Assembly (NCBI GenBank): GCA_037132275.1
Contig: JBAXPK010000007.1
Location: forward strand, 518-64,517
Length of the DNA: 64,000 nucleotides
Source of the DNA: a bacterium
GTDB lineage: Bacteria > Verrucomicrobiota > Kiritimatiellia > CAIKKV01 > CAITUY01
Reading direction: 5' to 3'
Part shown: one piece after another, positions 1 to 64,000 of the stretch
Layout of the letters: every line of letters starts with the position of its first letter
Numbering within the stretch: the first letter of the stretch is position 1
The notes under the pieces: generated by a model
Database searches by the model: none
The model's input: only the letters and a program-made list of their open reading frames with translations
Told to the model about the DNA's origin: nothing
Position numbers and translations under genes: made by a program

Positions 1-1
1 C

Positions 2-1873
2 GGCAGCCTGACGGCGGCATCCCTGAGTGTGGCGAGCGGCGCGACTCTGGAATATACGCCCAGTAGCGCCCCGATCACGGTGACGGGCGCCCTGACGTTG
101 AACGGCACGCTGAACATCACGGGCTCGGGCTTCGGTGTCGGCACCTACACGCTCTTCAACTACGGCTCGCTCAGCGGCAGCGGGCTGGTCGTAGGCTCGG
201 TGCCTGATAGTTCTCATCGTTACTCCATCTCGACCAACGCGCCAGGTGAGGTGCAACTCCTTGTCGAGAACACTCCTCCCTCGGTGTCCCTTGTGGCGCC
301 GACCAGCGGGGTGACGTACCTGCGAGGCCAGACGGTGTCACTGGCGGCGACGGCGGCCGATGACGTGTCGGTGGCCGGGGTGACCTTCACTGTAGACGGT
401 GTTCTGGTGGGAACCGACACGGTGGAGCCCTACACGGCGAGCTGGACGGCCACGACGGTGGGCAGCCATGAGCTGACGGCGGTGGCGCAGGACGGAGCCG
501 GGTTGATGAGCACGTCGACGGTGACGGTGACAGTGGCGCAGCCTTCGGTGACGCATGTGGGGGCGACCTACAGCGAGGGGAATGCAAACGGCCATGAATA
601 TGGGGTTGATGCCTTCACCAGTATCCAGGGCGCGATCGAAGCGGTGCAGGCCGGAGGAACGGTCTGGGTGACAAACGGCGTCTACAACACGGGTTCGACG
701 AACCTGAACGGGGTGGAGACGCGTGTGGCGCTGACCAAGGCGGTGACGGTGCGCAGTATCAACGGCGCGGCCGTGACGGTCATCGAGGGCGCGGCGGATA
801 AGTCCGCGACAAACGGCCCGTCGGCCGTTCGGTGCGCCTATGTGGGCGGCGGGGCGTCATTGGTCGGCTTCACGCTGACCAACGGGCATACCCGTGAGCT
901 GCCGACAGGGAGTTACACCCCCGCGTGGGACTTACAGGTTTTCGGTGGCGGTATCTTCGCCGAGGCGGGCGGACTGGTTTCGGATTGCCTCATCAAGGGC
1001 AACACGGCGAGCCTGGGTGGTGGCGGCGCGGCGGTCGAAAGCGCGGCGACGCTGCGCGACTGTGTGGTGGTCGGCAATAGTTCGCCCTACGGCGGCGGTG
1101 TGGCGGCGCTGACCACGGCTATGGTGGAGAGTTGCACGCTGAGCGACAACAGCGCGAGCACGCAAGCTGGCGGGTTGTATGCCGACCATGCGGTCGTGCG
1201 CAACACGATCATATGGAGCAACACGGCGCCGACGTCGGCTGAGTACTTCCGCAGCGCTGGCACGTTCCTTCGGAACTGCGCCAAGCCGCTGCCCGTGGGC
1301 ACGGGGAATATCGCGGTGGCTCCGCAGTTCATCGGTCAGGCGTGGGGCAACTACGCGCTGGCGGGAACCTCGCCGTGTATTGACGCGGGGACGAACCAGT
1401 CGTGGATGACCGGCGCGAAGGATGTGAACGGCCAGACCCGCCTGCAGGACGGTAATGGCGATGGCAAGACGATCGTGGATATCGGCGCCTATGAGTTTGG
1501 TGCGGCGCCGAGGCTGGTGATCACGGCCAATGGGTTCAACGCGCCGTTGACGGTGGCGGCAGGCGAGCGGGTCCAGGTGGCGATCACGGTGAACAAGGGG
1601 GCGGGCGTGCCGAACAAGGACTGGTGGCTGTTGCAGGAGACTCCGGATGCCAATTGGCAGTACTACGACACGGCATCAGGTCTCTGGAAGACGGGCATCA
1701 AGGTCACCTACAAGGGGCCGTTTGCCTCGATGGGCGTGACGCCGATGCTTGAGAGCACGACGCTGCCGGTGGGGACGAACCTGTTCTACTTCGGCGTGGA
1801 CTCCAGGATGGACGGGATCCTGCAGCCAGACAAGCTGATCTACGACAGCGTCCAGGTCATTGTGACGCCGTAA
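2..1873 (+). CDS. Secreted beta-helix / Ig-like repeat surface protein, 5'-truncated by the window edge
   Basis: The frame is open from base 2 with no upstream stop. N-terminal beta-strand repeats (ALTLNGTLNITGSG). Ig-like module (PPSVSLVAPTSG...TVTVTVAQ). Gly-rich parallel beta-helix-type repeats (GGGIFAEAGG, GGGGAAVES, GGGVAAL). C-terminal ~100 aa domain shared with 20903..22987. Strong terminator follows. Confidence 0.6.
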   Translation, partial: GSLTAASLSVASGATLEYTPSSAPITVTGALTLNGTLNITGSGFGVGTYTLFNYGSLSGSGLVVGSVPDSSHRYSISTNAPGEVQLLVENTPPSVSLVAPTSGVTYLRGQTVSLAATAADDVSVAGVTFTVDGVLVGTDTVEPYTASWTATTVGSHELTAVAQDGAGLMSTSTVTVTVAQPSVTHVGATYSEGNANGHEYGVDAFTSIQGAIEAVQAGGTVWVTNGVYNTGSTNLNGVETRVALTKAVTVRSINGAAVTVIEGAADKSATNGPSAVRCAYVGGGASLVGFTLTNGHTRELPTGSYTPAWDLQVFGGGIFAEAGGLVSDCLIKGNTASLGGGGAAVESAATLRDCVVVGNSSPYGGGVAALTTAMVESCTLSDNSASTQAGGLYADHAVVRNTIIWSNTAPTSAEYFRSAGTFLRNCAKPLPVGTGNIAVAPQFIGQAWGNYALAGTSPCIDAGTNQSWMTGAKDVNGQTRLQDGNGDGKTIVDIGAYEFGAAPRLVITANGFNAPLTVAAGERVQVAITVNKGAGVPNKDWWLLQETPDANWQYYDTASGLWKTGIKVTYKGPFASMGVTPMLESTTLPVGTNLFYFGVDSRMDGILQPDKLIYDSVQVIVTP

Positions 1874-1900
1874 GCAGGAATGATGTTGGTTAGTGGTTCT

Positions 1901-1940
1901 GAACCCGGAGACAACGAGTGTTGTCTCCGGGTTCTCTTTA
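1901..1940 (+). terminator. Rho-independent terminator
   Basis: Perfect 15-bp stem gaacccggagacaac / gttgtctccgggttc (1901-1915, 1920-1934) with loop gagt, followed by tcttta. Confidence 0.7.
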
Positions 1941-1975
1941 AGCGAAGCCCTTGCGCAAAAGCGCCACGCAAAGGT

Positions 1976-2018
1976 GTAACCACTCCCTAATCCCTGACTA
2001 ACATTTCGGATTCATAGT
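1976..2018 (+). promoter_or_regulatory. Pho-box-like promoter element: three 11-bp-phased CTRAY motifs plus a CATAGT -10-like hexamer
   Basis: GTAAC at 1976, CTAAT at 1987, CTAAC at 1998. Palindrome TGACTA-N14-TAGTCA at 1995-2020. CATAGT at 2013-2018, exactly 15 nt after the proximal CTAA as at the other copies. Confidence 0.45.
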
Positions 2019-2055
2019 CAATTCCATTTGTTCAAGGCGTTGACACTGTGCGAAA

Positions 2056-3438
2056 TTGAAATTTATGAGCCAGACAAACAACAACGAAACAGAAGAGAAA
2101 CGGTTCTCCAAATGGCATACTGCCAGTGCGTGCCTCGGCTTGTGTTTCTTTTGCCTGGTATGGGGGGGGATATCCGTCCAGCATGGGTTTTTCCCTGGGT
2201 ATTTGCTTCGCAACGCCTATGAGGGGGCCAAAGCGGCAAGGGCTAGCTTGCACTATTGGCACATGCGATATAGCGACGACCTCTGGTCGACAAACCGGTT
2301 TTCGCGTAGTGGTGTCACGATTCATGACCCGGCCAGGACGTTTGAGGGCTACACCTTGTATACGTCCGGACACAGTCAGGCAGCGGTGCTGATGGATATG
2401 GGCGGGAAGGTTGTCCATGAATGGAAACTGCCCTATGACCAAATATGGGATTCGTCCGGCGAGGTGAAATATCCCCGCCCTCCCCACCAGGTCTTCTGGT
2501 TCAAGGCGAAGGTCTTTCCGAATGGCGATCTTATGGCCGTTGTGGAAGGAAATGGGGGCACACCCTGGGGCCAGGGAATCATCAAGATAGACCGCGATTC
2601 CCGCCTCATCTGGAAGTACCTGGGCTGTGCGCATCACGACTTCAGCATCGGCGACGACGGACGCGTCTACGGGTTGACGCATGCCATCCGTGAGGAACCC
2701 CTAACTAACCTGCCGCTGAGCTATCCCTGCCTGGAAGATTTTGTCGTGGTGCTGTCGCCGGACGGCAAAAAGGAGCAGCAGGTCTCGATGTTCGAAGCCC
2801 TCGCCAATTCGCGTTACAGGCGGGCTCTGGAAGCGGCGCCGAAAACCCCCTACGGGGAATATCTCCATTGCAACGCGGTTCGCGTGGTTGACAAACAGAT
2901 CGTGCGGAATTTCCCCTTTGCGCATGAGGGGCAGGTATTTGTTTCGATCCGTGAATTCAGCGCCGTGGTGCTTGTTGATCTCAGTAAGCGTTCGGTCGTG
3001 AACGCGCTGATTGGTTCATGGAGGTATCAGCATGATCCGGACTTTCTGGATAACGGCCACGTCATGCTCTTCGATAACTATGGCAACATGGAGGATGGGG
3101 GGATTTCGCGTGTCATCGAGTTTGATCCCCTGACCGGCGGCGTGGTGTGGTCTTACCATGGTACGGATGCCAACCCCCTGAGCAGCGAGAAGCGGTCGAA
3201 CGCCCAGCGGCTGCCCAATGGGAACACGCTCATCACGGAATCGGATTCAGGAAGACTCCTCGAAGTGACGACCCAAGGTGACGTGGTCTGGGAATTCATC
3301 AATCCCGTCAGGGGTGGAAAGAAAGGGGAGCTCATCCCGGTCATCAGCACCGGCGAGCGCATCGCGCCGGAAAGCCTCGATCCGTCGTTCCGCGACACTC
3401 TTGCTTCAAAACAAACTCAAACGAAAGGCTCACCGTGA
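2056..3438 (+). CDS. Aryl-sulfotransferase (ASST)-like beta-propeller protein with N-terminal membrane anchor
   Basis: N-terminal TM (ASACLGLCFFCLVWGGISV). Motifs recalled from ASST/Arylsulfotran_2 proteins: HHDFSIGDDGRVYGL, YLHCNAVRVVD, QHDPDFLDNGHVMLFDNYGN, RLPNGNTLITESDSGRLLEVTTQGDVVWEF. Start is TTG 2056 or ATG 2065. Confidence 0.55.
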   Translation: MKFMSQTNNNETEEKRFSKWHTASACLGLCFFCLVWGGISVQHGFFPGYLLRNAYEGAKAARASLHYWHMRYSDDLWSTNRFSRSGVTIHDPARTFEGYTLYTSGHSQAAVLMDMGGKVVHEWKLPYDQIWDSSGEVKYPRPPHQVFWFKAKVFPNGDLMAVVEGNGGTPWGQGIIKIDRDSRLIWKYLGCAHHDFSIGDDGRVYGLTHAIREEPLTNLPLSYPCLEDFVVVLSPDGKKEQQVSMFEALANSRYRRALEAAPKTPYGEYLHCNAVRVVDKQIVRNFPFAHEGQVFVSIREFSAVVLVDLSKRSVVNALIGSWRYQHDPDFLDNGHVMLFDNYGNMEDGGISRVIEFDPLTGGVVWSYHGTDANPLSSEKRSNAQRLPNGNTLITESDSGRLLEVTTQGDVVWEFINPVRGGKKGELIPVISTGERIAPESLDPSFRDTLASKQTQTKGSP

Positions 3439-3695
3439 ATACACGCATGACCGTATTTTTGTTAGCCATTGTAAGTCTCTTTGGCATTGTGCCTTCGGCC
3501 ATGGCTTATGTCGGACCCGGTGCGGGACTGACGCTGGTCGGATCGTTTATCGGGCTTTGCCTCACCCTGTTGGTGGCTTTGTGGGCTGTCCTTTCGTGGC
3601 CGATTCGCAGACTGCTTAAGCGCAGGGGACGGGGCGCTTCAGGTGGAGAAAAGGCTCCTGAGATGGATCACACACATGACAGCCCCTCTTCTTGA
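3435..3695 (+). CDS. Small two-TM membrane protein
   Basis: Two hydrophobic helices joined by YVGPGAG, followed by a basic tail (RRLLKRRGRG). Overlaps the upstream stop by 4 nt (GTGA). An alternative ATG start lies at 3447. Confidence 0.45.
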   Translation: MNTRMTVFLLAIVSLFGIVPSAMAYVGPGAGLTLVGSFIGLCLTLLVALWAVLSWPIRRLLKRRGRGASGGEKAPEMDHTHDSPSS

Positions 3696-4131
3696 CCTGA
3701 TTGACACGCGTTTGCTGGGATTCCTGCCTGACTTGGCTAAAATCGCGGTGTGGGCCGTGCTGTGCAGCATCATCTCCATGGCACTCTACCGGTGGCTTTC
3801 CCCGCAGAAGCGGCTGGCGGCGGCCAAAGATGACGCCAACCGGACGCGCCTGACGCTTTCCCGCTACGATGGTCCAGGGGACGGGTTGCCCCCGCTCATC
3901 AGGGCATCGTTACTCGCGGCACTCCGGCATATGGGTTTGTGTTTGGGGCCCGCTCTTGTGTCTTCAATTCCCGTGATCGCCATATTCCTATGGATGAACG
4001 CCGTCTACGGCACACCGGCGCGGGACACCCTGTCATTCGGCCCGTCCTGGTTCAGGGCATGGTATGTGCCGTTCAGTGTCGTCATGCTGGCGGCATCACT
4101 GACGATCAAGAAGGTGTGGCGCATTGTGTAG
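3643..4131 (+). CDS. Hypothetical integral membrane protein
   Basis: Three to four hydrophobic segments. Sits in the operon between the ASST-like and sulfotransferase genes. The start is uncertain (ATG 3676 is possible). No family recognised. Confidence 0.4.
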   Translation: MEKRLLRWITHMTAPLLDLIDTRLLGFLPDLAKIAVWAVLCSIISMALYRWLSPQKRLAAAKDDANRTRLTLSRYDGPGDGLPPLIRASLLAALRHMGLCLGPALVSSIPVIAIFLWMNAVYGTPARDTLSFGPSWFRAWYVPFSVVMLAASLTIKKVWRIV

Positions 4132-4155
4132 GCGGGGTCTGCTGGAGTAAGGTTC

Positions 4156-5280
4156 ATGGACAAAACAACACAAGAGAGTTCGGACTTTCAGGTTGACTGG
4201 TTGACAAACCGATTGAGCCAATGGGTCTGGAAGTCGCCGGGGCGTGCTGTTCGGCTGGGGAACCATGAGAGCCGGTGGTTTGCCGATGAATTACAGTCCT
4301 GCCCGGTTCAGAAGCCGGTGTTCATTGCGGGGTTGGCAAGGTCGGGAACCACGATCCTGCTGGAGTTCATGGCGATGCTAGACGGGGTGGCCACCCATCG
4401 ATACCGTGATTTCCCGCTGGTGCATATGCCTATCTGGTGGAACGAGTTCCTGAACCTCACTCCCCGGAAACGCATGGAGCCCGTCGAAAGGAGCCATCGC
4501 GACGGCATTGTGATCACGCCCGAAAGCCCGGAGGCGATGGAAGAGCCCCTCTGGATGAGTTTCTTTCCGCTGGCCCACGACTCGGCGGTCAGCCAGGTGC
4601 TGAATGCGGCCACGGTGAACCCGGGATTTGAAGCGTTTTTCCAAGACCACTTGCGCAAGATCCTGTTCGTGCGCCAGGGTCGCCGCTATGTGTCGAAGGG
4701 CAATTACAACGTCACGCGGCTCGAGTATCTCCTGCGTCTGTTTCCGGACGCACGGTTTGTGGTGCCGGTGCGGGAACCTGCGGGGCACGTGGCTTCACTC
4801 ATCAAGCAGCACCGCATCTTCGGCGAAAATCTTCGAGGCAATCCGCGTGCGCTTGAGTATCTGCGCCGCGTTGGGCACTTCGAATTCGGGCCGGACAGGC
4901 GGGCGATCAATGTGGGGGACACGGTCCTGGCCCGGGAGATTGAAGCGTTGTGGGCCGCCGGCGAAGAGGTGCGTGGTTGGGCCCGATACTGGGCCTCCAT
5001 CCATGGTTTCCTTGCGGGGCGCATGGAATCGGATCCGCTCTTTCGGAAGGCTGTACGACTGGTTCGGTTTGAGGAACTGTGCGAGCGGCCGGCCGCTGAA
5101 CTCAGGAAGATCGCGGAGCATGGTGAGTTTACAGATGCCGCGCGAGGCGCGGACTCTTTCGCGGAACGAATTCGGTTCCCTCGGTACTACGCGCCTTCGT
5201 TCAGTGAAGCCGACGGGATGGCCATTAAGGACGAAACGGCGTCCGTGTTCATGCGACTCATGCGTCTCCAACAACAATGA
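4156..5280 (+). CDS. PAPS-dependent sulfotransferase family protein
   Basis: 5'-phosphosulfate-binding P-loop FIAGLARSGTTILLEFM. A downstream VPVREPAGHVASL segment resembles the 3'-phosphate-binding motif of sulfotransferase-domain proteins. Confidence 0.65.
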   Translation: MDKTTQESSDFQVDWLTNRLSQWVWKSPGRAVRLGNHESRWFADELQSCPVQKPVFIAGLARSGTTILLEFMAMLDGVATHRYRDFPLVHMPIWWNEFLNLTPRKRMEPVERSHRDGIVITPESPEAMEEPLWMSFFPLAHDSAVSQVLNAATVNPGFEAFFQDHLRKILFVRQGRRYVSKGNYNVTRLEYLLRLFPDARFVVPVREPAGHVASLIKQHRIFGENLRGNPRALEYLRRVGHFEFGPDRRAINVGDTVLAREIEALWAAGEEVRGWARYWASIHGFLAGRMESDPLFRKAVRLVRFEELCERPAAELRKIAEHGEFTDAARGADSFAERIRFPRYYAPSFSEADGMAIKDETASVFMRLMRLQQQ

Positions 5281-5293
5281 AAGGGCTCGTATT

Positions 5294-6244
5294 ATGAAGA
5301 ACAGGCAGTTTTATAATGGGATGTCGGTATTACTTGCCGTGGTTTCGCTTCTGGGCGCAGGCTGCGGTAAGCGGCAGACTGCGCCGGAGGCCCGGATCAC
5401 GGTTTCGGGTGCCTGGGCGCTTTACCCGATGATGGTGAAATGGGCGGAAGAATATAGGAAGTCACATCCCGGGATTCAGATCGATATTTCTGCAGGCGGA
5501 GCCGGAAAAGGGATGACGGATGCCTTATCAGGCGCCGCCGATATCGGCATGGTTTCACGGGATATCAATCCCTCCGAAGCGGGTAAGGGGGCATGGTGGG
5601 TGGCGGTGGTCAAGGATGCCGTGATTCCCGTCATGAATGCCTCAAACCCGAACGGCGGCATCCTCGCCAAACGGGGTCTCAAGAAAGAGGAATTTACCGC
5701 CATCTTTGTGAAGGGAAATGTTCAGGATTGGAGTTTTGCGGGCGGCACACCAACTCCGCTTCATGTTTATACTCGATCAGACGCCTGCGGCGCAGCGGAA
5801 ACCTGGGCCAAGTATCTTGGCGCCAAGCAGGAAGACTTGAAGGGAACCGCCGTTTACGGGGATCCCGGCGTGGCCGAAGCCGTGCGCAAAGACGTGTCAG
5901 GCATCGGGTTCAATAATCTGATTTTCGCCTATGACATCAAGAGCGGTCAACCCCTTCCGGGTATATGCGTCATCCCCATCGACAGCAATGGGAACGGCGC
6001 CGTGGATCCCGGGGAGGATTTCTATGGGACCCACAAGGCGGTCATGCAGGCAATTGCTACGGGGCGTTATCCCTCCCCGCCAGCCCGTGATCTGAATCTG
6101 GTGCATCATGGGCCCCCCCCGTCCGGACCTGTTGCCGATTTTATCAAGTGGGTGCTTGCGGAGGGGCAAGCGTTTGTATCCGAAGCCGGCTATATCGCCC
6201 TGCCCGCTGAAATCCTCAACAGCCAGAAGGCAAAGCTGAAATAG
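5294..6244 (+). CDS. pstS: Phosphate ABC transporter substrate-binding lipoprotein PstS
   Basis: Lipobox LLGAGC. PstS-type motifs ITVSGAWALYP, ISAGGAGKGMTDALSGAADIGMVSRDINPSE. ATG 5294 lies 13 nt after the sulfotransferase stop. The longer track ORF from 4628 overlaps the previous gene and is Arg/Ser/Cys-rich. Confidence 0.8.
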   Translation: MKNRQFYNGMSVLLAVVSLLGAGCGKRQTAPEARITVSGAWALYPMMVKWAEEYRKSHPGIQIDISAGGAGKGMTDALSGAADIGMVSRDINPSEAGKGAWWVAVVKDAVIPVMNASNPNGGILAKRGLKKEEFTAIFVKGNVQDWSFAGGTPTPLHVYTRSDACGAAETWAKYLGAKQEDLKGTAVYGDPGVAEAVRKDVSGIGFNNLIFAYDIKSGQPLPGICVIPIDSNGNGAVDPGEDFYGTHKAVMQAIATGRYPSPPARDLNLVHHGPPPSGPVADFIKWVLAEGQAFVSEAGYIALPAEILNSQKAKLK

Positions 6245-6247
6245 GCC

Positions 6248-7150
6248 ATGGATCGTGATTCCATACGACAGGGACTGGATTGCTGGGGCCGCCGAGGCAT
6301 GGTTGCGACGGTGGCGATGTGCATTTTACTCCTACTGCTTATGGCGATGGGCCTGCTGTGGAAATCCTGGCCCATTCTTAGCTCACATTCACTGGCAGGC
6401 CTGTTTCTTTCCAGCGTCTGGAAACCCCATGGAGGGCAGTTCGGATTTCTGGCCTTCATTCTGGGTTCCTTATGCATTACCGGAGTAGCGGTGCTGCTGG
6501 CCGCGCCGGTTTCGTTGTTAACGTCCATCTATCTGTCCGAATATGCCGGACGCCGGATCCGGGCGTTGATGTCGCCCCTGATCGATCTCCTGGCGGGCAT
6601 TCCCTCGGTGGTTTACGGGGTGTGGGGAGTGCTGGTGGTCGTTCCCCTGGTGAAAGATCATCTAGCGCCGGTATTCGGCCGATATTCATCCGGGTATTGC
6701 GTTCTTTCCGCCGGGGTGGTGCTGGCCATCATGATTTTGCCTGTCGTCATTCATGTGGGCCTGGATGTGTTGAAGTCCGTTCCCCAGGGGTTGCGCGAGG
6801 CCTCCCTGTCACTGGGCGCGAATCGGTGGGAAACGGTGAAGCATGTAGTATTGCGGCGTGCGGCGCCGGGCCTGTTGGCCGCCAATGTTTTAGGCGTGTC
6901 GCGGGCCTTTGGCGAGACGATGGCCGTTCTCATGGTGGCGGGGAACGTCGCCGTGACTCCGAAATCCGCATTCGATCCCGCCTACCCGCTACCCGCGCTC
7001 ATTGCCAACAACTACGGCGAGATGATGTCGATCCCGCAGTATGACTCCGCCCTGATGCTGGCGGCGCTCATGCTTTTCGTGGTGGTACTGGGTTTCAATT
7101 TATTGTCGCGCTGGGTTTTTGCCCGTATGGAGTTGCGCATTTCAGGATGA
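6248..7150 (+). CDS. pstC: Phosphate ABC transporter permease PstC
   Basis: Multi-TM permease with an EAA-like loop (GLREASLSLGANRWETVKHVVLRRAAPGL). Lies immediately after pstS. Confidence 0.8.
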   Translation: MDRDSIRQGLDCWGRRGMVATVAMCILLLLLMAMGLLWKSWPILSSHSLAGLFLSSVWKPHGGQFGFLAFILGSLCITGVAVLLAAPVSLLTSIYLSEYAGRRIRALMSPLIDLLAGIPSVVYGVWGVLVVVPLVKDHLAPVFGRYSSGYCVLSAGVVLAIMILPVVIHVGLDVLKSVPQGLREASLSLGANRWETVKHVVLRRAAPGLLAANVLGVSRAFGETMAVLMVAGNVAVTPKSAFDPAYPLPALIANNYGEMMSIPQYDSALMLAALMLFVVVLGFNLLSRWVFARMELRISG

Positions 7151-7154
7151 ACCC

Positions 7155-8003
7155 ATGAGAAAGCAGATTGAAGAAATTGCCGCCAAAATCCTGATGATCG
7201 GAGCCGCCGTGGTGGTGGCCGGGATGGTCGTTTTGATTCTCGGAACCGTGTTATGGCGCGGCCTCCCGGCGTTGAGTTGGGAAATGATCTCGCAGACTCC
7301 GTCCGGCGGTTACTATCTCGGAAAGGGCGGCGGCATTCTCAATGCCATCGTCGGGTCACTTTCGGTGGCCGGTGGCGCAACCCTGCTGTCGCTCGGCCTG
7401 GCTTTGCCAGTGGCGTTGAGCCTGAATGTCTATTTCAAGACCCATTCCCGACTGGCGGGTTGCGTCAGGGGCTCGTTGGATGTGCTGTGGGGTGTGCCCT
7501 CCATTGTCTATGGCGCCTTCGGGTTTGCGTTTATGCTTTGGCTCGGACTCCGCGCTTCCCTCCTGGGGGGGATTATCACCGTGGCTTTGATGATCCTCCC
7601 CATCATGATCCGGGCCATGGATGAAGTGATTCACATGGTTCCGCACGAGATGCTGGAAGCCTCCGATGCCCTGGGTGCCACCCGGTGGGAGGGCGCCTGG
7701 AAGGTAATCCTCCGGCAGGCGCTTCCCGGACTTGCCAGCGCGGCGCTGATCGCCTTCGGGCGGGGGATCGGGGATGCCGCCTCTGTTCTTTTCACGGCGG
7801 GATTTTCGGACCGGATTCCGATGTCACTTGCGGATCCTGCTGCGACCCTGCCGCTGGCCATATTCTTCCAGTTGGGTACCCCGTTCCCGGAGGTTCAGCA
7901 ACGGGGCTATGCTGCGGCGCTGATATTAACGGCCATCGTGCTGACGGCCAGCGCTCTGGCGCGTCTGGTCAGCCATCGGGCGGGACGGTTTGTAATTCGA
8001 TGA
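7155..8003 (+). CDS. pstA: Phosphate ABC transporter permease PstA
   Basis: Multi-TM permease with EASDALGATRWEGAWKVILRQALPGL. ATG 7155 lies 4 nt after the pstC stop. Confidence 0.8.
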   Translation: MRKQIEEIAAKILMIGAAVVVAGMVVLILGTVLWRGLPALSWEMISQTPSGGYYLGKGGGILNAIVGSLSVAGGATLLSLGLALPVALSLNVYFKTHSRLAGCVRGSLDVLWGVPSIVYGAFGFAFMLWLGLRASLLGGIITVALMILPIMIRAMDEVIHMVPHEMLEASDALGATRWEGAWKVILRQALPGLASAALIAFGRGIGDAASVLFTAGFSDRIPMSLADPAATLPLAIFFQLGTPFPEVQQRGYAAALILTAIVLTASALARLVSHRAGRFVIR

Positions 8004-8013
8004 AGGACATACC

Positions 8014-8775
8014 ATGACAGCCAATACCCCTATTGAAGTGAAAGACCTGAATGTGCATTACGGCACGATCCATGCTTTGAAAAATATCCACGTTAGTATC
8101 CCCAATTGCCAGATCACGGCAGTCATCGGCCCCTCGGGGTGCGGTAAGTCTACCTTGTTGCGTTCGTTCAACCGCATGCTCGACACCATGGATGATGTGC
8201 GGGTCACAGGCGGGGTGCTGGTCGACGGTGAGAATATTTTTGCGGCCAATGCGGATGTGCCGCGTCTACGCCGCAAGATGGGACTGCTTTCTCAGCGGCC
8301 GTTTCTCCTGCCTATGTCGATCTATGACAATGTGGCCTACGGGCCGCGCATCCATGGGATCAGCCGCCATTCCGACCTGGATTGCACCGTGGAAAAATAC
8401 CTCCGGATGGCCAACATGTGGGATGAGGTCAAGGATCGTCTTCGCGAGCCCGCTGCAAAGCTGTCGATCGGTCAACAGCAACGGCTCTGCCTGGCGCGGG
8501 GCCTCGCTGTGGAACCCGAGATTATCCTGGCGGACGAGCCCACCTCGGCGCTGGACCCGATTTCAAGCCGTCACATTGAACAACAATTCCGAGAGTTACG
8601 GGCTGACTACACGCTGGTGATGGTGACCCATATTCTTCGGCAGGCCCGTCGCCTGGCCGACTATGTGCTTTTCATGTATCTGGGTGAACTCATCGAGCAC
8701 GGGCCGGCGGCCGAACTGTTTGAGAATCCCCGCGAGGAATTGACGAAGGATTATATCAAGGGAACGATCAGTTAG
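8014..8775 (+). CDS. pstB: Phosphate ABC transporter ATP-binding protein PstB
   Basis: Walker A GPSGCGKST, signature LSIGQQQRLCLARGL, Walker B IILADEPTSALD. PstB-typical N-terminus (VKDLNVHYG) and C-terminus (TKDYIKG). Confidence 0.85.
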   Translation: MTANTPIEVKDLNVHYGTIHALKNIHVSIPNCQITAVIGPSGCGKSTLLRSFNRMLDTMDDVRVTGGVLVDGENIFAANADVPRLRRKMGLLSQRPFLLPMSIYDNVAYGPRIHGISRHSDLDCTVEKYLRMANMWDEVKDRLREPAAKLSIGQQQRLCLARGLAVEPEIILADEPTSALDPISSRHIEQQFRELRADYTLVMVTHILRQARRLADYVLFMYLGELIEHGPAAELFENPREELTKDYIKGTIS

Positions 8776-8786
8776 GAGGCCAGGCC

Positions 8787-9308
8787 ATGGTGAGTAGTAA
8801 GATTCAACCTGCAGTCGTGTGGTTCACCGGATTATCAGGGTCCGGCAAGAGTACCCTTGCTGAGAAGGTGGAGCACGCCCTGAAGATGCGTGGCGTGGAC
8901 ACCGAGATTCTGGATGGCGACCGGGTTCGCGCGGTCTTTCCGAGCATCGGGTTCTCCCTTGAGGAGCGCAACGCGCATATCCGCCGCATGGGCTTCATGG
9001 CGGGTCTCCTTGAGAAACACGGTGTGGTGGTGCTGGCGAGTTTCGTGTCGCCTTATGCAGAGGCCCGCCAGGCGGCGCGGTGGCAATGCCGCAATTTTAT
9101 TGAGGTCTATCTTTCCACCCCCCTCGCCGAATGCGAGCGGCGCGATGTGAAAGGTCTCTACGGCAAGGCGCGCCGGGGCGAGATCTCCAACTTCACCGGA
9201 GTCAGTGATCCGTATGAAGTTCCGGAGAATCCGGATCTGGTTATCGACACCACCGCCATGAGTGTGGAGGAATCTGTTGCCCTGGTTCTGGGGAGATTGC
9301 AGTCATGA
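8787..9308 (+). CDS. cysC: Adenylylsulfate (APS) kinase CysC
   Basis: [56 protein letters not shown]. All canonical APS kinase motifs are retained. Confidence 0.85.
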
Positions 9309-10210
9309 CAATCCATTCCCTGACCCATTTGAAGCAACTGGAAGCCGAGAGCATTCATATCATGCGCGAGGTGGCCGCAGAATTCGAGCGGCCGGTCATG
9401 CTTTACTCGGTCGGGAAAGACTCATCGGTCATGGTGCGGCTGGCCCAGAAGGCCTTTTACCCCGGACGGATTCCCTTTCCACTGATGCATGTGGATACAG
9501 GTTTCAAATTCGGGGAGATGATTGAGTTCCGTGACCGGTTTGTGAAGGAGATCAAGGCGGATCTTATTGTGCATCAGCATGAAAAATCAGCCGACCTGTC
9601 GGTGAATCCCTTTGCCCTCGGAACCCAGAAGTGCTGTGCGATACTTAAGACGCAGGCTCTGGTGGAAGCCATACGCAAACATAAGTTTGACGCCGCTTTC
9701 GGGGGCGCCCGCCGCGAGGAGGAGAAATCGCGGGCCAAGGAGCGGGTGTTCTCCTTTCGGGACGAGCTCGGGCAGTGGGATCCCAAAAACCAGCGTCCGG
9801 AACTGTGGAGCCTCTATAATACCCGGGTCAACACAGGCGAATCCATCCGAGTATTCCCCATCTCCAACTGGACCGAGTTGGATGTCTGGCAATATATCTA
9901 CATGGAAAAGATTCCGGTGGTGCCCATGTACTTTGCGCAGGAGCGCGACATGATTGTGAGGGATGAGCAGTTGATTCCGTTCCAGGAAACCACGCCGCTC
10001 AAACCGGGCGAACACCCCTGCAAAGTGCTGAGTCGATTCCGCACCCTGGGCTGTTATCCCTGTACCGGGGCCATCCGGTCATCGGCGTCAACGGTGGCGG
10101 AAATCATCGAGGAAATGATGGTCGTACGCATCTCCGAACGTTCGACCCGCGTGATTGATCATGACGCCGAGGGCTCGATGGAAATGAAGAAACGGGAAGG
10201 GTATTTCTAG
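9305..10210 (+). CDS. cysD: Sulfate adenylyltransferase subunit 2 CysD
   Basis: [35 protein letters not shown] (PP-loop), [11 protein letters not shown], and the C-terminal KKREGYF typical of CysD. ATGA overlap with cysC. Confidence 0.9.
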
Positions 10211-10211
10211 A

Positions 10212-12143
10212 ATGAATGCGATTGAGGCATTTCTGGCGGAGAATGAGAAGAAGGATCTGCTTCGGTTTTCGACGGCGGGCAGCATTGACGACGGCAAGTC
10301 AACCCTGATCGGCCGTTTACTGCACGACTCAAAGAATGTCTACGAGGATACGCTGGCGTCGATCAAAAAGGCGTCTCGTGAAAAAATGTCGGAGGAACAG
10401 ATCGACCTTGCCTTGCTCACTGACGGTCTTAAGGCAGAACGCGAGCAGGGGATCACCATTGACGTCGCCTACCGCTATTTTTCGACACCGCGCCGGAAAT
10501 TCATCATCGCCGACACGCCCGGACACGAGCAATACACCCGGAATATGGCGACCGGCGCCTCGACCGCCAATCTTTCGGTTGTGCTGGTGGATGCGCGTCA
10601 TGGCATCCTTCCCCAGACGCGGCGCCATGCGTTTATCGCCTCCCTGCTGGGGGTGCCGCACATGATTGTGGCCGTGAACAAAATGGATGCCGTGGACTAT
10701 CGGGAAGACGTCTTTCAGGCGATTCGCGACGAGTTCGCTGAGTTTGCCTCGAAGCTGGGCATCAAGGATCTGCGTTTCATTCCGCTGAGTGCCCTCAAGG
10801 GCGATAACGTCGTCCATCGCAGTGGAAACATGACCTGGTACCGGGGCGAAAGCCTGATGGAAATCCTGGAGAACGTCTACATCGGCAGCGACCATAATCT
10901 CGTGGATCTGCGGTTCCCCATCCAATATGTGGTGCGCCCGGATATGGGCTTCCGCGGCTATGCCGGAGTTGTCACCTCCGGTGTCATCCGTCGGGGGGAT
11001 GAGGTGTTGGCGCTCCCTTCGATGAAAGTCAGCCGGGTCAAATCGATTGTCACCTTTGATGGCGACGTGGAAGAGGCCTGTTCGCCCATGTCGGTAACGG
11101 TCACCCTGGAAGACGAGCGTGATATCAGCCGCGGGGAAATGCTGGTCCGTCCGCATAACCTTCCCAAAATGGACCGGCGTTTTGAAGGCATGGTGGTGTG
11201 GATGGGGGATGCCCCAATGGATCTGAATGCCAGCTATTTCATCAAGCACACCACCCGCCTGACCCGGTGCCGGGTGGACGAAATCCGTTACAAGGTGAAT
11301 GTGAACACCCTGGCCAGAGAGGCCATGACGGGACTCGCCTTGAATGACATTGGCCGGGTTGTCTTCACCGCCAATCAACCCCTGTTCAGTGATTCCTACG
11401 AGAAGAACCGGGGAACCGGCTCATTTATCCTGATTGACCCCGTGACCAACGCCACTGCGGCAGCCGGGATGATCATTGATCGCGAACCAGCGGAACAGCT
11501 TGTTTCCCGCATCACCCCCGGGGTAGGGGCGCACACGATGAGCCGGCATGGCCGCCAGATCGAGGCCGGGGAGCGGGTGGCGCGTTATGGGCAGAAGCCG
11601 GCGACCCTGTGGCTGACCGGTCTGGTGGGATCGGGAAAATCAAGTCTGGCTGGCGCGCTAGAGCGGAAGCTTTTCGACTTGGGCGCCGTCAGCGTTGTCC
11701 TCGATGGTTCGAATGTGCGGTCGGGCCTCAACCGTGAACTGGATTTCACGTCCGAGGGGATGGCCGAACATCTCCGCCGCGTCGCTGAGATGGCTCGGCT
11801 CCTGAACGATGCCGGGTTGGTGGTTATATGCGCCTTTGTTTCCCCTCATGAAAAGGTGCGCCGGCAGGTGGCTGAAATTATTGGAATCGACCGGTTTCTG
11901 GAAGTTCACGTGGATGCGCCCCTTGAGTGGTGCCAGGCTCACGACCACACTGGGTTCTATCAGCGGGCCGAGGTAGGCGAGGTGCGCAACGTGGCGGGCA
12001 TCAGTTTTCCTTATGAAGCGCCGACCACGCCCTCGCTCAGGGTGTCGACGCCGGATATGACGCCTGAAGGTGCTGTATCAATCGTCATGAACCTGCTGCG
12101 TAAACAAGGGATATTCCCGGTCGGTGCTCTCTCAAATGAGTGA
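10212..12143 (+). CDS. cysN: Sulfate adenylyltransferase subunit 1 (CysN GTPase) fused to an APS-kinase-like C-terminal domain
   Basis: GTPase motifs [21 protein letters not shown]. The C-terminal domain starts about 11601 ([15 protein letters not shown]) but has LDGSNVR instead of LDGDNVR, plus other substitutions. Confidence 0.85.
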
Positions 12144-12176
12144 AGTTAATACTTTGCTGGCAGGGGTGATGCCTAA

Positions 12177-12590
12177 TTGAAGATTCCAAACAGCGTGGAA
12201 CGCGTTCTTAAATTTGGCGTGGTCGGGGTCTTGACCTTCGCGCTGGATCTTATTCTTCTTTATGTTTGTATCGACTGGTTGGAATGGAATTACATTATCG
12301 CGACGGGAATCGCGTTCACAATGGCCGTTTCTGTAAACTATTATGGCGACCGGCGCTGGGTGTTCAAAGGCACTCTCAGGTCCATCCGGGCGGGGTATGT
12401 TATTTTCATGGTCATCGGATGCGTGGGCGCGGCCATTGCCATGGTCGGCATGTCCGTCCTCGTGGGGGTTTTCCACATTCATTATTTTGCATCGCGCATC
12501 GCCATTGCGAGCCTGGTGGGCCTGTGGAACTATTTCATGAACCTCTATGTAAACTTTCAGGTGACAGGCAAGCACGGGGAGGCTTCCTGA
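12177..12590 (+). CDS. GtrA-family membrane protein
   Basis: 137 aa with 4 TM segments. FGVVGVLTFALDLILLYV...NYYGDRRWVFK matches the GtrA-like pattern. The TTG start is uncertain. Confidence 0.6.
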   Translation: MKIPNSVERVLKFGVVGVLTFALDLILLYVCIDWLEWNYIIATGIAFTMAVSVNYYGDRRWVFKGTLRSIRAGYVIFMVIGCVGAAIAMVGMSVLVGVFHIHYFASRIAIASLVGLWNYFMNLYVNFQVTGKHGEAS

Positions 12591-12636
12591 ATCTGTTTCC
12601 CGTCCCCGCAGCCCGGGTGTGCCGGCTTGCGAGCAT

Positions 12637-12679
12637 CTAACGTGAGCGTTGTTGTTTCCTAACATAGGGTGTCTATCGT
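12637..12679 (+). promoter_or_regulatory. Promoter-like element: CTAAC-N17-CTAAC-N10-TATCGT
   Basis: CATCTAACG (12634-12642), N10, TGTTTCCTAACA (12653-12664), then TATCGT at 12674-12679. It lies 28 nt upstream of ATG 12707, which has an AAGGAGG RBS. Confidence 0.45.
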
Positions 12680-12706
12680 CTTTCCAAGTTAAGGAGGAAT
12701 GACGAT

Positions 12707-12895
12707 ATGAAATGTTTAAAATGCAACGACGAAGTAGATATTAAGAAGAACGAAATCCCGCCACGTTGGTACGGGCATTACGAGAACGCGAAACTCGCGA
12801 AGCTCATGTGCGTGGAATGCCTTGTGACCCATAAAGAGATATGGGATTTGGTACGGACGGGGTGTGGGGGTGGTAAGCAAGCCCTTTCGGCTTGA
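12707..12895 (+). CDS. Small zinc-ribbon protein (two CxxC pairs)
   Basis: 62 aa with CLKC...CVEC. Strong RBS aaggagg 8 nt upstream. Locally AT-rich codons. Short hairpin caagcc/ggcttg over the stop codon. Confidence 0.5.
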   Translation: MKCLKCNDEVDIKKNEIPPRWYGHYENAKLAKLMCVECLVTHKEIWDLVRTGCGGGKQALSA

Positions 12896-12924
12896 CTGTT
12901 CTCGTCCACCCTGCTGACGAACAT

Positions 12925-12967
12925 CTAACGAGCGGGTCGCTGTTTCCTAACAGGGTTGGCTTATGAT
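12925..12967 (+). promoter_or_regulatory. Promoter-like element, twin of 12637..12679
   Basis: CATCTAACG (12922-12930), N10, TGTTTCCTAACA (12941-12952), then TATGAT at 12962-12967. Identical spacing to the first copy. Confidence 0.45.
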
Positions 12968-13003
12968 GTGGTTTTTGATCGTTTACAAACGGAGCAACAT
13001 ATC

Positions 13004-13330
13004 ATGGCAAAGAAGGCAGTGAAAAGCGCGGTGACGACGCGTGCAACGGTAAAACCGCAACTACCCCGGCGTAAGCGGGTAACATTCCGGTTTCAGGCGA
13101 AAGAAGGAGCCGATGTGCGTGTGGCGGGGAGTTTTAACAACTGGGATCCCAAGGCCCGGCTCCTGAACCCGGCGAAGGGAAACGGCGAGTACGCCAGTGC
13201 GATTCTGCTTCCGGCGGGACGTCACGAATACAAGTTCATCGTGGATGGCCAATGGCTTGGTGATCCGGTCTGTGCTGAGAAGGTTCCGGACGGGCACGGC
13301 GCGATGAATAGCGTGGTTGTGGTCGAGTAG
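13004..13330 (+). CDS. Small CBM48 / AMPK-beta-type glycogen-binding-domain protein
   Basis: VTFRFQAKEGADVRVAGSFNNWDP...YKFIVDGQWLGDP is the classic CBM48 pattern. ATG 13004 has GGAG 8 nt upstream. The track start at 12956 lies upstream of the predicted -10. Confidence 0.7.
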   Translation: MAKKAVKSAVTTRATVKPQLPRRKRVTFRFQAKEGADVRVAGSFNNWDPKARLLNPAKGNGEYASAILLPAGRHEYKFIVDGQWLGDPVCAEKVPDGHGAMNSVVVVE

Positions 13331-13379
13331 GTGGGTGCGGTATCGCCCCGGGTACTCCGATAACGGGGCAACCAAAACG

Positions 13380-14318
13380 ATGACACGATTTCCTGGCGTA
13401 TTATTGTTGTCTTTCCTGGGCATGACGGCTACCGCCCTGGCCGGTGCCGACACAAATTTTTTCTCTGAGGTCGCCGGGCGATTTCACCCGTCCAAGCCGT
13501 CTGCGGTCATGAATTACGACGTGAGCTACGCTCTGATGAGTATTCGTCTCAAGCGCGTCGCCAGCGCCACGATGACCGCCACCGAGGGGGTGTGGTGCGG
13601 TAGCGTCTCCAACTCGTCGAGCCCCGCCTGCATGATCGATTTTTTTGTCGCCACGCCCCGGGGCGACGAGGGCGAGATGAGTCTATATAAGCGCACGGTC
13701 TCCGTGCTGACCCTACCGGATTTGAAACTCATTACGTATGTGAAGCAAAACGATGAATTCATCAAGCCGTTCTTCGGGAAAGGGCGGCGGATGAAATATA
13801 CCGAGGAGTATAACTTCGAGCCCGCCGCTATGACCTACCGCCGCCACGATTTTGTGACCGGCACGGTGGAAACGAATCTCCAGGGCATGGCCGACCTGGC
13901 TAGGCAGAGCACGGAAGTCGCCGATGTGATCCGTGCCTTGTATGCGTCCTACCAGGGGGCCCCGGCGGTCGGTCGGCCTGTGGCGGACAAGATTCATTTT
14001 AACGTGGATGGCGCCGTCCGGACGTTCGATCTCAAGATGAAGAAGGGACGGATATCAGTCCCTGTTCTGTCTCGGAAACTCATGGCGTTGTATGCCGACA
14101 TCCAGCCGGGGGCGGGATGTACCGACCGGAATGAAAGCTTTTCCATGTGGTGCGTGCCGTTCAAGGAACTCTCTCGTGAAACGAATGATCCGAAACTGCA
14201 GCAACTTGCCGAAACGAGTCTGGAGTGCTCCATGGTGCCCTTATCAGGAGAGTACGCTTTGTTCCTGGGCAGTTTGCAGTGCACGCTCGCCACCATTGGC
14301 ACCCATTCCTGGGATTAA
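13380..14318 (+). CDS. Hypothetical secreted protein
   Basis: Signal peptide MTRFPGVLLLSFLGMTATALAGA from ATG 13380. No family confidently recognised; any DUF3108 resemblance is weak. Confidence 0.45.
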   Translation: MTRFPGVLLLSFLGMTATALAGADTNFFSEVAGRFHPSKPSAVMNYDVSYALMSIRLKRVASATMTATEGVWCGSVSNSSSPACMIDFFVATPRGDEGEMSLYKRTVSVLTLPDLKLITYVKQNDEFIKPFFGKGRRMKYTEEYNFEPAAMTYRRHDFVTGTVETNLQGMADLARQSTEVADVIRALYASYQGAPAVGRPVADKIHFNVDGAVRTFDLKMKKGRISVPVLSRKLMALYADIQPGAGCTDRNESFSMWCVPFKELSRETNDPKLQQLAETSLECSMVPLSGEYALFLGSLQCTLATIGTHSWD

Positions 14319-14378
14319 GCTCAACCCTAGGGGCCGGGCGCGATGCCGGGGCAGTACTGACTAGACCCCAATGAAATC

Positions 14379-14421
14379 CTAATGGTTGTCAAACATTGCT
14401 CTAACGATTGAATGTTATAAT
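14379..14421 (+). promoter_or_regulatory. Promoter-like element: CTAAT-N17-CTAAC-N10-TATAAT
   Basis: CTAAT at 14379, CTAAC at 14401, perfect TATAAT at 14416-14421. The ATG at 14432 is 11 nt after the hexamer and has no SD, so the mRNA is probably leaderless or nearly so. Confidence 0.5.
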
Positions 14422-14431
14422 TCACATCCAT

Positions 14432-16810
14432 ATGGAATCAGCTACGGGTACAATGACAGGCGGCGATGATCTGGCAAGGCTCCGCAGCCTGTTGCAGATG
14501 GGTGAAGGCGGTGACCGCCTGGCTGAGGCGCTGCCATTCGGCATTGGCGATGCGACGGCAGGCGCCGAGAACGAACTGCAGACGGTGGTAACTGGTCCTC
14601 GCGAACAGGTAGATCTGGCCCGTGCGGTGGAGGAATCGAGCTACTTCAAGAACCTCATGCGGCGCGCCGCCGTGGGGGAAGCCTCCAAGAGCCTGGTTCG
14701 GGACATTAAGGATTTCCTGGCGGACAACCGGGAGTCGGCTTGGGAGAACAGTTGGGTGTACTTCCCGGCAGACCTCATGACGCCTTATGCGCAGTCCGTG
14801 TTCGAGGGGGATCTGTATGCCGACAAACAGGCGCCGGGCGTCCGCCGATCAGATGCAGGCCGTTTTGAGATTCAACGCAACGGGATCCGTTGCGTTCGCA
14901 TTCCCGTAAGTTATCTCCTGAAGCTGGCACTGGCCGATGCCATCAGCTTCGGTCGGGAACCGCACCCGGTGGTTCGCAGCACAGGCGAGAGGCTGATGCG
15001 TCATTTCCTCAACGACAACACCTCTCCCGAGACGCTGTCGTTCCACACAGTGGGTTCATCGTCCGAGCCGGGATTGGGCCGTGCGCTGGCAGAGGAGACG
15101 CTGAGGCGTTTTCTGCTGGTGCAGTTTCTGACCATGTACGCGAACGAGAAGTTCGAGCTGCGCGCAAGGGGGCAGCAGACGCTGGTCTGCCTCGCGCCGC
15201 ACACCCCCCGGCGCCAGAAGCAGTTGAATGAAATGGTGGCGGACTCGTTCTATCGCGACCTCTTCATGAGTCCATGCCTGTCAGGGTGGGATCGCGGGGA
15301 GGACAAGTACCATTATATGATCCTGTGCCACGAGGTGCTTTCGCGCAGCCGGCTCAACACCATGGCAAAGCTGCGCGAGTGTGGCATTCTTTCACGGGAT
15401 TTGGTGACCCTGCCGACGGTGTCCAACACGAGCCTGGCCAACAACGGCACGCATATCACCCTGGGCAGCCGCCGCCTTACCGCCTTGATGGCCCCCGGCG
15501 GGGGCAATGGGTTCACGGCGCAGGACGAAAAACGGACGGGCGACCTCGTTGTAAAGATTGTTGAACATTTTCTCCCCCTCTTTGTCGGGACTTACACAGC
15601 GGCGCCGCACCGGTTGGATTTTCGCGACTTTCATCCGGAGTCAGTGTTGGGATTTCTGCCGCACGAACTCGACTTCACCCATTTGCGCATGTTGTGGCGG
15701 CGCTGGCAGGGCAAGGCCGATCTCAAATGCCTGGGGGTCACGCTGACGCCCTTCGGGCCGCGTGCGCTGGATCGTTTCCTGGCCACGGTGCTCGGGTTAC
15801 GCGGCGACTGGGTGCCGGATCAGCGCCTGATTGACTACCTTGTCTCGCCCCTGAGCACGGACCACAGTCCGGCCCTTGACGGGACGATAGGCAATGATGA
15901 GCGGCTCAAGCGGGATCTGGCCCAGATGGGTGTGTTTGACCCACGGATGTCTTTCTACTCCCTGTATCGCCAGCGGATTTTCTCCAAGATGGGATTCTGC
16001 GGGTTTGAGGGGCGCCACTACAGCCAGTTCGCGAGCATCACCCGGGACATGGCTGCGGCCACCGATATGCAGCGGCTGGTTACCGCGTTGGCCTACCAGT
16101 ATGTGTTGACTGGCGCCGTGACCCATGTAGACATCCCGGACACGCCTGAAGTCGAGAGCGAACGGCGCCAGGTCTTTTTCGGGACGGCCATCGGTATCCC
16201 GACGTTTTTTGTCAGAACTCAGACCTCGAACCGGTTTCTCCAGCATATCCTGGGACGAGCGGCACGAACCCGTGATAGTCACCGGTATTCGGGGCGCACC
16301 CGCGTTTATAACGACGAATACCGCCGGGCACTAGTGGCAACCCTGGAACATGACGGTGCGGGGCTGATCGAATCCCTCGGGCTCGGTGAGACCGTGAGCG
16401 ACCTGAAGCGGAGAATCGAGCCGGCCGGAAAAGGATCGGCGCTGGACGCCCTCCTCACGGGAATTCTGGACGAGGCGGGAACCTCATCACCGCTGAAAGC
16501 GTCCGCAGGGACATTCAACGAGGCGGCGGAACGCTACTACCGGGACACCCTGCTGAAGAATTTTGTGGCTGAAGCGCTTGATTTGTTCGCCCGCGACCTG
16601 AAGGAACTCGCAAGCCGCTCGTCTGGCGGTGGGGAGGAGGCGAAGGCCCTATTGTCGGCGCTAAACGGGGAGGATCCGACTTCCTTCCTGGAGGCGGTAC
16701 GGGGCACGGTGCTGGAAGGGAAAGTCTCCCAGTCCGTTCTGGTCAAGCTCATCAGCCTCGTACTGCTGGTCATCCGCCACCACTGTGAAGAGAACGGAGG
16801 CAAACCATGA
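14432..16810 (+). CDS. Large conserved-looking hypothetical protein (793 aa), family not recognised
   Basis: Long uninterrupted ORF with even, cytoplasmic-type composition and no TM or signal peptide. Its stop overlaps the next start (ATGA at 16807-16810). The track start TTG 14408 lies inside the predicted promoter. Confidence 0.6.
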   Translation: MESATGTMTGGDDLARLRSLLQMGEGGDRLAEALPFGIGDATAGAENELQTVVTGPREQVDLARAVEESSYFKNLMRRAAVGEASKSLVRDIKDFLADNRESAWENSWVYFPADLMTPYAQSVFEGDLYADKQAPGVRRSDAGRFEIQRNGIRCVRIPVSYLLKLALADAISFGREPHPVVRSTGERLMRHFLNDNTSPETLSFHTVGSSSEPGLGRALAEETLRRFLLVQFLTMYANEKFELRARGQQTLVCLAPHTPRRQKQLNEMVADSFYRDLFMSPCLSGWDRGEDKYHYMILCHEVLSRSRLNTMAKLRECGILSRDLVTLPTVSNTSLANNGTHITLGSRRLTALMAPGGGNGFTAQDEKRTGDLVVKIVEHFLPLFVGTYTAAPHRLDFRDFHPESVLGFLPHELDFTHLRMLWRRWQGKADLKCLGVTLTPFGPRALDRFLATVLGLRGDWVPDQRLIDYLVSPLSTDHSPALDGTIGNDERLKRDLAQMGVFDPRMSFYSLYRQRIFSKMGFCGFEGRHYSQFASITRDMAAATDMQRLVTALAYQYVLTGAVTHVDIPDTPEVESERRQVFFGTAIGIPTFFVRTQTSNRFLQHILGRAARTRDSHRYSGRTRVYNDEYRRALVATLEHDGAGLIESLGLGETVSDLKRRIEPAGKGSALDALLTGILDEAGTSSPLKASAGTFNEAAERYYRDTLLKNFVAEALDLFARDLKELASRSSGGGEEAKALLSALNGEDPTSFLEAVRGTVLEGKVSQSVLVKLISLVLLVIRHHCEENGGKP

Positions 16811-17823
16811 TGGCACACCAGTATGTGGAACGGCGGAGTGCGTGCGCCGTCGGCGAGACGTTTTTTGGCGACCCGGTTGTCTCTTTTTTGTATTCACGGA
16901 TCCGTGAGGAGTCAGGGTGGTTGTACCGGGCGCTGACCTCATCCCGGCTGACCAACCTGCTGGGGATATTGCAGTTCGATGTCCGTCCCCGCGATCCCGC
17001 CCGTATGCGTTGGCGGCTGGCATCGGCGTGTGGAGTGGACTTTTCGGAATGTGCCGACCCGTTGGAGACTCTCGATACGGCGCGCAAGGTCTTTGAGCGC
17101 AAGATTCGCTATTGGGAGTGCAGGCCCATGGATCCCGATCCCGGGGCGATCGTATCCCCTTCGGATGCCCGTCTCTTGGTGGGTTCGTTCCAAAAGGTTT
17201 CCGGTTTGTTGCTCAAAGAAAAATTCTTCCGCTTCGAGGAATTGTTGGGCGATGATAAACTCGGCTGGCAGGAATCGTTCCGCGGCGGGGATTATGCCGT
17301 GTTACGACTGACGCCCGACAAGTACCATCGCAACCATGCGCCCGTGACCGGGGTGGTGAGGGATATCTACGAAGTGGACGGGGTCTTCCAGTCCTGCCAC
17401 CCCGCTGTCGTCATTGCCCAGGCCACGCCCTATTCCAAGAACCGGCGGACGGTTACGATCATTGACACCGATGTGCCGGGCGGAACACAAGCCGGGCTGG
17501 TGGCGATGGTCGAGGTGGTGGCGCTGATGATTGGCGAGATTGTGCAGTATTACTGTCAGGAGCGATACGATGCCCCCTTGGCAGTGTATAAAGGATTGCA
17601 CCTCTTGCGAGGATGCCCAAAGAGTCTGTTCCGCCCCGGCAGTTCCACGGTTGTGCTGGTGTTTCAACCGGGGCGCATCCGGTTTAGCGAGGATCTTGTG
17701 GCAAACCTCCGGCGTACCGATGTGAGGAGTTGTTACAGCGATGGAGAAGGAGGCGCCGTGGTGGAAACCGATGTGGCAGTCAGGTCAACCATTGCCCGCG
17801 TCGTTCCGGGAGGCCAGGCATGA
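16807..17823 (+). CDS. psd: Phosphatidylserine decarboxylase-family protein
   Basis: LRLTPDKYHRNHAPVTGVV and the self-cleavage-type motif FRPGSSTVVLVF (compare the canonical LGST). Confidence 0.7.
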   Translation: MMAHQYVERRSACAVGETFFGDPVVSFLYSRIREESGWLYRALTSSRLTNLLGILQFDVRPRDPARMRWRLASACGVDFSECADPLETLDTARKVFERKIRYWECRPMDPDPGAIVSPSDARLLVGSFQKVSGLLLKEKFFRFEELLGDDKLGWQESFRGGDYAVLRLTPDKYHRNHAPVTGVVRDIYEVDGVFQSCHPAVVIAQATPYSKNRRTVTIIDTDVPGGTQAGLVAMVEVVALMIGEIVQYYCQERYDAPLAVYKGLHLLRGCPKSLFRPGSSTVVLVFQPGRIRFSEDLVANLRRTDVRSCYSDGEGGAVVETDVAVRSTIARVVPGGQA

Positions 17824-18923
17824 GCGCCGCCATCGTCGTGGGAATCATGACGCTCTGCCTCGGGGTATTGTTTTTCTGGGCGTTTCGCGTCCTGCCCGGC
17901 GAGCCGTGGCAAATTCTGGCGGTATGGCCGCGCCAGAAGGAGCCTGATGGCACATGGCGCGGTACGAACCTGACTTACTATGGTCTATTCAATGGTCTAG
18001 GATTGGCGGTGGCGGTGGCGGTGACGGTGTTTCTGCTGGGAACCATGCGAATGCCGCTGCCCTATGTGGCGTGGTGTGTCTTTGTTCTCCTGGCGGTCAC
18101 GGTTCCTGCTTCCAAAATTGTCAATCGCATGGTGGAGGGACATTGGCACGGGTTCACCATTGGAGGGGCCTCATTCGTCGGGATGGTGGCGGGCCCCTGG
18201 TTGGTCTGGGGTATTTCCCGCCTGACTCTGTCAGCGGAGGAAGGGGCGATGGCGACGGTGTCTGTGATGGGTGCCATAGCGTGTGCCTATGCGTTGGGTG
18301 AAGGCATCGGGCGGTTAGCCTGCATCAGTTTCGGCTGTTGTTACGGGCGACCGCTGGCGGACTGTCCAGCCTGGCTTTCAAAATTATTCACTCACGGGGC
18401 TTTTGTCTTTGAGGGACGCTTAAAAAAATCCTCTTACGAACACAGGTATGAAGGCAAACGCCTGATTCCTGTGCAGGCCCTGACCGCCATCATCTCCAGC
18501 ATGGCCGGGCTCGTCGGCATGGCGGTATTCCTGGGCGGGCATCCGGTTCTAGCCTATGTGATGCCGGTTGTCGCTACGCAGGTGTGGAGGTTTGTGTCGG
18601 AATTCCTGCGGGCGGATTACCGGGGGGCGGGGCGGATTACTGCCTACCAGGGCATGGCCCTTGCGGGAGCGGCCTATACGGTGGCGCTTGGCCTTCTGTG
18701 GTCCGGCACGCTGGCGCTTACTCCCGATGTGGCTCGCGGCCTGGCGTTGCTATGGACTCCTGGCGCGATTCTATTAATTGAAGCCGTCGCCCTCTTTGTT
18801 GCCATTCGCATGGGCCTCAGTACAGTCACAACGGCCAGAATTCATTTCGGCCTCAGGCAGGATGGCGTGCCACCCGTGTCCCCTGCCTTGCGAACATCTG
18901 ACGGCTCGCTAACTCAGGACTAA
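17820..18923 (+). CDS. Lgt-like (prolipoprotein diacylglyceryl transferase family) polytopic membrane protein
   Basis: About 8 TM segments. GEGIGRLACISFGCCYGRPL resembles the Lgt GRxGxFxNGCCYG motif. ATGA overlap with the psd-like gene. Confidence 0.5.
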   Translation: MSAAIVVGIMTLCLGVLFFWAFRVLPGEPWQILAVWPRQKEPDGTWRGTNLTYYGLFNGLGLAVAVAVTVFLLGTMRMPLPYVAWCVFVLLAVTVPASKIVNRMVEGHWHGFTIGGASFVGMVAGPWLVWGISRLTLSAEEGAMATVSVMGAIACAYALGEGIGRLACISFGCCYGRPLADCPAWLSKLFTHGAFVFEGRLKKSSYEHRYEGKRLIPVQALTAIISSMAGLVGMAVFLGGHPVLAYVMPVVATQVWRFVSEFLRADYRGAGRITAYQGMALAGAAYTVALGLLWSGTLALTPDVARGLALLWTPGAILLIEAVALFVAIRMGLSTVTTARIHFGLRQDGVPPVSPALRTSDGSLTQD

Positions 18924-18940
18924 TCTTTCTGCGGCATAGT
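18898..18940 (+). promoter_or_regulatory. Pho-box-like promoter element containing a 26-bp palindromic unit
   Basis: CTGAC at 18898, CTAAC at 18909, GGACTAATCTT at 18917-18927. Palindrome GGACTA-N14-TAGTCC at 18917-18942. CATAGT at 18935-18940. Confidence 0.5.
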
Positions 18941-18950
18941 CCGCTGATCT

Positions 18951-19703
18951 ATGGCCGGTTCCCATAACCCTATCATGTCGGCGGGAGTCCTTCTCCTGAC
19001 TCTCTGCCTCCTTCCTGTCCACGCGGCCCATCCTCGCTTCTCTATCCCATCCCCAATCGCGCAGCCCTCTCCACTCACGAATAGGCCATCATTAATACCT
19101 TCCCCTTCCTTCTCTCGCTATTCCATCATCCTGACCCGGATGCCATTTGGAAACGAGGCGCCCTCTGTCGCCACTGCGGCCCGGGCCGAGGCCGCGGACA
19201 TTCCGGCTGAAAGTTTCTCCAAGACCCTTACGCTGTGCGCGATTACCCGAAGCCATGACACCGGCAAAGTCCAGGTTGGGCTTGTGGACCATGAGACCCG
19301 AAAAAGTTACTTCCTTGGCGAGGGTGATAAAGAAGATGGCCTGGAACTGAAGGAGGCCGATTATGTGGAGGAGAAGGCGTTACTCGCGATGGGGGAGAAG
19401 GAAGTGTGGTTGACGATGAAGGCGGGGGCGATGAAGACCCCTACGGGTGTCCGCAATCCATTCGGTTTTGAGAGCGCAACGTCTTCTCCACCGCCAAGCC
19501 CCGATGAGTCCGGAACCATGACCTTAGCGGCTATGAGCGGGGAGGCGGAGCCTGCCGCCGACAGTTTTAAGAAGCTCGTTATGAGTTCTCAAATGGAACT
19601 GCTTCGCGCCCGTGGCGCCAAGGGCCCGCCCTTGCCCATGGCCCTCACGCCAGAAATGGATGATCAACTCGTCAAGGAAGGCGTCCTCGCCCAGACGGAG
19701 TAG
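18951..19703 (+). CDS. Hypothetical secreted Pro/Ser-rich protein
   Basis: Signal peptide (SAGVLLLTLCLLPVHAAHP) followed by a low-complexity P/S region. ATG 18951 lies 11 nt after CATAGT, so the mRNA may be leaderless; the alternative start is ATG 18975. Confidence 0.45.
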   Translation: MAGSHNPIMSAGVLLLTLCLLPVHAAHPRFSIPSPIAQPSPLTNRPSLIPSPSFSRYSIILTRMPFGNEAPSVATAARAEAADIPAESFSKTLTLCAITRSHDTGKVQVGLVDHETRKSYFLGEGDKEDGLELKEADYVEEKALLAMGEKEVWLTMKAGAMKTPTGVRNPFGFESATSSPPPSPDESGTMTLAAMSGEAEPAADSFKKLVMSSQMELLRARGAKGPPLPMALTPEMDDQLVKEGVLAQTE

Positions 19704-19747
19704 GACAGAACGACATGGCGGGCGAGTATGAGCGCCCTTACAAAGTT

Positions 19748-19790
19748 CTGACCGCAGACTAATTCGAGACTAATCATTCTGCGGCATAGT
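19748..19790 (+). promoter_or_regulatory. Pho-box-like promoter element upstream of the phoB-like gene
   Basis: CTGAC at 19748. Tandem 11-mers AGACTAATTCG (19756-19766) and AGACTAATCAT (19767-19777). Palindrome AGACTA-N14-TAGTCT at 19767-19792. CATAGT at 19785-19790. Confidence 0.55.
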
Positions 19791-19843
19791 CTGACCCAGA
19801 TTATATCCCGGGCGCTGTTCCCGTTCGCAGGGACGACTATTCT

Positions 19844-20542
19844 ATGGCTGTTGCTCAGAAACATATACTGATTGTTGAAGACGAGGATGATATCCTTGAG
19901 TTGGAGCGCTACAATCTGACGCGGGAGGGCTTCAGCGTGGCCGCAGTTTCGCGCGGCGAGGATACCCTCAAGGCGGTGACCCAGAAGAGGCCGGATCTCA
20001 TTCTCCTGGATCTCATGCTGCCGGGTATGAACGGGCTTGAAGTGTGCCAGAAACTCAAAGCAGATCCCTCAACCGCCGACATCCCGATCATCATGGTCAC
20101 AGCCAAAGGCGAGGAATCGGACATCATTGTGGGGCTGGAACTCGGGGCGGACGATTATGTGAACAAGCCCTTCAGCATCAAAGTGCTCATTTCCCGCATC
20201 CGTGTTGCGCTGCGCCGTCAGCCGATCAAAGCTTATGACCAGAAGCATGGCCTGCGGGTCGGTGACGTGGAGATCAATCCCAGCCGTTTTCAGGTGAAGA
20301 TCAAGGGAAAACCCATTGTGGGGCTCACGGTGACAGAGTTCCACCTGCTTCACTTTCTTGCCAGCCGTTCAGGCCGTGTCATGAACCGGCAACAGATCCT
20401 GGATGCTGTGCGCGGTGAGGATATTGCCGTGACTGAGCGGGCGGTGGATGTCCAGATGGTCGGCTTACGCAAGAAGCTCGGCTCCGCCGCAGATTACATT
20501 GAGGCCGTGCGTGGAGTGGGATACCGCTTCAGGGACGGCTGA
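19844..20542 (+). CDS. phoB: OmpR/PhoB-family response regulator (PhoB-like)
   Basis: REC domain (ILIVEDEDD...DLILLDLMLPGMNG...VTAKGEESDIIVGLELGADDYVNKPFS). Winged-helix domain (TEFHLLHFL, RAVDVQMVGLRKKL, VRGVGYRF). Close motif-by-motif to E. coli PhoB. No adjacent kinase. Confidence 0.75.
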   Translation: MAVAQKHILIVEDEDDILELERYNLTREGFSVAAVSRGEDTLKAVTQKRPDLILLDLMLPGMNGLEVCQKLKADPSTADIPIIMVTAKGEESDIIVGLELGADDYVNKPFSIKVLISRIRVALRRQPIKAYDQKHGLRVGDVEINPSRFQVKIKGKPIVGLTVTEFHLLHFLASRSGRVMNRQQILDAVRGEDIAVTERAVDVQMVGLRKKLGSAADYIEAVRGVGYRFRDG

Positions 20543-20902
20543 GTCCTGCTGTGACCCTGTCGATGGCCCGCTGATCGCGCCTCCACACCTCCTTAAAACA
20601 CGTTTTCCACCCTTTCGGTGTCTCCGTAAGACTAATTGAAAAAAACGGAAGCTCTAATTCACTCCAAACGCTCATTTTTCATGATGCTGATGTTTTCAAA
20701 GGCTTAGGAGGTGCGCGAAGTCGGTCGGCATGGTCGGCAACAAGGCGCGGCAAGAAAGAACAGAGAAGGAGGTGAACACGAGAAAAGACGGGGATGGAAT
20801 ACGGAAGAAGGCGTGAGTCGATAACCAGTAAGATAGCATTTAACTTGAGCAAGATCATAAACGGAAAAGTTAAGACTAAAGAAACAAACAGGAATAAAAA
20901 GA

Positions 20903-22987
20903 ATGAAGAAGAATCAAAAAACTAAAATATTAGGACTGATGTCCGCTGCGGCGTTATCGCTCGGCATGCAGCAGGCCGGGGCCGCCGACGTCACAGTGTC
21001 GGCCGATATTACTGCGAATACAACGTGGTCGAGCAATAACGTGTACAAATTGGATCGCCTGATCTTCGTCAAGAACGGGGCGACCTTGACCATCCAACCT
21101 GGGACGGTTGTCCGCGGATTGCCGATCGGCCCCGTGCCACAGCAACCGGGAACGTTGCTCATCGCGCGCGGTTCGAAGATCAATGCCCAGGGCACGGCGG
21201 CGAACCCGATCGTGTTCACGGACCAGTATGACAACAATGTCGGGTCAAATCCCGGAAGCGTTGTCAATGGTAATGACTATGGCGCGCTGAACAACCAACT
21301 CACCGGGCAGTGGGGTGGCTTGATTCTCGCGGGCAAGTCCTACATTGCCTGGGACGGGATGGACAGTGTTGGCGTCTACACGCCGGACGGTACGGTCGCC
21401 ACAGCGATCGAAGGTCTGAGCAGCACGAGCGACATCAACTACGGCGGTAACAACGACCTCGACAACAGCGGCGTCTTAAACTACGTCTCGGTTCGTTATG
21501 GTGGTTACATCCTCGGGTCGTCGAAGGAAATCAACGGTATTACCTGCTGCGGCGTGGGCCGTGGTACAACGTTGGATCATCTCGACGTCTACAACACCAA
21601 GGACGACAATATCGAGTTCTTCGGCGGCACAGTCGGCATGAAGCACTTGATTGCCTGGGGTGGTAATGACGACGGGATTGACACCGACACCGGCTGGCGC
21701 GGCAAGATCCAGTTCGCGATGGTGGTTCAGGGTTACAACACCTTGGTGGGCCCTGCCCCCCAGGCTCCTGACTCCGGCGACAAAGGGTTGGAGTGGGACG
21801 GTGCGGGCGACAGCACGGGGTTCAATGACGATCCCCAGTCCTGTGGCACGATGTTCAACTTCACGCTCGTCGGCATGGGCTCGAACTCCATGGACCAGGC
21901 GAACACCGCCTTCAACCTGCGCGACAACGCGGGTGGACGGTTGTACAACGGCCTTGTTCTGGATTTCGGTGGCGGTTGCACCCTGATCGAGGGTAACACC
22001 AACTCCTGGCCTCTTGGCGCAAACTGCTCGGCGATGAAACTGTTCCAGGACTATGCCCAGGACAGCTACTTCACCAGCGGCACGAACAAGCAGGGCGTGG
22101 CTCTGACCTACAAGCCGGCCAATATCAACTACATCGGCTATCCCGATGCCATCGCCGGGTCCAAGAAGATGGAATTCAAGAAGATTGCGTTCTGGAACAT
22201 GGGCATCCCTCATTCCATCGGTATGAATGCCGGGTTCGACACCACTGCCGGCAAACTGCTGTGCGGGTCGGACAATGGTCGTTTCTCAACCCATGAACAC
22301 TTCGGTTTCTACCCGGACAATACGGGTTATGACATCGTCGCGGCGGGCAACGCAGGCGGCAATACGGTTGAAGCAGCTCTTCCGATCCAGTACTACGAGC
22401 GGGACGCTGTCGCGGCCACATTCCAGCCGACGTTCCGTTCGGGTGCTCACCCCTACACCAACGTCAAGTTGATTGACCCCCGCGTCACCACCAACCTTAT
22501 GACCAAGGGTATCATGCCTCCGGCCGACGGATTCTTCACCCCTGTGAACTTCCTTGGCGCAATGGGCACGAAGAACTGGGCGGGTCCGTGGAGCACGGCG
22601 TGGCGCTTGGGTGGTTTTGTGACCAACGGCGTGCCTACCGGCGACGAAACCGGTATCGTGCCTAAGATCACCAAGACCGGCTCGGGTTCCACCGGCAAGG
22701 TGAACATCTCGCTGGCCAACGACTCTTATCTGGGGACGCAGGCGGACTTCTGGCTGATTGCAGCCAAGGGAACCACCTACTACCACTACAACTTGGCCAA
22801 CAACAAGTGGGTGTTAGGTCTCAATCCCACCTATCAGGGGGCCTTGATCGACCTGGGTGTGACCCCGATGTCGATGACGTACCTGCCCACAGGCAGCTAC
22901 ACGGTGTACTTCGGTGTGGATCTGGTCAAAGATGGCGCTCTCCAGTTGGACAGCCTGTCTGTCGCGGCCGTGACCTACACGCGGTAA
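20903..22987 (+). CDS. Secreted beta-helix-like protein of the TonB-dependent uptake locus
   Basis: Signal peptide (ILGLMSAAALSLGMQQAGAADV). N-terminal ITANTTWSSNNVYKLDRLIFVKNGATLTIQPGTVVRG. C-terminal ~100 aa domain shared with 2..1873. Strong terminator follows. Confidence 0.55.
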   Translation: MKKNQKTKILGLMSAAALSLGMQQAGAADVTVSADITANTTWSSNNVYKLDRLIFVKNGATLTIQPGTVVRGLPIGPVPQQPGTLLIARGSKINAQGTAANPIVFTDQYDNNVGSNPGSVVNGNDYGALNNQLTGQWGGLILAGKSYIAWDGMDSVGVYTPDGTVATAIEGLSSTSDINYGGNNDLDNSGVLNYVSVRYGGYILGSSKEINGITCCGVGRGTTLDHLDVYNTKDDNIEFFGGTVGMKHLIAWGGNDDGIDTDTGWRGKIQFAMVVQGYNTLVGPAPQAPDSGDKGLEWDGAGDSTGFNDDPQSCGTMFNFTLVGMGSNSMDQANTAFNLRDNAGGRLYNGLVLDFGGGCTLIEGNTNSWPLGANCSAMKLFQDYAQDSYFTSGTNKQGVALTYKPANINYIGYPDAIAGSKKMEFKKIAFWNMGIPHSIGMNAGFDTTAGKLLCGSDNGRFSTHEHFGFYPDNTGYDIVAAGNAGGNTVEAALPIQYYERDAVAATFQPTFRSGAHPYTNVKLIDPRVTTNLMTKGIMPPADGFFTPVNFLGAMGTKNWAGPWSTAWRLGGFVTNGVPTGDETGIVPKITKTGSGSTGKVNISLANDSYLGTQADFWLIAAKGTTYYHYNLANNKWVLGLNPTYQGALIDLGVTPMSMTYLPTGSYTVYFGVDLVKDGALQLDSLSVAAVTYTR

Positions 22988-23013
22988 TCCCTTTGCATAG
23001 TATATGAAGGAGG

Positions 23014-23048
23014 CTGGCAGCAGGGGTGACCCTGCTGCCAGTTTTTTT
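23014..23048 (+). terminator. Rho-independent terminator
   Basis: 12-bp stem ctggcagcaggg / ccctgctgccag with loop gtga, followed by TTTTTTT. Confidence 0.85.
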
Positions 23049-23110
23049 GTCTACAAAAGGGTGGGAGGGCGTCGTGATATAAAGAATGCAAACCCAAAAC
23101 ACACACGGGT

Positions 23111-23142
23111 TTAATATCAGGCTAACAATCGGAACCTATAAT
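23111..23142 (+). promoter_or_regulatory. Promoter-like element: TTAAT-N6-CTAAC-N10-TATAAT
   Basis: TTAAT at 23111, AGGCTAACAAT at 23119-23129, perfect TATAAT at 23137-23142. Same register as the 1995, 18917 and 19767 copies. Lies 29 nt upstream of ATG 23171. Confidence 0.45.
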
Positions 23143-23170
23143 CACGCCTTTAATCAAAGGAACACATCTC

Positions 23171-24400
23171 ATGACAAACAGATTTTGGGCACAAACCAAC
23201 ATCTTCACAACACTGGCGATCACAAGCGGCCTTATGCTGGCATTAGCCGGAGGATGCAAGCCGTCTGAGCCGTCTCTTCCAACTTCAAGAAACGCAGGAC
23301 AGGCCGGACCCCTCGGATATGGCTGGGTTTTCGCGTGTGCGATCACCAATGATGAGATAGACCTGAGTGACCGCTGTCTGGCCCAGAAAGCGGTGGCTCT
23401 TGCCTATCTAGCCGAAGGTAATGTCGAAATGGCCCAGGCGTGTGCGTTGCAGATCGAGGATTACAGCCGGGGAATGGTACTCGCCGCCATCGCGGAGTGG
23501 CTTGTCGCGCATAACGAGTCTGAGAAGGCCGAGGCATTGCTTCCGGCGCTGGAAGCCAGTGGATTTGTGGCGAAGGATTGGCAGCGTGAGTACATTGGTT
23601 CGGCCATCATACGGGTTCAAGCCCTATTGGGTAAGGAGCAAGTAGTGGTCAAGAACGCCGCAAAATTCAGCGACCACTCCCGTCTTGGGGGTGATGTCGC
23701 GGCGAGTCTGGCACTCGTGCTGGCGCGAACTGGCCGCGTGGATGAAGCCACGGGCATTCTCGGAAATCTGACGCAGACGAACGGGCTTAATACCGCAGAT
23801 TCAAGCGTGAAAGGGTACTTGGATATGGCCGCGTTGGGGCGACTTGACCGGGGTGCGGTGACGCAGGCGCTCGTCAAGGCCTGGGAAGCGGCGGGAACCA
23901 TCCGGCCGCCCCGGCGGTGGGATCTGCAGTTAGAGGTGATTGATGCCATGACCAAACAGGGGATGTCCAAGGACGCCCTCGAACATCTTGCCCTGACATC
24001 CTCCAACATCACGATCGCCGTTAAACTTCCCCCGGAGGTTCACTCCGCGATGCTCTGCCAGTGCGCGCTGTTATGGAAAAAACTGGGGCAACCACAGAAC
24101 GGTGAGGCTCTGCGCGGCGAGGCAGAAAAAGCCATTGCTCGAAAAATGGAAGTGATCTTCCAGCCCGGTGCCTACGCGATCATCGCAACGATGTACGCCG
24201 AAGCCGGCGATCTAGCACAGGCCAGAACGTGGTATGGCCGCGCCCTGGACGTGGCCGCCGGTCTTGAGAACCGCCGACCCAGGGCCCAGGCTGGCGTGGA
24301 AGTGTGTGAGTCGTTGGCAAGACATAAAGAGGTTATTGATGCGGGCATCCAAAAGAGGCTTGAACGCCTCAACGGGACATTTGATGTCGCGCAACCCTAA
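23171..24400 (+). CDS. Hypothetical lipoprotein, all-alpha (TPR/HEAT-like) repeats
   Basis: Lipobox LMLALAGGC. Ala/Leu-rich helical repeat composition. No family recognised. Confidence 0.5.
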   Translation: MTNRFWAQTNIFTTLAITSGLMLALAGGCKPSEPSLPTSRNAGQAGPLGYGWVFACAITNDEIDLSDRCLAQKAVALAYLAEGNVEMAQACALQIEDYSRGMVLAAIAEWLVAHNESEKAEALLPALEASGFVAKDWQREYIGSAIIRVQALLGKEQVVVKNAAKFSDHSRLGGDVAASLALVLARTGRVDEATGILGNLTQTNGLNTADSSVKGYLDMAALGRLDRGAVTQALVKAWEAAGTIRPPRRWDLQLEVIDAMTKQGMSKDALEHLALTSSNITIAVKLPPEVHSAMLCQCALLWKKLGQPQNGEALRGEAEKAIARKMEVIFQPGAYAIIATMYAEAGDLAQARTWYGRALDVAAGLENRRPRAQAGVEVCESLARHKEVIDAGIQKRLERLNGTFDVAQP

Positions 24401-27400
24401 AGGGTGGTTGTTGGCGGTTGTTTTGATTACGGGACTCGCATGGGCACTGCCAACCTGCGGGCAGATTCCTTTTGGGGGGATTCGCGGTTCGGTTTCAGAT
24501 GCGGAGTTCGGAGGCCCGGCGGCACAGGCCACGATCCAGGTGGTGGAACTGAACAAGGGGCAGGTCACATCGGAGGACGGGCATTTCATTGTCGAGGGAT
24601 TGCCGCCGGGAAACTACACCATAACGGTCTCAAAGCCGGGTTACGAGCGGCATGTCCAATCGGCTGTAATCGTGGTAGCCGGGGCGTTGACGGATTTGGC
24701 GATTGAGTTGAAGGGTGAATTCACCGAGATGGAGGAATTGACGGTGCGCGACTTGGAATTGACGGATACCGCGAGCGAAACCGGCCTGCTGAACCTGCGC
24801 CGCAATACGCTGTCGTTCCAAGATTCCGTCAGCAAGGACATGATGCGGCGCGCCGGGGCAAGTGATGCGGCCGGGGCGCTGAAACTGGTCGTTGGTGCCT
24901 CGGTGGTGGACGGCAAGTACGCCACCGTTCGAGGCATGAGTGACCGGTATGTCGGGGTTGCGCTGAATGGCATGCGTGTACCCAGTTCCGATCCCAAGAA
25001 GCGCGCCGTACAATTGGATATCTTTCCTTCCGGAACGATCGAGAGCATGACCGTGTCCAAGACCTTCACCGCGGATCTGCCGGGTGATTACAGCGGCGGC
25101 GGTGTCAATATCCGGACGATTTCGATTCCTGAAAAGCCGTTTATGAAAGCATCCCTATCTCGTGAGGTCAATGGGCAGTTTACCGGGAAAGATGGCTTCG
25201 TCACCTACGACGGGTCGGGGTGCAGCCAGTGGGGTCGCGATCAGGGGTCGCGGGCCATGCCGACGGATTTGGCGAACATGACTCGGAATCCGATTCTTAC
25301 CAGTAGCATTATCGCGGGTGGTTCACTGCCGTCGAGCTTCTCGTTACACAATCAGTTGGTGGACGCCGATCATCCGCAAGACCCCGTCTATGCGGAGTAT
25401 GACCGCATTACCCGTTCCCTCTCCCCTGCCATGGGTGTCAAGTTTACCAAGGTGCCCGACGGGAACTATGGGTATTCGCTGAGTGGAGGCAGTCGCAAGG
25501 ATGTGGGAGGCGGCTGGACGGCGGGGGGGATTGGCGCGTTCACCTACAGCGACAAGTTTACGGTGCAGGATGCGGCCGAGCAGTCCTACTCGCGGGCCGA
25601 GTTCGGAGGTGTGAATCTCGCGGACAACAACCAGTTCCGCCGCCAGACCGGGAGTCAGGAAGTCAAGGACAGCATGCTGGCGTCGGTGGGATTGGCCCAA
25701 GGGGATGAGCAGGCGTTTGGATTCACATGGCTCAGGACTCAGGCCGCCACAGACCGTGCCTCCATCAGAAATGACATGACGTTTCCCAATACGATGCCTG
25801 TGGATGCTCAGGTGGATCGGGTTCAGGGCATCCAGTACACCGAGCGATCCACGGATTCCAAGCAGTATACCTGGCATCGGAAGTTTGATCCGGTGGAGGT
25901 TGAGTTGTTCGGGGCGCACAATGTCGTTCGACAGTACGATCCGGATACGCGGCGTTTCAAAGAACAAGTTTCGCGGTCGGGGCCGGAGGAGTGGAATTTT
26001 ATCATTCCCCAACCCTCCAGCGTGATGTCCGTCTACAATGCTGCGCGTATCTGGCGTGATATCGAAGAGGATAACACCCAAGAGGGAATCAACCTTAACC
26101 TCCCCTTCAAGGCAAACGATTCCGATGGCCGATTCAAACTCGGCGCACTCAAAGACATGACCCAGCGGTCGTTTACTCAGTCGGCTTTCACCTATCTCGG
26201 GGTGTCGCGGTTCCGCCAGAAGCCCCCCGCTGACAGTTCCGATGCTGATGCGCAGAAGTGGTACACCAATGATGTCAAGAGTGCCGATTTCAAGACGACC
26301 TCGTCGGATCCCTCCGCGTTGTGGACGGATACTTTTACGGCTGACAATAATATCGGCGCCGGGCCCTATCAGAACGAAATGCGGTGGTATATCATTCCGC
26401 AGATCGGGCAGAATAACGTAAACTATCAAGCCAGTCAGGATCTTCCCTCAGGGTATTGGATGCTGGATTATCCGTTAACGTCGCGACTCAAGGCCCTTGC
26501 CGGCGCCCGGCTTGAAGTTACCGACATTTCGATCGATCCGATTTCGGCTTATGAAGCCATCCAGCCGGGAAGTTATTCCTACTCGGTGTTGACCCTGGAG
26601 TCGGGCGCGTATTCCTTCAAGCCCGCCACGCGGGCTGACGTCCAGACCCATATGCAGGAGGCGGACTGGTTGCGCTCGATGGGTCTGGTGTACGAACTCG
26701 CCCCGAAAATGAACCTTCGGGTCAACTGGTCGCAGACCATTGCTCGTCCCACCATTCGGGAGTTGGCCCCGGTGCTGTCGGTGGATCCCATCGAAAACGA
26801 GAATTTTGTCGGTAATCCGAACCTGAAGGTTTCGCATGTGGAAAACGATGACGTGCGATGGGAGTGGTTTCGGAAGCCGGGCGAGGTGTGGGCGGTCAGC
26901 TGGTTTTACAAGAAGATCACCGATCCTATTGAAAAGATCTCCTTTAACTATTACGGTGACCCGTATGTCGTGGCGGTCAACTATCCTGAGGGCCAGGTTT
27001 CCGGAATGGAATACGAGGCCCGAAAAGACCTCGATTTCCTGCCTGGGCCTTTCGGATACCTGCATGTGGGCGCCAACTATACCCGCATGAAATCACTAGT
27101 GGTGTTGCCCGATGAATATGCGAACCGGTTGAAGAACTACGATCTTTATCCCGAGGAGCGGGATCCTTCCGACGAGTATGTGTCGCCCTTTGACCAGTTT
27201 GCGAAGGGCTTTGTCTTCAGTTTCTTTAATATGGAAGATGTTGGGAAATCGAAGGGGGCTACGCGTGACATGGAGGGGCAGCCGGATTTTCTATTCAACT
27301 TCAACTTGGGATATGACATTGAGAAATGGGGAACCTCCATCAACTGGTTCTATAACATTCGCGGCGATATGCTTAAGACCGGCGCGGCAGTGGCGGATTA

Positions 27401-27614
27401 CGCCATTCCCGATGTGTACACCAAGAAGCTAGCAACGGTTAACCTGGGTCTGACACAGAAGCTTACCAAGACTGTAAGTTGCACCGTCGGTGCCCAGAAC
27501 CTTCTGGATCAGGAGATCCGGGAAGTTTACCGGCTGCCGGATGGCAAGGAGATCCCCAAACGAAGCTACCGCGAAGGGATTCGCTACACCTTCAGCATTT
27601 CAGGAACCTGGTAA
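24384..27614 (+). CDS. TonB-dependent receptor with N-terminal carboxypeptidase-regulatory-like domain
   Basis: Signal peptide. CarboxypepD_reg-like segment (GHFIVEGLPPGNYTITVSKPGYE). Plug (ATVRGMSDRYVGVALNGMRVPSSDP...GGGVNIRT). Long barrel ending YTFSISGTW. The start is uncertain (24342 or 24384). Confidence 0.8.
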   Translation: MSRNPKGWLLAVVLITGLAWALPTCGQIPFGGIRGSVSDAEFGGPAAQATIQVVELNKGQVTSEDGHFIVEGLPPGNYTITVSKPGYERHVQSAVIVVAGALTDLAIELKGEFTEMEELTVRDLELTDTASETGLLNLRRNTLSFQDSVSKDMMRRAGASDAAGALKLVVGASVVDGKYATVRGMSDRYVGVALNGMRVPSSDPKKRAVQLDIFPSGTIESMTVSKTFTADLPGDYSGGGVNIRTISIPEKPFMKASLSREVNGQFTGKDGFVTYDGSGCSQWGRDQGSRAMPTDLANMTRNPILTSSIIAGGSLPSSFSLHNQLVDADHPQDPVYAEYDRITRSLSPAMGVKFTKVPDGNYGYSLSGGSRKDVGGGWTAGGIGAFTYSDKFTVQDAAEQSYSRAEFGGVNLADNNQFRRQTGSQEVKDSMLASVGLAQGDEQAFGFTWLRTQAATDRASIRNDMTFPNTMPVDAQVDRVQGIQYTERSTDSKQYTWHRKFDPVEVELFGAHNVVRQYDPDTRRFKEQVSRSGPEEWNFIIPQPSSVMSVYNAARIWRDIEEDNTQEGINLNLPFKANDSDGRFKLGALKDMTQRSFTQSAFTYLGVSRFRQKPPADSSDADAQKWYTNDVKSADFKTTSSDPSALWTDTFTADNNIGAGPYQNEMRWYIIPQIGQNNVNYQASQDLPSGYWMLDYPLTSRLKALAGARLEVTDISIDPISAYEAIQPGSYSYSVLTLESGAYSFKPATRADVQTHMQEADWLRSMGLVYELAPKMNLRVNWSQTIARPTIRELAPVLSVDPIENENFVGNPNLKVSHVENDDVRWEWFRKPGEVWAVSWFYKKITDPIEKISFNYYGDPYVVAVNYPEGQVSGMEYEARKDLDFLPGPFGYLHVGANYTRMKSLVVLPDEYANRLKNYDLYPEERDPSDEYVSPFDQFAKGFVFSFFNMEDVGKSKGATRDMEGQPDFLFNFNLGYDIEKWGTSINWFYNIRGDMLKTGAAVADYAIPDVYTKKLATVNLGLTQKLTKTVSCTVGAQNLLDQEIREVYRLPDGKEIPKRSYREGIRYTFSISGTW

Positions 27615-27618
27615 TTCA

Positions 27619-28545
27619 ATGAAGAAGGACGGCATCAACAAAGGACTGAAGCAGAGCTGGGCATGGGCGCTGATCTCGGCGCTTTTTGTCATGCCTGTCG
27701 CGGACGCGGCGGAGCCCGGCCCCGGGGAGTCCGGAGTTGCCCAGCCACCTGTCTCCGCCATGGTTGCGTCGGCGCCGGGCTGGTGGGGTGCAATGGCCCG
27801 GCAACCATGGGCGAAGCGATTGGCCCGCATGTGGACCGGCGAGGAGCCGGATGATGCCAGCAGTGCGGTGATGGGTGGGCGCATGGGTGCTTTCCTGGAT
27901 GTGGTTGAACAGGGCAACTTGTTTCACATTTTCCGGAAAGGAGGGCCGATCATGTGGCCCCTGTTTTGCGCCGCGCTTTTGTCCTTGGGCACCGTTTTGG
28001 AACGGGCCGGTTTTTTCACCTTGGAGCGTTTTCGCAGGAATGCCGCCGAGCAACGGAAATTCATGGCGGCGCTCAGGGATGGGAGCATCGAGCAGGCGGC
28101 CGCGATTAGTGCTGGCAGTCGCTTCTATGTAGTGCGTGTGCTCGGTTACGCAGTGTCCCATTCAGGATCCGCCTTGGAAGGGGCGATACAATATGCCAAG
28201 GAACGTGAACTGCACCGGTATCGCCGGGGCATCCCCATGCTGGATACGGTGATCACCCTGGCGCCGCTGCTCGGTTTGCTGGGCACGGTGACGGGTATGA
28301 TGGCGTCATTTTCACTGATCGGTGGCGAACTGGGCGCCCCGGGGGCGATCACGGGCGGGATTGCCGAGGCCCTGATTGCCACCGCGTTCGGACTGGGTAT
28401 TGCGATTACCAGCTTGATTCCCTTCAATTTGATGAATCAGAAACTGGAGACCGCAACCCAGGAGATTGATGAAGCCGCCAGTGCGATGATGATCCTGCTC
28501 GCGGGGCGGATGGGGTTCCCTCATGGGCAAGGAGGCGTCGCATGA
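27619..28545 (+). CDS. exbB: MotA/TolQ/ExbB proton-channel protein with N-terminal extension
   Basis: ATG 27619 lies 5 nt after the receptor stop. Signal/TM region followed by the ExbB core (MLDTVITLAPLLGLLGTVTGMM...ITGGIAEALIATAFGLGIAI). Confidence 0.8.
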   Translation: MKKDGINKGLKQSWAWALISALFVMPVADAAEPGPGESGVAQPPVSAMVASAPGWWGAMARQPWAKRLARMWTGEEPDDASSAVMGGRMGAFLDVVEQGNLFHIFRKGGPIMWPLFCAALLSLGTVLERAGFFTLERFRRNAAEQRKFMAALRDGSIEQAAAISAGSRFYVVRVLGYAVSHSGSALEGAIQYAKERELHRYRRGIPMLDTVITLAPLLGLLGTVTGMMASFSLIGGELGAPGAITGGIAEALIATAFGLGIAITSLIPFNLMNQKLETATQEIDEAASAMMILLAGRMGFPHGQGGVA

Positions 28546-29246
28546 TCGGGCGCGTGTTGGGATTCATCTTCGGTATCTCGATTCTTGCAGGTGTGTTGCT
28601 GTTCGGGGGCCTGCTCATGCCCCAGGGCAAAAAGAACGCCCACATTAAAAACGTCGAACTGCTTTCAGGGGACATGCAAAAGGAAGAAAAGAAGGTGGAG
28701 CAGCCTCCGCCTGAAAAACCGCCGGAGGAACTGCAGGCTCAAAAGGATCAGCCGCCGGAGATCAGCGAGGTTACGGCCGCTCCCCAGATGTCCGATAATA
28801 CCCCGGCACTGGACGCCGCAAGCCTGAGTTCCATCATGTCGGCGCTGAATCCCGGGAGCGGAGGCGGCGAATTCGGGTCGTCCGTTAACCTAGCCTCAGG
28901 CGGCCGCATCGGGGGAACCGGTAAGGCTGGCAGCCAGGCAAGCGAGGGCCTGGACAAGGCTTTCGGTATGGACGATATCGATCAGAAGCCACGGGTCATT
29001 GTCCAGACGCCCCCAGCGTATCCGGCCGAGTTGCGGGGCAAGAAAATGGGAGGCGTTGTGCAGGTTGCCTTTGTCGTGACGACGACAGGTCAGGTCTTCA
29101 ATCCGCGTGTGGAGACTGCCTCCCATCCGGCCTTCGGGGCGCCGGCTCTAGCTGCCGTGCGACAGTGGAGGTTCGAGCCCGCCGTCAGGGGCGGGACCAG
29201 AGTGAAATGCCGGATGCGGGTTCCGATCAAATTTCAGGCGGGGTAG
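28542..29246 (+). CDS. tonB: Energy transducer TonB
   Basis: N-terminal TM, Pro/Glu/Lys-rich spacer (EQPPPEKPPEELQAQKDQPPE), and a C-terminal TonB domain (PPAYPAELRGKKMGGVVQVAFVV...RFEPA). Confidence 0.8.
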   Translation: MIGRVLGFIFGISILAGVLLFGGLLMPQGKKNAHIKNVELLSGDMQKEEKKVEQPPPEKPPEELQAQKDQPPEISEVTAAPQMSDNTPALDAASLSSIMSALNPGSGGGEFGSSVNLASGGRIGGTGKAGSQASEGLDKAFGMDDIDQKPRVIVQTPPAYPAELRGKKMGGVVQVAFVVTTTGQVFNPRVETASHPAFGAPALAAVRQWRFEPAVRGGTRVKCRMRVPIKFQAG

Positions 29247-29249
29247 TTC

Positions 29250-30656
29250 ATGAAGACCATCAAACACTATTACTGGCTTGGCTTGGCTGTTGCCCTGTGG
29301 GGCGCGGCTACGCTTTCCGTTCAGGGAGTTCCGTCAACGGCAACGAATGCGGCGCCCCCCTCCGCGGCGATCGCGGCCTTGTGGAAGGATCCCGTGTTCC
29401 AGAAACAATTCGTCGGGAGCTACGGGATCTCGGCGGAACTCGAGCCCCGGGTGACGCCGGAGGAAGTGGCGCTTCTGGAGCGTCTCCGCCCATTGATGGG
29501 GACGAATCTTCGCGCGGCGGCCAAGTTGTTGGAGAGTGAAATCAAGCCAAATTCCTCGGCGATGCTGGATTTCAACCTGGGCAGTATCTATTTCCAGCAG
29601 GACCAGATGGACAAGGCGGCGCGGCGCTATCGCCGCGCCGTGGAGAAATTCCCCTCCTTCCGCCGGGCGTACCGCAATTTGGGCATGATCCAGGTGCGTG
29701 ACGGGAAATACGACGAGGCCATTGCGAGCTTCACCCGGATGATTGAATTGGGCGGTGGCGACGCCTATTCCTATGGTCTTCTGGCATTCGCGTATGCGGC
29801 GAAGGATGACTATCTGGCGGCCGAAGCGGCGTATCGCAATGCCTTGCTGCTCCAGCCCGACAACACGGAATGGCGACTGGGGCTGACCCGGTGTGTATTC
29901 AAGCAGCAGAAATTCGAGGATGCCGTCTCGCTTCTCGACGTGCTGATCCAGCACTATCCGGAGAAGCCGGAATTCTGGCTCCTGCAGGCCAATGCGTATC
30001 TTGGTCTGAAACGGCCGTTGAAGGCGGCGGTCAATCTGGAATGTCTGGATCGCATGCAGAAAGCCTCGCCCGAAAACATGGTTCTGCTGGGGGACTTGTA
30101 TCTGGGCGAGGATTTGGCGGATCTGGCAGCACAAGCCTACGGGTTGGGCCTGTCGGGGGAGCCCGCCTTACCTACGGCCCGTGTAATCCGGTGCGCCCAA
30201 CAACTGGCAGCCAAGGGCGCCTTCGGGCAGGCGAGGTTCGTCGCCGCCCGTCTTCGTGCCCTGCGCGAGAAATCGCTGGAGCCCGCAGACCGTGCACAAT
30301 TGGCCAAACTCGATGCGCGCATTGCCTTGGCGCGTGGGGATGAGGGGCCCGAGTTGGTGCGGGCGCTGGAGGAGACCCTCAAGTTGAACCCTCTGGATGG
30401 CGACGCCCTGATGCTGATGGCCCAATATTTTTCACGCAAGAATGAATCGGAACGAGCCGTCCTGAACTATGAACGTGCGGCCGAAATCCCGGAGTTTGAG
30501 GTGCAGGCCCGGACGCGGCATGCGCAGTTGCTGGTCGGCCTGGGTCGGTTTAACGATGCGCTGCCTCTGCTCCGGCGGGTACAGGAAGTGAAACCGCGCG
30601 AGGAGATTGCCCGTTACCTCGAGCAAATCGAACGTATTGCAAGGAGTAAACGATGA
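29250..30656 (+). CDS. Periplasmic TPR-repeat protein (TtpD-like position)
   Basis: Signal peptide followed by multiple TPR-like units (AYRNLGMIQVRDGKYDEAIASFTRMIELGG, AEAAYRNALLLQPDN). Confidence 0.65.
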   Translation: MKTIKHYYWLGLAVALWGAATLSVQGVPSTATNAAPPSAAIAALWKDPVFQKQFVGSYGISAELEPRVTPEEVALLERLRPLMGTNLRAAAKLLESEIKPNSSAMLDFNLGSIYFQQDQMDKAARRYRRAVEKFPSFRRAYRNLGMIQVRDGKYDEAIASFTRMIELGGGDAYSYGLLAFAYAAKDDYLAAEAAYRNALLLQPDNTEWRLGLTRCVFKQQKFEDAVSLLDVLIQHYPEKPEFWLLQANAYLGLKRPLKAAVNLECLDRMQKASPENMVLLGDLYLGEDLADLAAQAYGLGLSGEPALPTARVIRCAQQLAAKGAFGQARFVAARLRALREKSLEPADRAQLAKLDARIALARGDEGPELVRALEETLKLNPLDGDALMLMAQYFSRKNESERAVLNYERAAEIPEFEVQARTRHAQLLVGLGRFNDALPLLRRVQEVKPREEIARYLEQIERIARSKR

Positions 30657-31441
30657 CGTCAAAGAGAGCTTTGATTATGGCGGCTTTATGCGGCTCTGCC
30701 CTTTGGGCGGCGGCTGGCGCACCGCCGGGTGCGGGGGCGCCGCCCGAGGGTCCGGCCTTGGCGGAGACTAGGCTGGTTCTTGATAAGTGGATCGAGACGC
30801 AGCAGGTTATCGCCCGGGAGCGCAAGGACTGGCAGCAGGGCAAGGATATGCTGGAGTCACGCCTGGAACTGGCGCGCAAGGAGGCCGCGACCATTGACGA
30901 GAAACTCAAGCAGGTCGAGGCGGCCTCGGCGGTGGCAGCCAAACAGCGGGCGGCCATCCAGGAGGACATCACAAGACTCAAACACTCCTCTGAACGTCTG
31001 TCCTCCGCCGCTTACCGTTTGGAAGCCAACATCAGGTTGTCGTTCCCGATGCTGCCCGATCCCGTGCAGACCAAACTCAAGCCGCTGTATGACCGCATCC
31101 CGCTCCATGGCGCCACGACCAAGGTGACCGCAGCCGAGCGGTTCCAGAACGTGTTGGGCATCCTGAGCGAGGCGATGAAGGCCAACAACGAAATCCCCGT
31201 GGTGTTTGAGGTTCGTACCCTTGCGAACGGGAAACCGGCCGAAGTCCGAGTGCTCTATGTGGGGCTGGGTCAGGCCTACTATCTGAGCACGGCAGGGGAG
31301 GCCGGTATCGGCCGGCCCTCCACCAACGGTTGGGTTTGGGAAGCCTCCGACGGAATTGCGCGGGAAGTGCTCAAGGCAATTGAAATACAGGAAGGCAAGC
31401 GCCCGCCCGCCTTCGTTTCCCTGCCGGTGGTGCTTAAATGA
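30653..31441 (+). CDS. DUF3450-like periplasmic coiled-coil protein (TtpB-like)
   Basis: Signal peptide and a long heptad-like region (WIETQQVIARERKDWQQGKDMLESRLELARKEAATIDEKLKQVE). Sits directly upstream of a large MotA/ExbB paralogue, as in TonB2-type clusters. Confidence 0.5.
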   Translation: MTSKRALIMAALCGSALWAAAGAPPGAGAPPEGPALAETRLVLDKWIETQQVIARERKDWQQGKDMLESRLELARKEAATIDEKLKQVEAASAVAAKQRAAIQEDITRLKHSSERLSSAAYRLEANIRLSFPMLPDPVQTKLKPLYDRIPLHGATTKVTAAERFQNVLGILSEAMKANNEIPVVFEVRTLANGKPAEVRVLYVGLGQAYYLSTAGEAGIGRPSTNGWVWEASDGIAREVLKAIEIQEGKRPPAFVSLPVVLK

Positions 31442-32868
31442 AAATGATCTTCACAGGAATGATACTACTGGCTTGGACGCTGACGGCGGCGGAGCCCGCT
31501 CCCGGTCCGACGGCCTCTCCGGCCTTGAAAGGGCTGGCCCAGTCGGCCCAGGCGGAATTGGAGCGCGCCACCCGCGAACTCAACGAGTTGAGGGACGAGA
31601 TCGCGACGGCGAAAGTCCCCCTGGCCGAAGAGCTGGCGAAATGGGAGGACAACCTCGTGCAGGGCCGACGCAAACTGGATCAGGCCCAAAAGATGGCTGA
31701 TTCGGGAACTATGGAAATGGTCGCGCTCAAGGCGGAGCAGAAGTCACGTGAGGACGAGTTGGCATACATCGCCAATTTGCTGGACGAGTATGCCCGAACC
31801 TGCGAGACCAAGGCTTCAATTACCGAACTGCAGGTGCTGGCCTCGGCCTTGGAGGCCGCAAAACAGGCTCCCAACAATCCGACCCTTTCTTCAGACGACC
31901 GGTTTGACCGCCAGGTGGCCGTGGCCGATTTGACCTGTACCCGGCTGGCCGAGGCGATTGGCGGAGCGCGTTTTGGCGGCACTGCGGTGGGTCCGGACGG
32001 GACGGTTGAGGAGGGGCAGTTCCTTACGGTTGGCCCGGCGGCGATGTTTGGTTCGACAAACGGTTCATTGGCCGGGGTTGTGCTCCCGCAACCGGGCTCC
32101 TCAAAGCCCATGGTCCGCCCTTTGGAAGGTGAGCTGCAGACCGGTCTGGCTGGACTCATCGCTACCGGCAAGGGTGCTCTGCCGGTGGATCCGTCGCGCG
32201 GCGGCGCCTTGAAGGCGCTGGTCCATAAATTCGACATTGTAGAGGTTTTTAAAAAAGGGGGCCCGATCATGTGGCCGCTGTTGGTGGCGGCCGCCCTGTC
32301 ACTCCTGACTGTCGTTGAGCGCCTCATCTTTTTGACGCTCGAGCAAAGCCGCCGCAATCCGCAGGCCGTCCAGCGGTTTCTTGAGGCCGTGACCGACGGC
32401 GACTTCGAACGGGCGCTCGCCGTCGGGGGGAAATCGCGTTTCTTTGTGCTGAGGGCGCTGGCCTATGCGCTCGAACACCGCGAGAAGTCCATTTCGAATG
32501 CGCTGCTGTTCTCCCAATCACGTGAAATGCGGCGCTACCGCCGCGGGATTCCCGTTCTGGACACGGTCATCACGCTCGCTCCGCTGCTGGGCTTGCTGGG
32601 CACGGTGACGGGCATGATGGGATCCTTTGCCCTGATCGGCGGCGAGCTCAGCGCCCCCGGGGCGATCACGGGAGGTATCGCCGAGGCGTTGATCGCGACC
32701 GCGTTCGGCCTTGGCATCGCCATCACGAGTCTCATCCCTTTTAACATGTTGAATGCGCGCATGGAAGAAGCCCGGCAGGAAATGGAGGCGGCGGCCATCC
32801 AGCTGGAATTGCTCGTGAACCGCCCGGCAGGCCCGTTGGAGGCCATGGGCCAACATCAGACTAATTAA
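31438..32868 (+). CDS. Large MotA/TolQ/ExbB-family protein with long N-terminal periplasmic coiled coil (TtpC-like)
   Basis: 476 aa. The C-terminal 210 aa are a close paralogue of the ExbB at 27619 (VLDTVITLAPLLGLLGTVTGMM...ITGGIAEALIATAFGLGIAITSLIPFN). Confidence 0.7.
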   Translation: MKMIFTGMILLAWTLTAAEPAPGPTASPALKGLAQSAQAELERATRELNELRDEIATAKVPLAEELAKWEDNLVQGRRKLDQAQKMADSGTMEMVALKAEQKSREDELAYIANLLDEYARTCETKASITELQVLASALEAAKQAPNNPTLSSDDRFDRQVAVADLTCTRLAEAIGGARFGGTAVGPDGTVEEGQFLTVGPAAMFGSTNGSLAGVVLPQPGSSKPMVRPLEGELQTGLAGLIATGKGALPVDPSRGGALKALVHKFDIVEVFKKGGPIMWPLLVAAALSLLTVVERLIFLTLEQSRRNPQAVQRFLEAVTDGDFERALAVGGKSRFFVLRALAYALEHREKSISNALLFSQSREMRRYRRGIPVLDTVITLAPLLGLLGTVTGMMGSFALIGGELSAPGAITGGIAEALIATAFGLGIAITSLIPFNMLNARMEEARQEMEAAAIQLELLVNRPAGPLEAMGQHQTN

Positions 32869-32881
32869 GGAGAATGAATCG

Positions 32882-33304
32882 ATGCATGGCGGTGGAGGCG
32901 GTGGACCAGGGAAAAAGGCACGGATCGAGATCATCCCGCTGATCGACATCATATTCTTTTTGCTGGCCACCTTTATCATGGTCTCGCTGTCCATGACCCA
33001 GAATCAGGGCGTTTCGGTGGCGTTGCCGAGCGCGGCTTCGGCGGCCTCGTTGGGCGACCAGCAGGAAATGCAAAAGTCAGTCACCCTGAGTGTCACGGAA
33101 AAAGGCGAGGTGTTCTACAACAAGGAAAAGATTTCGATCGCGCAGTTGCCGATGCGGCTGCAGAACTACAAGACCACCAGCAAAGACCCCAAGGTGATTG
33201 TCAACGCCGATGCGGGGGCGAATTTCAAAAATGTGGTGGCAGTTCTGGATGAAGCCCGAAAGTGCGGGATCGCCAAAGTGGGGATAAACACGGACAAAAA
33301 ATAG
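32882..33304 (+). CDS. exbD: Biopolymer transporter ExbD
   Basis: 140 aa. IEIIPLIDIIFFLLATFIMVS TM followed by a periplasmic domain (VIVNADAGANFKNVVAVLDEARKCGI). Confidence 0.8.
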   Translation: MHGGGGGGPGKKARIEIIPLIDIIFFLLATFIMVSLSMTQNQGVSVALPSAASAASLGDQQEMQKSVTLSVTEKGEVFYNKEKISIAQLPMRLQNYKTTSKDPKVIVNADAGANFKNVVAVLDEARKCGIAKVGINTDKK

Positions 33305-33373
33305 CAATCAAGGATGAAAAGGAGAACACGGATGAAAAAGGCAGGAAACAGAGAAGTTAAAACAGGAGGAGCA

Positions 33374-34282
33374 ATGAATAAGATTATCTGGATGACCATG
33401 ATAGTGGCCGGTGGAGTCAGTCTCTGCCCGGCACAGGAGAAGACAAAACTGGATGCAGGCGGTGACTCCATGATTGCCGAGGCGTCGCAGGAGGCGGCGA
33501 CCCCCTGGCGCGTGTCGGGCGGGCTGTTGTACAAGAACTGGCTTTACGAGCATGATGCCCTGCAACAGCGGGGACCCACCACGGCCAAGGGGGGGGAGGA
33601 CTGGGAAAATGGAAGCACCTCCGGGAACGGGTCGGGATTGCAGTTGAAAATGGGACGCGGGGATGGGGTCTTGGACGTGTCCTTTGTCAAGTCCGACCTC
33701 AGGTACGAGTTCAGTAAGCCCAAGTACAAGCAGACTATCGATACCGTGTCGCGTGATTTTGAAGTGACGTGGTCACAAATCACCGGCCGCAACAACCAGG
33801 CCGAGTACGGGACGGTCATGGGGTTCCGTTATCTAGGGATGCAAAAGAACGACACCGCCGTGGAAAACGGAGTGTCCGGGGAGATGAGTAATGGCAATGT
33901 GAACTGGATGATGCTGGAGGGTGGATACACCGGCAACTGGCGGCCTTTTGATACGCCGACATTCCAGGCGCACGGTTCGATCCTGTTCTTCCTGGGCGAG
34001 GCGTCGGGAACCGCCCGCAGCGGCATGGACACGAATGTGACTGATGGCGTCTTTTCAGAAACCTATAGCGACCAGTACTCCCTGGCCTACGGCGGTCGCG
34101 CCTCGTTTGGCGTGGATGTTTCCATTACCAAGAGGGTCTGGGTGTCAATCGACTACATGCGCGAGTGGTTGTATTCGTTCGACGCCACGGACACCGGGAT
34201 CGTGGTTTTCCCGGATAACAGTGATGCGCTGTTCATTGAGAATCATCATGCGGTTATGGCAAGCCTGAACTACGTGTTCTAG
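33374..34282 (+). CDS. Outer-membrane beta-barrel protein
   Basis: AGGAGGA RBS and signal peptide (MNKIIWMTMIVAGGVSLCPAQ). Alternating beta-strand pattern with the terminal motif MASLNYVF (aromatic C-terminus). Confidence 0.55.
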   Translation: MNKIIWMTMIVAGGVSLCPAQEKTKLDAGGDSMIAEASQEAATPWRVSGGLLYKNWLYEHDALQQRGPTTAKGGEDWENGSTSGNGSGLQLKMGRGDGVLDVSFVKSDLRYEFSKPKYKQTIDTVSRDFEVTWSQITGRNNQAEYGTVMGFRYLGMQKNDTAVENGVSGEMSNGNVNWMMLEGGYTGNWRPFDTPTFQAHGSILFFLGEASGTARSGMDTNVTDGVFSETYSDQYSLAYGGRASFGVDVSITKRVWVSIDYMREWLYSFDATDTGIVVFPDNSDALFIENHHAVMASLNYVF

Positions 34283-34313
34283 TGTGCCCTGGGGCAAACA
34301 CGGGAGATATATT

Positions 34314-34949
34314 ATGCATACAGGCGCCTCAAGGTGGCGGCAGGGAATGGCTGCGGTCTGCTTGACCGGCCTCATGGCCGGTTGTGCTACAACGGGAACC
34401 ACCGTCGTCTCGAAAACCGAGGGAGGGCGTGTTGCGGAGGGGCAACGCCTCCTTGTGGTATCGCAACTGGCCTCGCTGGACGAAGCCTGGGCCGGGGCTT
34501 TCGCGAAGGCTATCGTTTCCGAACTCAGGAAGGTCGGCTCGCCAGCCCAGATTCAAAGTCGATCCCCCCTGGCACTGCAGAGCGACAAGGTCCGGTATGC
34601 GGATCAGATTGCGGAGTTCAAGCCGGATCTGGTTCTGGTCATCGAACCCGGCGATGGAATGGTTGACGCCCGGGGGAGAAGTTTCAAGCGAACGTTTGAG
34701 GCTGGAGTATTCCGGAATTATGCCGAACGGGGCCGTCGTGATTTGTCCTGGCGAGGCAAGATCGTGCTTGAGCCGGCGGGGGCGTTTGTCACGGCCGATG
34801 ACATGCCCGCCTTGGCCCGGGATTTGGTGGCCAGGATGATGGCTGACGGAGTGCTTCCGAAACCGAGACGAATCGTTATTATTTCGACCCCGGTGACTTC
34901 AAAGGCGACTGCCGTGCGCCCTGAATCCACGAGAGGCTTTGGTCGTTAA
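34314..34949 (+). CDS. Hypothetical lipoprotein
   Basis: Lipobox LTGLMAGC. No family recognised. Confidence 0.45.
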   Translation: MHTGASRWRQGMAAVCLTGLMAGCATTGTTVVSKTEGGRVAEGQRLLVVSQLASLDEAWAGAFAKAIVSELRKVGSPAQIQSRSPLALQSDKVRYADQIAEFKPDLVLVIEPGDGMVDARGRSFKRTFEAGVFRNYAERGRRDLSWRGKIVLEPAGAFVTADDMPALARDLVARMMADGVLPKPRRIVIISTPVTSKATAVRPESTRGFGR

Positions 34950-35121
34950 GCTGATTCAGAAGTAACACCCTGCTAATTGTTTTCAAATCCAGCATTCGTT
35001 TACTCTGTCCGCAGTGAGTCATGGAGCGCGGATCAGGGATGATGCGCGTGGCGTAATGGGTTGTGATGAGGCGTCCGGCGTTGCGTTGCGGGCGCGTGGA
35101 AATTATGGAGGATTGAACGAA

Positions 35122-36300
35122 GTGAACAATCGTGACCGAATACATCAACATCGCCTATCCACCGCCGTCGTGTGTGTCGGCCTTGCCATGGGATTGACGT
35201 TTTGCTCTTCCTGCAGCACTCCACCAGCGGCGGACGATGGGATTGTAGGTATTATCTACAACGCAGCGGTTCGTCCCGACACCGGACATATGGTCGGGAA
35301 ACCCATGGTGACGCAACCGACTCCGGCAGTTGCCGTGCAGGGTACGGTCACCCCGGATTCTCCGGTGACGACCAGTTCCCCGGCAAGCGGGTCCTCGACG
35401 AATAGCTCGCTCGAAGGACAATATTGCTACCGAATATCCCCCGGGGATGTGCTTGCCATTTCCTATTTTGCGCACCCCTTGATCGACCTGAAAGAATACC
35501 TGATCGACAGCCAGGACGTCCTGACGATTACGGTGGCCGGGCAGGATGCCCGCACGGCGGATGTGGTGGTGCGGCCCGACGGAAATATTTCCTTCTATCT
35601 GATCGGCGACGTATCCGCGCGGGGCCTGTCTGTGTCCCAGGTGCGTGAAGAGATCACCAAGCGGATGGCCAAGTTCATGCCGGCGGCTGAAGTCACGGTT
35701 ATGCTCAAGGTGGCCAATGCCCTTACCAGTGAATTTCTCAACACGCTCAGGAGTAATACAGACTTGGGCGCGACGCGCATTATACAGGTTCGGTCGGATG
35801 GCACGGTGACCTTTCCGTTGGTCGGAGAAGTCCGCGCCATGGGGAAAACCCTCCCCGAACTATCTCGAGAGGTTGAAAAGAAGTACGACCTGTTGTTCAG
35901 GCGAGGCATTTCGGTGAGCCTGAACCTGAATTCCAGTTCGGTCGGGAACATCGCCGTCCTGGGAGAGGTGCAGAATCCAGGACGTTACACGATCAGCAGC
36001 CCGGTCAGCCCGTTCTTCGCCTTGGCCATGGCGGGTGGCGCCAAGGAAACCGGCAGGAAATCGCAGGTCGTGGTTGTGAGCCGCCGTCCGGATGGCAAGG
36101 TGGGTTGGACGGTGGTCAATCTTGATATTGACTCCGGCCAGCCGCTCGGCCCGGAAATCGCCCTCGCTCCCCAGGACATGCTGTTGGTGCCCAAGACCGG
36201 GGTATACAGCCTGAATCTATTTGTGGAACAGTATATTCGCAGGATGATGCCAGTGAACACAAGCATGGGCTTCGGCTACAATCTAAACCATGTATTCTAG
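35122..36300 (+). CDS. wza: Polysaccharide export protein (Wza/Poly_export plus SLBB)
   Basis: YRISPGDVLAISYF and VRPDGNISFYLIGDVSARGLSVSQVREEI are Poly_export motifs. A second SLBB-like repeat is present (GEVQNPGRYTI). GTG 35122 has GGAGGA 9 nt upstream. A Cys-containing lipobox-like segment is present (LTFCSSC). Confidence 0.7.
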   Translation: MNNRDRIHQHRLSTAVVCVGLAMGLTFCSSCSTPPAADDGIVGIIYNAAVRPDTGHMVGKPMVTQPTPAVAVQGTVTPDSPVTTSSPASGSSTNSSLEGQYCYRISPGDVLAISYFAHPLIDLKEYLIDSQDVLTITVAGQDARTADVVVRPDGNISFYLIGDVSARGLSVSQVREEITKRMAKFMPAAEVTVMLKVANALTSEFLNTLRSNTDLGATRIIQVRSDGTVTFPLVGEVRAMGKTLPELSREVEKKYDLLFRRGISVSLNLNSSSVGNIAVLGEVQNPGRYTISSPVSPFFALAMAGGAKETGRKSQVVVVSRRPDGKVGWTVVNLDIDSGQPLGPEIALAPQDMLLVPKTGVYSLNLFVEQYIRRMMPVNTSMGFGYNLNHVF

Positions 36301-36309
36301 GAGAATCTC

Positions 36310-38373
36310 GTGACGTCGTATAATGATCTTATAAAAAGTTCGCTCCGTTTGTTGATCTATCACCGGCAGCGGATCTGGTGGATTACCACCCGTATCCTTG
36401 TGGTGACCGTTGTGATTACCGCCTTCTGCCTGGCGTTTCGCCCCCGGTATGTGGCCCGAACCACGATTACCATCCTTCCAACACGCAGTGAGATCGGGTA
36501 TGCGAGTCAGAGCGGTAACTGGGCCTCCAGCCCCGCGACCTTGCTCGGCAAAACTTATGAGGAAACCCTGTCCAGCCTGACCCTCGCGCAGGATGTGGCG
36601 CGCACGTTGCTGGAGCGGGATCGGGCGGAATATAACAACGGCGGTCCGTTGGGCCATATGCGCCGTCAACTGATCGGACCGGCCTTTGGTTTCTTCAACA
36701 AGGTGCTGGCGTTGCTGAATACCGGACGATGGGAGACCCAGGATCCCGCAGTAGCATTGGGCCAAGCCATCCAGTATCGCACCGACGTCAAGAATTTGCA
36801 GGGCTCGTATGTCTATGAGATTGCCGTCACCTGGGAGAATCCCAAGATCGCGGCGACCATGGCGAACCTGATCGCGGAACGCAACGTGGCCTTGACCTTG
36901 AAAGCCAACCAGGAAGAGATGCGAACCACCCGCGAGTTCATTGAGAAGCGGATTGTCGAGACCAAGAGCGAACTGACGGACGTGGATAAGAAGATCAGGG
37001 ATTACCGCGTCAGTGAGAAGCTCTACGCCGCCTCAACGGACTTGGATCTTAGCCTCCAGGAACAGTCGCAATACCAACGGGAACTTACGGCCATCCAGGT
37101 TAATCGGGCTCAATTGGACACCAAGATCGATGCGCTCAAGGCCTACCAGACACCGGTGGCCATGGTGGCGATCGAGTCGGAACGGGCCGAACTGAAAACG
37201 CGGGAAACCGCAATCCAAAAGGCCATTGATGCGCAAATGGCAAAATTGGACAAGTTGCCTGCCAAGGAGGCCGGGCTGTTGGACTTGTACCGGACCCGGT
37301 TGACCACGGAACGTGCCCTGGCCGCGCTGCAGGATCGGCTGCTTGACACCAAGGTATCGGAAGCGGCGCAACTCAGTACCGCGCGGGTGATTGACAAAGC
37401 CATCATACCCCTCTATCCCGAGGGACCGCTTATGCTCAAGAATATCCTGGCCGCGATCATTGTCGGCCTGCTCTTATCCGCAGGCTTTGTCTTGATGATG
37501 GAGGCGTGGCGTCCCGGGCTGAGAAGCCGCGAAGACCTTGGCGTTGAAAGCGATACCCTGCTTGGACTCGTCCCCTTTGTCACTCCGAATGACCGTGATG
37601 CGATAGGACACGGCGATCCCGACGAGGAGAAACAGGGCGGGGGCCTGCCAGAATTCTTTCGCAGTTTGGTGTATGGGCGCCACGGCACCGTGGAGCACCG
37701 CCGCATCGCCAAGCGGCACCTGGAGCACCTGTTGCTTCGCCTAACGGATGGCTCCGTCGTCCCGCTACCGCGTATTTGCATGTTTGTGAGCCTTAACGGT
37801 GGCGAGGGGAAGACTTACCTCATTGAGCAACTTGCCAAACTCGCCAGGGAGGCGGGGCTTAAAATCCTGCTTATTGACGCAAACTTCGGAGCCCCCGGGT
37901 TATGTCAACTATTTGGCCGTCCGCCTGCAGCCGGGTTGGCGGAGGTGCTGTCCTGTGCCGCCGAGGTTAAGGACGTGGTGGTATCCGTCAGTCCAGGTGT
38001 GGATATGATCGGCGCCGGTCTTATGAGAATTAATTCACAGGCAAAATGGGCGGTGGAGGCCACCCGCGTGGCGATGGCTGGACTGGGGGCGGGTTATGAC
38101 CTCATCCTGGTTGATTCCGGGGCATTGCGCAGTGATCCTTCAGTAACCCGCTTGCTTCCCCTGATGACGGATGTCCTGTGCGTCATGGATGCGAAAACAT
38201 CACGACGTAACGATGCGGTGGAGGTGCGGCAGCGTCTTGATGGCGCCAAAGTCAAAGTCAGGTTCATTTTGAACAAGAAAATATACTCGGGCGATTATCT
38301 CTTCGAGGCCGGAACAAATGGGCACGTAGCGTCGGAAAGTGCGGCCAGACCGCTGGCGCGAAGCCGTGTGTAA
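36310..38373 (+). CDS. Polysaccharide co-polymerase / chain-length determinant with C-terminal P-loop ATPase (Wzc/GumC-like)
   Basis: N-terminal TM, long coiled-coil periplasmic region, second TM. C-terminal domain with VSLNGGEGKTYLIEQLA and LILVDSGAL. Confidence 0.7.
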   Translation: MTSYNDLIKSSLRLLIYHRQRIWWITTRILVVTVVITAFCLAFRPRYVARTTITILPTRSEIGYASQSGNWASSPATLLGKTYEETLSSLTLAQDVARTLLERDRAEYNNGGPLGHMRRQLIGPAFGFFNKVLALLNTGRWETQDPAVALGQAIQYRTDVKNLQGSYVYEIAVTWENPKIAATMANLIAERNVALTLKANQEEMRTTREFIEKRIVETKSELTDVDKKIRDYRVSEKLYAASTDLDLSLQEQSQYQRELTAIQVNRAQLDTKIDALKAYQTPVAMVAIESERAELKTRETAIQKAIDAQMAKLDKLPAKEAGLLDLYRTRLTTERALAALQDRLLDTKVSEAAQLSTARVIDKAIIPLYPEGPLMLKNILAAIIVGLLLSAGFVLMMEAWRPGLRSREDLGVESDTLLGLVPFVTPNDRDAIGHGDPDEEKQGGGLPEFFRSLVYGRHGTVEHRRIAKRHLEHLLLRLTDGSVVPLPRICMFVSLNGGEGKTYLIEQLAKLAREAGLKILLIDANFGAPGLCQLFGRPPAAGLAEVLSCAAEVKDVVVSVSPGVDMIGAGLMRINSQAKWAVEATRVAMAGLGAGYDLILVDSGALRSDPSVTRLLPLMTDVLCVMDAKTSRRNDAVEVRQRLDGAKVKVRFILNKKIYSGDYLFEAGTNGHVASESAARPLARSRV

Positions 38374-38387
38374 GGAGCGTCGCCGGG

Positions 38388-39773
38388 ATGGGGGCGATCT
38401 TTAAAAACGGAGCCACGAGCGCCCGCATGGCGGCTTGGGCATGGTGGGTGTTGTTATGGATCGCCATAACAGGGGTGACCCTGTTTGTGGATACAATGCC
38501 GGGATGGACCCGTTTGTATCTGTTGACGGCGTTCGGGTTGGGAAGCGGTTTGATCCTGGTGCGGTTACGGCCCCGTAAGATCCCTGTCCTGAACTACCAC
38601 AGTGTGTCTGCGGATCCGGAGTGGTTACAGATTGGAGACCGTGTGTCGCTCACGCCGACCGCCTTTGAGCGCCAACTGGCGTATCTGGCACGGCAGGGAT
38701 ACCAGAGTTTGTTTGTCAGCGAGGTGCATACCCTTCTGGCCGGGTGCCATAATCCGGAATCGCAGGTCAAGCATGTGGCGCTGACGTTCGATGATGGCTA
38801 TGCGGATAATTGGATCGCTGCTTTTCCTTTGCTCAGGAAATATGGCATCAAGGCAACGATATTTGTCAGCACCGGTTTTATTGCCGATGCGGATCGGTGT
38901 CGGCCGACCATCGGGGAAGCGATCCCGGATGCCTTGGACTGGAGCGGGTATCTGACGTGGCCCGAATTGCGTGCCATGCAGACCAGCGGCCTGGTAGAGA
39001 TCCAGTCGCACGGCGGTTCGCATTCGCGTGTGTTTTCGGGGCCGGAATTGCAGGGCTTTGTCGGGCCGGGCAAGCCGAATCTGTGGTTGCTTTGGAATAA
39101 CCGCCCTGAAACCCGGAAGGGATGGTGGCGAGAGTTGGAGGATGACCGTTCATTGTGGGGTCATCCGGTATTCCGGCAGGCGCCCGCGCTGGCCCACCGG
39201 GCCTATCATCCTGACCCGGACGCAGTGGCAAGCCTGATGTCATGGGCGGGGGGTGCCGGAAGGGCTGTCTTTGCCGGGTCGGATTGGGAACGCTGCTTGT
39301 TTGAGGAGTGGCGTCGTGAGCGTCATGTGCATGGCGCCCCGGGGAGCCGTGAGGGCCGCGAGGAATATGAGCGGCGCGTTGAGGAAGACCTGGGTGAATC
39401 CAGGAAAATATTGGAGCGGGAACTGGGGGTGATGGTGGATGTGTTGTGCTGGCCGGAAAACTGTTTCTCTGAAGAAGGCGAGCAAATGGCGCGCCGCATG
39501 GGTTATCTGGCCACGGTTTCCAATCGGCACAGGAGCCGGAATGTTGTGGGAGAAGCGCCGGAATCCATTGTACGTGTGTTCATTGGAGGCCGGGCGGCGG
39601 GAGTGAAGTCCCCGTTATTGGACTACGTGGCGTTCATCCTGGAGCTCAAGGTGTTTGAGGGTTGGTACAATTGGTATCCGGTGCTGGCGGTAATGCACTT
39701 AGCCAGGAAGGTTATGTTCACTGCCAGAAGGGTGTGTTCATGTCGCAGGGATTACTTGTCAATTTGGTCCTGA
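38388..39773 (+). CDS. Membrane-anchored polysaccharide deacetylase (NodB homology) family protein
   Basis: N-terminal TMs. VALTFDDGYADNW and a His-containing motif (EIQSHGGSHSRVF). Confidence 0.7.
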   Translation: MGAIFKNGATSARMAAWAWWVLLWIAITGVTLFVDTMPGWTRLYLLTAFGLGSGLILVRLRPRKIPVLNYHSVSADPEWLQIGDRVSLTPTAFERQLAYLARQGYQSLFVSEVHTLLAGCHNPESQVKHVALTFDDGYADNWIAAFPLLRKYGIKATIFVSTGFIADADRCRPTIGEAIPDALDWSGYLTWPELRAMQTSGLVEIQSHGGSHSRVFSGPELQGFVGPGKPNLWLLWNNRPETRKGWWRELEDDRSLWGHPVFRQAPALAHRAYHPDPDAVASLMSWAGGAGRAVFAGSDWERCLFEEWRRERHVHGAPGSREGREEYERRVEEDLGESRKILERELGVMVDVLCWPENCFSEEGEQMARRMGYLATVSNRHRSRNVVGEAPESIVRVFIGGRAAGVKSPLLDYVAFILELKVFEGWYNWYPVLAVMHLARKVMFTARRVCSCRRDYLSIWS

Positions 39774-41155
39774 TGGTCGGGGTGGTGGCGTTCGCGCTGT
39801 TGACCTGCCTTGCGCCGTCCATGGCCGTGGTGGCGGGGATGGCTTCCATCGTGTTTGCCGCTACAGTGCGGTGGCCGGACTATGTCCCCAAGTGGGGCTT
39901 TTATGCCATCGTGGGCCTTGTTCCGTTAAGTGCGATTGGCGGGCATTTGCCTATCCCTGTTGTCAATTCTCTGACAAAACTGATGTTTCTGCTGGCGTTC
40001 GGATGGTTGCTGATAGGCGGCATTCTAGGCAACCGGCGTTTTGTAGTCGGGCCGCAAGGCCTGGCCGCGATGGCATTCGCCGGGACGTCGGTACTGGCCT
40101 ATATATATTGTGAAAAGACGGAGGCTACCTTTCCCGTCCTGATGCGTTTTCTCAATCACGTGCTTCTGTTCCTTCTCGCGGTTAACGTGCTCAAGACGAA
40201 GCGCGATATCGCCATCCTTTTTGGTGTTATCGTGATCACGTGCCTGGTTTCGGCGGTAGGGGGCATCCTGAGTCCGAACCTGTGGAGTCATGAGCATGGC
40301 ACGGCCGGGGAGCGCCTCGCGGGCTGGACGCTCCAGGATGATGCGCCTACGTTTGGGTTCTTCCTGTTGATGGGTATTTTGATCAGTTTCTATTATCTCC
40401 TGGTGACACGGTTGGCCTGGTTGCGGGTCGCACTGCTGCCGGTGATTGGTATTTTGGTTTATGCCATGGTCTCCACTTATGCGCGGAGTACCTTTATCGT
40501 TCTTGTGGCGGCCGTGGGATTCACTCTTTTCAAGTTGAGAAAACGCATACCAGTGGTGTTCGCCCTGCTTTGCCTGTGCGTGATCACCCTGGCTGTGGCA
40601 CCGCTGATTCCCCGCGCCTTCTATTCGCGGATCACGTCGATTGGGCGCCAGTTCGACAGTGAGGGTCGGAGGGATCCCACGGTTCAATGGCGCATTGATA
40701 GCGCCCGCATCGGATTTGATATGTTCATGCAAAGCCCCCTGATGGGGCGGGGCCCTGGAAACTTTCCCGAAGAGTATCTATCCCGGGAGTTCCGATACGA
40801 CCGGGCCTATCGTCCGAAAAGCGTGGTCGGCAACACCTATGTATCGGTGCTTTATCAAGTCGGTTTCCTCGGGTTTGCGATACTAACCTTGCTCATGTTC
40901 ATGGCATGGCGGGATCTGCGGGCCGTGAAAGCGTCTTATACAGTTGAGGGCGCAGGCGTCTGGCCGCCCGCCTTTTTAAACGACGCGGCTATCCTTCTTC
41001 AGATTCTGCTGGTGGCGCTTTTGATGTTTTCCCTTTTCGGGGCCATTGAGAAGGAGAAGTACCTCTGGGCTGTTCTGGCAACAGCCGCCGTGCTGGCCCG
41101 TATAAGACGCGAGGAATTGCCCCCTGCGATTTCTGCGAAGCCGGTGGAAGGGTGA
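39740..41155 (+). CDS. O-antigen ligase / Wzy-like polymerase family membrane protein
   Basis: About 10-12 TM segments with a large loop carrying YARSTFIVLVAAVGF (Wzy_C-like). ATG 39740 is preferred over the track start. Confidence 0.6.
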   Translation: MSQGLLVNLVLMVGVVAFALLTCLAPSMAVVAGMASIVFAATVRWPDYVPKWGFYAIVGLVPLSAIGGHLPIPVVNSLTKLMFLLAFGWLLIGGILGNRRFVVGPQGLAAMAFAGTSVLAYIYCEKTEATFPVLMRFLNHVLLFLLAVNVLKTKRDIAILFGVIVITCLVSAVGGILSPNLWSHEHGTAGERLAGWTLQDDAPTFGFFLLMGILISFYYLLVTRLAWLRVALLPVIGILVYAMVSTYARSTFIVLVAAVGFTLFKLRKRIPVVFALLCLCVITLAVAPLIPRAFYSRITSIGRQFDSEGRRDPTVQWRIDSARIGFDMFMQSPLMGRGPGNFPEEYLSREFRYDRAYRPKSVVGNTYVSVLYQVGFLGFAILTLLMFMAWRDLRAVKASYTVEGAGVWPPAFLNDAAILLQILLVALLMFSLFGAIEKEKYLWAVLATAAVLARIRREELPPAISAKPVEG

Positions 41156-41162
41156 CATTACC

Positions 41163-42395
41163 ATGATGGCCCCCGGGGTGGTTCCGGAAATCACAAGTGA
41201 TGCCCTGCATCGGGATTATCCCGCCCTGACGGTGGTCGAGACCCGCTGCCTGCGGGATGTTGCCTGTGGCATTTATCCCTGTTACTTCCGGCGTCTGTCC
41301 GATCGGCTCAGGGTCGCTTCCTCGGCGGTGGCGCTTATTGCCGATATCGGCGATATCCAAATCAATCCGGCATTTCAGCCGCGTGAATACCTGCTTGGTG
41401 ACAATGCCCGGCAACATTTCATTCATGGAACCGCGCGGTTGCCGCAGGCCCTGAAGGATTCCGCCAAGCGGCGGCTGCCCACCGCGCTACTCCGCCGCCT
41501 GTCGAAGGATCGGTTCTGGTATGAATCATGGGCGACGGTTGATGCCCGGGTGTTCAAGCTCAAGCCCTTCGAGCGCGTTACGCCGGAAGGCTCAGCTGAT
41601 ATGTTCAAGCCGGATTTCTCACTCCGCAACGCGGATGCTCTGGTCGAAGGGGTGGCCTGTCATCTGGAGCGTTTCGTCCGGGACATGGAGGAGCATTATC
41701 CCGAGCATGATCACATCATGATGATCGGCGGCAAGGACAGCCAGCTTCTCGCCCTGATCCCCAAGCGGCGTCCGGAACGGTGGCATGTGTTCAGCGCCGC
41801 CCCGAATAGCAGTCTCGTTTTGCAATGGCTGGCGTGGAATAATGTGGAGGCGGCAGAGGTATTCAGCGACGACGGGCGGAACGTGGAGACGCAGAGCGAA
41901 ACGCAACGCAAGATCGTTTGCAGCGATCTCTACTCGGATCCTCGACACATGCGCTGGCTACCGGCACTGCGCCGCATTGCCAGGAGCTTCACCTCCCGAT
42001 GTTTTTTTTGGTCCGGCTCCGCCGCCGATGCGCTGCACGTCGGACACTCGTTTCATCAGCGCTATGCGTCCCGGGATCCCGTGGAATTCTTCGATATCCA
42101 TCTAAAGCGCGTGCCGTGCCTCGTCGGAAACTACCATCAGGTGGTCAAGAACTTTACGGGCTGCCCGTTGCTTTGCCCTTATCAGACGGATGAAATCTGG
42201 CGCGAGGTTTACTCCCACCATGGCCCTGCGGTCATTCCCGCCGGTGTGGATCTTCGCCCCCGTATCGGCGAACGGCTGGCAGGGCGGCCCATCCGCTGGC
42301 TGGACACCAATCCCGGACCTGAGCCCTACCGGTATGAGCAGCCGTTCAATGCCCGTGAAATCTATTTAAAACGATTGAGGAGTATTCGTTCTTAA
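41163..42395 (+). CDS. Hypothetical cytoplasmic protein with a PP-loop-like motif
   Basis: 410 aa with no TM. HIMMIGGKDSQLLALIP resembles the SGGxDS ATP-pyrophosphatase loop. Otherwise unrecognised. Confidence 0.4.
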   Translation: MMAPGVVPEITSDALHRDYPALTVVETRCLRDVACGIYPCYFRRLSDRLRVASSAVALIADIGDIQINPAFQPREYLLGDNARQHFIHGTARLPQALKDSAKRRLPTALLRRLSKDRFWYESWATVDARVFKLKPFERVTPEGSADMFKPDFSLRNADALVEGVACHLERFVRDMEEHYPEHDHIMMIGGKDSQLLALIPKRRPERWHVFSAAPNSSLVLQWLAWNNVEAAEVFSDDGRNVETQSETQRKIVCSDLYSDPRHMRWLPALRRIARSFTSRCFFWSGSAADALHVGHSFHQRYASRDPVEFFDIHLKRVPCLVGNYHQVVKNFTGCPLLCPYQTDEIWREVYSHHGPAVIPAGVDLRPRIGERLAGRPIRWLDTNPGPEPYRYEQPFNAREIYLKRLRSIRS

Positions 42396-42509
42396 TCGAA
42401 TCCTGACGTTCTGCTTGTTGTCGCCTGACAGGTTGTTGGCAGGCTACAGCATGAAAAAGGTGTGACAGGCCCTGGGGGGATTGTGGCGTTTGGCGGGGGT
42501 ACTCATTCG

Positions 42510-44165
42510 ATGAACCTTAAAGAAATCTGGATGGAAATAGAGGCGGTTCCGCTGTCGTCGTCCATGCATGAGGTCTTTGACCTGTTTCGCCATCACCGGG
42601 ATTGGCCATTTTTACCGGTGGTGGATGAGGGCAGGCGGGTGGTCGGCGTGGTGAGGGAGCACGACATGAAGGGCCATGCCTACGCCCAGTTCGGGCGCGA
42701 TCTTGTCAAGCGGCATTTGTTAGATGAATTCCTTAAGCCTGCTCTGGTTCTGCCCGTGGGTATTACGGAGAAGGAGTTACTGGATGCCTCGGCGCGGAAC
42801 CCCAATCCCGATGGCGTTGTCTTTACTGAAGAGGGACGGTATCGGGCCGTGTTGCTGAACCGGGCCATCCTGTGCCTGTTTGAACAACAGCATCTCGAAA
42901 CCGAGGTGAGGCTGGCCCAGGCCCAGAAAATGGAGGCCATCGGCACCCTGGCGGGCGGAATCGCCCATGACCTGAACAACATCCTCACTCCGATTCTAGG
43001 ATATGCGGAACTCATGAGTCTGATGCAACGGCAGGGCGAGTCCATTGACAAGGATGTGATTGACCAGATTACCGTGAGCGCTACCCGCGCACGGGAAATC
43101 GTAAAACAGATTCTCGCCTTTAGCCGCCACCAGAAGAGCGAACGCTGTCCCGTCAGCCTGAGCCGTTCCATCAAGGAAACGATTAGAATGATCAGTTCCT
43201 CGCTGCCGGCTACGATTGACATCGAGATCCGCCTGAATGTTGAGAATGACATTGTCCTGATGAATCCCGATGAGATGCACCGCGTCATTATGAACCTCTG
43301 TACCAACGCCTACCACGCCATGAGGGAGCGGGGCGGGCGGATGCAGATCACGCTCGACCACCACCAGGGCCCCGTGCTTGGATGGTCCACATATACCGAA
43401 CTGCTTCTGGGCGACTATCTGCGGCTGTCTGTTGCCGACACCGGAGTCGGCATCGAGCCCGATCTTCTTCCCCGCATTTTCGAGCCGTTTTTTACGACCA
43501 AGAAGCAGGGGGAAGGCACCGGCCTGGGATTGCCCATTGTGCATGGCATTGTGTCGCGTTCCAAGGGGTTGATTTCCGTCGAGAGCCGGGTTGGCAAGGG
43601 CTCCACCTTCCATCTCTATTTCCCGGTTGTGGTGGATGACTCGCACGGCGTCGGGCGGCGGTCTCCCGAAATTAACGAAGGCGAACCCAGTGAGTTGTCC
43701 CCGGTCACCTCGAGAAACCGAGTCCTTTTTGTGGATGATGAATTTGCCGTCACCCGGCTGGCGAGCATGATTCTTCCGAAATACGGTATAGCGGTCGTGA
43801 CAGAGAATGACAGCCGCAAAGCGTTGGCGACCTTTCGGGAGTGTGCCCACGACTTTGATCTGCTGGTGACCGATCAGACCATGCCGGGTCTCACGGGTGT
43901 TGATCTGGCGCGTGAAGCTCTCCTCATCCGGCCCGACCTGCCCGTGATTATGTGCACGGGTTACAGTGAAGCGGTGTCTCCTGAAGAGGCATGCGAGGCG
44001 GGTGTTTGCGAGTATGTGCTCAAACCCCCGGACTTCCAGAAAATGGCCTCATCCATCCGCAGGCAGGTGTGTCTAAGCCAACGGCGTTCAGCCCTGAGCC
44101 AGTTCTCCGCCGGGAGGGGTGTTCCTGCGCCTCTTGCAGGCGTTGGAGGTCTGGATGAGAATTGA
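42510..44165 (+). CDS. Hybrid sensor histidine kinase / response regulator with N-terminal CBS-like domain
   Basis: H-box IAHDLNNILTPILGYAELM. HATPase N/G boxes (NLCTNAYHAM, DTGVGI, GEGTGLGLPIVHGIV). C-terminal REC (VLFVDDE...DLLVTDQTMPGLTG). No TM. Confidence 0.8.
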   Translation: MNLKEIWMEIEAVPLSSSMHEVFDLFRHHRDWPFLPVVDEGRRVVGVVREHDMKGHAYAQFGRDLVKRHLLDEFLKPALVLPVGITEKELLDASARNPNPDGVVFTEEGRYRAVLLNRAILCLFEQQHLETEVRLAQAQKMEAIGTLAGGIAHDLNNILTPILGYAELMSLMQRQGESIDKDVIDQITVSATRAREIVKQILAFSRHQKSERCPVSLSRSIKETIRMISSSLPATIDIEIRLNVENDIVLMNPDEMHRVIMNLCTNAYHAMRERGGRMQITLDHHQGPVLGWSTYTELLLGDYLRLSVADTGVGIEPDLLPRIFEPFFTTKKQGEGTGLGLPIVHGIVSRSKGLISVESRVGKGSTFHLYFPVVVDDSHGVGRRSPEINEGEPSELSPVTSRNRVLFVDDEFAVTRLASMILPKYGIAVVTENDSRKALATFRECAHDFDLLVTDQTMPGLTGVDLAREALLIRPDLPVIMCTGYSEAVSPEEACEAGVCEYVLKPPDFQKMASSIRRQVCLSQRRSALSQFSAGRGVPAPLAGVGGLDEN

Positions 44166-44964
44166 GGACAAGAAGCGTCCCTTGCTGGAAAGAGTCGTTC
44201 ACCGTCTTTACCGGTGGCTAATCGTGGCGCATATTCAGGACCCTGTGGTGAAGCAGAGACTGAAAATGTTGTGGTACGCACCGGGGTATTGGCCACTGTT
44301 ACTGCTATGGTCCTTACCATTCCGTACCCGGTTGATGTTGCTGGTTCGGTTTTTGCGGATCGACTGGTGCGTGTTGCATGGGCACACTCCCTTCCAGTGC
44401 GCCGCCGTATGCCGGGCCTTGGCGGAACGGCCAGCTATTCCGGGCGAGGCGATGGTTGAGGCTGGTTGCTGGCAGGGAGGCAGTTCCGCGAAATGGAGTA
44501 TCCTCTGCAAGACGCTCGGATACACTCTTGCCGTCTATGATTCATTCGAGGGGGTGGAGGGCTCGAGGCCGCCTGAGGGCGAATATGATTTCTCAGGAGA
44601 GTATGCCGCAGACGAACACGTTTTCTGTGCAAACATTAGGAAATACGGAGAAGCCGAGGTGTGTCGAACCTACCGGGGCTGGTTCTCCGACACGATGGCG
44701 CCGGACAAAATTTCCTTCAAGGTGCGCACCGCCTATATTGACTGCGACACAGCCAAAGGGACGAAGGAGGCACTAGCCGGACTCGCTCCGGTTTTGACAG
44801 GGCGGGCCTCTGTTTTTTCACAGGACTGCCATATCCCTTCGGTGTTGCGACTGCTCGTTGACCCCGCCACCTGGAGGGATTTGGGTTTGGCGGTGCCGAT
44901 CATGACAAGGATTGATCGACGCCTGGTGCGTTTTGAAGTTGAAACGGGAATGCAGCCTTTGTGA
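44155..44964 (+). CDS. TylF/MycF-type class I SAM-dependent O-methyltransferase
   Basis: GEAMVEAGCWQGGSSAKW, AVYDSFEG and AYIDCD match the macrocin-O-methyltransferase family pattern. Start is uncertain (44119 or 44155). Confidence 0.55.
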   Translation: MRIEDKKRPLLERVVHRLYRWLIVAHIQDPVVKQRLKMLWYAPGYWPLLLLWSLPFRTRLMLLVRFLRIDWCVLHGHTPFQCAAVCRALAERPAIPGEAMVEAGCWQGGSSAKWSILCKTLGYTLAVYDSFEGVEGSRPPEGEYDFSGEYAADEHVFCANIRKYGEAEVCRTYRGWFSDTMAPDKISFKVRTAYIDCDTAKGTKEALAGLAPVLTGRASVFSQDCHIPSVLRLLVDPATWRDLGLAVPIMTRIDRRLVRFEVETGMQPL

Positions 44965-44968
44965 CATC

Positions 44969-46093
44969 ATGACCCGTCCACGCATTCTTCACCTGATCCA
45001 CCACCTGCGCATTGGCGGGGCCGAGACTCTGCTTGTGGAATTGCTGCCGCGTCTGGAGGAAGCAGGATTCGATGTTCACGTTGCCTGCCTTGACGACCGG
45101 GGGCCTCTTTTTGAGGAACTGCAACGGCGGAGCATTCAGGCTCATTTCATCGGGCGAAAGCGCGGGCTCGACCCCGTTGCGGTCTGGCGGCTTGTGCGGC
45201 TGCTTCGAAACCTGCGCATCGACATTCTCAACACCCATTCGTTCTCCGCCGGGCTGTGGGGGCGGATCGCCGCTATTTTGGCGCGCACTCCGCATATCGT
45301 AACCACCATTCATACGGTGGCGGGATGGAGCCAGTCCCTGAAACAGCGGATCGGCAACCGGCTGCTCCAGCCGTTCACCGACCGGATTGTCGCGGTCAGC
45401 GAGAGTGTCCGACGCTCCCTCATCAGGCAAGGACTGCCGCGTGATGCGATCCAAGTCATCTATAACGGGATCCGCGTTGAAGGTTTCAGGCGCTCGACTT
45501 CTGTGGCAGTGGATCGGAAACGGCTCGGACTGCATCCGGAAGGTTGCCTGATTGGCATGATTGGCCGGTGCAGTCCTGAAAAGGGCGGATTTGACTGGGT
45601 GCAGATGATGGCGCACCTTGCCCGCAGGGATGCCAGGGTGCATGGGGTGCTGGTCGGAAACGGTCCCGAGCAGGCTTCCTGGCAAGCGTTGGCAACGGCA
45701 TTGGGAGTTGCGGATCGAATACGGTTTGTCGGGATCAAAACCGATATAGCTCCGTGGTTGGCGATTATGGATGTGCTGGTCTGCCCCTCAATCCAGGAAT
45801 CCTTCGGGATTGCCGCCCTTGAGGCGCAAGCGGCGGGCGTTCCGGTGGTGGCTACCCGCGTGGATGGTTTTTTGGAGGCGTTGCACGACGGCGAAGATGC
45901 CTTGCTGGTGGATCCGGGGAATGCCGCCGGCATGGCGGAAGCGGTTCAAAGTATGCTGGCATCAAATGACATGGCCAGTAAACTGACTGATGGTGGCCGG
46001 AAGAATGTCGCCAGGTTCGGCATTGATAAAACCGTACAACAATATGCCGCGCTTTATAAGAAACTTCTTGGCGCTCAGAACACGAAGTCATGA
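44969..46093 (+). CDS. Glycosyltransferase family 4 (GT-B, Glycos_transf_1)
   Basis: ILHLIHHLRIGGAETLLVEL at the N-terminus. C-terminal E(x7)E region: PSIQESFGIAALEAQAAGVPVVATRVDG. Confidence 0.8.
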   Translation: MTRPRILHLIHHLRIGGAETLLVELLPRLEEAGFDVHVACLDDRGPLFEELQRRSIQAHFIGRKRGLDPVAVWRLVRLLRNLRIDILNTHSFSAGLWGRIAAILARTPHIVTTIHTVAGWSQSLKQRIGNRLLQPFTDRIVAVSESVRRSLIRQGLPRDAIQVIYNGIRVEGFRRSTSVAVDRKRLGLHPEGCLIGMIGRCSPEKGGFDWVQMMAHLARRDARVHGVLVGNGPEQASWQALATALGVADRIRFVGIKTDIAPWLAIMDVLVCPSIQESFGIAALEAQAAGVPVVATRVDGFLEALHDGEDALLVDPGNAAGMAEAVQSMLASNDMASKLTDGGRKNVARFGIDKTVQQYAALYKKLLGAQNTKS

Positions 46094-48069
46094 AATATCT
46101 ACTGATACTGGGGCTTGTGATCCTGGTCGCCCGCCCATGCGTTGGTGAGAATCTTATCCCTCATGGTGACTGGAGAACAGGAAGTGACCCCTCGCCATGG
46201 GTCGTCGCTCAGGGTGATGGCAAGGTGTTGGGTTTCGACAAAGGCAAGGACGGCAACCGCTGCCTCAAAATCGATTTGCCTCCGGGGCGGTCAATTCGCC
46301 TGGAAATCCCGACTATCACGGTTGATCCCAAGAAGAAGTACAGGTTTCAGTATCAGTACAAGACAACCGCCAAACGGATTGTCTGGTCGACAATTGCGGT
46401 GGAGTACTTCAATCCCGGACGGAGCCTCGGGGCACAGTCGATGGCGTTTCTGGATAACCAGGCAGAGTGGAAGACGAAGGAGTACCTGCTGATCATTCCT
46501 GAAGGCACGACGACGTGCAAGGTTCGTCTGAAGATAACGGAGACCGGGGACTACTGGATAGACGGAGTTTCAATCTCTGAAATCAGCGGCAAGGAAGCCT
46601 CAAGACTATCCCTTGTCGGGAAGATGAAAGCTATCCCCGTCAGGAAGGCCAGGCGACTTCCGGAAATCGCGCCCGAGGGCAAATATTCCGTCAGGCAAGT
46701 CAAGGACGTATGGTGGCTGTTTGATCCCGAGGGTAAGGCGTTCTGGAATGTGAGCCTGTGGGGTGGCGGGCCCATCGGGGAGGACGGGGAATTGCCGCTT
46801 CGAAAGACCATCCAGTCCCGCTATTATATGACCGGTAAGACTAACGAATACTACAATACCGTGTTTGACAACTTAACAGAGTGGGGCTTCAACTCGATGG
46901 GGGCGGGGGTGGAAATCGGGCCGATGAACCGGGCTCTCCAGATGAGACAACTCAACAAGGCGGCCACCCTTCCCTATGTTGACACCCTGGTGTTGAGCAT
47001 CAACCTGCCAGGTCGGGATGGGCACCGGTTGTGGGAGATTGCAGAAGGCCTTTACGGGGTGGGGCGGGTCAAGGTGGAAGACCTGGCGATGGTGGACCGA
47101 AATTCAAAGCCGGTGCTGGGTACCGCAGTGCCCTTTCCCGATGTGTTCAGTGAGAAATTTAGAACTGCCTATGACCTGTATGTGAAGGAGTGGTTTGAAA
47201 AGAGGCGGGCAGGGGATTGTTTTGCGGTCTGCCTGGATAATGAACTGCCCTGGGCGGAACTGCCTCAAGCCATCTATTCGCCAGCCTGTCGCCGGGAATT
47301 CGCGGATTTTGCAAAGGCGAAATTCAAGGGCCGGATTGACGAGTACAACAAGCGCTATAATACGGGACTCAAGACTTTCGAGGAGCTTGACAACACGATG
47401 CCGCATCGATCCGGTGGCGTTGGCGACGAATTGATCTTTGAGTTTCTGAGGCGCTACATCCGTGAGTATTTTGCCTTTCAAATCGCCACGGTGCGGAAGT
47501 ACAGGCCGGACTGTCTCATCATTGGCCAACGGCTCCCCTTCGCTGCGGCCATGGATGGCTTCGGCCGGACGAAAGCCATCTATGATTGGTGCATCGACTT
47601 GTTTTCCGTGTATGACATGATCGGTCTCAATGTCTATCCCCAGGGACAGGACCACTTTACGCGCGACCAGATGCGAACCGTCGAATACTTCCACAAGAAG
47701 ACGGGCCGGCCTCTGGTCATTACGGAATGGTGTATTTGCTGCGAACAATCAGGAGTCCCCACCACGGTTGGTTGGCCGTTGTGGAGCACCGTTCCCACTT
47801 GGGAGGACAGGGGGAACGGATACAGGAACTGCCTGATCCAGTTGGCCAGTTTGCCCTACGTTGTTGGGGCACATTGGTTTTCTTCATACAACGGCTACAC
47901 GTGGATAGAAGGGGTTCGCCAGCCCGCTTATAATCACGGTTTTTATCAGGACGATTACACGCCGAATCCCGTGTTTCTGAAAAAAGTTGTCGAGGCCAAC
48001 AAGATGGTGACGCACATGGAGCGGAAGGCGGGTTTCTCCGTGGATGACATAAAGTACCTGAGGGAGTAG
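46090..48069 (+). CDS. Secreted putative glycoside hydrolase: N-terminal CBM4/9-like jelly roll plus TIM-barrel-like domain
   Basis: Signal peptide. N-terminal domain ending YWIDGVSISEI. Downstream LDNELPW and VITEWC segments resemble clan GH-A acid/base and nucleophile strands. Family uncertain. Confidence 0.45.
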   Translation: MKYLLILGLVILVARPCVGENLIPHGDWRTGSDPSPWVVAQGDGKVLGFDKGKDGNRCLKIDLPPGRSIRLEIPTITVDPKKKYRFQYQYKTTAKRIVWSTIAVEYFNPGRSLGAQSMAFLDNQAEWKTKEYLLIIPEGTTTCKVRLKITETGDYWIDGVSISEISGKEASRLSLVGKMKAIPVRKARRLPEIAPEGKYSVRQVKDVWWLFDPEGKAFWNVSLWGGGPIGEDGELPLRKTIQSRYYMTGKTNEYYNTVFDNLTEWGFNSMGAGVEIGPMNRALQMRQLNKAATLPYVDTLVLSINLPGRDGHRLWEIAEGLYGVGRVKVEDLAMVDRNSKPVLGTAVPFPDVFSEKFRTAYDLYVKEWFEKRRAGDCFAVCLDNELPWAELPQAIYSPACRREFADFAKAKFKGRIDEYNKRYNTGLKTFEELDNTMPHRSGGVGDELIFEFLRRYIREYFAFQIATVRKYRPDCLIIGQRLPFAAAMDGFGRTKAIYDWCIDLFSVYDMIGLNVYPQGQDHFTRDQMRTVEYFHKKTGRPLVITEWCICCEQSGVPTTVGWPLWSTVPTWEDRGNGYRNCLIQLASLPYVVGAHWFSSYNGYTWIEGVRQPAYNHGFYQDDYTPNPVFLKKVVEANKMVTHMERKAGFSVDDIKYLRE

Positions 48070-48933
48070 TCAGGTTGCCGGCTTCCCGCAGGAATGCCGC
48101 TTCCGATAAATCACATAGCGCATATCGGAACAGGTCGTCCTGAAATGTTCGTGAATCTGCGCCGGGGAAGATAGTTCCTCGCATAAGAGGTAGTCTTCCT
48201 GCTTCACCAAATCACAGTTCTTTTCCAACGACTGCTGAATGCGATCCCATTCGATGTGATCGTGAGGGTAGACATGAATGTCGCCTTCCGCGTTCAATCC
48301 GAAAAGTCTTCTATTGATCAGGCGCCGCCACGCAATGATCGAAAATAGCTTAAGGGCCTTATTCCGCAGCCGCACTCCCGCAGGAACTCGCTGCAGGCGA
48401 TGAAGTTGCGTCCGATATTCATAGTAAACAGGTGAATTCCCCAGCCAGAAAGAAGGGCATTTTTCGTGATCGATGAACAGCAAGCCGCCCGGTTTTGTTG
48501 TTCGAATCATTTCTTCAACGGCGCCGAGGTAGTCGGGAATATGATGCAGAACCGAGTAGGTGGCAACCATGTCAAACGTGTCGTTCTCGAAGCCCGCCAG
48601 ATCGGTGCCGTTGAGGAGAAACGTTGTCAGCTTGCGGTTGTTTGGAAATTTCTCAGTCAATAGTTGGAGGCTTTTCTGTGACACATCGGCGGCGACGACA
48701 TTTGCCCCGAGGCGAAGCAGGTGTGTCGTGAGGTTTCCCGTACCCGCTCCCAGGTCAAGAATCGTCCAGGGTTCCGCCGATATAGCCATTTGAGACAGGG
48801 ATTCCCGCAAGACCGTGGCGAGGCGATGCTGTTCTGTCGGGTTGTAGATTTCATAGTGGATGCCATCGTAGTGAGCCGCACAGGCGTTATGCACCCGTTG
48901 GTTATGGAGAACAGCGGGGTCTTTTAAATTCAT
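48070..48933 (-). CDS. Class I SAM-dependent methyltransferase
   Basis: Motif I ILDLGAGTGNLTTHLLRLGANVVAADVS and a post-I acidic residue. Its stop abuts the convergent gene stop with 0 nt between them. Confidence 0.75.
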   Translation of the reverse strand: MNLKDPAVLHNQRVHNACAAHYDGIHYEIYNPTEQHRLATVLRESLSQMAISAEPWTILDLGAGTGNLTTHLLRLGANVVAADVSQKSLQLLTEKFPNNRKLTTFLLNGTDLAGFENDTFDMVATYSVLHHIPDYLGAVEEMIRTTKPGGLLFIDHEKCPSFWLGNSPVYYEYRTQLHRLQRVPAGVRLRNKALKLFSIIAWRRLINRRLFGLNAEGDIHVYPHDHIEWDRIQQSLEKNCDLVKQEDYLLCEELSSPAQIHEHFRTTCSDMRYVIYRKRHSCGKPAT

Positions 48934-48934
48934 G

Positions 48935-50128
48935 TCATGTGTGAACGGTCATGTGCCGGTGGGTTTCGGGACTTGCCAGGGACGATTCAGGCCGGTGCGT
49001 TTGCCAGATCACGAAGTTCCTTTTCCGGAGGCAGTTGATGATGGCCGCAAGGGCGGCCAGATTTGCGGTAAAAAAATAGTGGGGCAGGCGAAACAAGGCG
49101 GGGCCGATATTGAGTCGATCCAGCATGGCGCCAATGGCCGAGATCAGGATGAACGAGACTTGAAGCAGGAGCGTCATGCGGTAGAAGGGTTGATGCAGCA
49201 GAAACACGTTGGCAGTGAATGCGGTTAGCGCGAAGACAGGAACCATCCAGCGTAGCAGGCGATGACTGATAACCTGGAGGGCAAACCCGCCGATTCGGAA
49301 CGGATTGAGAACATCGGGTGCGATCCGAAGGCTGGTGAGGCAGCGGGTCATGATTCTGACTTTTCTGGCAAACTCATCCTTCAACTCGGGCAGGACGGCT
49401 TCGCGTGATATTGCGCAGGGCTCGAAGATGTGCCGTTTTTGGTGGTAGCACATGATGAGCAAGGGTTCCATGAAGTCGCTGATCATGGCGGGATCAAGAG
49501 GGATGTACAACGCCCGTCGGACGGCATAGATCGGCCCCGTGGCGCCCGTGCAGGATAACACACGGCTTTCCCATGTCTTAATGTAAGATTCCATGTCGCG
49601 ATAGATTAACTCATGATGAGCCGTTGCCGATCCCCGTGGTGTGAAGTCCACCCGCCGACCTTCCACGCAACCGACATCCTCGCGAGAAAAATGCCAGATC
49701 AACCACTGCAGTGCAGTGGGTTCGTAAAGGGCGTTGGCATCGGAGAACACCAGGATGTCTCCCGTGGCCTGAGCGACGGCGATGTTCTGTGCCGCAGTCT
49801 TTCCCTGTTGCCGCCCTAGCCTGATCAGGTGCACGCCCTGTGCCCGGAATCCGGCCACGATCTCATCCGTCCGATCCGTGGAGCCGTCAGAGACAACGAT
49901 AATCTCCCGTTTCCCACGGGGATAGCCCAGGGAAAGCGCATTTTGGAGTTTCTCCTCAATGACATGTTCCTCGTTGAACGCCGCAATAATAATACTGACA
50001 GACGGCCAGCTATTAGTTGGGGGTGGCGTTGGCTCTCGGTTGAACTGTGACAGGAGCCAGATGATGAGGGGGTAGCCGACATACACATAGACGATGACGG
50101 CTACACTTGACCAGAATAGGAACGCCAT
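48935..50128 (-). CDS. Membrane-bound glycosyltransferase family 2 (processive-synthase-like)
   Basis: VSIIIAAFNEE, VVSDGSTDRT, FSDANALYEP, a C-terminal QVISHRLLRW (QxxRW-like) and C-terminal TM helices. Confidence 0.8.
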   Translation of the reverse strand: MAFLFWSSVAVIVYVYVGYPLIIWLLSQFNREPTPPPTNSWPSVSIIIAAFNEEHVIEEKLQNALSLGYPRGKREIIVVSDGSTDRTDEIVAGFRAQGVHLIRLGRQQGKTAAQNIAVAQATGDILVFSDANALYEPTALQWLIWHFSREDVGCVEGRRVDFTPRGSATAHHELIYRDMESYIKTWESRVLSCTGATGPIYAVRRALYIPLDPAMISDFMEPLLIMCYHQKRHIFEPCAISREAVLPELKDEFARKVRIMTRCLTSLRIAPDVLNPFRIGGFALQVISHRLLRWMVPVFALTAFTANVFLLHQPFYRMTLLLQVSFILISAIGAMLDRLNIGPALFRLPHYFFTANLAALAAIINCLRKRNFVIWQTHRPESSLASPETHRHMTVHT

Positions 50129-50839
50129 TTAGTAGGTAATCTCCTTGCCGCTGGCGATCACAAAAAACGTCGTCGTCAGAATCCAGAGGTCAAGCCATGT
50201 GCTTTGGTAACGGAGGTAATAGAGGTCGTACACCAGTCGTGCTGACATATCGGGCATGCCGCGGTTATGGATTTGCTGATACCCGGTGATGCCGGGCTTG
50301 ACCAGCAGTCTGATGCGCTGTTCCACATTGTAACGGTTCGCCAACGTCACCACCTCGGGACGCGGGCCGACGAGGCTCATTTCCCCCCGCAGGACATTCA
50401 GCAACTGGGGAAGCTCATCCAGGCCAAAGCGGCGGAGGAATCGGCCCAGGCGGGTCACGCGCGGGTCGTCCTTGAGTTTGTAGACCGGTTCCTCCAGGGC
50501 TTCGATGTTGATGTAATGTTTCAACTGCTCTTCAGCGCCAACCACCATGGAGCGGAACTTGAACATGTTAAAGGGGCGGCCATTCAATCCGGCCCGTGCT
50601 TGCGTGAAGAAGACGGGTCCTCTGCTGGACGTCTTGATGGCCACGGCGATGAGCGCCCAAAGGGGCATGGTGATGATAATTCCCAGAAGGGCGAAGATGA
50701 TATCCGTGCCTCGCTTGATGACTTCCTGTGTTTGAACACTCGTGTTTGTGATTCCACCAGGGGATGGAAGGGCCTCTTCCCATTCGGTGATCGAACCCGG
50801 TTCGCCAACCCATGCCGCCGTTCCGTAATGACCGTTCAT
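50129..50839 (-). CDS. Undecaprenyl-phosphate sugar phosphotransferase (Bac_transf family, initiating enzyme)
   Basis: [26 protein letters not shown] and [21 protein letters not shown]. Confidence 0.85.
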
Positions 50840-50903
50840 AATTGTGTCCCCCTGAAATTGGTTGAGTGAAGCAACTGAATGGCAACATCATCCCGAAAAA
50901 CGG

Positions 50904-52445
50904 TTAGCGAGGAATTAGTGATTGGGTATTTTTTGGTCTGGAAGGCGCGGCCCCCGCATCAGCCGGAGTGGGGGCGGTTGCCTCCCGTTCATAGGCCTGC
51001 ATGCGGTGGATGGCAGGCCGCATGATGGCCGTGTAAGCCGCCCAGGCGGCGAGGGCTCCCACCACCACGCGAGCCGGAGACCAGGGGAGAAGCGTTGTCC
51101 AGGGAATGGCAAACAGGATGACTAACACGGCGGCCATGGCGCCTGCGAAGCGACCCCAGGCAAACCAGACCCGCTCCCGTGTCGGGATGCGCCACCAGAG
51201 ATAGCCGGCCACGATCCAGACGGACACCGAGCCGGACAGCGCTATGCCGGGCACGCCCTGGTGGCGCAGTAAGAGATTGCCGATCGCATGGGCGAACACG
51301 GCCAGCAGTCCCATGCCGACCATCCCTTTAAGGTCGCGTCTGATGACATAGAGTCCGGCGAGGCATTGGACGCAGTAAATGGCGGGGATGCTTAGCGCGA
51401 AGATGCGCACAGCGACGATCACGATTTCCGACGAGGGCGCGTCAAACTTGCCGCGCAGGAGGAGGAGGGTGACAATGTCGCGGGCCGCCCAGGCAATAAC
51501 GACAGCCAGCAACATGCCCAGCGCGGAGAGGAACAGCGACCCCTGCTTGGCCAGCCGGTTGGGGTCCGCGATTCTTGCATGAATCCGCACCATCTCGGGT
51601 AACCAGGGTATCAACAGGCTGGTCGAGAGCAGGAAGGGCATCATGCGGGCGAGCCGGTCGGCATAGGAAAACAAGGCGATGGATCCTGGTGCCATGAATG
51701 ACATCATGGCGCGATCCAGGACACCTTCCACCTGCATCTGGATGACGGAGCAGAGCACCACGATGGCGCCCAGCCAAAACGGCAACAGATGACGTGGATG
51801 AACCGGCACCCACCGGGTCGGCAGCATCTGGAAGCCTTTTCGGGTTCCCCATACAAAGAGCAGGAGCCATTGCGAGAAGGCGGCCACCGTCAGTCCCAGG
51901 GTGTAGGCCATGATGCCGCCGTGGCGGCCCAGGGTGAAGAGCGACACAATGGCGATAACGCGCCAGAGGGTCTCGCCCAATTCAGGGACGACAAACAGGC
52001 GGCGCGCATGAAATACGCTTTGTGCGGAGCCGAACAACAGAAACAACAGCAGGGACGGCGCCAGCATGCGGAGCAGCCGTTGTGCGTCATGGGCGGCTGC
52101 GGCGTCGAAGCCCGGCGACGTCAGTTTCACAATCAGGGGAGCGCCGACCCAGATCAGCAGGGTGATGGAAGCGGCGGCGATGATCACGACGATTTGGAAA
52201 TTCTCCGCGAAATCCTTGGGGCCATGGCCTTCGTCCGACTCCACCAGGCACGGCACGGCGGCGGTGCGGATCACCCGCGACAAATCACGCGCCAGGAAAA
52301 CGGCCACGGCCATGGCCACGAACAGGGCATCCACTTCGCGGCTGACGCCAAAGACGGCCGCCAGGCCGATGCTGAGCAGGAGCCCGAGCCCCGAATTTAG
52401 GGCGCGGAGAACGGCCAGTCTAAACCCTGTGGCTCCGAGTGACAC
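50904..52445 (-). CDS. MurJ/MviN-family (MOP superfamily) flippase
   Basis: About 14 TM segments. FGVSREVDALFVAMAV is a MurJ-like N-terminal motif. The GTG start at 52445 lies just after the upstream GT4 stop. The longer track ORF to 52835 overlaps that gene. Confidence 0.65.
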   Translation of the reverse strand: MSLGATGFRLAVLRALNSGLGLLLSIGLAAVFGVSREVDALFVAMAVAVFLARDLSRVIRTAAVPCLVESDEGHGPKDFAENFQIVVIIAAASITLLIWVGAPLIVKLTSPGFDAAAAHDAQRLLRMLAPSLLLFLLFGSAQSVFHARRLFVVPELGETLWRVIAIVSLFTLGRHGGIMAYTLGLTVAAFSQWLLLFVWGTRKGFQMLPTRWVPVHPRHLLPFWLGAIVVLCSVIQMQVEGVLDRAMMSFMAPGSIALFSYADRLARMMPFLLSTSLLIPWLPEMVRIHARIADPNRLAKQGSLFLSALGMLLAVVIAWAARDIVTLLLLRGKFDAPSSEIVIVAVRIFALSIPAIYCVQCLAGLYVIRRDLKGMVGMGLLAVFAHAIGNLLLRHQGVPGIALSGSVSVWIVAGYLWWRIPTRERVWFAWGRFAGAMAAVLVILFAIPWTTLLPWSPARVVVGALAAWAAYTAIMRPAIHRMQAYEREATAPTPADAGAAPSRPKNTQSLIPR

Positions 52446-52449
52446 GATG

Positions 52450-53637
52450 TTATGCTCTTCCCGATCGCAGGGGTGACGCCAAGGATGGTAGAGTGGTGAA
52501 CAAACCGAGATAGACGGAGACTTCCTCTTGCAGCGTGAAATGCCGGAGCACCCAAGCCCTGCCACGACGACCAATGTTATCCCACTGGTCTGGCTGGGAT
52601 GATAGTGACCGCAGTTTTCCCGCCAAATCCAGAGTGTTTCCTTCTTCTGCCAGCCACTCCCTGTTTGAAGGGGGAATGGCTTCCGGTATCCCGGCGTGAC
52701 GGGTTGCAACCACAGGCAAGCCTGCCGCCTGTGCTTCCAGAATGGTGATGGGGATTCCCTCCCTATCGCCGTTTCGAGCTGTTCGGCTGGGCAGAACAAA
52801 GGCATCGTGTTCCCGCAGAATCCCAGGGATGTCACGGTTGGATGCCTCCCCTTTGAAGTTCACCCTGTCCTTGACGCCCAGTCTCTGCGCCAGATTCTCC
52901 AGATGACGCCGTTGGGGGCCATCGCCCCATATGTTCAAGCGAAGGGGCAGGAGGGTCAGGTTCCGGATCATCGCTACGGCGTGGAGCAGATCGTCAAACC
53001 CCTTCTTTTCCACGAGTCTCCCGATGCTGACAAGGCGGAAGGCGTCGGGCTGGGGAGGGGGATGGTTGACTGGCGGAAAGCGTGAGATGTCCACGCCGCA
53101 GTGGATTATTCTGATGCGTTCCGCAGGGCAACCGAGTTCAATCAACCGGGCTTTTCCATGTTCCGAGATCGCTACGGCCTGTGTCTTCGATTCCCATAAT
53201 GATGTGTAGGTTCCAGGACGGACGTGGCTCATGAAGAGATCGAACGCGTGAAACACCACGACCAGCGGGATACCCAGGTCGCGAGCCGCTGGCGATATGG
53301 CGGCGCCAGCGCCGCCGAAATGCGCGAGGATGACGTCAGGCCGGATGTCCTGGAGTGTCTGGCGGGTTTTCCGGTACGGTAAGGGAAACCGGTACACTCC
53401 GAGGCAATGTTTTTGAATCGCGAAGGCCGCCTTTTGCGGGAACGAAAGAGGCAGCAGTTTCACCCGGACGAAGGGCCTTTCGCCCTCATTCACCCTGACG
53501 GTTGTCATGACATGATTTTCCGTTCCCGCCTGTTCCAGTCCCTGGACGAGCTCATAGATGAACGTTTCGCTAATCCGGTTGAACTTCGTGCATATATGGG
53601 CGATCCGCATGGTGTCGTGCCTGTTAGTCGAGGTCAA
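52450..53637 (-). CDS. Glycosyltransferase family 4 (GT-B)
   Basis: MRIAHICTKF...ETFIYE N-terminus. C-terminal PSRTARNGDREGIPITILEAQAAGLPVVATRHAGIPE. Confidence 0.8.
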   Translation of the reverse strand: MTSTNRHDTMRIAHICTKFNRISETFIYELVQGLEQAGTENHVMTTVRVNEGERPFVRVKLLPLSFPQKAAFAIQKHCLGVYRFPLPYRKTRQTLQDIRPDVILAHFGGAGAAISPAARDLGIPLVVVFHAFDLFMSHVRPGTYTSLWESKTQAVAISEHGKARLIELGCPAERIRIIHCGVDISRFPPVNHPPPQPDAFRLVSIGRLVEKKGFDDLLHAVAMIRNLTLLPLRLNIWGDGPQRRHLENLAQRLGVKDRVNFKGEASNRDIPGILREHDAFVLPSRTARNGDREGIPITILEAQAAGLPVVATRHAGIPEAIPPSNREWLAEEGNTLDLAGKLRSLSSQPDQWDNIGRRGRAWVLRHFTLQEEVSVYLGLFTTLPSLASPLRSGRA

Positions 53638-53799
53638 TGGACATTAGGAAAATGTCTATATTCCGATATCTCGGTGGTGGGTGTGTTTGCGACACGTTAG
53701 TTTTGAGTTACAAGTGAAGGCTTTCCCGCGCCATATCCGCCACAAGAGAGATGACCTTCCGTGCGGTTAGCAACGCAGGGATGCCCAATCATCACAAGG

Positions 53800-54453
53800 T
53801 CATAATGATACGGTCAGACCGACAGTTTCGCCATTGTGCTGATCGAGCGACATGTCGGCGATGCGGTTGCAATGACCCCCGATCTGGCCGAGGTTGGAGA
53901 CGACCACACATGCTGCCAGCAAAGCCTTGATTGGAATACCCGGTTGGTTGAGGGCGGCTTCAAAACGGGCGGTCAGTCTGCGGTGGACCATGGTGAGTGT
54001 GGCGCAATCTTCCCTGGTGGCATGAGCCGCGTTAGCGTTTTGGGAAACGACAGCGTTGATGGCTTTGGCGCAGGACGTGGCGGCAAGTTTGGCCAGAAGC
54101 GAGATGTCGCGGGCGGTCGCGGGAAGTCCGAGCAACGCGATGGCTCCGGTTTGATGGGCGACTTTCTTGGTCAGGACACCGATCTGGCCCAATTCATGGG
54201 CGATTATGGCCAGGGCGGAAACAGGGTGGAGGTTGTCGTTTGTAGGTGTCTGGAAGGGTAAGATTTCCAGGCATTTCTCCTTGATTTGGATCTTGCGTCG
54301 ATTCCAGTTCTGGGCGTGGCTGATTACGGATTCAGCAGCCGTGTCATTGCCCGTGATGGCGGCCTCAGCCGCCTGCGGAACCTGGCTTTGTATCGAGTCC
54401 GCCAATTCGCGGATTTCATTTTTCAATGCGTCAATCTGAGAGTGTTGTTTCAT
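53800..54453 (-). CDS. phoU: PhoU-domain protein (divergent)
   Basis: 217 aa, all-alpha, with two repeats: IIAHELGQIGVLTKKVAHQ and VVSNLGQIGGHCNRIADM. These align to the PhoU ELERIGDxA repeats but lack the acidic residues. Confidence 0.5.
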   Translation of the reverse strand: MKQHSQIDALKNEIRELADSIQSQVPQAAEAAITGNDTAAESVISHAQNWNRRKIQIKEKCLEILPFQTPTNDNLHPVSALAIIAHELGQIGVLTKKVAHQTGAIALLGLPATARDISLLAKLAATSCAKAINAVVSQNANAAHATREDCATLTMVHRRLTARFEAALNQPGIPIKALLAACVVVSNLGQIGGHCNRIADMSLDQHNGETVGLTVSL

Positions 54454-54651
54454 GGGGTGTCCATCTATCGTTAGTCATTCGGTTGGTATATTCCCTCCAG
54501 TCTGTTGGGGCAGTGATAGCGGTGTGTAATAATTCCGTTTGAATGGCGGGTGTTCCAGACAGGTTGAGACAGCGCAGAGGCTGAGGTTCATGTGAGGGGC
54601 AGACCAGCTATGGACGTCGGAAAACACCTTGATCCGTGTCCGCCGGATGAG

Positions 54652-55311
54652 TTATCTCGCCGCCCAGAGCATGCCCCGTAGCACAATCTCGCGCGCTTCA
54701 GAAACCTCGAAGTCCTTGTGAGTATGTCCCCAGCAGGCGACAAACACCCGGCCTTTGCCGTAGGTTTTGGTGTAGGCGTAAGGCATGACGGTGCCCGCCT
54801 GGTAACGATCACGCTCACCATGGGTACCGCTAAAGATCGTACGGCACAGCACGTGGACGCTCGGATCAACGTGAATGAAATATTGCTCGGTGTCGGGCAT
54901 CGTAAAGTTGTTCAAGCCCTTCACGATGGGATGCCGGGGATCCACAATCTCGACCGTGTAGGAGGGAATGCAGTTGCCGGGGTGTGCCACCCATTGCCCG
55001 CCGGTCATCCATTGGTACTCCGTGTGGTTCCGGAATGAGTCAATGATGCCGCCATGCCAGCCGGCAAGCCCGACCCCGGCTCGCACCGCCGCCAGCAATC
55101 CGTCTGCCTGGGGATCCTCGATCTTTCCCATGGTCCAGCACGGGACGATCAAATCCTGAGCCGCCAGGAGATCCTTGTCGGCATAACTGGTTAAGCTGTC
55201 GGAAATCTTCACCTCAAAACCCTTCGCGGCCAGAAGCGGCGCAAATACATCGACCGACTCCTTGGGCGTGTGCCCATTCCAGCCGCCCCAAACCATCAGT
55301 GCTTTTTTCAT
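54652..55311 (-). CDS. ThuA-domain protein
   Basis: MKKALMVWGGWNGHTPKE...GLAGWHGG...GHT pattern, recalled from ThuA (trehalose-utilisation-like) class I glutamine-amidotransferase-like proteins. Confidence 0.55.
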   Translation of the reverse strand: MKKALMVWGGWNGHTPKESVDVFAPLLAAKGFEVKISDSLTSYADKDLLAAQDLIVPCWTMGKIEDPQADGLLAAVRAGVGLAGWHGGIIDSFRNHTEYQWMTGGQWVAHPGNCIPSYTVEIVDPRHPIVKGLNNFTMPDTEQYFIHVDPSVHVLCRTIFSGTHGERDRYQAGTVMPYAYTKTYGKGRVFVACWGHTHKDFEVSEAREIVLRGMLWAAR

Positions 55312-55326
55312 ATTGAATTGGCCGTG

Positions 55327-56211
55327 TTATGCGTTTCTGAAGCGCCGGGTAAGATCGCCATAGGCGTCGATGCGGCGATCCCGTAGAAAAGGCCAGATTC
55401 GGCGAATGGTTTCGCTCTGGTCTAAATTCACTTGGGCCATGAGTAGCTCATCCTTTTCCGTCCCGGCGGTAGCCATGAATTCGCCCTGGCAACCGGCGGC
55501 AAAGGTGTGCCCCCAGAAGTTAATGCCGTTGCCCCCGGCGGATGAGGATTCGAAGCCAACCCGGTTGACGCTGAGTACGGGCAGCCCATTAGCGATGGCA
55601 TGTGACCGCTGAATGGTGATCCAGGCGTCAAGCTGGCGCTGTTTTTCGTCCTGAACATCAGCGGGATCCCAACCGATGGCGGTCGGATAAATCAGGATTT
55701 GAGCGCCATCCAGTGCCATCAATCGGGCCGCTTCCGGGTACCATTGATCCCAGCAAACCAGCACCCCCAGTTTGCCAACGGAGGTGGGTATGGCGTGGAA
55801 TCCGAGGTCGCCCGGGGTGAAATAGAATTTTTCGTAGAAAGCGGGATCATCCGGGATGTGCATCTTGCGATACAGGCCGGCAATGGAACCGTCGGTTTCG
55901 AATACTACGGCGGTATTGTGATACAACCCTGCCGCCCGCCGTTCGAAGAATGACCCGACAAGCACGACGTGGTTGTCCCGCGCCGCCTTGGCAAAGGTGT
56001 CCGTCAACGGCCCCGGAATCGGCTCGGCCAGGGAACAAAGTTCCGGATTTTCAACCTGGCAGAAATAAAGAGAGGTGTGCAGTTCGGAGAGAACAACCAG
56101 TTTGGCGCCGGCCTGTGCCGCCTCCCGGATCGCCGCCACGCTCTTGGCCACGTTGGCAACACGATCGGGTCCGAATGAATGTTGGATCAGGGCTGTCTTG
56201 AGCAGTTTCAT
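55327..56211 (-). CDS. aguB: N-carbamoylputrescine amidase (carbon-nitrogen hydrolase)
   Basis: Nitrilase-superfamily E-K-C pattern (VLSELHTS, YRKMHIPD, GVLVCWDQWYPE). ATGA-type overlap with the agmatine deiminase gene. Confidence 0.75.
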   Translation of the reverse strand: MKLLKTALIQHSFGPDRVANVAKSVAAIREAAQAGAKLVVLSELHTSLYFCQVENPELCSLAEPIPGPLTDTFAKAARDNHVVLVGSFFERRAAGLYHNTAVVFETDGSIAGLYRKMHIPDDPAFYEKFYFTPGDLGFHAIPTSVGKLGVLVCWDQWYPEAARLMALDGAQILIYPTAIGWDPADVQDEKQRQLDAWITIQRSHAIANGLPVLSVNRVGFESSSAGGNGINFWGHTFAAGCQGEFMATAGTEKDELLMAQVNLDQSETIRRIWPFLRDRRIDAYGDLTRRFRNA

Positions 56212-57236
56212 CCCAATACTCCTTTGGGTAGTTGCATGGTCACACAGTGCAGTGATCCATGCTGGAGAATGAGAGCTGAACAGTCAATGCCGATAATCTT
56301 TCGGCCCGGGAAGGCCTTCCCGATAATATCGAGAGCATGATGGTCCTGCGGATCCGTATAAACCGGGACCAGAACAGCCCCGTTCAAAACCAGGAAGTTG
56401 GCATAGGAGACCGGCAACCGATGCCCCTCTTCGTCGTGCCGGGCTGACGGCCAGGGGAGTGGAAGCAGCCGATAGGGAGTGCCTGCCGGGGTTTTCAGCG
56501 CCCCCAGTTCGTTGGCCATGGCGGACAGTTCAGCGAAATGCTCGTCGGAGGGGTCGTCGCAAGCTTGGTAGATAAGGGTGTCATGTGGGGCGAAGCGGGC
56601 CAGCATATCCACATGCCCATCCGTATCATCCCCTGCCAGATAGCCGTGCTCCAACCACAGGACGCGCGATACTCCGAGATATCGTTTAAGGGTCTCTTCG
56701 GTTTCTGCCCGGTTCAGGTGTGCGTTCCGGTTCGGGTTGGCGTTGCAGGAGGTGGTCGTCAGGAGGGTGCCGTGTCCATCGCTCTCGATGCTGCCGCCTT
56801 CGAGGACGAAATGAATAGGCCGGAGATGGGTTCCGCTAAAGACCCCGTGTTCCTTAAGTTCCTTTGAAATAACGTTGTCGAAATTGGCGTGAAACTTGCC
56901 GCCCCATCCATTGAACAGAAAGTCCAGAAGCACAGGCCGGTCGTTTTCGATGATGGTGATGGGCCCGAAATCGCGTGCCCAGGTATCGTTGGAGGGGATT
57001 GGGAAACAATGGACCCGCTCGGAAAGCGCGGCGGTATGCCGGAGGACGGTATGGACTTCATCAGGGGTGGTGGTGACGACGATAACCTGTCCATGATGGG
57101 AAGCTTCCGCAATGATCCGCGCAAAAGTCTCCCGGGCCTGGTTGATATACGGTTTCCAGTCCGTTCCCTCATGGGGCCAGGCCAGCAAGACACCATCCTG
57201 CTCCTCCCATTCCGCAGGGTATCGAGGGGTATTCAT
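56208..57236 (-). CDS. aguA: Agmatine deiminase
   Basis: PAEWEEQDGVLLAWPH, WARDFGP, GDDTDGHVDMLARF and the C-terminal HGSLHCVTMQ catalytic Cys motif. Confidence 0.85.
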   Translation of the reverse strand: MNTPRYPAEWEEQDGVLLAWPHEGTDWKPYINQARETFARIIAEASHHGQVIVVTTTPDEVHTVLRHTAALSERVHCFPIPSNDTWARDFGPITIIENDRPVLLDFLFNGWGGKFHANFDNVISKELKEHGVFSGTHLRPIHFVLEGGSIESDGHGTLLTTTSCNANPNRNAHLNRAETEETLKRYLGVSRVLWLEHGYLAGDDTDGHVDMLARFAPHDTLIYQACDDPSDEHFAELSAMANELGALKTPAGTPYRLLPLPWPSARHDEEGHRLPVSYANFLVLNGAVLVPVYTDPQDHHALDIIGKAFPGRKIIGIDCSALILQHGSLHCVTMQLPKGVLG

Positions 57237-57247
57237 AAGTTATGAAA

Positions 57248-57943
57248 TTATTTCCCCTGCCCGTAATAGGCAGCGGCCCCATGCTTCCTCAAGTAATGCT
57301 TGTCCAGCAACACTCTTGGCACGGACCTTGTCGCTGGAGCAATCTGAAGGGTCTCGGACGCCAGCTTGCAGAGGAACTCCAGCACCACCGCATTTTCAAC
57401 CGCCGTTGCCGCTGACTTTCCCCAAGTGAAGGGGCCATGGCTGGCCACCAGGACGCCGGGGAAAGCCTGGGAATCAAGGTTCGTGAACCGTTCGACAATC
57501 ACCCGGCCGGTATTCACCTCATAGTCGCCGGAGATTTCCTTTCCCGTCAACAGCCGGGTACAGGGGACCGTTCCGTGATAGTAATCGGCATGCGTGGTAC
57601 CGAGGGCCGGGAGTTCGCGTCGTGCCTGAGCCCAGGCCGTGGCAAACAAGCTGTGCGTATGTACCACTCCGCCAACGTTCGGGAACGCACGATACAACTC
57701 CAGATGGGTTGGCGTATCGGAACTGGGCTTCAAATCCCCTTCCACCACCTCGCCGGTCTTGAGCGAAACCACCACCATGTGCCGGGGCTTCATCCTGGCA
57801 TAAGTTACGCCCGACGGCTTGATGACGATCAGGCCCTGTTGGCGGTCAATCCCGCTGACATTCCCCCATGTCTGCACCACGAGTCCTTCGGCCACCAGCC
57901 GCACATTCGCGGCGCACACGTCCTTTTTAAGTGCTTCCAGCAT
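57248..57943 (-). CDS. araD: L-ribulose-5-phosphate 4-epimerase
   Basis: Near-colinear with E. coli AraD: TWGNVSGIDR, VIKPSGV, KPSSDTPTHLELY, GGVVHTHS, GTTHADYYHGTVPCTR, LLDKHYLRKHGAAAYYGQ. Confidence 0.9.
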   Translation of the reverse strand: MLEALKKDVCAANVRLVAEGLVVQTWGNVSGIDRQQGLIVIKPSGVTYARMKPRHMVVVSLKTGEVVEGDLKPSSDTPTHLELYRAFPNVGGVVHTHSLFATAWAQARRELPALGTTHADYYHGTVPCTRLLTGKEISGDYEVNTGRVIVERFTNLDSQAFPGVLVASHGPFTWGKSAATAVENAVVLEFLCKLASETLQIAPATRSVPRVLLDKHYLRKHGAAAYYGQGK

Positions 57944-57965
57944 CGATCACCCTCTTCCTATATAA

Positions 57966-59498
57966 TCAGCGCCCGACGCCTTGGAGAAGATGATAGGCGA
58001 TGTCATTCCAGCGGAGCTCATTCTTGAGCGTCGCAAGCGTGGTGCCTTCGCCGATCCGGATCATCTCAATTCCGGTGATGGAGGCGAAATTTTCGAGGTG
58101 TTCAACCGTCACGGCGCTGCTGAATGCGGAGTGGTGCGCGCCACCGGCATAAATCCAGGCTGCGGCCGCCGTCTTGAAGTCCGGCAACGCTTCCCAGGTG
58201 GCGCAGGCCACCGGCAACTTGGGCAGGGGATGGGGTGGTTTGACCACGTTCAGTTCGTTGACAATCAGGCGGAAGCGGTTGCCCATATCCACCAGGGTCG
58301 CATTCAGTGCCGGACCTGGTTTGGCGGTGAACACCAAGCGGGCCGGGTCTTCCTTGCCTCCAATACCCAGCGGATGGATTTGTAGCGAAGGTTTGGCGGC
58401 AGCGATGGACGGGCAGACTTCCAGCATGTGGGCCCCCAGCACCAGTGGCCGCTTCGGGTCAAGATGATAGGTATAATCCTCCATCCAACTCGTACCGCCT
58501 TTGAGGTCGGCCGCCATGGCCTTCATACCGCGTAGCAGGGCGCAGGTTTTCCAGTCGCCCTCGGCGCCGAATCCGTATCCTTCGGCCATCAGGCTCTGGA
58601 CCGCCAAGCCTGGGAGTTGCTTCAGGCCGTGGAGATCCTCGAAGGTGGTCGTGAAGCCTTTGAATCCGCCCTTTTCCAGAAAGGTTCGCAACCCGACCTC
58701 AATCCGGGCGGCATCCTCAAGGCGGCTACGCTTGGCCCCGCCCTTACGCAAGGCCGGTGCCACCGAGTAGGCGCCGTCATAGGCGGCGCACTGGGCCGCG
58801 ACCGCTTTGGAGTCCACGGCATTGATGATCGCGACCAGCTCACTCACGGGATGGGTGTTCACGGAGTAGCCCAGACGGATTTCGGCGGCGACTTTGTCGC
58901 CCTCGGTGACGGCTACCTGTCGCATATTGTCACCGAAACGCACAAACTTGGCGCCCTGAAGATCGTTCCACCCGCGTACGGCGCGTTCCCAGGCCGCAAT
59001 GCGATCCTGAACCTCCCGGTCCTGCCAGTGCCCGACCACAACCTTACGCTCCAGGCGCAGGCGGGCATGGATGAAGCCGTGCTCCCGGTCGCCGTGGGCC
59101 GACTGGTTCAGGTTCATGAAATCCATGTCAATGGACGACCATGGCAGATCGCGGTTGAACTGCGTGTGCAGGTGAAGCATCGGCTTGTGGAAGCCCGTGA
59201 GCCCCGCGATCCACATCTTCGAGGGGGAGAACGTGTGCATCCAAAGGATGATGCCGCCGCACGACGGATCATGATTGGCCTCCGCCAGCGTGTTTCGGAT
59301 TTCATCGGGTGTCTTGACCACGGGCTTGAAGACCATCTTCAGCGGAAGTCGGCCAGAGGAGTTGAACCCGTCCACGATCTTGCCCGAATTTTCTGTCACC
59401 TGGGCCAGTGTTTTGGGTCCATAAAGATGCTGGCTTCCGGTAATGAACCACACAGTCAGATTGTCAGCGATATTTTTCATAGGCATCATTCGATCCAT
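57966..59498 (-). CDS. araA: L-arabinose isomerase
   Basis: [55 protein letters not shown]. The start is uncertain among several nearby Met codons (59498 to 59480). Confidence 0.9.
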
Positions 59499-59596
59499 TT
59501 ATCTCATCGATGATCGTCATCATCACTTCATTAGTCTCATTCCGCCCCGTCATCGGGAGCCCACTCCCGTTGTGTCTGGGCGTGATCGTTTAAGGC

Positions 59597-59616
59597 ACTA
59601 TAACAATTTTTTTTAG
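59597..59616 (-). promoter_or_regulatory. Promoter-like element for the araA operon (CTAA-N10-TATAGT on the minus strand)
   Basis: The minus strand reads CTAAAAAAAATTGTTATAGT. The TATAGT hexamer lies at 59602-59597, about 100 nt upstream of araA. The CTAA-to-hexamer distance is 1 nt shorter than in the plus-strand copies. Confidence 0.35.
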
Positions 59617-59664
59617 CGGCACCAGCGAAACTTCCGCGCCGGTTTCCGGGCCTCGAAATAAGAA

Positions 59665-59689
59665 AACCGCGGTTCAGAGAACCGCGGTT
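59665..59689. repeat. Tandem self-complementary decamers AACCGCGGTT-cagag-AACCGCGGTT
   Basis: Two identical 10-bp palindromes at 59665-59674 and 59680-59689. They can form a 10-bp hairpin, followed on the minus strand by TTTTCTTATTT. They lie upstream of the araA promoter-like hexamer. Confidence 0.6.
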
Positions 59690-60035
59690 AACATGGCGAG
59701 CATATGCCTGCTGCCGGGCGCCCCAGTCGGCCAGTAGACCCGGAACTTTATAGCGCTTGTGGCGCTGTTCCAATATGTCACCAACCTCAGGTCTCCTATA
59801 TAAAAAAGCATAGATTATGCCAGTGGATAACGGTGGTCCACTTTTAACGATACCTTTGCATGAAAGGCTGATAATCCGGAAAAAAATAAAAAAAAGGGCG
59901 CAAAATAGTCTTGTCGCTGTCTCTTGGGAAGGGAGGGAATCTCAGTGTTGAGACAGTCCCGTGCGACATTGCGAATGGACAAACCCTGAGGTTTCGGCCA
60001 TCTTTTAAGGCATGGGACTATATGACAGAGATTAT

Positions 60036-60170
60036 ATGAAGGAGACCCATTCCGGGGATCATGAGGAGAGTTCCGGGCCAGGGCTGATGAAATCGCGGTG
60101 GCCGCGTTGGGTTATGATCGCACTCATCTTGTTGATGGCCGGGATTATGGCCATGCATGCAATAAAATAG
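60036..60170 (+). CDS. Possible 44-aa His/Met-rich single-TM peptide
   Basis: MKETHSGDHEESSGPGLMKSRWPRWVMIALILLMAGIMAMHAIK. It ends 15 nt before the bcp ATG. Too short for the ORF track, with no strong RBS. Confidence 0.25.
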   Translation: MKETHSGDHEESSGPGLMKSRWPRWVMIALILLMAGIMAMHAIK

Positions 60171-60185
60171 AGGAGGAGACCCTTT

Positions 60186-60710
60186 ATGAAATGGCTAATA
60201 TTTACGGTTCTTGCGGTGGTCGTGGCTTCAGTGGTTCGGGCTCAATCCGGCACGGGGGTGGTTGTGGGCGCTCAGGCGCCTGAATTTATGGCGCTCGATA
60301 GCGATGGTCGCACCAATAAACTCTCGGATTATCGGGGGAAATGGGTTGTGCTGTATTTTTATCCCAAGGCCTTCACCCCGGGGTGCACAACGGAGTCATG
60401 CAGTCTTCGCGACGGGCATGCCAGTCTGGACGAGCTAAAGGCGGTCATCATCGGGGTCAGTTTGGATACCGTTGAGAAGCAGGCCAAATTCAAGAAGGAA
60501 TATAATCTGCCGTTCATCTTATTGAGCGATTCCGACAAAGCCATCTCCAGGGCCTATGACAATCTTGCCTTGGGCAGCCTTTTTGCCAAGCGCCGCACCT
60601 TCATCATCAGTCCCGACGGGAAAATTGCCCACATCATCGAATCGGTCAAACCCGGTTCCCACGACAAGCAGGTGGCGGATGTGCTGAAGGATCTGCAGCG
60701 GAAAATATAG
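60186..60710 (+). CDS. bcp: Exported thiol peroxidase / peroxiredoxin (Bcp, AhpC-TSA family)
   Basis: AGGAGGAG RBS. Signal peptide MKWLIFTVLAVVVASVVRAQ. Catalytic motif WVVLYFYPKAFTPGCTTE. Confidence 0.8.
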   Translation: MKWLIFTVLAVVVASVVRAQSGTGVVVGAQAPEFMALDSDGRTNKLSDYRGKWVVLYFYPKAFTPGCTTESCSLRDGHASLDELKAVIIGVSLDTVEKQAKFKKEYNLPFILLSDSDKAISRAYDNLALGSLFAKRRTFIISPDGKIAHIIESVKPGSHDKQVADVLKDLQRKI

Positions 60711-60728
60711 AGACGAGGATAAGACCGC

Positions 60729-61562
60729 ATGACGACCGATTCTCTTCCCATCCGTTCCTGCGGGGAGTGTTGTACCCGGTTGGTTGATTTTGGGGTGATG
60801 CTTCAAGGCCGACCGGTGCTGGAGCATATTAATCTCCACATGCATTGCGGGGAACTGACCTCCCTGATCGGGCCGAACGGGGCCGGGAAGACCTCCCTTC
60901 TGCGGGCCATGGTCGGGGAACTTTCGCACACGGGCACACTTCGTTTCATCCATCACGGGAACATTGAGACGACAAAGCCTTTACGGATCGGGTATGTGCC
61001 CCAGAAACTGGAACTGGATCGGACATCGCCAACCACCGTCCTCGACCTGTTTGCCGGGGCGTTAAGCCGCTGGCCGCTTTGGGTGGGAACCCGGAAAGCG
61101 GTACGTGTGGAGGCCCTGTCGAAACTGGAGTTGGTCGGAGGGGAATCGCTCCTCGACCGGCGGCTCTCGGAGATTTCGGTGGGGCAACTCCAGCGGGTTT
61201 TGCTGGCGTTGGCGCTGGCGCCTATTCCGGAACTGCTTTTGCTTGATGAGCCCGTGGCGGCGCTTGACCAGGGCGGCATGGAGCGGTTCTATCAAACCGT
61301 GTCCCGGATGAGGACGGAATATGACCTCTCTATTCTTCTGGTCTCTCATGATCTGACCTCCGCCGCGCAATTTGCGGACCGGATGATCCTGTTAAATCGC
61401 ACGATCCTGTGTGACGGGGCTCCCCGCGAGGTGTTGTTGAGCCCGCTGATCCGCCAGGCGTTCGGATTTGGTTTTACCGCACAGGAGATTGCGGGACGCC
61501 GACCGGCGTTAAAGGATCTGGAGCACGAACAATGCGCTCTCCCGATGGAGGGGATCCCGTGA
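60729..61562 (+). CDS. znuC: Metal (Zn/Mn-type) ABC transporter ATP-binding protein
   Basis: Walker A GPNGAGKTS, signature ISVGQLQRVLLALAL, Walker B LLLLDEPVAALD. Followed by an ABC-3 permease. Confidence 0.7.
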   Translation: MTTDSLPIRSCGECCTRLVDFGVMLQGRPVLEHINLHMHCGELTSLIGPNGAGKTSLLRAMVGELSHTGTLRFIHHGNIETTKPLRIGYVPQKLELDRTSPTTVLDLFAGALSRWPLWVGTRKAVRVEALSKLELVGGESLLDRRLSEISVGQLQRVLLALALAPIPELLLLDEPVAALDQGGMERFYQTVSRMRTEYDLSILLVSHDLTSAAQFADRMILLNRTILCDGAPREVLLSPLIRQAFGFGFTAQEIAGRRPALKDLEHEQCALPMEGIP

Positions 61563-62389
61563 CACTGTGGCAGACCCTCTTGATGAACCTGCCCTTTGAA
61601 TGGGCCCATTATGATTTTATGGGCAATGCGCTTCTGGCGGTGCTTCTGGTGTCGCCGGTGCTGGCGGTGCTGGGATGCCTGGTGGTCAATAACCAGATGG
61701 CGTTCTTTTCGGAGGCCATGGGGCATTCCGCGTTGACAGGCCTCGCGCTGGGCGCGTTGCTGGGCCTGGCCGACCCGACCGTGACTATTGTGGGATTTGC
61801 GATGTTGCTGGCGCTGGCAATGTTCCTGATGCGGCGGTACAGCGCCGTGCCGCCGGATACCAGCATCGCCCTGGTCATGGCCTTTGTAGTGGCGTTGGGC
61901 GTGGTGCTGTTGTCCCGCGGAGGCGGGTTTGCCAGGTATTCCCGCTATTTGATTGGCGACATTTTGACCATAACGTCCCATGAATTGGGGTGGCTTGCGA
62001 TTTTATCAGGGCTGGTGGGGTGTATTTGGTTGTTTTTGTTCAATGCCTTTTTCTTTGTCAGCCTCAATCGTTCCCTGGCGGCGAGCCGCGGTCTGCCGGC
62101 GGCGTTGCTGGAGGCGGTTTTTTCCGTGCTGGTCGCCGTGGTGGTGGCGGTGAGCATCCCATGGGTAGGCTTGCTGGTGATCAATTCCATGCTGATCCTT
62201 CCGGCGGCTACCGCGCGGAACCTGGCTCGGAATACCCGTTGGTACATGCTGGGAGCGGTGCTGGTCAGTCTTTTTTCCGGCGTGCTCGGCCTCGTCTGTT
62301 CCTACTATTGGAACACCGCCACCGGTGCCACCATCGTTCTTTGGGCCTGCGGCTTCTTTGCCGCTTCATTGGTATTGAGAAGGAGGTAG
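61559..62389 (+). CDS. znuB: Metal ABC transporter permease (ABC-3 family, ZnuB-like)
   Basis: 8-9 TM segments and an ABC-3-like pattern (LIGDILTIT, LILPAATARNL). GTGA overlap with the ATPase stop; the alternative start is ATG 61583. Confidence 0.7.
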   Translation: MTLWQTLLMNLPFEWAHYDFMGNALLAVLLVSPVLAVLGCLVVNNQMAFFSEAMGHSALTGLALGALLGLADPTVTIVGFAMLLALAMFLMRRYSAVPPDTSIALVMAFVVALGVVLLSRGGGFARYSRYLIGDILTITSHELGWLAILSGLVGCIWLFLFNAFFFVSLNRSLAASRGLPAALLEAVFSVLVAVVVAVSIPWVGLLVINSMLILPAATARNLARNTRWYMLGAVLVSLFSGVLGLVCSYYWNTATGATIVLWACGFFAASLVLRRR

Positions 62390-62414
62390 GGCAGGCGCGC
62401 CGCCGCCCGCCCTA
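62387..62414 (+). terminator. GC-rich hairpin after znuB (weak terminator candidate, no U-tract)
   Basis: tagggcaggcg / cgcccgcccta stem (11 bp, 1 mismatch) starting at the stop codon. No downstream T-run. Confidence 0.3.
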
Positions 62415-62421
62415 CCGGGGC

Positions 62422-62450
62422 TTGACGCGGAGCGGGTCAATTGCCAGTAT
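62422..62450 (+). promoter_or_regulatory. Sigma70-like promoter TTGACG-N17-CAGTAT
   Basis: TTGACG at 62422-62427, a 17-nt spacer, CAGTAT at 62445-62450. ATG codons at 62453 and 62459 follow immediately. Confidence 0.4.
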
Positions 62451-62452
62451 CC

Positions 62453-63199
62453 ATGTCTATGACAGAACCGCATGAAATCCTGGATATCCAGCAGCAGTTG
62501 GTGAACAGCGACGTGTCGCCGATGCGGAAATATCTCGCTTTGGTGATCGGGCGGGGGAGTTGGCTGACCTTGATGAAGTATGAACTCATCATCCTGCTCT
62601 GTTCCCTGACGCCGGGGGCCTTGGGTCTGGTGATGCGCAAAGCGCTCTATCCGCTGTTGCTCAAGAAGTGCGGACGGAATGTCGTCTTTGGCGCCAATAT
62701 CGTGCTGCGTCACCCGAAAAAGATCGTCATCGGCGATAACGTGGTGGTCGACGATAACTGCCTGCTCGATGCCAAGGGCGATTCCAATGCCGGCATTACC
62801 ATTGGTTCAGGTGTGTTTATCGGACGGAACACAATTCTCCACTGCAAGAACGGCGACATCATCATCGGCGACGATGTGAATATTGGTTTTAACTGCGATA
62901 TTGCCTCCTCCCACCGGGTGGAAATCGGGCGCAAGGTTCTGATTGCCGCCTACAGCTATATCGTTGGCGGCGGGCATGACTTCTCCAAATCGGATGCCTC
63001 GGTCATGGATCAGAAACGTATTGCCCGCGGGATTACCATTGGCTCCGAGGCTTGGATCGGGGCGGGTGTTATTGTTCAGGACGGCTGCACCATCGGGGAA
63101 GGAACCATCGTCGGCGCCGGCGCCGTGGTGGCGGATAATCTTCCCGCCAAAGTCGTTGCCGTCGGGCTGCCCGCCAGAGTTCTCCGCGCCCGTGATTAA
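62453..63199 (+). CDS. Hexapeptide-repeat (left-handed beta-helix) acyl/acetyltransferase with N-terminal membrane segment
   Basis: Repeats VVFGANIVL, VIGDNVVVDDNCLL, ITIGSGVFIGRNTIL, IIIGDDVNIGFNCDI, ITIGSEAWIGAGVIV, CTIGEGTIVGAGAVV. The start may be 62459. Confidence 0.75.
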   Translation: MSMTEPHEILDIQQQLVNSDVSPMRKYLALVIGRGSWLTLMKYELIILLCSLTPGALGLVMRKALYPLLLKKCGRNVVFGANIVLRHPKKIVIGDNVVVDDNCLLDAKGDSNAGITIGSGVFIGRNTILHCKNGDIIIGDDVNIGFNCDIASSHRVEIGRKVLIAAYSYIVGGGHDFSKSDASVMDQKRIARGITIGSEAWIGAGVIVQDGCTIGEGTIVGAGAVVADNLPAKVVAVGLPARVLRARD

Positions 63200-63999
63200 C
63201 CGCGTCGATAAAGCGTGACAATAGTCTCGGCGACTTGGAGCGCCGAGTGTGTTGCGGTATCGACCTGATGAGGAAGCGAGGCGTACAGGCCCTTGCGTTT
63301 TGCCAGCAAATCCAAAATGCGCTGCATGCGGTTCTGTTCTTCCAACAGGGGGCGGTTGCGATCCTTCGCGGTACGCTCAAAGATGACCTCGGGTGTGGCG
63401 GTCAGGCACACGACCAAGCCGGTCCGGCTATAGTCGCGAATGTTGTCAGGATTGAGTACCACTCCACCGCCACAGGCGATGACCAGGCCTTTCTCTTGCG
63501 AAAGTTCCTGAGCCAAAGCCCGCTCCAGCGTCCGGAAATGCGGTTCGCCCTCCTCGGCAAAAATACGGGAGATGGGCTTGCCGGCCCGCTCCTCAAGAAT
63601 CGTGTCCATGTCGACAAATTTCATCCCGAGTCGACTGGCCAGTAACTTTCCCACCGTGCTTTTGCCGGAGCCCATGAATCCCATGAGAACGATGTTGGGC
63701 GTGCAGTCCCCTGCCGCCTTGTGCGGCAGGAACGGACGATTGGCAGCAAACGTGTGTGCGTGCTGCCAATCACGTTCACCCGCGACACAAGGTCGCGAGG
63801 GTCTATCGAAAATGAGCCGACCGGCGCAGAACGTTTTTTCGGCACGGCCGGTGAGCCGCCGGCCGTCGAAGGGCGTGTTGCGTGATTTGGAGGCGAATTC
63901 CTCGGCCCGGACGATCCACTCGCTGTCGAGATCCAGCAGGATCAGGTCGGCGGGAGCACCAGGGGCGAGTGTCGGGGCGGGCCGTCCCAGAACGCTCGC
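63196..63999 (-). CDS. aroK: Shikimate kinase domain in the same open frame as an upstream dihydroorotase-like C-terminus (5'-partial at the window edge)
   Basis: AroK: NIVLMGFMGSGKSTVGKLLA...VIACGGGVV. The same frame is open to base 63999 with no stop, and reads ADLILLDLDSEWIVRAEEFASKSRNTPFDGRRLTGRAEKTFCAGRLIF, a cyclic-amidohydrolase/dihydroorotase C-terminal pattern. Confidence 0.6.
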   Translation of the reverse strand, partial: ASVLGRPAPTLAPGAPADLILLDLDSEWIVRAEEFASKSRNTPFDGRRLTGRAEKTFCAGRLIFDRPSRPCVAGERDWQHAHTFAANRPFLPHKAAGDCTPNIVLMGFMGSGKSTVGKLLASRLGMKFVDMDTILEERAGKPISRIFAEEGEPHFRTLERALAQELSQEKGLVIACGGGVVLNPDNIRDYSRTGLVVCLTATPEVIFERTAKDRNRPLLEEQNRMQRILDLLAKRKGLYASLPHQVDTATHSALQVAETIVTLYRRG

Positions 64000-64000
64000 C

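Follow-up and report, generated by a model that had tools for sequence, protein, structure and literature searches.

The closest functional counterparts of the locus described here are the Pho-regulated lipid-renovation systems PlcP-Agt, BtaAB (DGTS) and OlsBA/OlsF (ornithine lipid), with which it would share a proposed role in replacing phospholipids under phosphate limitation. The enzyme families of these systems are entirely different from those encoded here; the likeness is one of functional analogy, not of homology. We know of no renovation pathway with a ligase of the glutamate-cysteine ligase (GCL) fold, a pyruvoyl decarboxylase or a transferase of the Lgt fold, and none was found in the literature. 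A literature search for the three genes as a unit likewise found neither a paper nor expression data on them, and a study of D. alaskensis under phosphate limitation mentions agt and olsF and nothing resembling the genes of the trio (PMC5193443).

A coupled three-gene operon conserved across phyla

The window, which is the whole 64,000-nucleotide stretch of a Kiritimatiellia contig that was analysed, carries three adjacent open reading frames on the + strand, G1 (14432-16810), G2 (16807-17823) and G3 (17820-18923). In agreement with the earlier note, neighbouring frames share an ATGA (16807-16810 and 17820-17823), and a GGAGG-type Shine-Dalgarno sequence lies ahead of each overlap. G1 encodes a soluble protein of ~790 aa, 792 aa counted from the ATG at 14432. 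Its start is uncertain, with a TTG at 14408 and an ATG at 14453 as alternatives, the latter being used in an identical database protein (P0001) of 785 aa. G2 encodes a predicted pyruvoyl-dependent decarboxylase proenzyme of the phosphatidylserine decarboxylase (PSD) family with 338 aa, and G3 a putative divergent integral membrane enzyme of 367 aa with an Lgt fold.

G1 is present in at least 549 species, or ~0.3% of species genomes, mostly of anaerobic bacteria and including Victivallales, Desulfobacterota, Brocadia and Acidobacteriota. Geobacter, sulfate reducers, syntrophs, anammox bacteria and Victivallales are among the anaerobic carriers. G2 follows G1 in 77 of 78 loci and G3 follows G2 in 64 of 70, the genes overlapping or being closely spaced in most lineages, and the G2 proteins encoded downstream of G1 form a clade of their own. 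The trio travels together across phyla and is syntenic in nearly every G1-bearing genome.

G1 is a sequence orphan with a predicted carboxylate-amine ligase fold

A scan of G1 against Pfam and NCBIfam gave nothing relevant, and at E <= 10 none of 24 members of the family matched GCS2 (PF04107), Pup_ligase, GshA, Gln-synt_C or any other Pfam family. The G1 profile had no match among PDB sequences, and its 878 matches among 1.84 billion representatives all belonged to its own family, with no distant relatives. The earlier note had regarded G1 as a protein with no assignable motif. This has to be revised, as the structure model, and only the model, reveals likely counterparts of the ExE strand and the GxH strand of the GCL fold. 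The model contains the antiparallel beta-sheet cradle common to GCL, YbdK, PafA and GS, and the structural alignments give 9-13% identity. Candidates for the metal- and ATP-binding positions of the sheet (ExE, His and E-x-R strands) are E46, E48, H341, E526 and R528, which do not vary among 24 sequences and fall on predicted strands. Two motifs read off the sequences are collinear in G1 and YbdK, TAGAENELQTVV corresponding to TLGIELEMQVV and GTHITLGS to GQHVHVGC. In an hhalign comparison of the G1 alignment with E. coli YbdK, EHFLPLFVGTYTAAPHR pairs with SRFVPHFIALSAASPYM; only this 17-residue AAP(Y/H) segment was aligned, at 0.35% probability. Residues 394-530 are highly conserved yet poorly modelled.

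On the basis of its model, G1 is a new sequence family with the fold of glutamate-cysteine ligase, YbdK and PafA-Dop. It shares the predicted fold with YbdK/GCS2 and GshA, but it is twice as long (~790-830 aa), with a helical C-terminal domain of ~260 aa and the conserved 394-530 segment, has no profile match to PF04107 and is encoded with PSD-like and Lgt-like genes. It differs from PafA/Dop in that neither a small Pup-like gene nor proteasome or Mpa genes accompany it, and in having no match to Pfam Pup_ligase; the host phyla are, to our knowledge, not known to pupylate. ATP-dependent amide-bond formation by way of an acyl-phosphate is the predicted reaction of G1. While the carboxylate-amine ligase fold makes the protein compatible with head-group chemistry, we purely infer that its substrate is a lipid.

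G2 and G3 diverge from the housekeeping enzymes

G2 matches Pfam PS_Dcarbxylase (PF02666) with an E-value of 2e-35, and its 122.7 bits lie above the curated threshold of 22. The PSD hallmarks that had been recognized before, LTPDKYHRNH and PGSS, are present and, like the catalytic residues, invariant across 72 orthologues. Self-cleavage is predicted between G278 and S279 in PGSS, and alignment to E. coli PSD (7cnw/6l06) equates D120, H174 and H177 with D90, H144 and H147. By these sequence features, G2 is a pyruvoyl decarboxylase of the PSD family whose catalytic apparatus, the triad and the cleavage site, is intact. With E. coli Psd and enzymes of the NF001941 type it shares the Pfam family, the G-S cleavage site, the D-H-S triad and the catalytic histidine; it differs from them in its separate clade, in not being located beside pssA, and in a score that is roughly a third of what the equivalog model demands. 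The best match, NF001941, reaches 120.3 bits where 371 are required and TIGR00163 reaches 77 against 111.75; G2 stays below every NCBIfam PSD equivalog cut-off.

G3 matches Pfam LGT (PF01790) with 27.7 bits, barely over the gathering score of 24.9. With the NCBIfam Lgt equivalog it scores 23 bits against a cut-off of 334, which argues against a housekeeping lipoprotein enzyme. In public records, G3 carries the name 'prolipoprotein diacylglyceryl transferase'. The AF2 model (pLDDT 90.5) shows ~9 long helices instead of the eight transmembrane segments proposed earlier, about two more than in E. coli Lgt. A Foldseek search with this model had E. coli Lgt 5azb as its sole match (E 4e-3, probability 1.00, TM-score 0.40/0.50, 16% identity), and searches of G3 against PDB sequences, by phmmer and by profile, retrieved no Lgt structure. 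According to the model, G3 is a remote membrane protein of the Lgt fold.

The Lgt-like motif GRLACISFGCCYG noticed in G3 from the start is present and invariant across orthologues, and the invariant motifs of the family read GEGxGRLACISFGCCYG and TQxWRxxSExxRADYRG. A low-probability hhalign alignment to verified E. coli Lgt places R165 and G176 at R143 and G154, and in the same low-probability register C168, C173 and V120 occupy the positions of N146, E151 and H103. Both cysteines are invariant, and the substitutions produce an invariant C-x4-CC cluster. In a manual alignment (WRFVSEFLRAD vs FRIIVEFFRQPD), R257, E261 and R264, all invariant, correspond to R239, E243 and R246 of Lgt, and an equivalent of the Lgt Y26-G27 motif is kept when the invariant motifs are aligned manually. 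As far as these alignments go, G3 retains the two essential arginines and the glutamate that Lgt uses around the head group of phosphatidylglycerol.

Phosphate-starvation genes and Pho-type repeats accompany the operon

An extended -10-like element, TGtTATAAT (14413-14421, + strand), can be read directly from the sequence upstream of G1. The strong promoter postulated in the earlier note amounts to this element and lacks a correctly spaced -35; because none is found at 16-18 nt, a consensus promoter scan gave no call. At the -35 location lies an operator-like sequence, CTAAT-N6-CAAAC-N6-CTAAC (14379-14405, + strand), with three half-sites spaced by 11 bp, or one helical turn, which is a candidate site for a PhoB/OmpR-family regulator. 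It agrees with a threefold BTHAC repeat at 13/15 positions, and the sequences at the equivalent position in two relatives (L004, L006) at 14/15. The outer pair, CTAAC-N17-CTAAC, occurs four times in the window against 0.91 expected, always on the + strand and upstream of genes. A similar array (19737-19763) precedes the gene of an OmpR-family response regulator (19844-20542, + strand), which has NCBIfam TIGR02154 PhoB as its best match, at 237.6 bits and below the cut-off of 296.2. Similar CTAAC arrays in the window precede several unrelated genes, and the search showed no half-site array immediately ahead of pstS there. Direct repeats of 11 bp characterise OmpR-family regulators in general and not PhoB alone.

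Across genomes, a strict search for the triple half-site retrieved 2 of 79 loci, and one mismatch was allowed thereafter. Three BTHAC units with an 11-bp period (>= 14/15) then occurred upstream of G1 in 31 of 79 loci against 0.76 expected, a number to be read with the pattern having been defined after viewing some of these sequences and with the loci being phylogenetically related, many of them from Geobacteraceae. The same motif precedes pstS in 2/6 cases, alkaline phosphatase genes in 2/4 and GT4 genes in 5/21, compared to 4% for other genes and 0-1% for G2 and G3. The B. subtilis PhoP box (TTHACA-N5-TTHACA, >= 11/12), a consensus set a priori and independent of the BTHAC pattern, was found upstream of G1 in 19/76 cases and of other genes in 7/463 (Fisher p = 2.4e-12). 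Overall, PhoP/PhoB-type 11-bp repeats precede G1 in 25-42% of the loci and other genes in 1.5-4%. The E. coli-type Pho-box consensus was not enriched.

The operon had been described as forming no obvious functional unit with its neighbours, but across genomes it does associate with genes for phosphate starvation and lipid remodelling. Recurrent neighbours are PstS (7 loci), PstB, PstC/A and PhoU, PPK (5), PIN-PhoH (8), alkaline phosphatase (4) and a PhoB-like regulator (10), as well as LPG_synthase_TM (3), a Zn phospholipase C (12) and a GT4 protein of ~815 aa (23). The Pho genes are of several independent kinds, and they recur in varied order and in different phyla. As a parallel to PlcP-Agt, the trio adjoins the phospholipase C and the GT4 glycosyltransferase in many loci, behind Pho-type boxes. 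In the window, a pstS-pstC-pstA-pstB phosphate transporter is encoded outside the operon, 5.6 kb upstream of G1 (5378-8775, + strand). Its genes match Pfam PBP_like_2, BPD_transp_1 and ABC_tran; among the NCBIfam matches PstC is above the cut-off (274 bits), while PstA (184), PstB (331) and the PstS-family protein (91) have these models as best matches below it. Taken together, boxes and neighbours suggest, indirectly, that the operon is probably a member of the Pho regulon.

A possible pathway and its alternatives

Our leading interpretation, to which we give somewhat less than even weight, is that the three translationally coupled genes act as one operon in making or remodelling the polar head group of a membrane lipid based on diacylglycerol, most likely within the Pho response. 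A lipid head-group remodelling operon of this kind, undescribed so far, is the best reading of the locus. It lends support to the earlier note's proposal of an undescribed three-enzyme unit that acts on an amino-lipid head group or lipidates an acceptor, and none of the results named there as contrary to this proposal was obtained; G1 does not belong to a characterised family unrelated to lipids, synteny of the trio holds in nearly all G1-bearing genomes, and by score G2 and G3 are not of the housekeeping type.

In such a pathway, G3 could use phosphatidylglycerol as the donor and transfer the diacylglyceryl moiety to a non-protein nucleophile; our guess at this acceptor is an amino acid that reacts through its thiol or hydroxyl, for instance Cys or Ser, or else a product of G1. 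This step would free glycerol phosphate, which could be recycled for its phosphorus. G2 would decarboxylate a head group of the alpha-amino-acid type and leave a primary amine, just as PSD turns PS into PE, and G1 would form an ATP-driven amide, probably of the gamma-glutamyl type, on that amine or while the acceptor is built. The net result would be a phosphorus-poor or phosphorus-free amino or amide lipid in place of a phospholipid; the order of the steps is a guess. The active site of Lgt faces the periplasm and an ATP-dependent ligase is necessarily cytoplasmic, and the proposed steps therefore require a flip or another topology. That the trio constitutes the complete new pathway of anaerobes to a new class of phosphorus-free diacylglyceryl amino/amide lipids under phosphate starvation, with an Lgt-type enzyme charging a small amino acid, rather than a protein, with the diacylglyceryl group of phosphatidylglycerol, PSD-type decarboxylation and amidation by a new GCL/PafA-fold ligase, is a bolder version that we consider rather doubtful. 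It would give the Lgt fold its first non-protein substrate and the new ligase family its founding function.

It is unlikely, though less so than any other alternative, that the head group is modified independently of phosphate, e.g. for adaptation of envelope charge or to stress via another OmpR-family regulator, with a Pho neighbourhood that is coincidental or lineage-specific. Half-site arrays are generic to this regulator family, those in the window precede several unrelated genes and not pstS, and the window's regulator stays under the PhoB cut-off. However, independent kinds of Pho genes recur near the trio in differing orders and phyla, the BTHAC motif also lies ahead of pstS and alkaline phosphatase genes elsewhere, and the a priori PhoP box is enriched.

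Less probable still is a soluble metabolite, for which G1 would join two small molecules, G2 would decarboxylate the product as in coenzyme A synthesis, and G3 would anchor, export or attach the resulting small amine or amide, such as an osmolyte, a thiol or a signalling molecule. The GCL and YbdK relatives of G1 use small substrates, the PSD family includes non-lipid decarboxylases such as fungal PsiD, and a gamma-glutamyl-cyclotransferase-like gene adjoins G1 in three Geobacteraceae loci. Against this, the membrane PSD model NF001941 aligns with G2 nearly end to end (residues 5-302), including the N-terminal region, the phosphatidylglycerol-binding arginines of Lgt appear conserved in G3, and lipid enzymes (phospholipase C, GT4, LPG_synthase_TM) recur as neighbours.

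Lipidation of a protein or peptide, by a PafA- or Atg8-conjugation-like G1 that couples a protein, via a carboxylate, to the amino group of a PE-like lipid made by G2, or by a G3 that diacylglycerylates the cysteine of a dedicated protein, seems improbable. The small-molecule enzymes YbdK and the GCLs fit G1 as well as PafA does, and G3 lacks Lgt residues required in the protein reaction. Beyond close relatives, no conserved small ORF (30-119 aa), Pup-like or otherwise a candidate substrate, accompanies the trio. Finally, we reject as very improbable that G2 and G3 are an ordinary PSD and prolipoprotein diacylglyceryl transferase with G1 as an unrelated passenger: both Pfam families are assigned and public records name G3 accordingly, but the equivalog scores are low (120 vs 371 and 23 vs 334), N146, E151 and H103 of Lgt are replaced, the trio is narrowly distributed, G2 consistently follows G1, and the boxes and neighbours are of the Pho type.

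Implications

The proposed remodelling of lipid head groups is directly testable, as Geobacter pickeringii, Citrifermentans bremense and Desulfosarcina spp. are cultivable hosts of the operon. If true, the names 'prolipoprotein diacylglyceryl transferase' and 'phosphatidylserine decarboxylase' would probably be wrong for thousands of database entries. The Lgt fold, so far tied to lipoprotein maturation only, would gain a second, non-housekeeping use, and a large sequence-orphan ligase family of more than 500 species would receive its first function. Anoxic waters and sediments are rich in polar lipids free of phosphorus, many of which have no known genes; the operon would provide a missing piece of the response of strict anaerobes to phosphorus scarcity.

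Organization and conservation of the trio

The three open reading frames pointed out in an earlier note on this DNA lie on the forward strand at 14432-16810 (G1, a large protein of a new sequence family), 16807-17823 (G2, a pyruvoyl decarboxylase of the phosphatidylserine decarboxylase (PSD) family) and 17820-18923 (G3, a divergent membrane protein with the Lgt fold). The ATGA start/stop overlaps between G1 and G2 and between G2 and G3 are present as described, each preceded by a GGAGG-type ribosome-binding site. The choice of the G1 start is uncertain, with candidates at TTG 14408, ATG 14432 and ATG 14453; of these, the start at 14453 is the one that fits the 785 residues of P0001, a database protein identical to G1. 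What had been taken for a strong promoter is an extended -10 element (TGtTATAAT, 14413-14421, forward strand) upstream of G1 without a -35 element at proper spacing, and a consensus promoter scan made no call there.

G1 is encoded in at least 549 genomes (scan with one genome per species). From 82 fetched loci, 78 contained enough DNA to check the order of G1 and G2; G2 directly follows G1 in 77 of the 78, and G3 directly follows G2 in 64 of 70, and the co-occurrence across genomes raised in the earlier note thus holds. In most lineages the genes overlap or are separated by short gaps. In Trichlorobacter-type loci, a glycosyltransferase of family GT4 of ~815 residues, at times together with an unknown protein of 720 residues, is inserted between G2 and G3. 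Two genes for histidine kinases lie between G1 and G2 in Citrifermentans bremense. As the flanks otherwise vary among lineages, the conserved module is the trio itself. In one 2.7-kb Verrucomicrobiota contig (L074:1421-1878) the G2 match ends at residue 72 and continues as residues 269-350 of G3; this reflects either a deletion within the locus or faulty assembly.

G2 and G3 are divergent members of known families

G2 belongs to Pfam PS_Dcarbxylase (E 2e-35), and E. coli PSD aligns with it over the catalytic region. The PSD hallmarks read earlier from its sequence are borne out by 72 orthologues, in which D120, H174, H177 and the PGSS site, with predicted cleavage at G278/S279, are invariant.

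The match of G3 to Pfam LGT is marginal (27.7 bits, cut-off 24.9), and phmmer and profile searches of PDB sequences with G3 did not find Lgt. Its predicted structure is confident (pLDDT 90.5) and has E. coli Lgt (5azb) as sole structural match; the proposed likeness to Lgt is supported by this model together with the marginal Pfam match. In the register given by hhalign against the verified E. coli Lgt sequence, R165 and G176 of G3 correspond to Lgt R143 and G154, whereas C168, C173 and V120 stand where Lgt has N146, E151 and H103. By manual alignment, the invariant WRFVSEFLRAD of G3 matches the second Lgt motif FRIIVEFFRQPD, with R257 and E261 equivalent to Lgt R239 and E243. G3 thus retains the residues with which Lgt holds phosphatidylglycerol, whereas its catalytic neighbourhood is different and cysteine-rich. 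Public records of G3 homologues (P0121, P0122, P0200 and others) carry the automatic name 'prolipoprotein diacylglyceryl transferase'; as the clade lacks Lgt N146, E151 and H103 and its score falls well short of the equivalog cut-off, it has probably been mis-annotated systematically.

G1 represents a new family with YbdK-like motifs

The more than 2900 homologues of G1 are each annotated as hypothetical. Identities of 52-58% are found between Victivallales-like bacteria and Geobacter, Desulfosarcina, Syntrophobacter, Brocadia and Acidobacteriota, and an alignment of 24 sequences has a mean column identity of 63% with ~190 invariant positions. Neither the G1 profile against PDB sequences nor all 24 members against Pfam at E <= 10 gave anything relevant, and when 1.84 billion cluster representatives were searched with a profile, 878 hits came back, with only the G1 family and its fragments among the matches listed. 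G1 has no match in Pfam or NCBIfam. Contrary to the earlier view that it has no assignable motif, hallmark motifs can be read from its sequence in the order of those in E. coli YbdK (reference sequence verified against 1r8g). By motif comparison, TAGAENELQTVV corresponds to YbdK TLGIELEMQVV, the metal-binding ExE strand, GTHITLGS to GQHVHVGC, and EHFLPLFVGTYTAAPHR to SRFVPHFIALSAASPYM, the sole segment aligned by hhalign, at negligible probability; FEGRHY is a candidate E-x-R strand. We therefore assign G1, on the basis of its predicted structure, to the YbdK-containing superfamily but to no defined sequence family; some 400 residues of G1 lack an equivalent in the known enzymes. Residues 394-530 (window 15610-16020), with the motifs HPE..LPHELDFTHLRM.WRRW, GLRGD.VPD.RLIDYLV and GFEGRHYSQF, are the most sequence-invariant stretch of G1 and also the worst region of the AlphaFold model (pLDDT 30-50, alignment of 24 sequences).

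Genomic neighbourhood

Every flanking ORF was clustered and representatives were scanned. The recurrent neighbours form two groups, phosphate-starvation genes and lipid enzymes. The first comprises PstS (7 loci), PstB, PstC/A, PhoU, polyphosphate kinase (5 loci), PIN-PhoH (8 loci), alkaline phosphatase (4 loci), response regulators with PhoB as best match (10 loci) and histidine kinases (17 loci); the window itself contains pstS-C-A-B (5378-8775) and a regulator best matching PhoB (19844-20542). The second comprises a Zn-dependent phospholipase C (PF00882, 12 loci; in Geobacteraceae the second gene after G3), LPG_synthase_TM (3 loci) and the ~815-residue GT4 protein (23 loci), which is found in both Geobacteraceae and Desulfobacterales with only ~40% identity between the two. 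In the latter protein (L062:9308-11767; homologues e.g. in L015, L036, L045, L055 and L075) the GT4 domain is C-terminal, the N-terminal ~420 residues give just a sub-threshold PHP-phosphoesterase match, and the 720-residue protein is a frequent partner beside the trio. This protein could represent a phospholipase/glycolipid synthase fusion comparable to PlcP-Agt.

Further neighbours were noted in particular lineages. In Geobacteraceae a DUF2062 membrane protein lies directly after G3 and before the phospholipase C gene (L015, L018, L021, L029, L036, L042, L045, L053, L069 and others), and Desulfosarcina-type loci likewise have a DUF2062 gene after G3. In Desulfobacterales L023, L031, L037 and L047, the GT4 gene and G1 are separated by the gene for a radical SAM protein of 430-450 residues. 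A divergently oriented gamma-glutamyl cyclotransferase-like (AIG2/GGACT) gene just upstream of G1 in three closely related Geobacteraceae loci (L019, L029, L053) would be notable if G1 makes gamma-glutamyl amides.

In the window, cysC (8787-9308) comes directly after pstS-C-A-B and has the same orientation, as do cysD (9305-10210) and a cysN-cysC fusion (10212-12143) behind it; two sulfotransferase-type genes (2056-3438, 4156-5280) precede the transporter genes. APS kinase is present twice, once stand-alone and once fused. Phosphate uptake and PAPS-dependent sulfation genes share an operon-like arrangement across 2056-12143, and when phosphate is limiting, sulfated molecules could take the place of phosphorylated ones.

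A candidate Pho-type box before G1

In the window and its relatives, the DNA ahead of G1 contains three CTAAC-like half-sites at 11-bp spacing. With the box defined as three BTHAC half-sites with an 11-bp period and >=14/15 matches, 31 of 79 loci have it in the sense orientation in the 250 nt preceding G1, where the background of the same, interrelated loci predicts 0.76. By gene class it precedes G1 at 42% of loci, other genes at 4% and G2/G3 at 0-1%; it is also seen before pstS (2/6), alkaline phosphatase (2/4) and GT4 (5/21), and a Pho-type box precedes the radical SAM gene in 2 of 5 loci. As the BTHAC pattern was defined after the data were seen, a second test used the PhoP box published for B. 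subtilis, with the consensus TTHACA-N5-TTHACA. At >=11/12 matches it was found upstream of G1 in 19 of 76 loci, against 7 of 463 other genes (p = 2.4e-12, the loci being interrelated). The E. coli CTGTCAT box was not enriched, and the 11-bp repeats fit any OmpR-family regulator.

The G1 array of the window (14379-14405, forward strand) has 13/15 matches; none was found directly before its pstS. Intergenic CTAAC-type half-sites with an 11-bp period also lie on the forward strand at 1976-2002, 12637-12663, 12914-12951, 18887-18924, 19737-19763 and 23100-23126, and CTAAC-N17-CTAAC occurs four times in the window against 0.91 expected. The forward-strand genes behind such arrays are an arylsulfotransferase-like gene (2056), a CBM48 protein (12956), G1, a secreted 250-residue protein (18951), the PhoB-like regulator (19844) and an unknown 409-residue protein (23171). 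The arrays look like a local regulon of this regulator.

Proposed function

The analysis establishes the fold and family of each protein, an intact set of catalytic residues in G2, part of the Lgt residue set in G3, synteny, neighbourhood and motif enrichment; we infer that the genes together form a lipid head-group module under Pho control. By Lgt chemistry, G3 would let a nucleophile displace glycerol phosphate from phosphatidylglycerol; G2, by PSD chemistry, would convert an alpha-amino-acid head group to an amine; and G1, by GCL/PafA chemistry, would join carboxylate and amine to an amide at the expense of ATP. Phosphatidylglycerol could thus give a phosphorus-free diacylglyceryl amino or amide lipid, with glycerol phosphate freed for recycling. 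Topology is a difficulty for this mechanism: the Lgt active site is periplasmic, whereas the ATP requirement would place G1 in the cytoplasm.

A soluble-metabolite pathway and a lipid modification unrelated to phosphate are both reasonable alternatives. The trio may also conjugate protein and lipid in a PafA-like manner, but a conserved small modifier gene was sought near the trio and none was found. That G2 and G3, as PSD- and Lgt-family members, are the housekeeping psd and lgt is very unlikely, since neither looks like the housekeeping enzyme: the score of G2 with the best PSD equivalog is 120 bits (cut-off 371), and G3 lacks Lgt N146, E151 and H103.

Full-text literature searches gave no description of the gene set of the trio. 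The superfamily of each enzyme is already known, as is phosphate-sparing lipid renovation as a strategy; what lacks a description is the combination of genes, together with the G1 family and the Lgt-fold enzyme in its non-canonical form. The trio has a real chance of yielding a new lipid class.

Follow-up and report, generated by a model that had tools for sequence, protein, structure and literature searches.

Pho boxes in Escherichia coli are composed of 11-nt direct-repeat units (PMC4415409), and 10 bp separate these tandem repeats from the -10 downstream of them (PMC1906773). The SphR box of Synechocystis comprises PyTTAAPyPy(T/A) repeats with a 3-nt separation (PMC4195498, PMC1906773), and the PhoP operators of Bacillus subtilis and Streptomyces include several 11-nt direct repeats that vary in number and quality (PMC2275107, PMC4415409). 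For the group of the present bacterium, which consists of relatives of Lentisphaerota, Kiritimatiellia, and Verrucomicrobiota, a description of a Pho box was not found in the literature searched. To our knowledge, this group has no genetics.

The window analyzed here, a stretch of 64,000 nucleotides, was initially annotated with two copies of a 26-bp unit near a phoB-like regulator gene. At least 11 arrays, not two, were found in the window, all sharing the orientation of the gene downstream. An array consists of two to four 5-bp cores, CT(A/G)A(C/T), placed head-to-tail in an 11-bp register, with exactly 10 bp between the end of the last core and a -10-like YAnnnT hexamer downstream of it, and has no -35 box. 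This N10 spacing was observed at nine of the 11 window sites and at most orthologous sites, and no credible -10 was present at the canonical spacing at window sites 20654 and 34973. The consensus was (CTTrC)-N6-CTrAC-N6-CTAAY-N6-CTAAY-N10-[-10]. Bases after the core were not conserved in the array logo, which is partly circular because pattern matching supplied every site except the ones ahead of the regulator.

The phasing of the cores was well beyond expectation. The pair CTRAY-N17-CTRAY (22-bp spacing) occurred nine times in the window versus 0.85 expected, a count reached by none of 100 shuffles, and all nine matches were on the plus strand just upstream of plus-strand genes. The pair CTRAY-N6-CTRAY (11-bp spacing) occurred seven times versus 0.80 expected, including one match on the minus strand upstream of a minus-strand gene. 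The histogram of core spacings peaked at 11, 22, 33, and 44 bp, and loci of other phyla, 756 kb in total, showed no such spacing peak. Additionally, a consensus scan predicted no sigma-70-type -35/-10 pair in the array-bearing intergenic regions, and Rfam and tRNA searches of the window returned no matches. Comparative analysis supports the proposal of the initial annotation that head-to-tail 11-bp repeats of the OmpR/PhoB type take the place of a -35 box. Its further proposal of a lineage-specific Pho box with a GACTAAT core held for the box, which was supported by comparative analysis, and not for the core, as the conserved part is CT(A/G)A(C/T), or CTAAY.

The arrays share several properties with the E. 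coli Pho box, namely the head-to-tail 11-bp register, the presence of at least two boxes at strong promoters, the replacement of the -35, the location before phoB itself and pstS, and a regulator composed of a REC domain and a winged helix. In contrast, the core here is the 5-bp CT(A/G)A(C/T) rather than CTGTCAT, the recognition helix reads ERAVDVQMVGLRKKL, the regulator of the window clade is not beside phoR or pst, and the predicted regulon is mostly made up of envelope and polysaccharide genes. The closest known core appears to be that of the cyanobacterial SphR box, which has the same 11-bp register (8 + 3) with typically three tandem units, a TTAAY core nearly identical to (C/T)TAAY, and a location upstream of pstS and phosphatase genes. 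Units of the form TTAAC were found in three loci of relatives (L089, L090, and L091). However, the second position is mostly C in the arrays, positions 7-8 are not conserved, and the phylum is a different one (here PVC). The arrays also resemble the B. subtilis and Streptomyces PhoP operators in their several 11-nt direct repeats of variable number and quality, but differ from the Streptomyces consensus GTTCACC. Judged from these comparisons, the arrays most likely represent a new Pho-box consensus within the known class of PhoB/PhoP-type direct-repeat operators.

The coordinates and strings given in the initial annotation all agreed with the sequence. The two copies, GGACTAATCTTTCTGCGGCATAGTCC (18917-18942) and AGACTAATCATTCTGCGGCATAGTCT (19767-19792), are identical at 23 of 26 positions, and CTGAC occurs ahead of both (18898 and 19748). 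The reported tandem 11-mer AGACTAAT indeed starts at 19756 and again at 19767, and in both copies CATAGT starts 10 bp past the heptamer, as had been noted. From the end of the second copy to the ATG at 19844 there are 52 nt. When up to three mismatches were allowed, the 24-mer was found only at these two places in the window (0.00 expected). The high identity is limited to 26 bp, beyond which only the phased cores match, and each of the two 26-mers forms the end, nearest the promoter, of a phased array of 11-bp direct repeats. At 23/26 identity, the spacer C[T/A]TTCTGCGG included, the copies resemble each other more than a box model needs, as might be the case for a small dispersed repeat of the REP or MITE kind or for a duplicated promoter that has no regulatory meaning. 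Such an origin is scarcely credible, as the identity ends at 26 bp, every copy points the same way as its gene and keeps a fixed distance from a -10, neither terminal repeats nor target-site duplications are present, and the core positions are conserved across genomes with regulators only 51-92% identical.

Each copy had also been described as an inverted repeat, and the motif GACTA-N14-TAGTC is indeed present, with three exact occurrences in the window (1996, 18918, and 19768) versus 0.02 expected. This excess, together with a spacer that is almost identical in the two reported copies, would suit an operator of a symmetric dimeric repressor over the -10 region. However, none of the other eight arrays in the window is palindromic, and the right arm TAGTC coincides with the -10-like hexamer CATAGT. 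In addition, the right arm was lost in L001 (CATGATTGG and CATCATGCA), in L005 (CATCCTTAT), and in the regulator promoter of L007 (CAAACTCTG), where the left arm and the upstream direct repeats were kept. A repressor of this kind is therefore very improbable, and the palindrome was rejected as a unit because its right arm is not conserved in orthologues. It appears to play no part and to be an incidental by-product of a direct-repeat operator abutting the -10 box, an example of how a striking palindrome can arise where the two meet.

The arrays of the window vary in unit number and in the genes that follow. The related copy reported at 1995 is real and lies in the plus-strand array 1976..2018 (GTAAC-N6-CTAAT-N6-CTAAC, N10, CATAGT), with a terminator hairpin (1901-1935) before it and the operon 2066-12143 after it. 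This operon encodes arylsulfotransferase-like, sulfotransferase, PstS-like, PstC, PstA, PstB, CysC, CysD, and CysN-CysC proteins, and it is the only place in the window where pst-like genes are found. The next three arrays on the plus strand include an N17 spacing. In the array 12626..12679 (CTTGC-N6-CTAAC-N17-CTAAC, N10, TATCGT), which precedes a 64-aa zinc-ribbon-like ORF (ATG 12708) and is kept in L001 at 3222, the middle unit is degenerate. The array 12914..12967 (CTGAC-N6-CTAAC-N17-CTAAC, N10, TATGAT) is located before a CBM48/AMPK1_CBM-like gene (ATG 13005) and has orthologous arrays in L091 (20173) and L093 (498). The array 14357..14421 (CTGAC-N6-CCAAT-N6-CTAAT-N17-CTAAC, N10, TATAAT), kept in L001 (4630) and L093 (963), precedes an operon for an 800-aa protein, a PS-decarboxylase-like protein, and an LGT-like protein.

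The first reported copy is part of the plus-strand array 18887..18940, which has four units (CTTGC-N6-CTGAC-N6-CTAAC-N6-CTAAT, N10, CATAGT at 18935-18940). The LGT-like gene upstream runs into this array at its 3' end, with its stop codon TAA (18921-18923) inside the proximal unit, and the array is kept in L001 (9129-9151) and L007 (926-948). The array precedes the gene between the two reported copies (18951..19703, plus strand), which encodes a 250-aa secreted protein with a signal-peptide-like start at about 18976. Pfam and NCBIfam searches assigned no family to this bracketed protein, to the 800-aa protein, or to the beta-helix protein. The second reported copy is part of the plus-strand array 19737..19790, also with four units (CTTAC-N6-CTGAC-N6-CTAAT-N6-CTAAT, N10, CATAGT at 19785-19790), which is predicted to be the promoter through which the response regulator controls its own gene. 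Downstream of the regulator, the plus-strand site 20632..20658 has two units (CTAAT-N17-CTAAT) that are part of a longer stretch of conservation, CTAATyGAAAAAAA...CTAATTCAC; a Beta_helix_4 gene (20903) follows about 245 nt downstream. The site is kept in L087, L088, L093, L094, and L005. With no -10-like hexamer at N10, it is a variant site of uncertain role.

The copy reported at 23119 is also real and belongs to the plus-strand array 23111..23142 (TTAAT-N6-CTAAC, N10, TATAAT), which follows a terminator hairpin, precedes a cluster of TPR, TonB-dependent receptor, ExbB, and TonB genes (from 23171), and is kept in L001, L087, L088, L093, and L094. On the same strand, the array 34951..34977 (CTGAT-N6-GTAAC-N6-CTAAT), with a poor -10 at the canonical spacing (TCCAGC), is before a polysaccharide-export (Wza-like) operon (from 35014). 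The array 42392..42445 (TTAAT-N6-CTGAC-N6-CTTGT-N6-CTGAC, N10, CAGGCT; plus strand) is before a hybrid histidine kinase gene (42462-44165) with a CBS-HisKA-HATPase-REC architecture. On the minus strand, the array 50887..50918 (CTAAT-N6-CTAAC, N10, GATGAT), kept on the minus strand of L091 at about 7048, precedes an operon for a priming sugar transferase, a GT2, and a methyltransferase (50839 downward). Most array targets in the window are envelope and polysaccharide genes, not classical phosphate-acquisition genes.

The candidate binder of the arrays is the OmpR/PhoB-family response regulator of 232 aa encoded at 19844..20542 on the plus strand, which contains the Response_reg and Trans_reg_C (OmpR-type winged-helix) domains. 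Its best NCBIfam model was PhoB (TIGR02154) with 237.6 bits, where the curated cut-off of 296.2 was not reached, and its best solved relative was the phosphate regulator RegX3. Among the regulator orthologues, K108 and the phospho-acceptor D56 are invariant and T86 nearly so, and the recognition helix VTERAVDVQMVGLRKKLG and the wing are conserved down to 51% identity. Alternatively, the arrays could be bound by a second regulator sharing this recognition helix and encoded elsewhere in the genome. No histidine kinase adjoins the regulator gene in the window, and the clade of 72-92% identity likewise has no PhoR-type kinase or pst genes adjacent to it, although phoU adjoins the regulator in L091. 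PhoR and/or pst-phoU were found next to the regulator in the orthologues of 63-65% identity and in L026. A search with generic regulator peptide patterns gave, among the matches listed, at least three close relatives (L007-L009) as well as many PhoB homologues of other phyla, which served as negative controls and also showed pst linkage.

Autoregulation of the adjacent phoB-like gene had been proposed from the position of the second copy. Of 17 orthologues of the regulator (51-92% identical), which were selected solely by protein homology, 15 had the exact phased pair within 180 nt upstream, and the upstream pair of the other two differs by one base, where the background was 0.0056 per 180 nt. 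These counts support the proposal in silico. Two loci, L089 and L090, encode a regulator of 63-65% identity and, after it, a HAMP-PAS kinase, a porin, PstS, PstC, PstA, PstB, and PhoU. Over the 20 kb of these two loci, arrays were found only before the regulator (phoB), the porin, and pstS, with up to four units each. An array also precedes pstB-phoU-RR-HK in L026, and L091 has four perfect units before its phoU operon and further arrays before a 2615-aa Metallophos phosphoesterase. In most of the 10-20 kb loci, the pair occurred at the regulator only, as in L003, L009, L017-L020, and L092 (10-20 kb each).

The restriction of the pair to a few promoters bears on whether the arrays are a housekeeping promoter architecture, with CTAAY read by the primary sigma or by the RNA polymerase alpha subunit. 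Such a role would fit the fact that nearly every plus-strand transcription unit at 2-43 kb of the window has an array, and that canonical -35/-10 promoters were not seen in the array-bearing gaps. However, full arrays were absent upstream of araA, ahpC, phoU (53800-54453, with a single CTAAC upstream), and the glycosyltransferase gene at 53637 in the window, and up to four 11-bp tandem units are a signature of a winged-helix regulator and not of sigma. A general promoter architecture was rejected, as the pair was confined to phoB, porin, and pstS in the loci of Lentisphaeria and in those with the canonical Pho layout, and the chance of a housekeeping role is accordingly minimal.

Taken together, the comparative data, all of them sequences of uncultured genomes, indicate that the arrays are probably Pho-box-type operators of this uncultured lineage, bound by the 19844-20542 regulator and responsive to phosphate. 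Against this reading stand the missed PhoB cut-off, the lack of an adjacent phoR or pst, the envelope targets, and the window phoU without an array. The arrays could instead be operators of a PhoB-derived orphan that answers a non-phosphate signal and controls the envelope and sulfated polysaccharide, with the ancestral DNA specificity kept, such that the arrays would only look like Pho boxes. The clade regulator is always located beside a Beta_helix_4/TPR/TonB-receptor cluster and lipid, glycosyltransferase, or PKS genes; it scores under the PhoB equivalog cut-off; and the hybrid kinase inside the cluster has its own array. Lentisphaeria may also hold two forms of the regulator, the L017-L020 type (RR-HK alone) and the L026 type (pstB-phoU-RR-HK), which are 55-60% identical. 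Nevertheless, such an orphan is unlikely: the perfect arrays before phoU and the giant phosphoesterase occur in L091, among relatives of the clade itself, the window array at 1976 precedes pst-like genes, and the synthesis of phosphate-free lipids and anionic polymers is classically Pho-regulated (teichuronic acid, PMC4415409). Furthermore, regulator identity declines without a gap between 100% and 63%, and the canonical phoBR-pst layout is found at the lower end.

For the phosphate-responsive operators favored here, we infer that this regulator is the protein recognizing the arrays, that it activates transcription from there, and that phosphate limitation is the signal. By analogy to E. coli PhoB, the phosphorylated regulator would bind as tandem head-to-tail dimers, with one winged-helix domain contacting each 11-bp unit. 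The bound regulator would fill the -35 position and recruit the RNA polymerase holoenzyme, and transcription would thereby be activated; at the array before its own gene, this would result in positive autoregulation. The predicted regulon would include at least 11 transcription units within about 50 kb, comprising the sulfotransferase/Pst-like/PAPS-synthesis operon, lipid genes, the secreted protein, TonB-dependent uptake, polysaccharide export and assembly genes, and the hybrid kinase. In this genome, phosphate acquisition is predicted to share its regulation with sulfated-polysaccharide synthesis, with TonB-dependent uptake, and with lipid genes, which would tie phosphorus limitation to the production of exopolymers in sediments and guts. 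The consensus may also render Pho regulons predictable from metagenome-assembled genomes of bacteria that degrade or produce polysaccharides.

A precedent for a polysaccharide cluster under such control is the B. subtilis Pho regulon, which includes a phosphate-free anionic wall polymer, teichuronic acid. The polymer predicted for the present bacterium, in contrast, would be a sulfated polysaccharide. We tentatively suggest that a PhoB orthologue might have become an orphan here, with its Pho-box regulon widened over an envelope island of about 50 kb, such that phosphate starvation could lead to a sulfated, phosphorus-free surface, although the odds are somewhat against this scenario. If true, it would be a Gram-negative, sulfate-based counterpart of the switch from teichoic to teichuronic acid. 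The envelope island of the window includes genes for PAPS synthesis, sulfotransferases, polysaccharide export and polymerization, lipid genes, and TonB-dependent uptake. In relatives, the island also contains a gene for a PfaA-like polyketide/fatty-acid synthase as well as glycolipid or ornithine-lipid genes.

Both 26-bp repeats that bracket the gene of a 250-aa secreted protein (18951-19703), upstream of an OmpR/PhoB-family response regulator, were found exactly as described in the initial annotation. GGACTAATCTTTCTGCGGCATAGTCC (18917-18942) and AGACTAATCATTCTGCGGCATAGTCT (19767-19792) are identical at 23 of 26 positions, both contain GACTA-N14-TAGTC, and each is accompanied by a CTGAC (18898 and 19748, respectively); AGACTAAT occurs twice, at 19756 and 19767, and 52 nt separate the end of the second copy from the regulator ATG. 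In the window, a 24-mer with up to three mismatches matched these two sites only (0.00 expected), while GACTA-N14-TAGTC had a third occurrence at 1996 (three matches, 0.02 expected), and the looser related copies reported at 1995 and 23119 were real. However, the palindrome for which the unit was named plays no part: it was rejected as a functional component and considered incidental because orthologous promoters kept the left arm, together with the direct repeats ahead of it, and lost the right arm. The right-arm position reads CATGATTGG and CATCATGCA in the related locus L001, CATCCTTAT in L005, and CAAACTCTG in the L007 regulator promoter. Conserved there was a YAnnnT hexamer 10 bp past the last repeat core, which is the predicted -10 box, and the right arm TAGTC is CATAGT plus C. 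The spacers of the two copies were near-identical, C[T/A]TTCTGCGG, and more alike than an array of direct repeats requires, which may reflect a promoter duplication.

The annotated repeat element is real, but it was far more widespread in the window than two copies. Allowing one mismatch, CTAAY-N10-YATARTC had six matches against 0.38 expected, all on the + strand and directly upstream of + strand genes; another CT(A/G)A(C/T) core lay 22 bp upstream in all six, often with one at 11 bp. CTRAY-N17-CTRAY was found nine times (0.85 expected; maximum of four in 100 shuffles) and CTRAY-N6-CTRAY seven times (0.80 expected), and the core-to-core spacings peaked at 11, 22, 33, and 44 bp. Since these phased cores were joined at several sites by a weaker fourth unit, CTTGC or CTTAC, 11 bp farther upstream, the full architecture is (CTTrC)-N6-CTrAC-N6-CTAAY-N6-CTAAY-N10-YAnnnT. 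Verified arrays had proximal cores at 1998, 12659, 12947, 14401, 18920, 19770, 20654, 23122, 34973, and 42425 on the + strand and at 50907 on the - strand, each pointing the same way as its downstream gene. Those at 20654 and 34973 had no convincing -10 hexamer at the canonical distance, and a sigma-70 consensus scan found no -35/-10 pair in array-bearing intergenic regions. The stop codon (18921-18923) of the LGT-like gene at 17730-18923 falls inside the proximal unit of the array at 18887-18940, so that the end of this coding sequence doubles as promoter for the gene that follows.

The regulator (232 aa, 19844-20542, + strand) consists of Response_reg and Trans_reg_C domains, and among solved structures the mycobacterial phosphate regulator RegX3 is its best relative. 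Its loci were gathered by protein homology alone, which yielded 17 independent orthologues. An exact YTRAY-N6-YTAAY pair was present within 180 nt upstream in 15 of them, and the other two were one base off (L005 with CCAAT, L091 with CTTAT); the background in the same loci was 0.0056 per 180 nt, where the matches counted as background are promoter arrays themselves. Across these orthologues (51-92% identity), the phospho-acceptor residues, the recognition helix VT(E/D)R(A/S)VDVQ(M/I)V.(L/I)R(K/R)KLG, and the wing RGVGYR were invariant or nearly so, a conservation that matches that of the DNA core. The autoregulation proposed initially is accordingly retained as a prediction from the conserved pair. 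A hairpin, GTTCCCGTTCGCAGGGAC, lies in the regulator leader (19816-19835) just ahead of the start codon, where no obvious Shine-Dalgarno precedes the ATG at 19844; it is kept in L007 with compensating changes (GGTCCCGTTGGCATGGAC) and may act in translational control or attenuation.

The link to phosphate came from relatives. In L089 and L090, whose regulators are 65% and 63% identical to that of the window, the gene order is regulator, HAMP-PAS-HisKA kinase, porin, PstS, PstC, PstA, PstB, and PhoU. Arrays in each 20-kb locus were found at three places only: ahead of the regulator (CTAAC-N6-CTAAC), the porin (in L089, TTAAC-N6-CTAAC-N6-CTCAT-N6-CTTAC, N10, TTGACT), and pstS (in L090, TTAAC-N6-CTAAC-N6-CTGAC-N6-CTAAC, N10, TTAAAT). 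Similarly, L091 (regulator 73% identical) has four perfect units ahead of an operon ending in phoU, with more arrays before a giant Metallophos protein (12249-20096), a CBM48 gene, and glycosyltransferase and sugar-transferase operons, and the Lentisphaeria genome L026 has CGAAC-N6-CTAAC-N6-CTCAC ahead of pstB-phoU-RR-HK. In L087, L088, L093, L094, and L005, arrays recur at the beta-helix gene, the TPR/TonB-receptor cluster, the CBM48 gene, and the 800-aa/PSD/LGT operon, all orthologous to array-preceded genes of the window, and also lie ahead of a PfaA-like synthase. With arrays at phoB, porin, pstS, and phoU promoters of relatives, the lineage-specific Pho box suggested in the initial annotation seems largely right, and the arrays are predicted Pho boxes, one of them autoregulatory. 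That the protein is instead a PhoB-derived envelope regulator is unlikely, though it is an orphan, with no adjoining histidine kinase in the window, and its best NCBIfam model, PhoB, scores 237.6 bits, below the cut-off of 296.2.

With arrays at nearly all + strand operons of the envelope and polysaccharide island (1 to about 53 kb), a lineage-wide promoter architecture was also considered. It was rejected, as the pair lay solely upstream of the regulator in seven relatives' loci of 10-20 kb each (L003, L009, L017, L018, L019, L020, and L092). Full arrays were missing in the window from the araA and ahpC operons, from phoU, and from the operon of glycosyltransferase genes at 53637, and loci of other phyla, 756 kb in all, gave no spacing peak at 11 or 22 bp.

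The arrays share an identical architecture with the E. coli Pho box, in which the tandem direct repeats bound by PhoB lie 10 bp ahead of the -10 (PMC1906773), but differ in the core (CTAAY versus CTGTCAT). A PHO box is defined by two 11-nt direct-repeat units, with a consensus that varies among lineages (PMC4415409). The closest published core belongs to the SphR box of cyanobacteria, PyTTAAPyPy(T/A), of which typically three units are separated by 3-nt linkers (PMC4195498), and no paper linking a Pho box to PVC taxa was found in the literature searched. The kind of element is well known; new are the consensus, whose logo is partly circular for sites other than regulator promoters, the lineage (nearest named relatives of the source, a MAG of an uncultured bacterium, are labeled Lentisphaerales, Kiritimatiellia, and Verrucomicrobia), and the predicted envelope and sulfation regulon. 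This regulon is plausible but unproven, given the sulfated exopolymers documented in Kiritimatiellae (PMC7356697) and the Pho control of phosphate-free wall polymers in Bacillus (PMC4415409).

The first ORF of the island (29-1873) covers the C-terminal fifth of a giant secreted Big_7/Metallophos (phosphoesterase) protein of about 2600 aa; this fragment and the end of the 2615-aa protein of L091 are 87% identical. The operon at 2066-12143 encodes arylsulfotransferase-like and sulfotransferase genes, a Pst-like ABC transporter, CysC, CysD, and CysN-CysC. PstC scores above its NCBIfam cut-off, PstA and PstB slightly under theirs, and the binding protein, very divergent from PstS, far below (93 bits versus 206). 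The transporter may carry sulfate instead of phosphate; alternatively, the operon may combine phosphate uptake with PAPS synthesis in one transcript. Besides the regulator and the bracketed gene, the island includes a CBM48-like gene, an operon of an 800-aa protein with PS-decarboxylase-like and LGT-like genes, a beta-helix protein, a cluster of TPR, TonB-dependent receptor, ExbB/ExbD, and TonB genes, Wza- and Wzc-like export proteins, a deacetylase, a Wzy-like protein, a hybrid histidine kinase, and glycosyltransferases.

Several further features were observed. In L087 (1133-9061), L088 (1859-9802), and L094 (1548-9680), the regulator is transcribed divergently from the PfaA-like synthase (about 2650 aa, multidomain KS-AT-ACP-KR) and a phosphopantetheinyl transferase, with arrays directed at the synthase on the strand opposite to the regulator. 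In L003 (6390-9868), an OlsF-like acyltransferase (Acetyltransf_5) and an MGDG-synthase-like glycosyltransferase precede the regulator and are candidate genes for phosphorus-free membrane lipids. The 360-nt gap before the Beta_helix_4 gene of the window (20543-20902), which had no Rfam match, holds a two-unit site with no -10 at the usual spacing and a block, CTAATyGAAAAAAA-N8-CTAATTCAC, followed by a long purine-rich tract; the block also occurs in L005, L087, L088, L093, and L094, and the gap may represent an extended leader or a small RNA gene. In the stretch (54454-54651) upstream of the orphan divergent phoU-like gene (53800-54453; 67.5 bits versus a cut-off of 130) there is a single CTAAC only, as against the four-unit array before phoU in L091. 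Additionally, the 687 nt between araA and ahpC (59499-60185), without a long ORF, hold a terminator-like hairpin, an A-rich tract, and, just 5' of ahpC, a small ORF whose product is predicted to be a membrane peptide.

Follow-up and report, generated by a model that had tools for sequence, protein, structure and literature searches.

At one end of the 64,000-nucleotide stretch of bacterial DNA analyzed here (the window), an open reading frame on the minus strand raises the question of whether a dihydroorotase and a shikimate kinase are made as a single polypeptide or as two proteins whose coding regions share a frame. Dihydroorotase catalyzes step 3 of de novo pyrimidine synthesis and shikimate kinase catalyzes step 5 of the shikimate pathway. 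Translation from 63999 to 63199 gives 267 sense codons, stop-free throughout, followed by a TAA at 63196–63198 that is found in both the translation and the ORF list. These 267 codons and their stop (63196–64000, minus strand) are the 3′ part of a 627-codon pyrC::aroK ORF that runs beyond the window to what would be coordinate 65079. The first-pass annotation had described one uninterrupted frame carrying a dihydroorotase-like C-terminus and AroK, and this description holds, with both domains recognized by profile searches.

Along the minus strand, the segment nearest the window's edge (63805–63999) encodes the C-terminal 65 residues of the dihydroorotase domain, comprising the last β-strands of its β-sandwich domain as judged from NCBIfam dihydroorotase profiles, alignment to PDB chains, and an AlphaFold model. 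The following 36 codons (63697–63804) form an interdomain linker, and the remainder (63199–63696) encodes a complete shikimate kinase (AroK) domain of 166 residues, assigned from Pfam SKI, PDB matches, and invariant catalytic and binding residues. In the full-length protein, these segments are residues 361–425, 426–461, and 462–627, respectively.

The window does not reach the first 360 residues, which were taken from database records judged to come from the same genome by sequence identity. The full-length protein, P0153, was found by a search with a full-length relative followed by local BLAST against the window fragment. It is MEI6563114.1 at NCBI (627 amino acids), with the record title "MAG: dihydroorotase [bacterium]", encoded on a 73-kb contig, and its residues 361–627 are 100% identical to the window fragment. 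P0239, from the same cluster, is this protein with its start called further upstream and is encoded on the ENA contig ERZ27300037:k141_281072 (locus L134); the same protein is also present in a third source (JGI). The fusion ORF starts with a GTG at position 5257 of L134, equivalent to window coordinate 65079. The alternative start call, giving 659 amino acids, would overlap the divergent upstream rpmH, and the 627-residue form is therefore the more plausible one. An indel at the junction of the 2 domains was looked for in this second assembly and none was found, L134 and the window being identical at 8,805 of 8,805 nucleotides, linker included; the agreeing assemblies were possibly built from the same reads, so that their identity rules out an assembler quirk and is not an independent resequencing.

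The upstream part of the frame had been read as carrying the C-terminal pattern of dihydroorotases. Residues 1–65 of the fragment do match the extreme C-terminus of dihydroorotase profiles (positions 364–428 of 430 in NF006558, E = 3.5e-17; positions 371–426 of 428 in NF006845), with the matches reaching to within 2 positions of the profile ends. The label "PyrC-like" proved right as to dihydroorotase identity and can be made more specific with the full-length sequence, whose N-terminal part is predicted to be a bona fide class I dihydroorotase. Against TIGR00857 (pyrC_multi), P0153 scores 376.4 bits over residues 24–423, above the cut-off of 279, which places it in class I. The strict PRK09357 equivalog cut-offs (538–786 bits) are not reached by this domain, as expected for a protein from a distant phylum. 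Residues 1–428 align over the full length of class I dihydroorotases with solved structures (4YIW and 3MPG, E ≈ 4e-104 to 6e-104), and the dihydroorotases of S. aureus, Aquifex, and Thermus were also matched in the PDB search. The dihydroorotase domain of the AlphaFold2 model superposes on B. anthracis 4YIW_A with a TM-score of 0.96 and an rmsd of 1.8 Å over 425 columns (Foldseek), giving the TIM barrel plus β-sandwich fold of the family, with strands near the end of the domain at 379–389, 408–418, and 421–425. Residues H61, H63, D152/D153, H180, H230/H233, and D307-H308, none of which falls within the window, do not vary among 42 fused proteins, and the HxH, AFTDDG, H180, H233, and D307-HAPH motifs of P0153 align with those of the B. 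anthracis enzyme. From established knowledge of the family we take the HxH motif, the bridging Asp in AFTDDG, and 2 further His to be metal-binding and the Asp of DHAPH to be catalytic.

The downstream part belongs to the shikimate kinase family, matching Pfam SKI (PF01202) with 158 bits (gathering score 22.1) over profile positions 1–156 of 159. Fragment residues 102–266 also match positions 3–167 of 173 in NF010553, and the match to PRK13947 is close and full-length, its scores of 183.2 bits for the window fragment and 180.6 for the full protein falling short of the equivalog cut-off of 204. Shikimate kinases matched in the PDB include 4Y0A (E = 2e-32) and 1KAG, the E. coli AroK (1.3e-26). 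The Walker A P-loop GFMGSGKS (63658–63681, minus strand, read from the translation; G107, G110, G112, and K113 invariant), D130/D132, R156, G177–G179, and R216 in fragment numbering align to 1KAG and are invariant across fused and split relatives, and the P-loop, DxD, R516, GGG, and R576 in P0153 numbering are invariant in the 42 fused proteins. The roles of Walker A, DxD, the Arg58-equivalent, the GGG loop, and the lid Arg in shikimate and ATP binding are presumed here by analogy with the shikimate kinases of E. coli and M. tuberculosis. The 64-kb window contains no second aroK.

The first-pass annotation had reported that no ATG, GTG, or TTG precedes the first kinase strand (NIVLMG), leaving a stand-alone aroK start hard to place. 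A scan of the 20 codons before N102 of the fragment indeed found none of these codons, and AroK is on this count a domain of a longer protein and not a separate gene. In the AlphaFold model the first kinase strand is 462–467 (NIVLMG), followed by the P-loop helix at 473–484. Residue 6 of 1KAG pairs with N102, and a normal kinase would therefore begin about 5 residues before N102. The mechanical ORF list places the start of the frame at the ATG at 63684 (63682–63684, minus strand), the first in-frame ATG and the beginning of the MGFMGSGKS noted in the first reading. This codon encodes M106 in fragment numbering (M466 in the full protein), and both the AlphaFold strand and the 1KAG alignment put it inside β-strand 1, making it an implausible start for a folded kinase.

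The linker itself was first estimated at about 37 residues. Its presence is upheld and its length revised, to 36 residues when measured between the ends of the profile matches (fragment residues 66–101) and to about 30–33 residues by PDB alignment and pLDDT. The PDB alignment to 4YIW and 3MPG extends to residue 428 of P0153, and pLDDT falls below 50 at residues 429–458. Overall, the AlphaFold2 model, built from a 42-sequence alignment, has a mean pLDDT of 84 and consists of 2 confident domains with a disordered linker between them; no solved chain found by Foldseek covers both domains, the best query TM-score being 0.65. A codon scan shows that the linker is free of stops and contains no ATG, GTG, or TTG. 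Among the 42 linkers compared, none is longer or less typical.

Orthologous fusions were found in 43 protein clusters at 90% identity (proteins of 566–715 amino acids), 15 GTDB species representatives, 7 loci of a JGI metagenome scan, and one ENA scaffold (L003). The GTDB scan, with one genome per species, recovered 22 related loci: 15 clean fused ORFs, 1 fused layout with a frame break (L021), and 6 with separate genes. Where a lineage is named, these loci are labeled Kiritimatiellia or "Verrucomicrobiota," and several of the sample names suggest freshwater lakes. In L021, a 1-nucleotide frame break inside the linker repeat leaves the kinase unreadable as a fusion in the deposited sequence; 15 of the 16 GTDB loci lacking a start for aroK are in frame. 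The spacing from SKS, a conserved dihydroorotase motif, to NIVL takes 12 different values between 33 and 65 amino acids, all of them in frame and stop-free. No start codon occurs within the last 10 codons before the kinase in 23 of 24 fused genes, and Shine–Dalgarno-like (SD-like) motifs are absent from the fused genes apart from a weak AAGG/GGGGA upstream of the kinase in the window. Between fused genes, dN/dS is 0.03–0.14 for the AroK domain and 0.06–0.21 for the PyrC domain. The lack of a start codon of its own, combined with strong purifying selection and a frame kept with that of pyrC, strongly suggests that the kinase is translated as part of the fusion. The recurrence of the arrangement in many diverged relatives supports the reading of the pyrC::aroK frame as a real gene fusion and not a chance juxtaposition. 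The PyrC-like::AroK fusion proposed in the first-pass annotation is in this way borne out by the full 627-amino acid protein, the orthologous fusions, the loss of the start, and the purifying selection.

Relatives with separate genes are informative about what such a fusion may have come from. In these genomes pyrC lies immediately upstream of aroK, divergent from yidC-yidD-rnpA (and rpmH where it is called). The split Kiritimatiellia genomes have this gene order and the divergent rpmH-rnpA-yidD-yidC neighborhood in common with the window gene, and their pairs (L001, L002, L015, L020, and L022–L025) encode the same 2 enzymes at 56%–77% identity to it. They differ in keeping a pyrC stop and an ATG or GTG for aroK, whereas the window gene has neither and carries the 36-codon linker instead. 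At the L001 junction (...TWQKN-TGA-ATG-HTPNIVLMGF), pyrC and aroK are in the same frame with a single TGA between them, so that one substitution in the stop would give a fusion. The genes overlap by ATGA in L023 and L024 and by GTGA in L025, and in L015 and L091 a same-frame stop is followed by 8 codons and then a new ATG. Such junctions indicate tight translational coupling of the 2 genes. We also looked among the 2-gene relatives for a non-canonical aroK start; relatives with 2 genes do exist, and all of them use ordinary codons, with an ATG or GTG 3 to 6 codons before NIVL in 10 of 10 split genes.

The fusion appears to be confined to one lineage, as far as the best 150 matches among 1.84 billion representatives of a 50% identity library show (each with at least 309 bits). 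Only P0139, from the same family, spans both domains; none of the other 149 covers the kinase part, and almost all of these are plain dihydroorotases some 430 amino acids long. Within the lineage, bootstrap trees, all by neighbor-joining, were built from PyrC, AroK, and their concatenation (541 columns). The fused genes fall into 2 groups, A with 99% and B with 100% bootstrap support, which are never sisters (0%). Group A, to which the window gene belongs in the AroK tree, pairs with one split group (96%), and group B clusters with the remaining split groups (96%). Since the 2 groups are not sisters, at least 2 events are needed, either 2 fusions or a single fusion that was later re-split. Against 2 clean origins, the linker of L018 (group B) begins SEISNLKSH and that of L012 (group A) SEISNLRSH, with 25 of 36 nucleotides identical by hand count. 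If the pyrC-aroK pair did fuse twice independently, tethering AroK to dihydroorotase would by implication bring a selective advantage.

Across the family, linkers extend about 1 to 33 residues past the natural end of the dihydroorotase and have a high content of Ser, Pro, Leu, and Gln. Many relatives have a linker made of about 3–6 tandem copies of a heptanucleotide, with units including ctcaaat, ctcacat, aaccatc, and aaccagc, and a 7-nucleotide period dominates the linker DNA of 15 of 21 fused loci (self-match 0.56–0.85). Heptamer repeats are absent from the split relatives, and none is present in the window linker. A gain or loss of one heptamer would switch the frame of the kinase, because 7 is not a multiple of 3 and the kinase has no start of its own. 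The linker might on this basis act as a frame switch in the manner of a contingency locus, with slippage turning kinase synthesis off and on while it stays tied to pyrC translation, although we regard such a role as improbable. If it were true, aromatic amino acid synthesis would be under contingency-like control; L021 is 1 nucleotide out of frame in such a repeat.

The RNA of the window linker is predicted to fold into 3 hairpins with a minimum free energy of −58.1 kcal/mol, compared with −39.9 ± 4.2 kcal/mol after shuffling (z = −4.4; none of 200 shuffled versions reached this stability). A repeated palindromic element was considered as the source of the linker and rejected, with blastn detecting no further copy in the window, L134, or any other locus retrieved. 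A known RNA was likewise rejected, with no Rfam match at the gathering threshold across the whole window, none at E ≤ 1 in 63600–63900, and no tRNA. By eye, the ends of the window linker resemble those of sister linkers (...RPS versus ...APS at one end, ...DCTP-NIVL versus ...NCSPP-NIVL at the other), and its middle is unique.

The locus very probably encodes a bifunctional polypeptide made from the pyrC start, in which 2 independently folding enzymes are joined by a flexible tether and which arose through loss of the stop and start between coupled neighbors. The ancestor would have had adjoining, translationally coupled pyrC and aroK genes, a pair conserved in the Kiritimatiellia-type lineage. 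Once the stop codon of pyrC and the start codon of aroK had been lost, a single frame would have remained, and the kinase would come only from ribosomes initiating at the pyrC start. The expected product has 627 residues and consists of a class I dihydroorotase, a linker (disordered, about 33 residues), and a shikimate kinase. From the sequence comparisons we infer that both activities would be kept and that the domains would act independently on their tether. Substrate channeling is unlikely because the 2 pathways share no intermediate, and the gain from the fusion would be at most a fixed 1:1 co-expression.

Other accounts of the same frame have to be weighed against this one. That 2 ordinary genes were joined by a missed stop or a 1-nucleotide indel in the MAG contig is a concern with any metagenome assembly, and the 1-nucleotide break in the linker repeat of L021 indicates that errors or real variants do occur here; such an artifact is nonetheless extremely improbable at this locus, given a second assembly identical over 8.8 kb, the same protein in a third source, and a fusion that recurs in 43 clusters at 62%–93% identity across many samples and assemblers. 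Nor would any single error explain the missing aroK start. The start could instead be a non-canonical codon (e.g., ACG at −2, ATC at +1, or CTG at −11) or M466 or M469, so that 2 proteins come from one frame and read-through of the linker is incidental. The weak SD-like aaggcggcagggga located 4–18 nucleotides before ACG-CCC-AAC would suit such a start, and the 3 stable linker hairpins could be a relic of intergenic structure. Initiation at ACG or ATC in E. coli, however, is well under 1% as efficient as at ATG, and initiation at M466 or M469 would remove β-strand 1 of the P-loop fold. The absence of ATG, GTG, and TTG from the linker speaks against an independent start as well, as do the 23 of 24 fused relatives that have neither a start nor SD-like motifs while all split relatives have a start codon, and keeping the frame over 12 spacing lengths would be needless if AroK were initiated separately. 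On this evidence we consider a separately initiated kinase very unlikely.

It is also conceivable that the fusion is translated without acting as 2 enzymes, either because the linker is cleaved or because the kinase-like domain serves as a regulatory nucleotide-binding module of dihydroorotase or of a complex between dihydroorotase and aspartate transcarbamoylase (ATCase). The linker is long, disordered, and fast-evolving and would be accessible to proteases; close structural relatives include the Aquifex dihydroorotase, which is active in complex with ATCase; and the pyrC-aroK pairing is conserved even as separate genes. These points are outweighed, in our view, by the invariance of all shikimate-binding and catalytic residues of AroK, by dN/dS values like those of a working enzyme, and by the lack of another aroK in the 64-kb window, while the linker of some relatives, at only about 1 residue, offers little room for a cleavage site. 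Cleavage or a regulatory role is thus improbable, and the bifunctional, tethered enzyme pair is the reading carried forward here.

The consequences are practical ones. In public records the full-length proteins carry just the name "dihydroorotase" and fragments the name "shikimate kinase," and the shikimate pathway of these freshwater Kiritimatiellia MAGs could be recorded as missing AroK when their metabolism is reconstructed automatically. The fusion is also a counter-example to "Rosetta-stone" logic, in which fused proteins are assumed to be functionally linked, and together with its relatives it offers a well-documented natural series of operon-neighbor merging, from a single same-frame stop, via start and stop codons that overlap, to fusions in which linkers made of repeats lengthen. 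It opens no new mechanism and resolves no long-standing question; mechanistically this joining of 2 unrelated housekeeping enzymes is ordinary, and its value lies in annotation and as an example of gene fusion.

Comparison with known systems places each half of the protein in familiar company. The domain of P0153 matches class I dihydroorotases end to end (4YIW/3MPG, S. aureus 3GRI, and A. aeolicus 3D6N; E = 4e-104, 42% identity) and shares their metal-binding and catalytic motifs, but bacterial dihydroorotases end at about residue 425–428, where P0153 continues into a kinase. In CAD, dihydroorotase is likewise fused to other enzymes, carbamoyl-phosphate synthetase (CPSase) and ATCase; those partners belong to the same pathway, whereas the partner in P0153 comes from another, and Pfam and NCBIfam scans detected no CPSase or ATCase domain in P0153. 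Shikimate kinase is found within a longer polypeptide in AroK-AroB and in the pentafunctional AROM protein, as it is in P0153, and AROM chains are among the PDB matches to the AroK part, with NF010556 and NF010627 among the weaker profile matches. The partners in AroK-AroB and AROM are again enzymes of the same pathway, unlike the pyrimidine-pathway partner in P0153, in which the Pfam and NCBIfam scans found amidohydrolase/dihydroorotase and SKI/AAA-type domains only, with no 3-dehydroquinate synthase or other shikimate-pathway domain besides SKI. The architecture had been flagged at the outset as unusual, and it is, though it was already present in public databases under the annotation "dihydroorotase"; the literature searched yielded only unrelated papers and none on the combination of dihydroorotase with shikimate kinase. 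Both enzyme families are known, as is the fusion of operon neighbors through loss of a stop codon, and what appears to be new is the architecture that joins a class I dihydroorotase to a shikimate kinase.

Most linkers of the fused relatives, for example those of locus L012 (approximately 4190-4225) and of L011, L013, L016, L017, L018, L004, L089, and L088, consist at the DNA level of a heptanucleotide in roughly 3 to 6 imperfect tandem copies, with the units ctcaaat, ctcacat, aaccatc, aaccagc, caaccaa, and cacggct. A period of 7 is dominant in 15 of the 21 fused linkers, and no such repeats occur at the checked junctions of the split relatives, where pyrC and aroK are separate genes. Because 7 is not a multiple of 3, the gain or loss of a single copy would put the kinase out of frame. 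Within near-identical loci (L007, L086, and L087; L014 and L090), the protein sequence of the linker is identical.

One relative, the GTDB representative JBIJCW010000004.1 (L021, a Kiritimatiellia MAG), has the layout of the fused type with an aroK that lacks a start codon, and its aroK is offset by 1 nt from the pyrC frame. The break (approximately 4195-4257) falls within a 14-nt tandem repeat, 3 copies of ccccatcaaccatt, the last of which is missing one T, and the called pyrC product (P0164, 480 aa) continues out of frame. The offset may reflect an error in the assembly, a variant of pseudogene type, or genuine frame switching.

The linker of the fusion gene in the window (63690-63815, minus strand) is predicted by RNA folding to form 3 hairpins with the stems cucgcgac/gucgcggg, gauuggcagca/ugcugccaauc (11-12 bp), and cugccgc/gcggcag and with a minimum free energy of −58.1 kcal/mol versus −39.9 ± 4.2 kcal/mol for shuffled sequences (z = −4.4). 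These hairpins may derive from an inserted palindromic element or from leftover intergenic sequence. No second copy of the stretch was found in the window or in the examined loci of relatives, and an Rfam search with it returned no match. Across the entire 64-kb window (1-64000), no tRNA or tmRNA genes were found, and none of the Rfam families scored at or above its gathering threshold.

Linker sequences also bear on the history of the fusion. The linker begins SEISNLKSH in L018, from fused group B, versus SEISNLRSH in L012, from fused group A, with approximately 25 of 36 nt identical, and the 2 groups are never sisters in the PyrC or AroK trees. This sequence likeness despite the tree topologies hints either at a single old fusion that later re-split or at recombination.

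At its 3′ end, the fusion gene shares 4 nt (63196-63199), in the region of the two stop codons, with a convergent plus-strand gene for a 252-aa hexapeptide-repeat transferase (62441-63199), leaving no space for a terminator between them. Upstream of the 5′ end, in the region just past the window (5039-5260 of the overlapping contig L134, equivalent to window positions of approximately 65076-65297), lies the divergent rpmH (ribosomal protein L34, MKMTYHPSKKKRARK...). The antisense strand of rpmH is open, and gene callers therefore stretch the N-terminus of the fusion too far, yielding calls of 659 aa (P0239), 668 aa (the longest ORF), and 690-734 aa (relatives). The more plausible start is a GTG, which gives 627 aa.

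In public records (P0153, the full-length protein of the fusion gene that ends in the window, as well as P0122-P0125 and P0003), full-length fusion proteins are labeled only “dihydroorotase” by NCBI and JGI, and fragments truncated at the N-terminus carry the name “shikimate kinase.” Neither name reflects the predicted dual activity of the fusion proteins.
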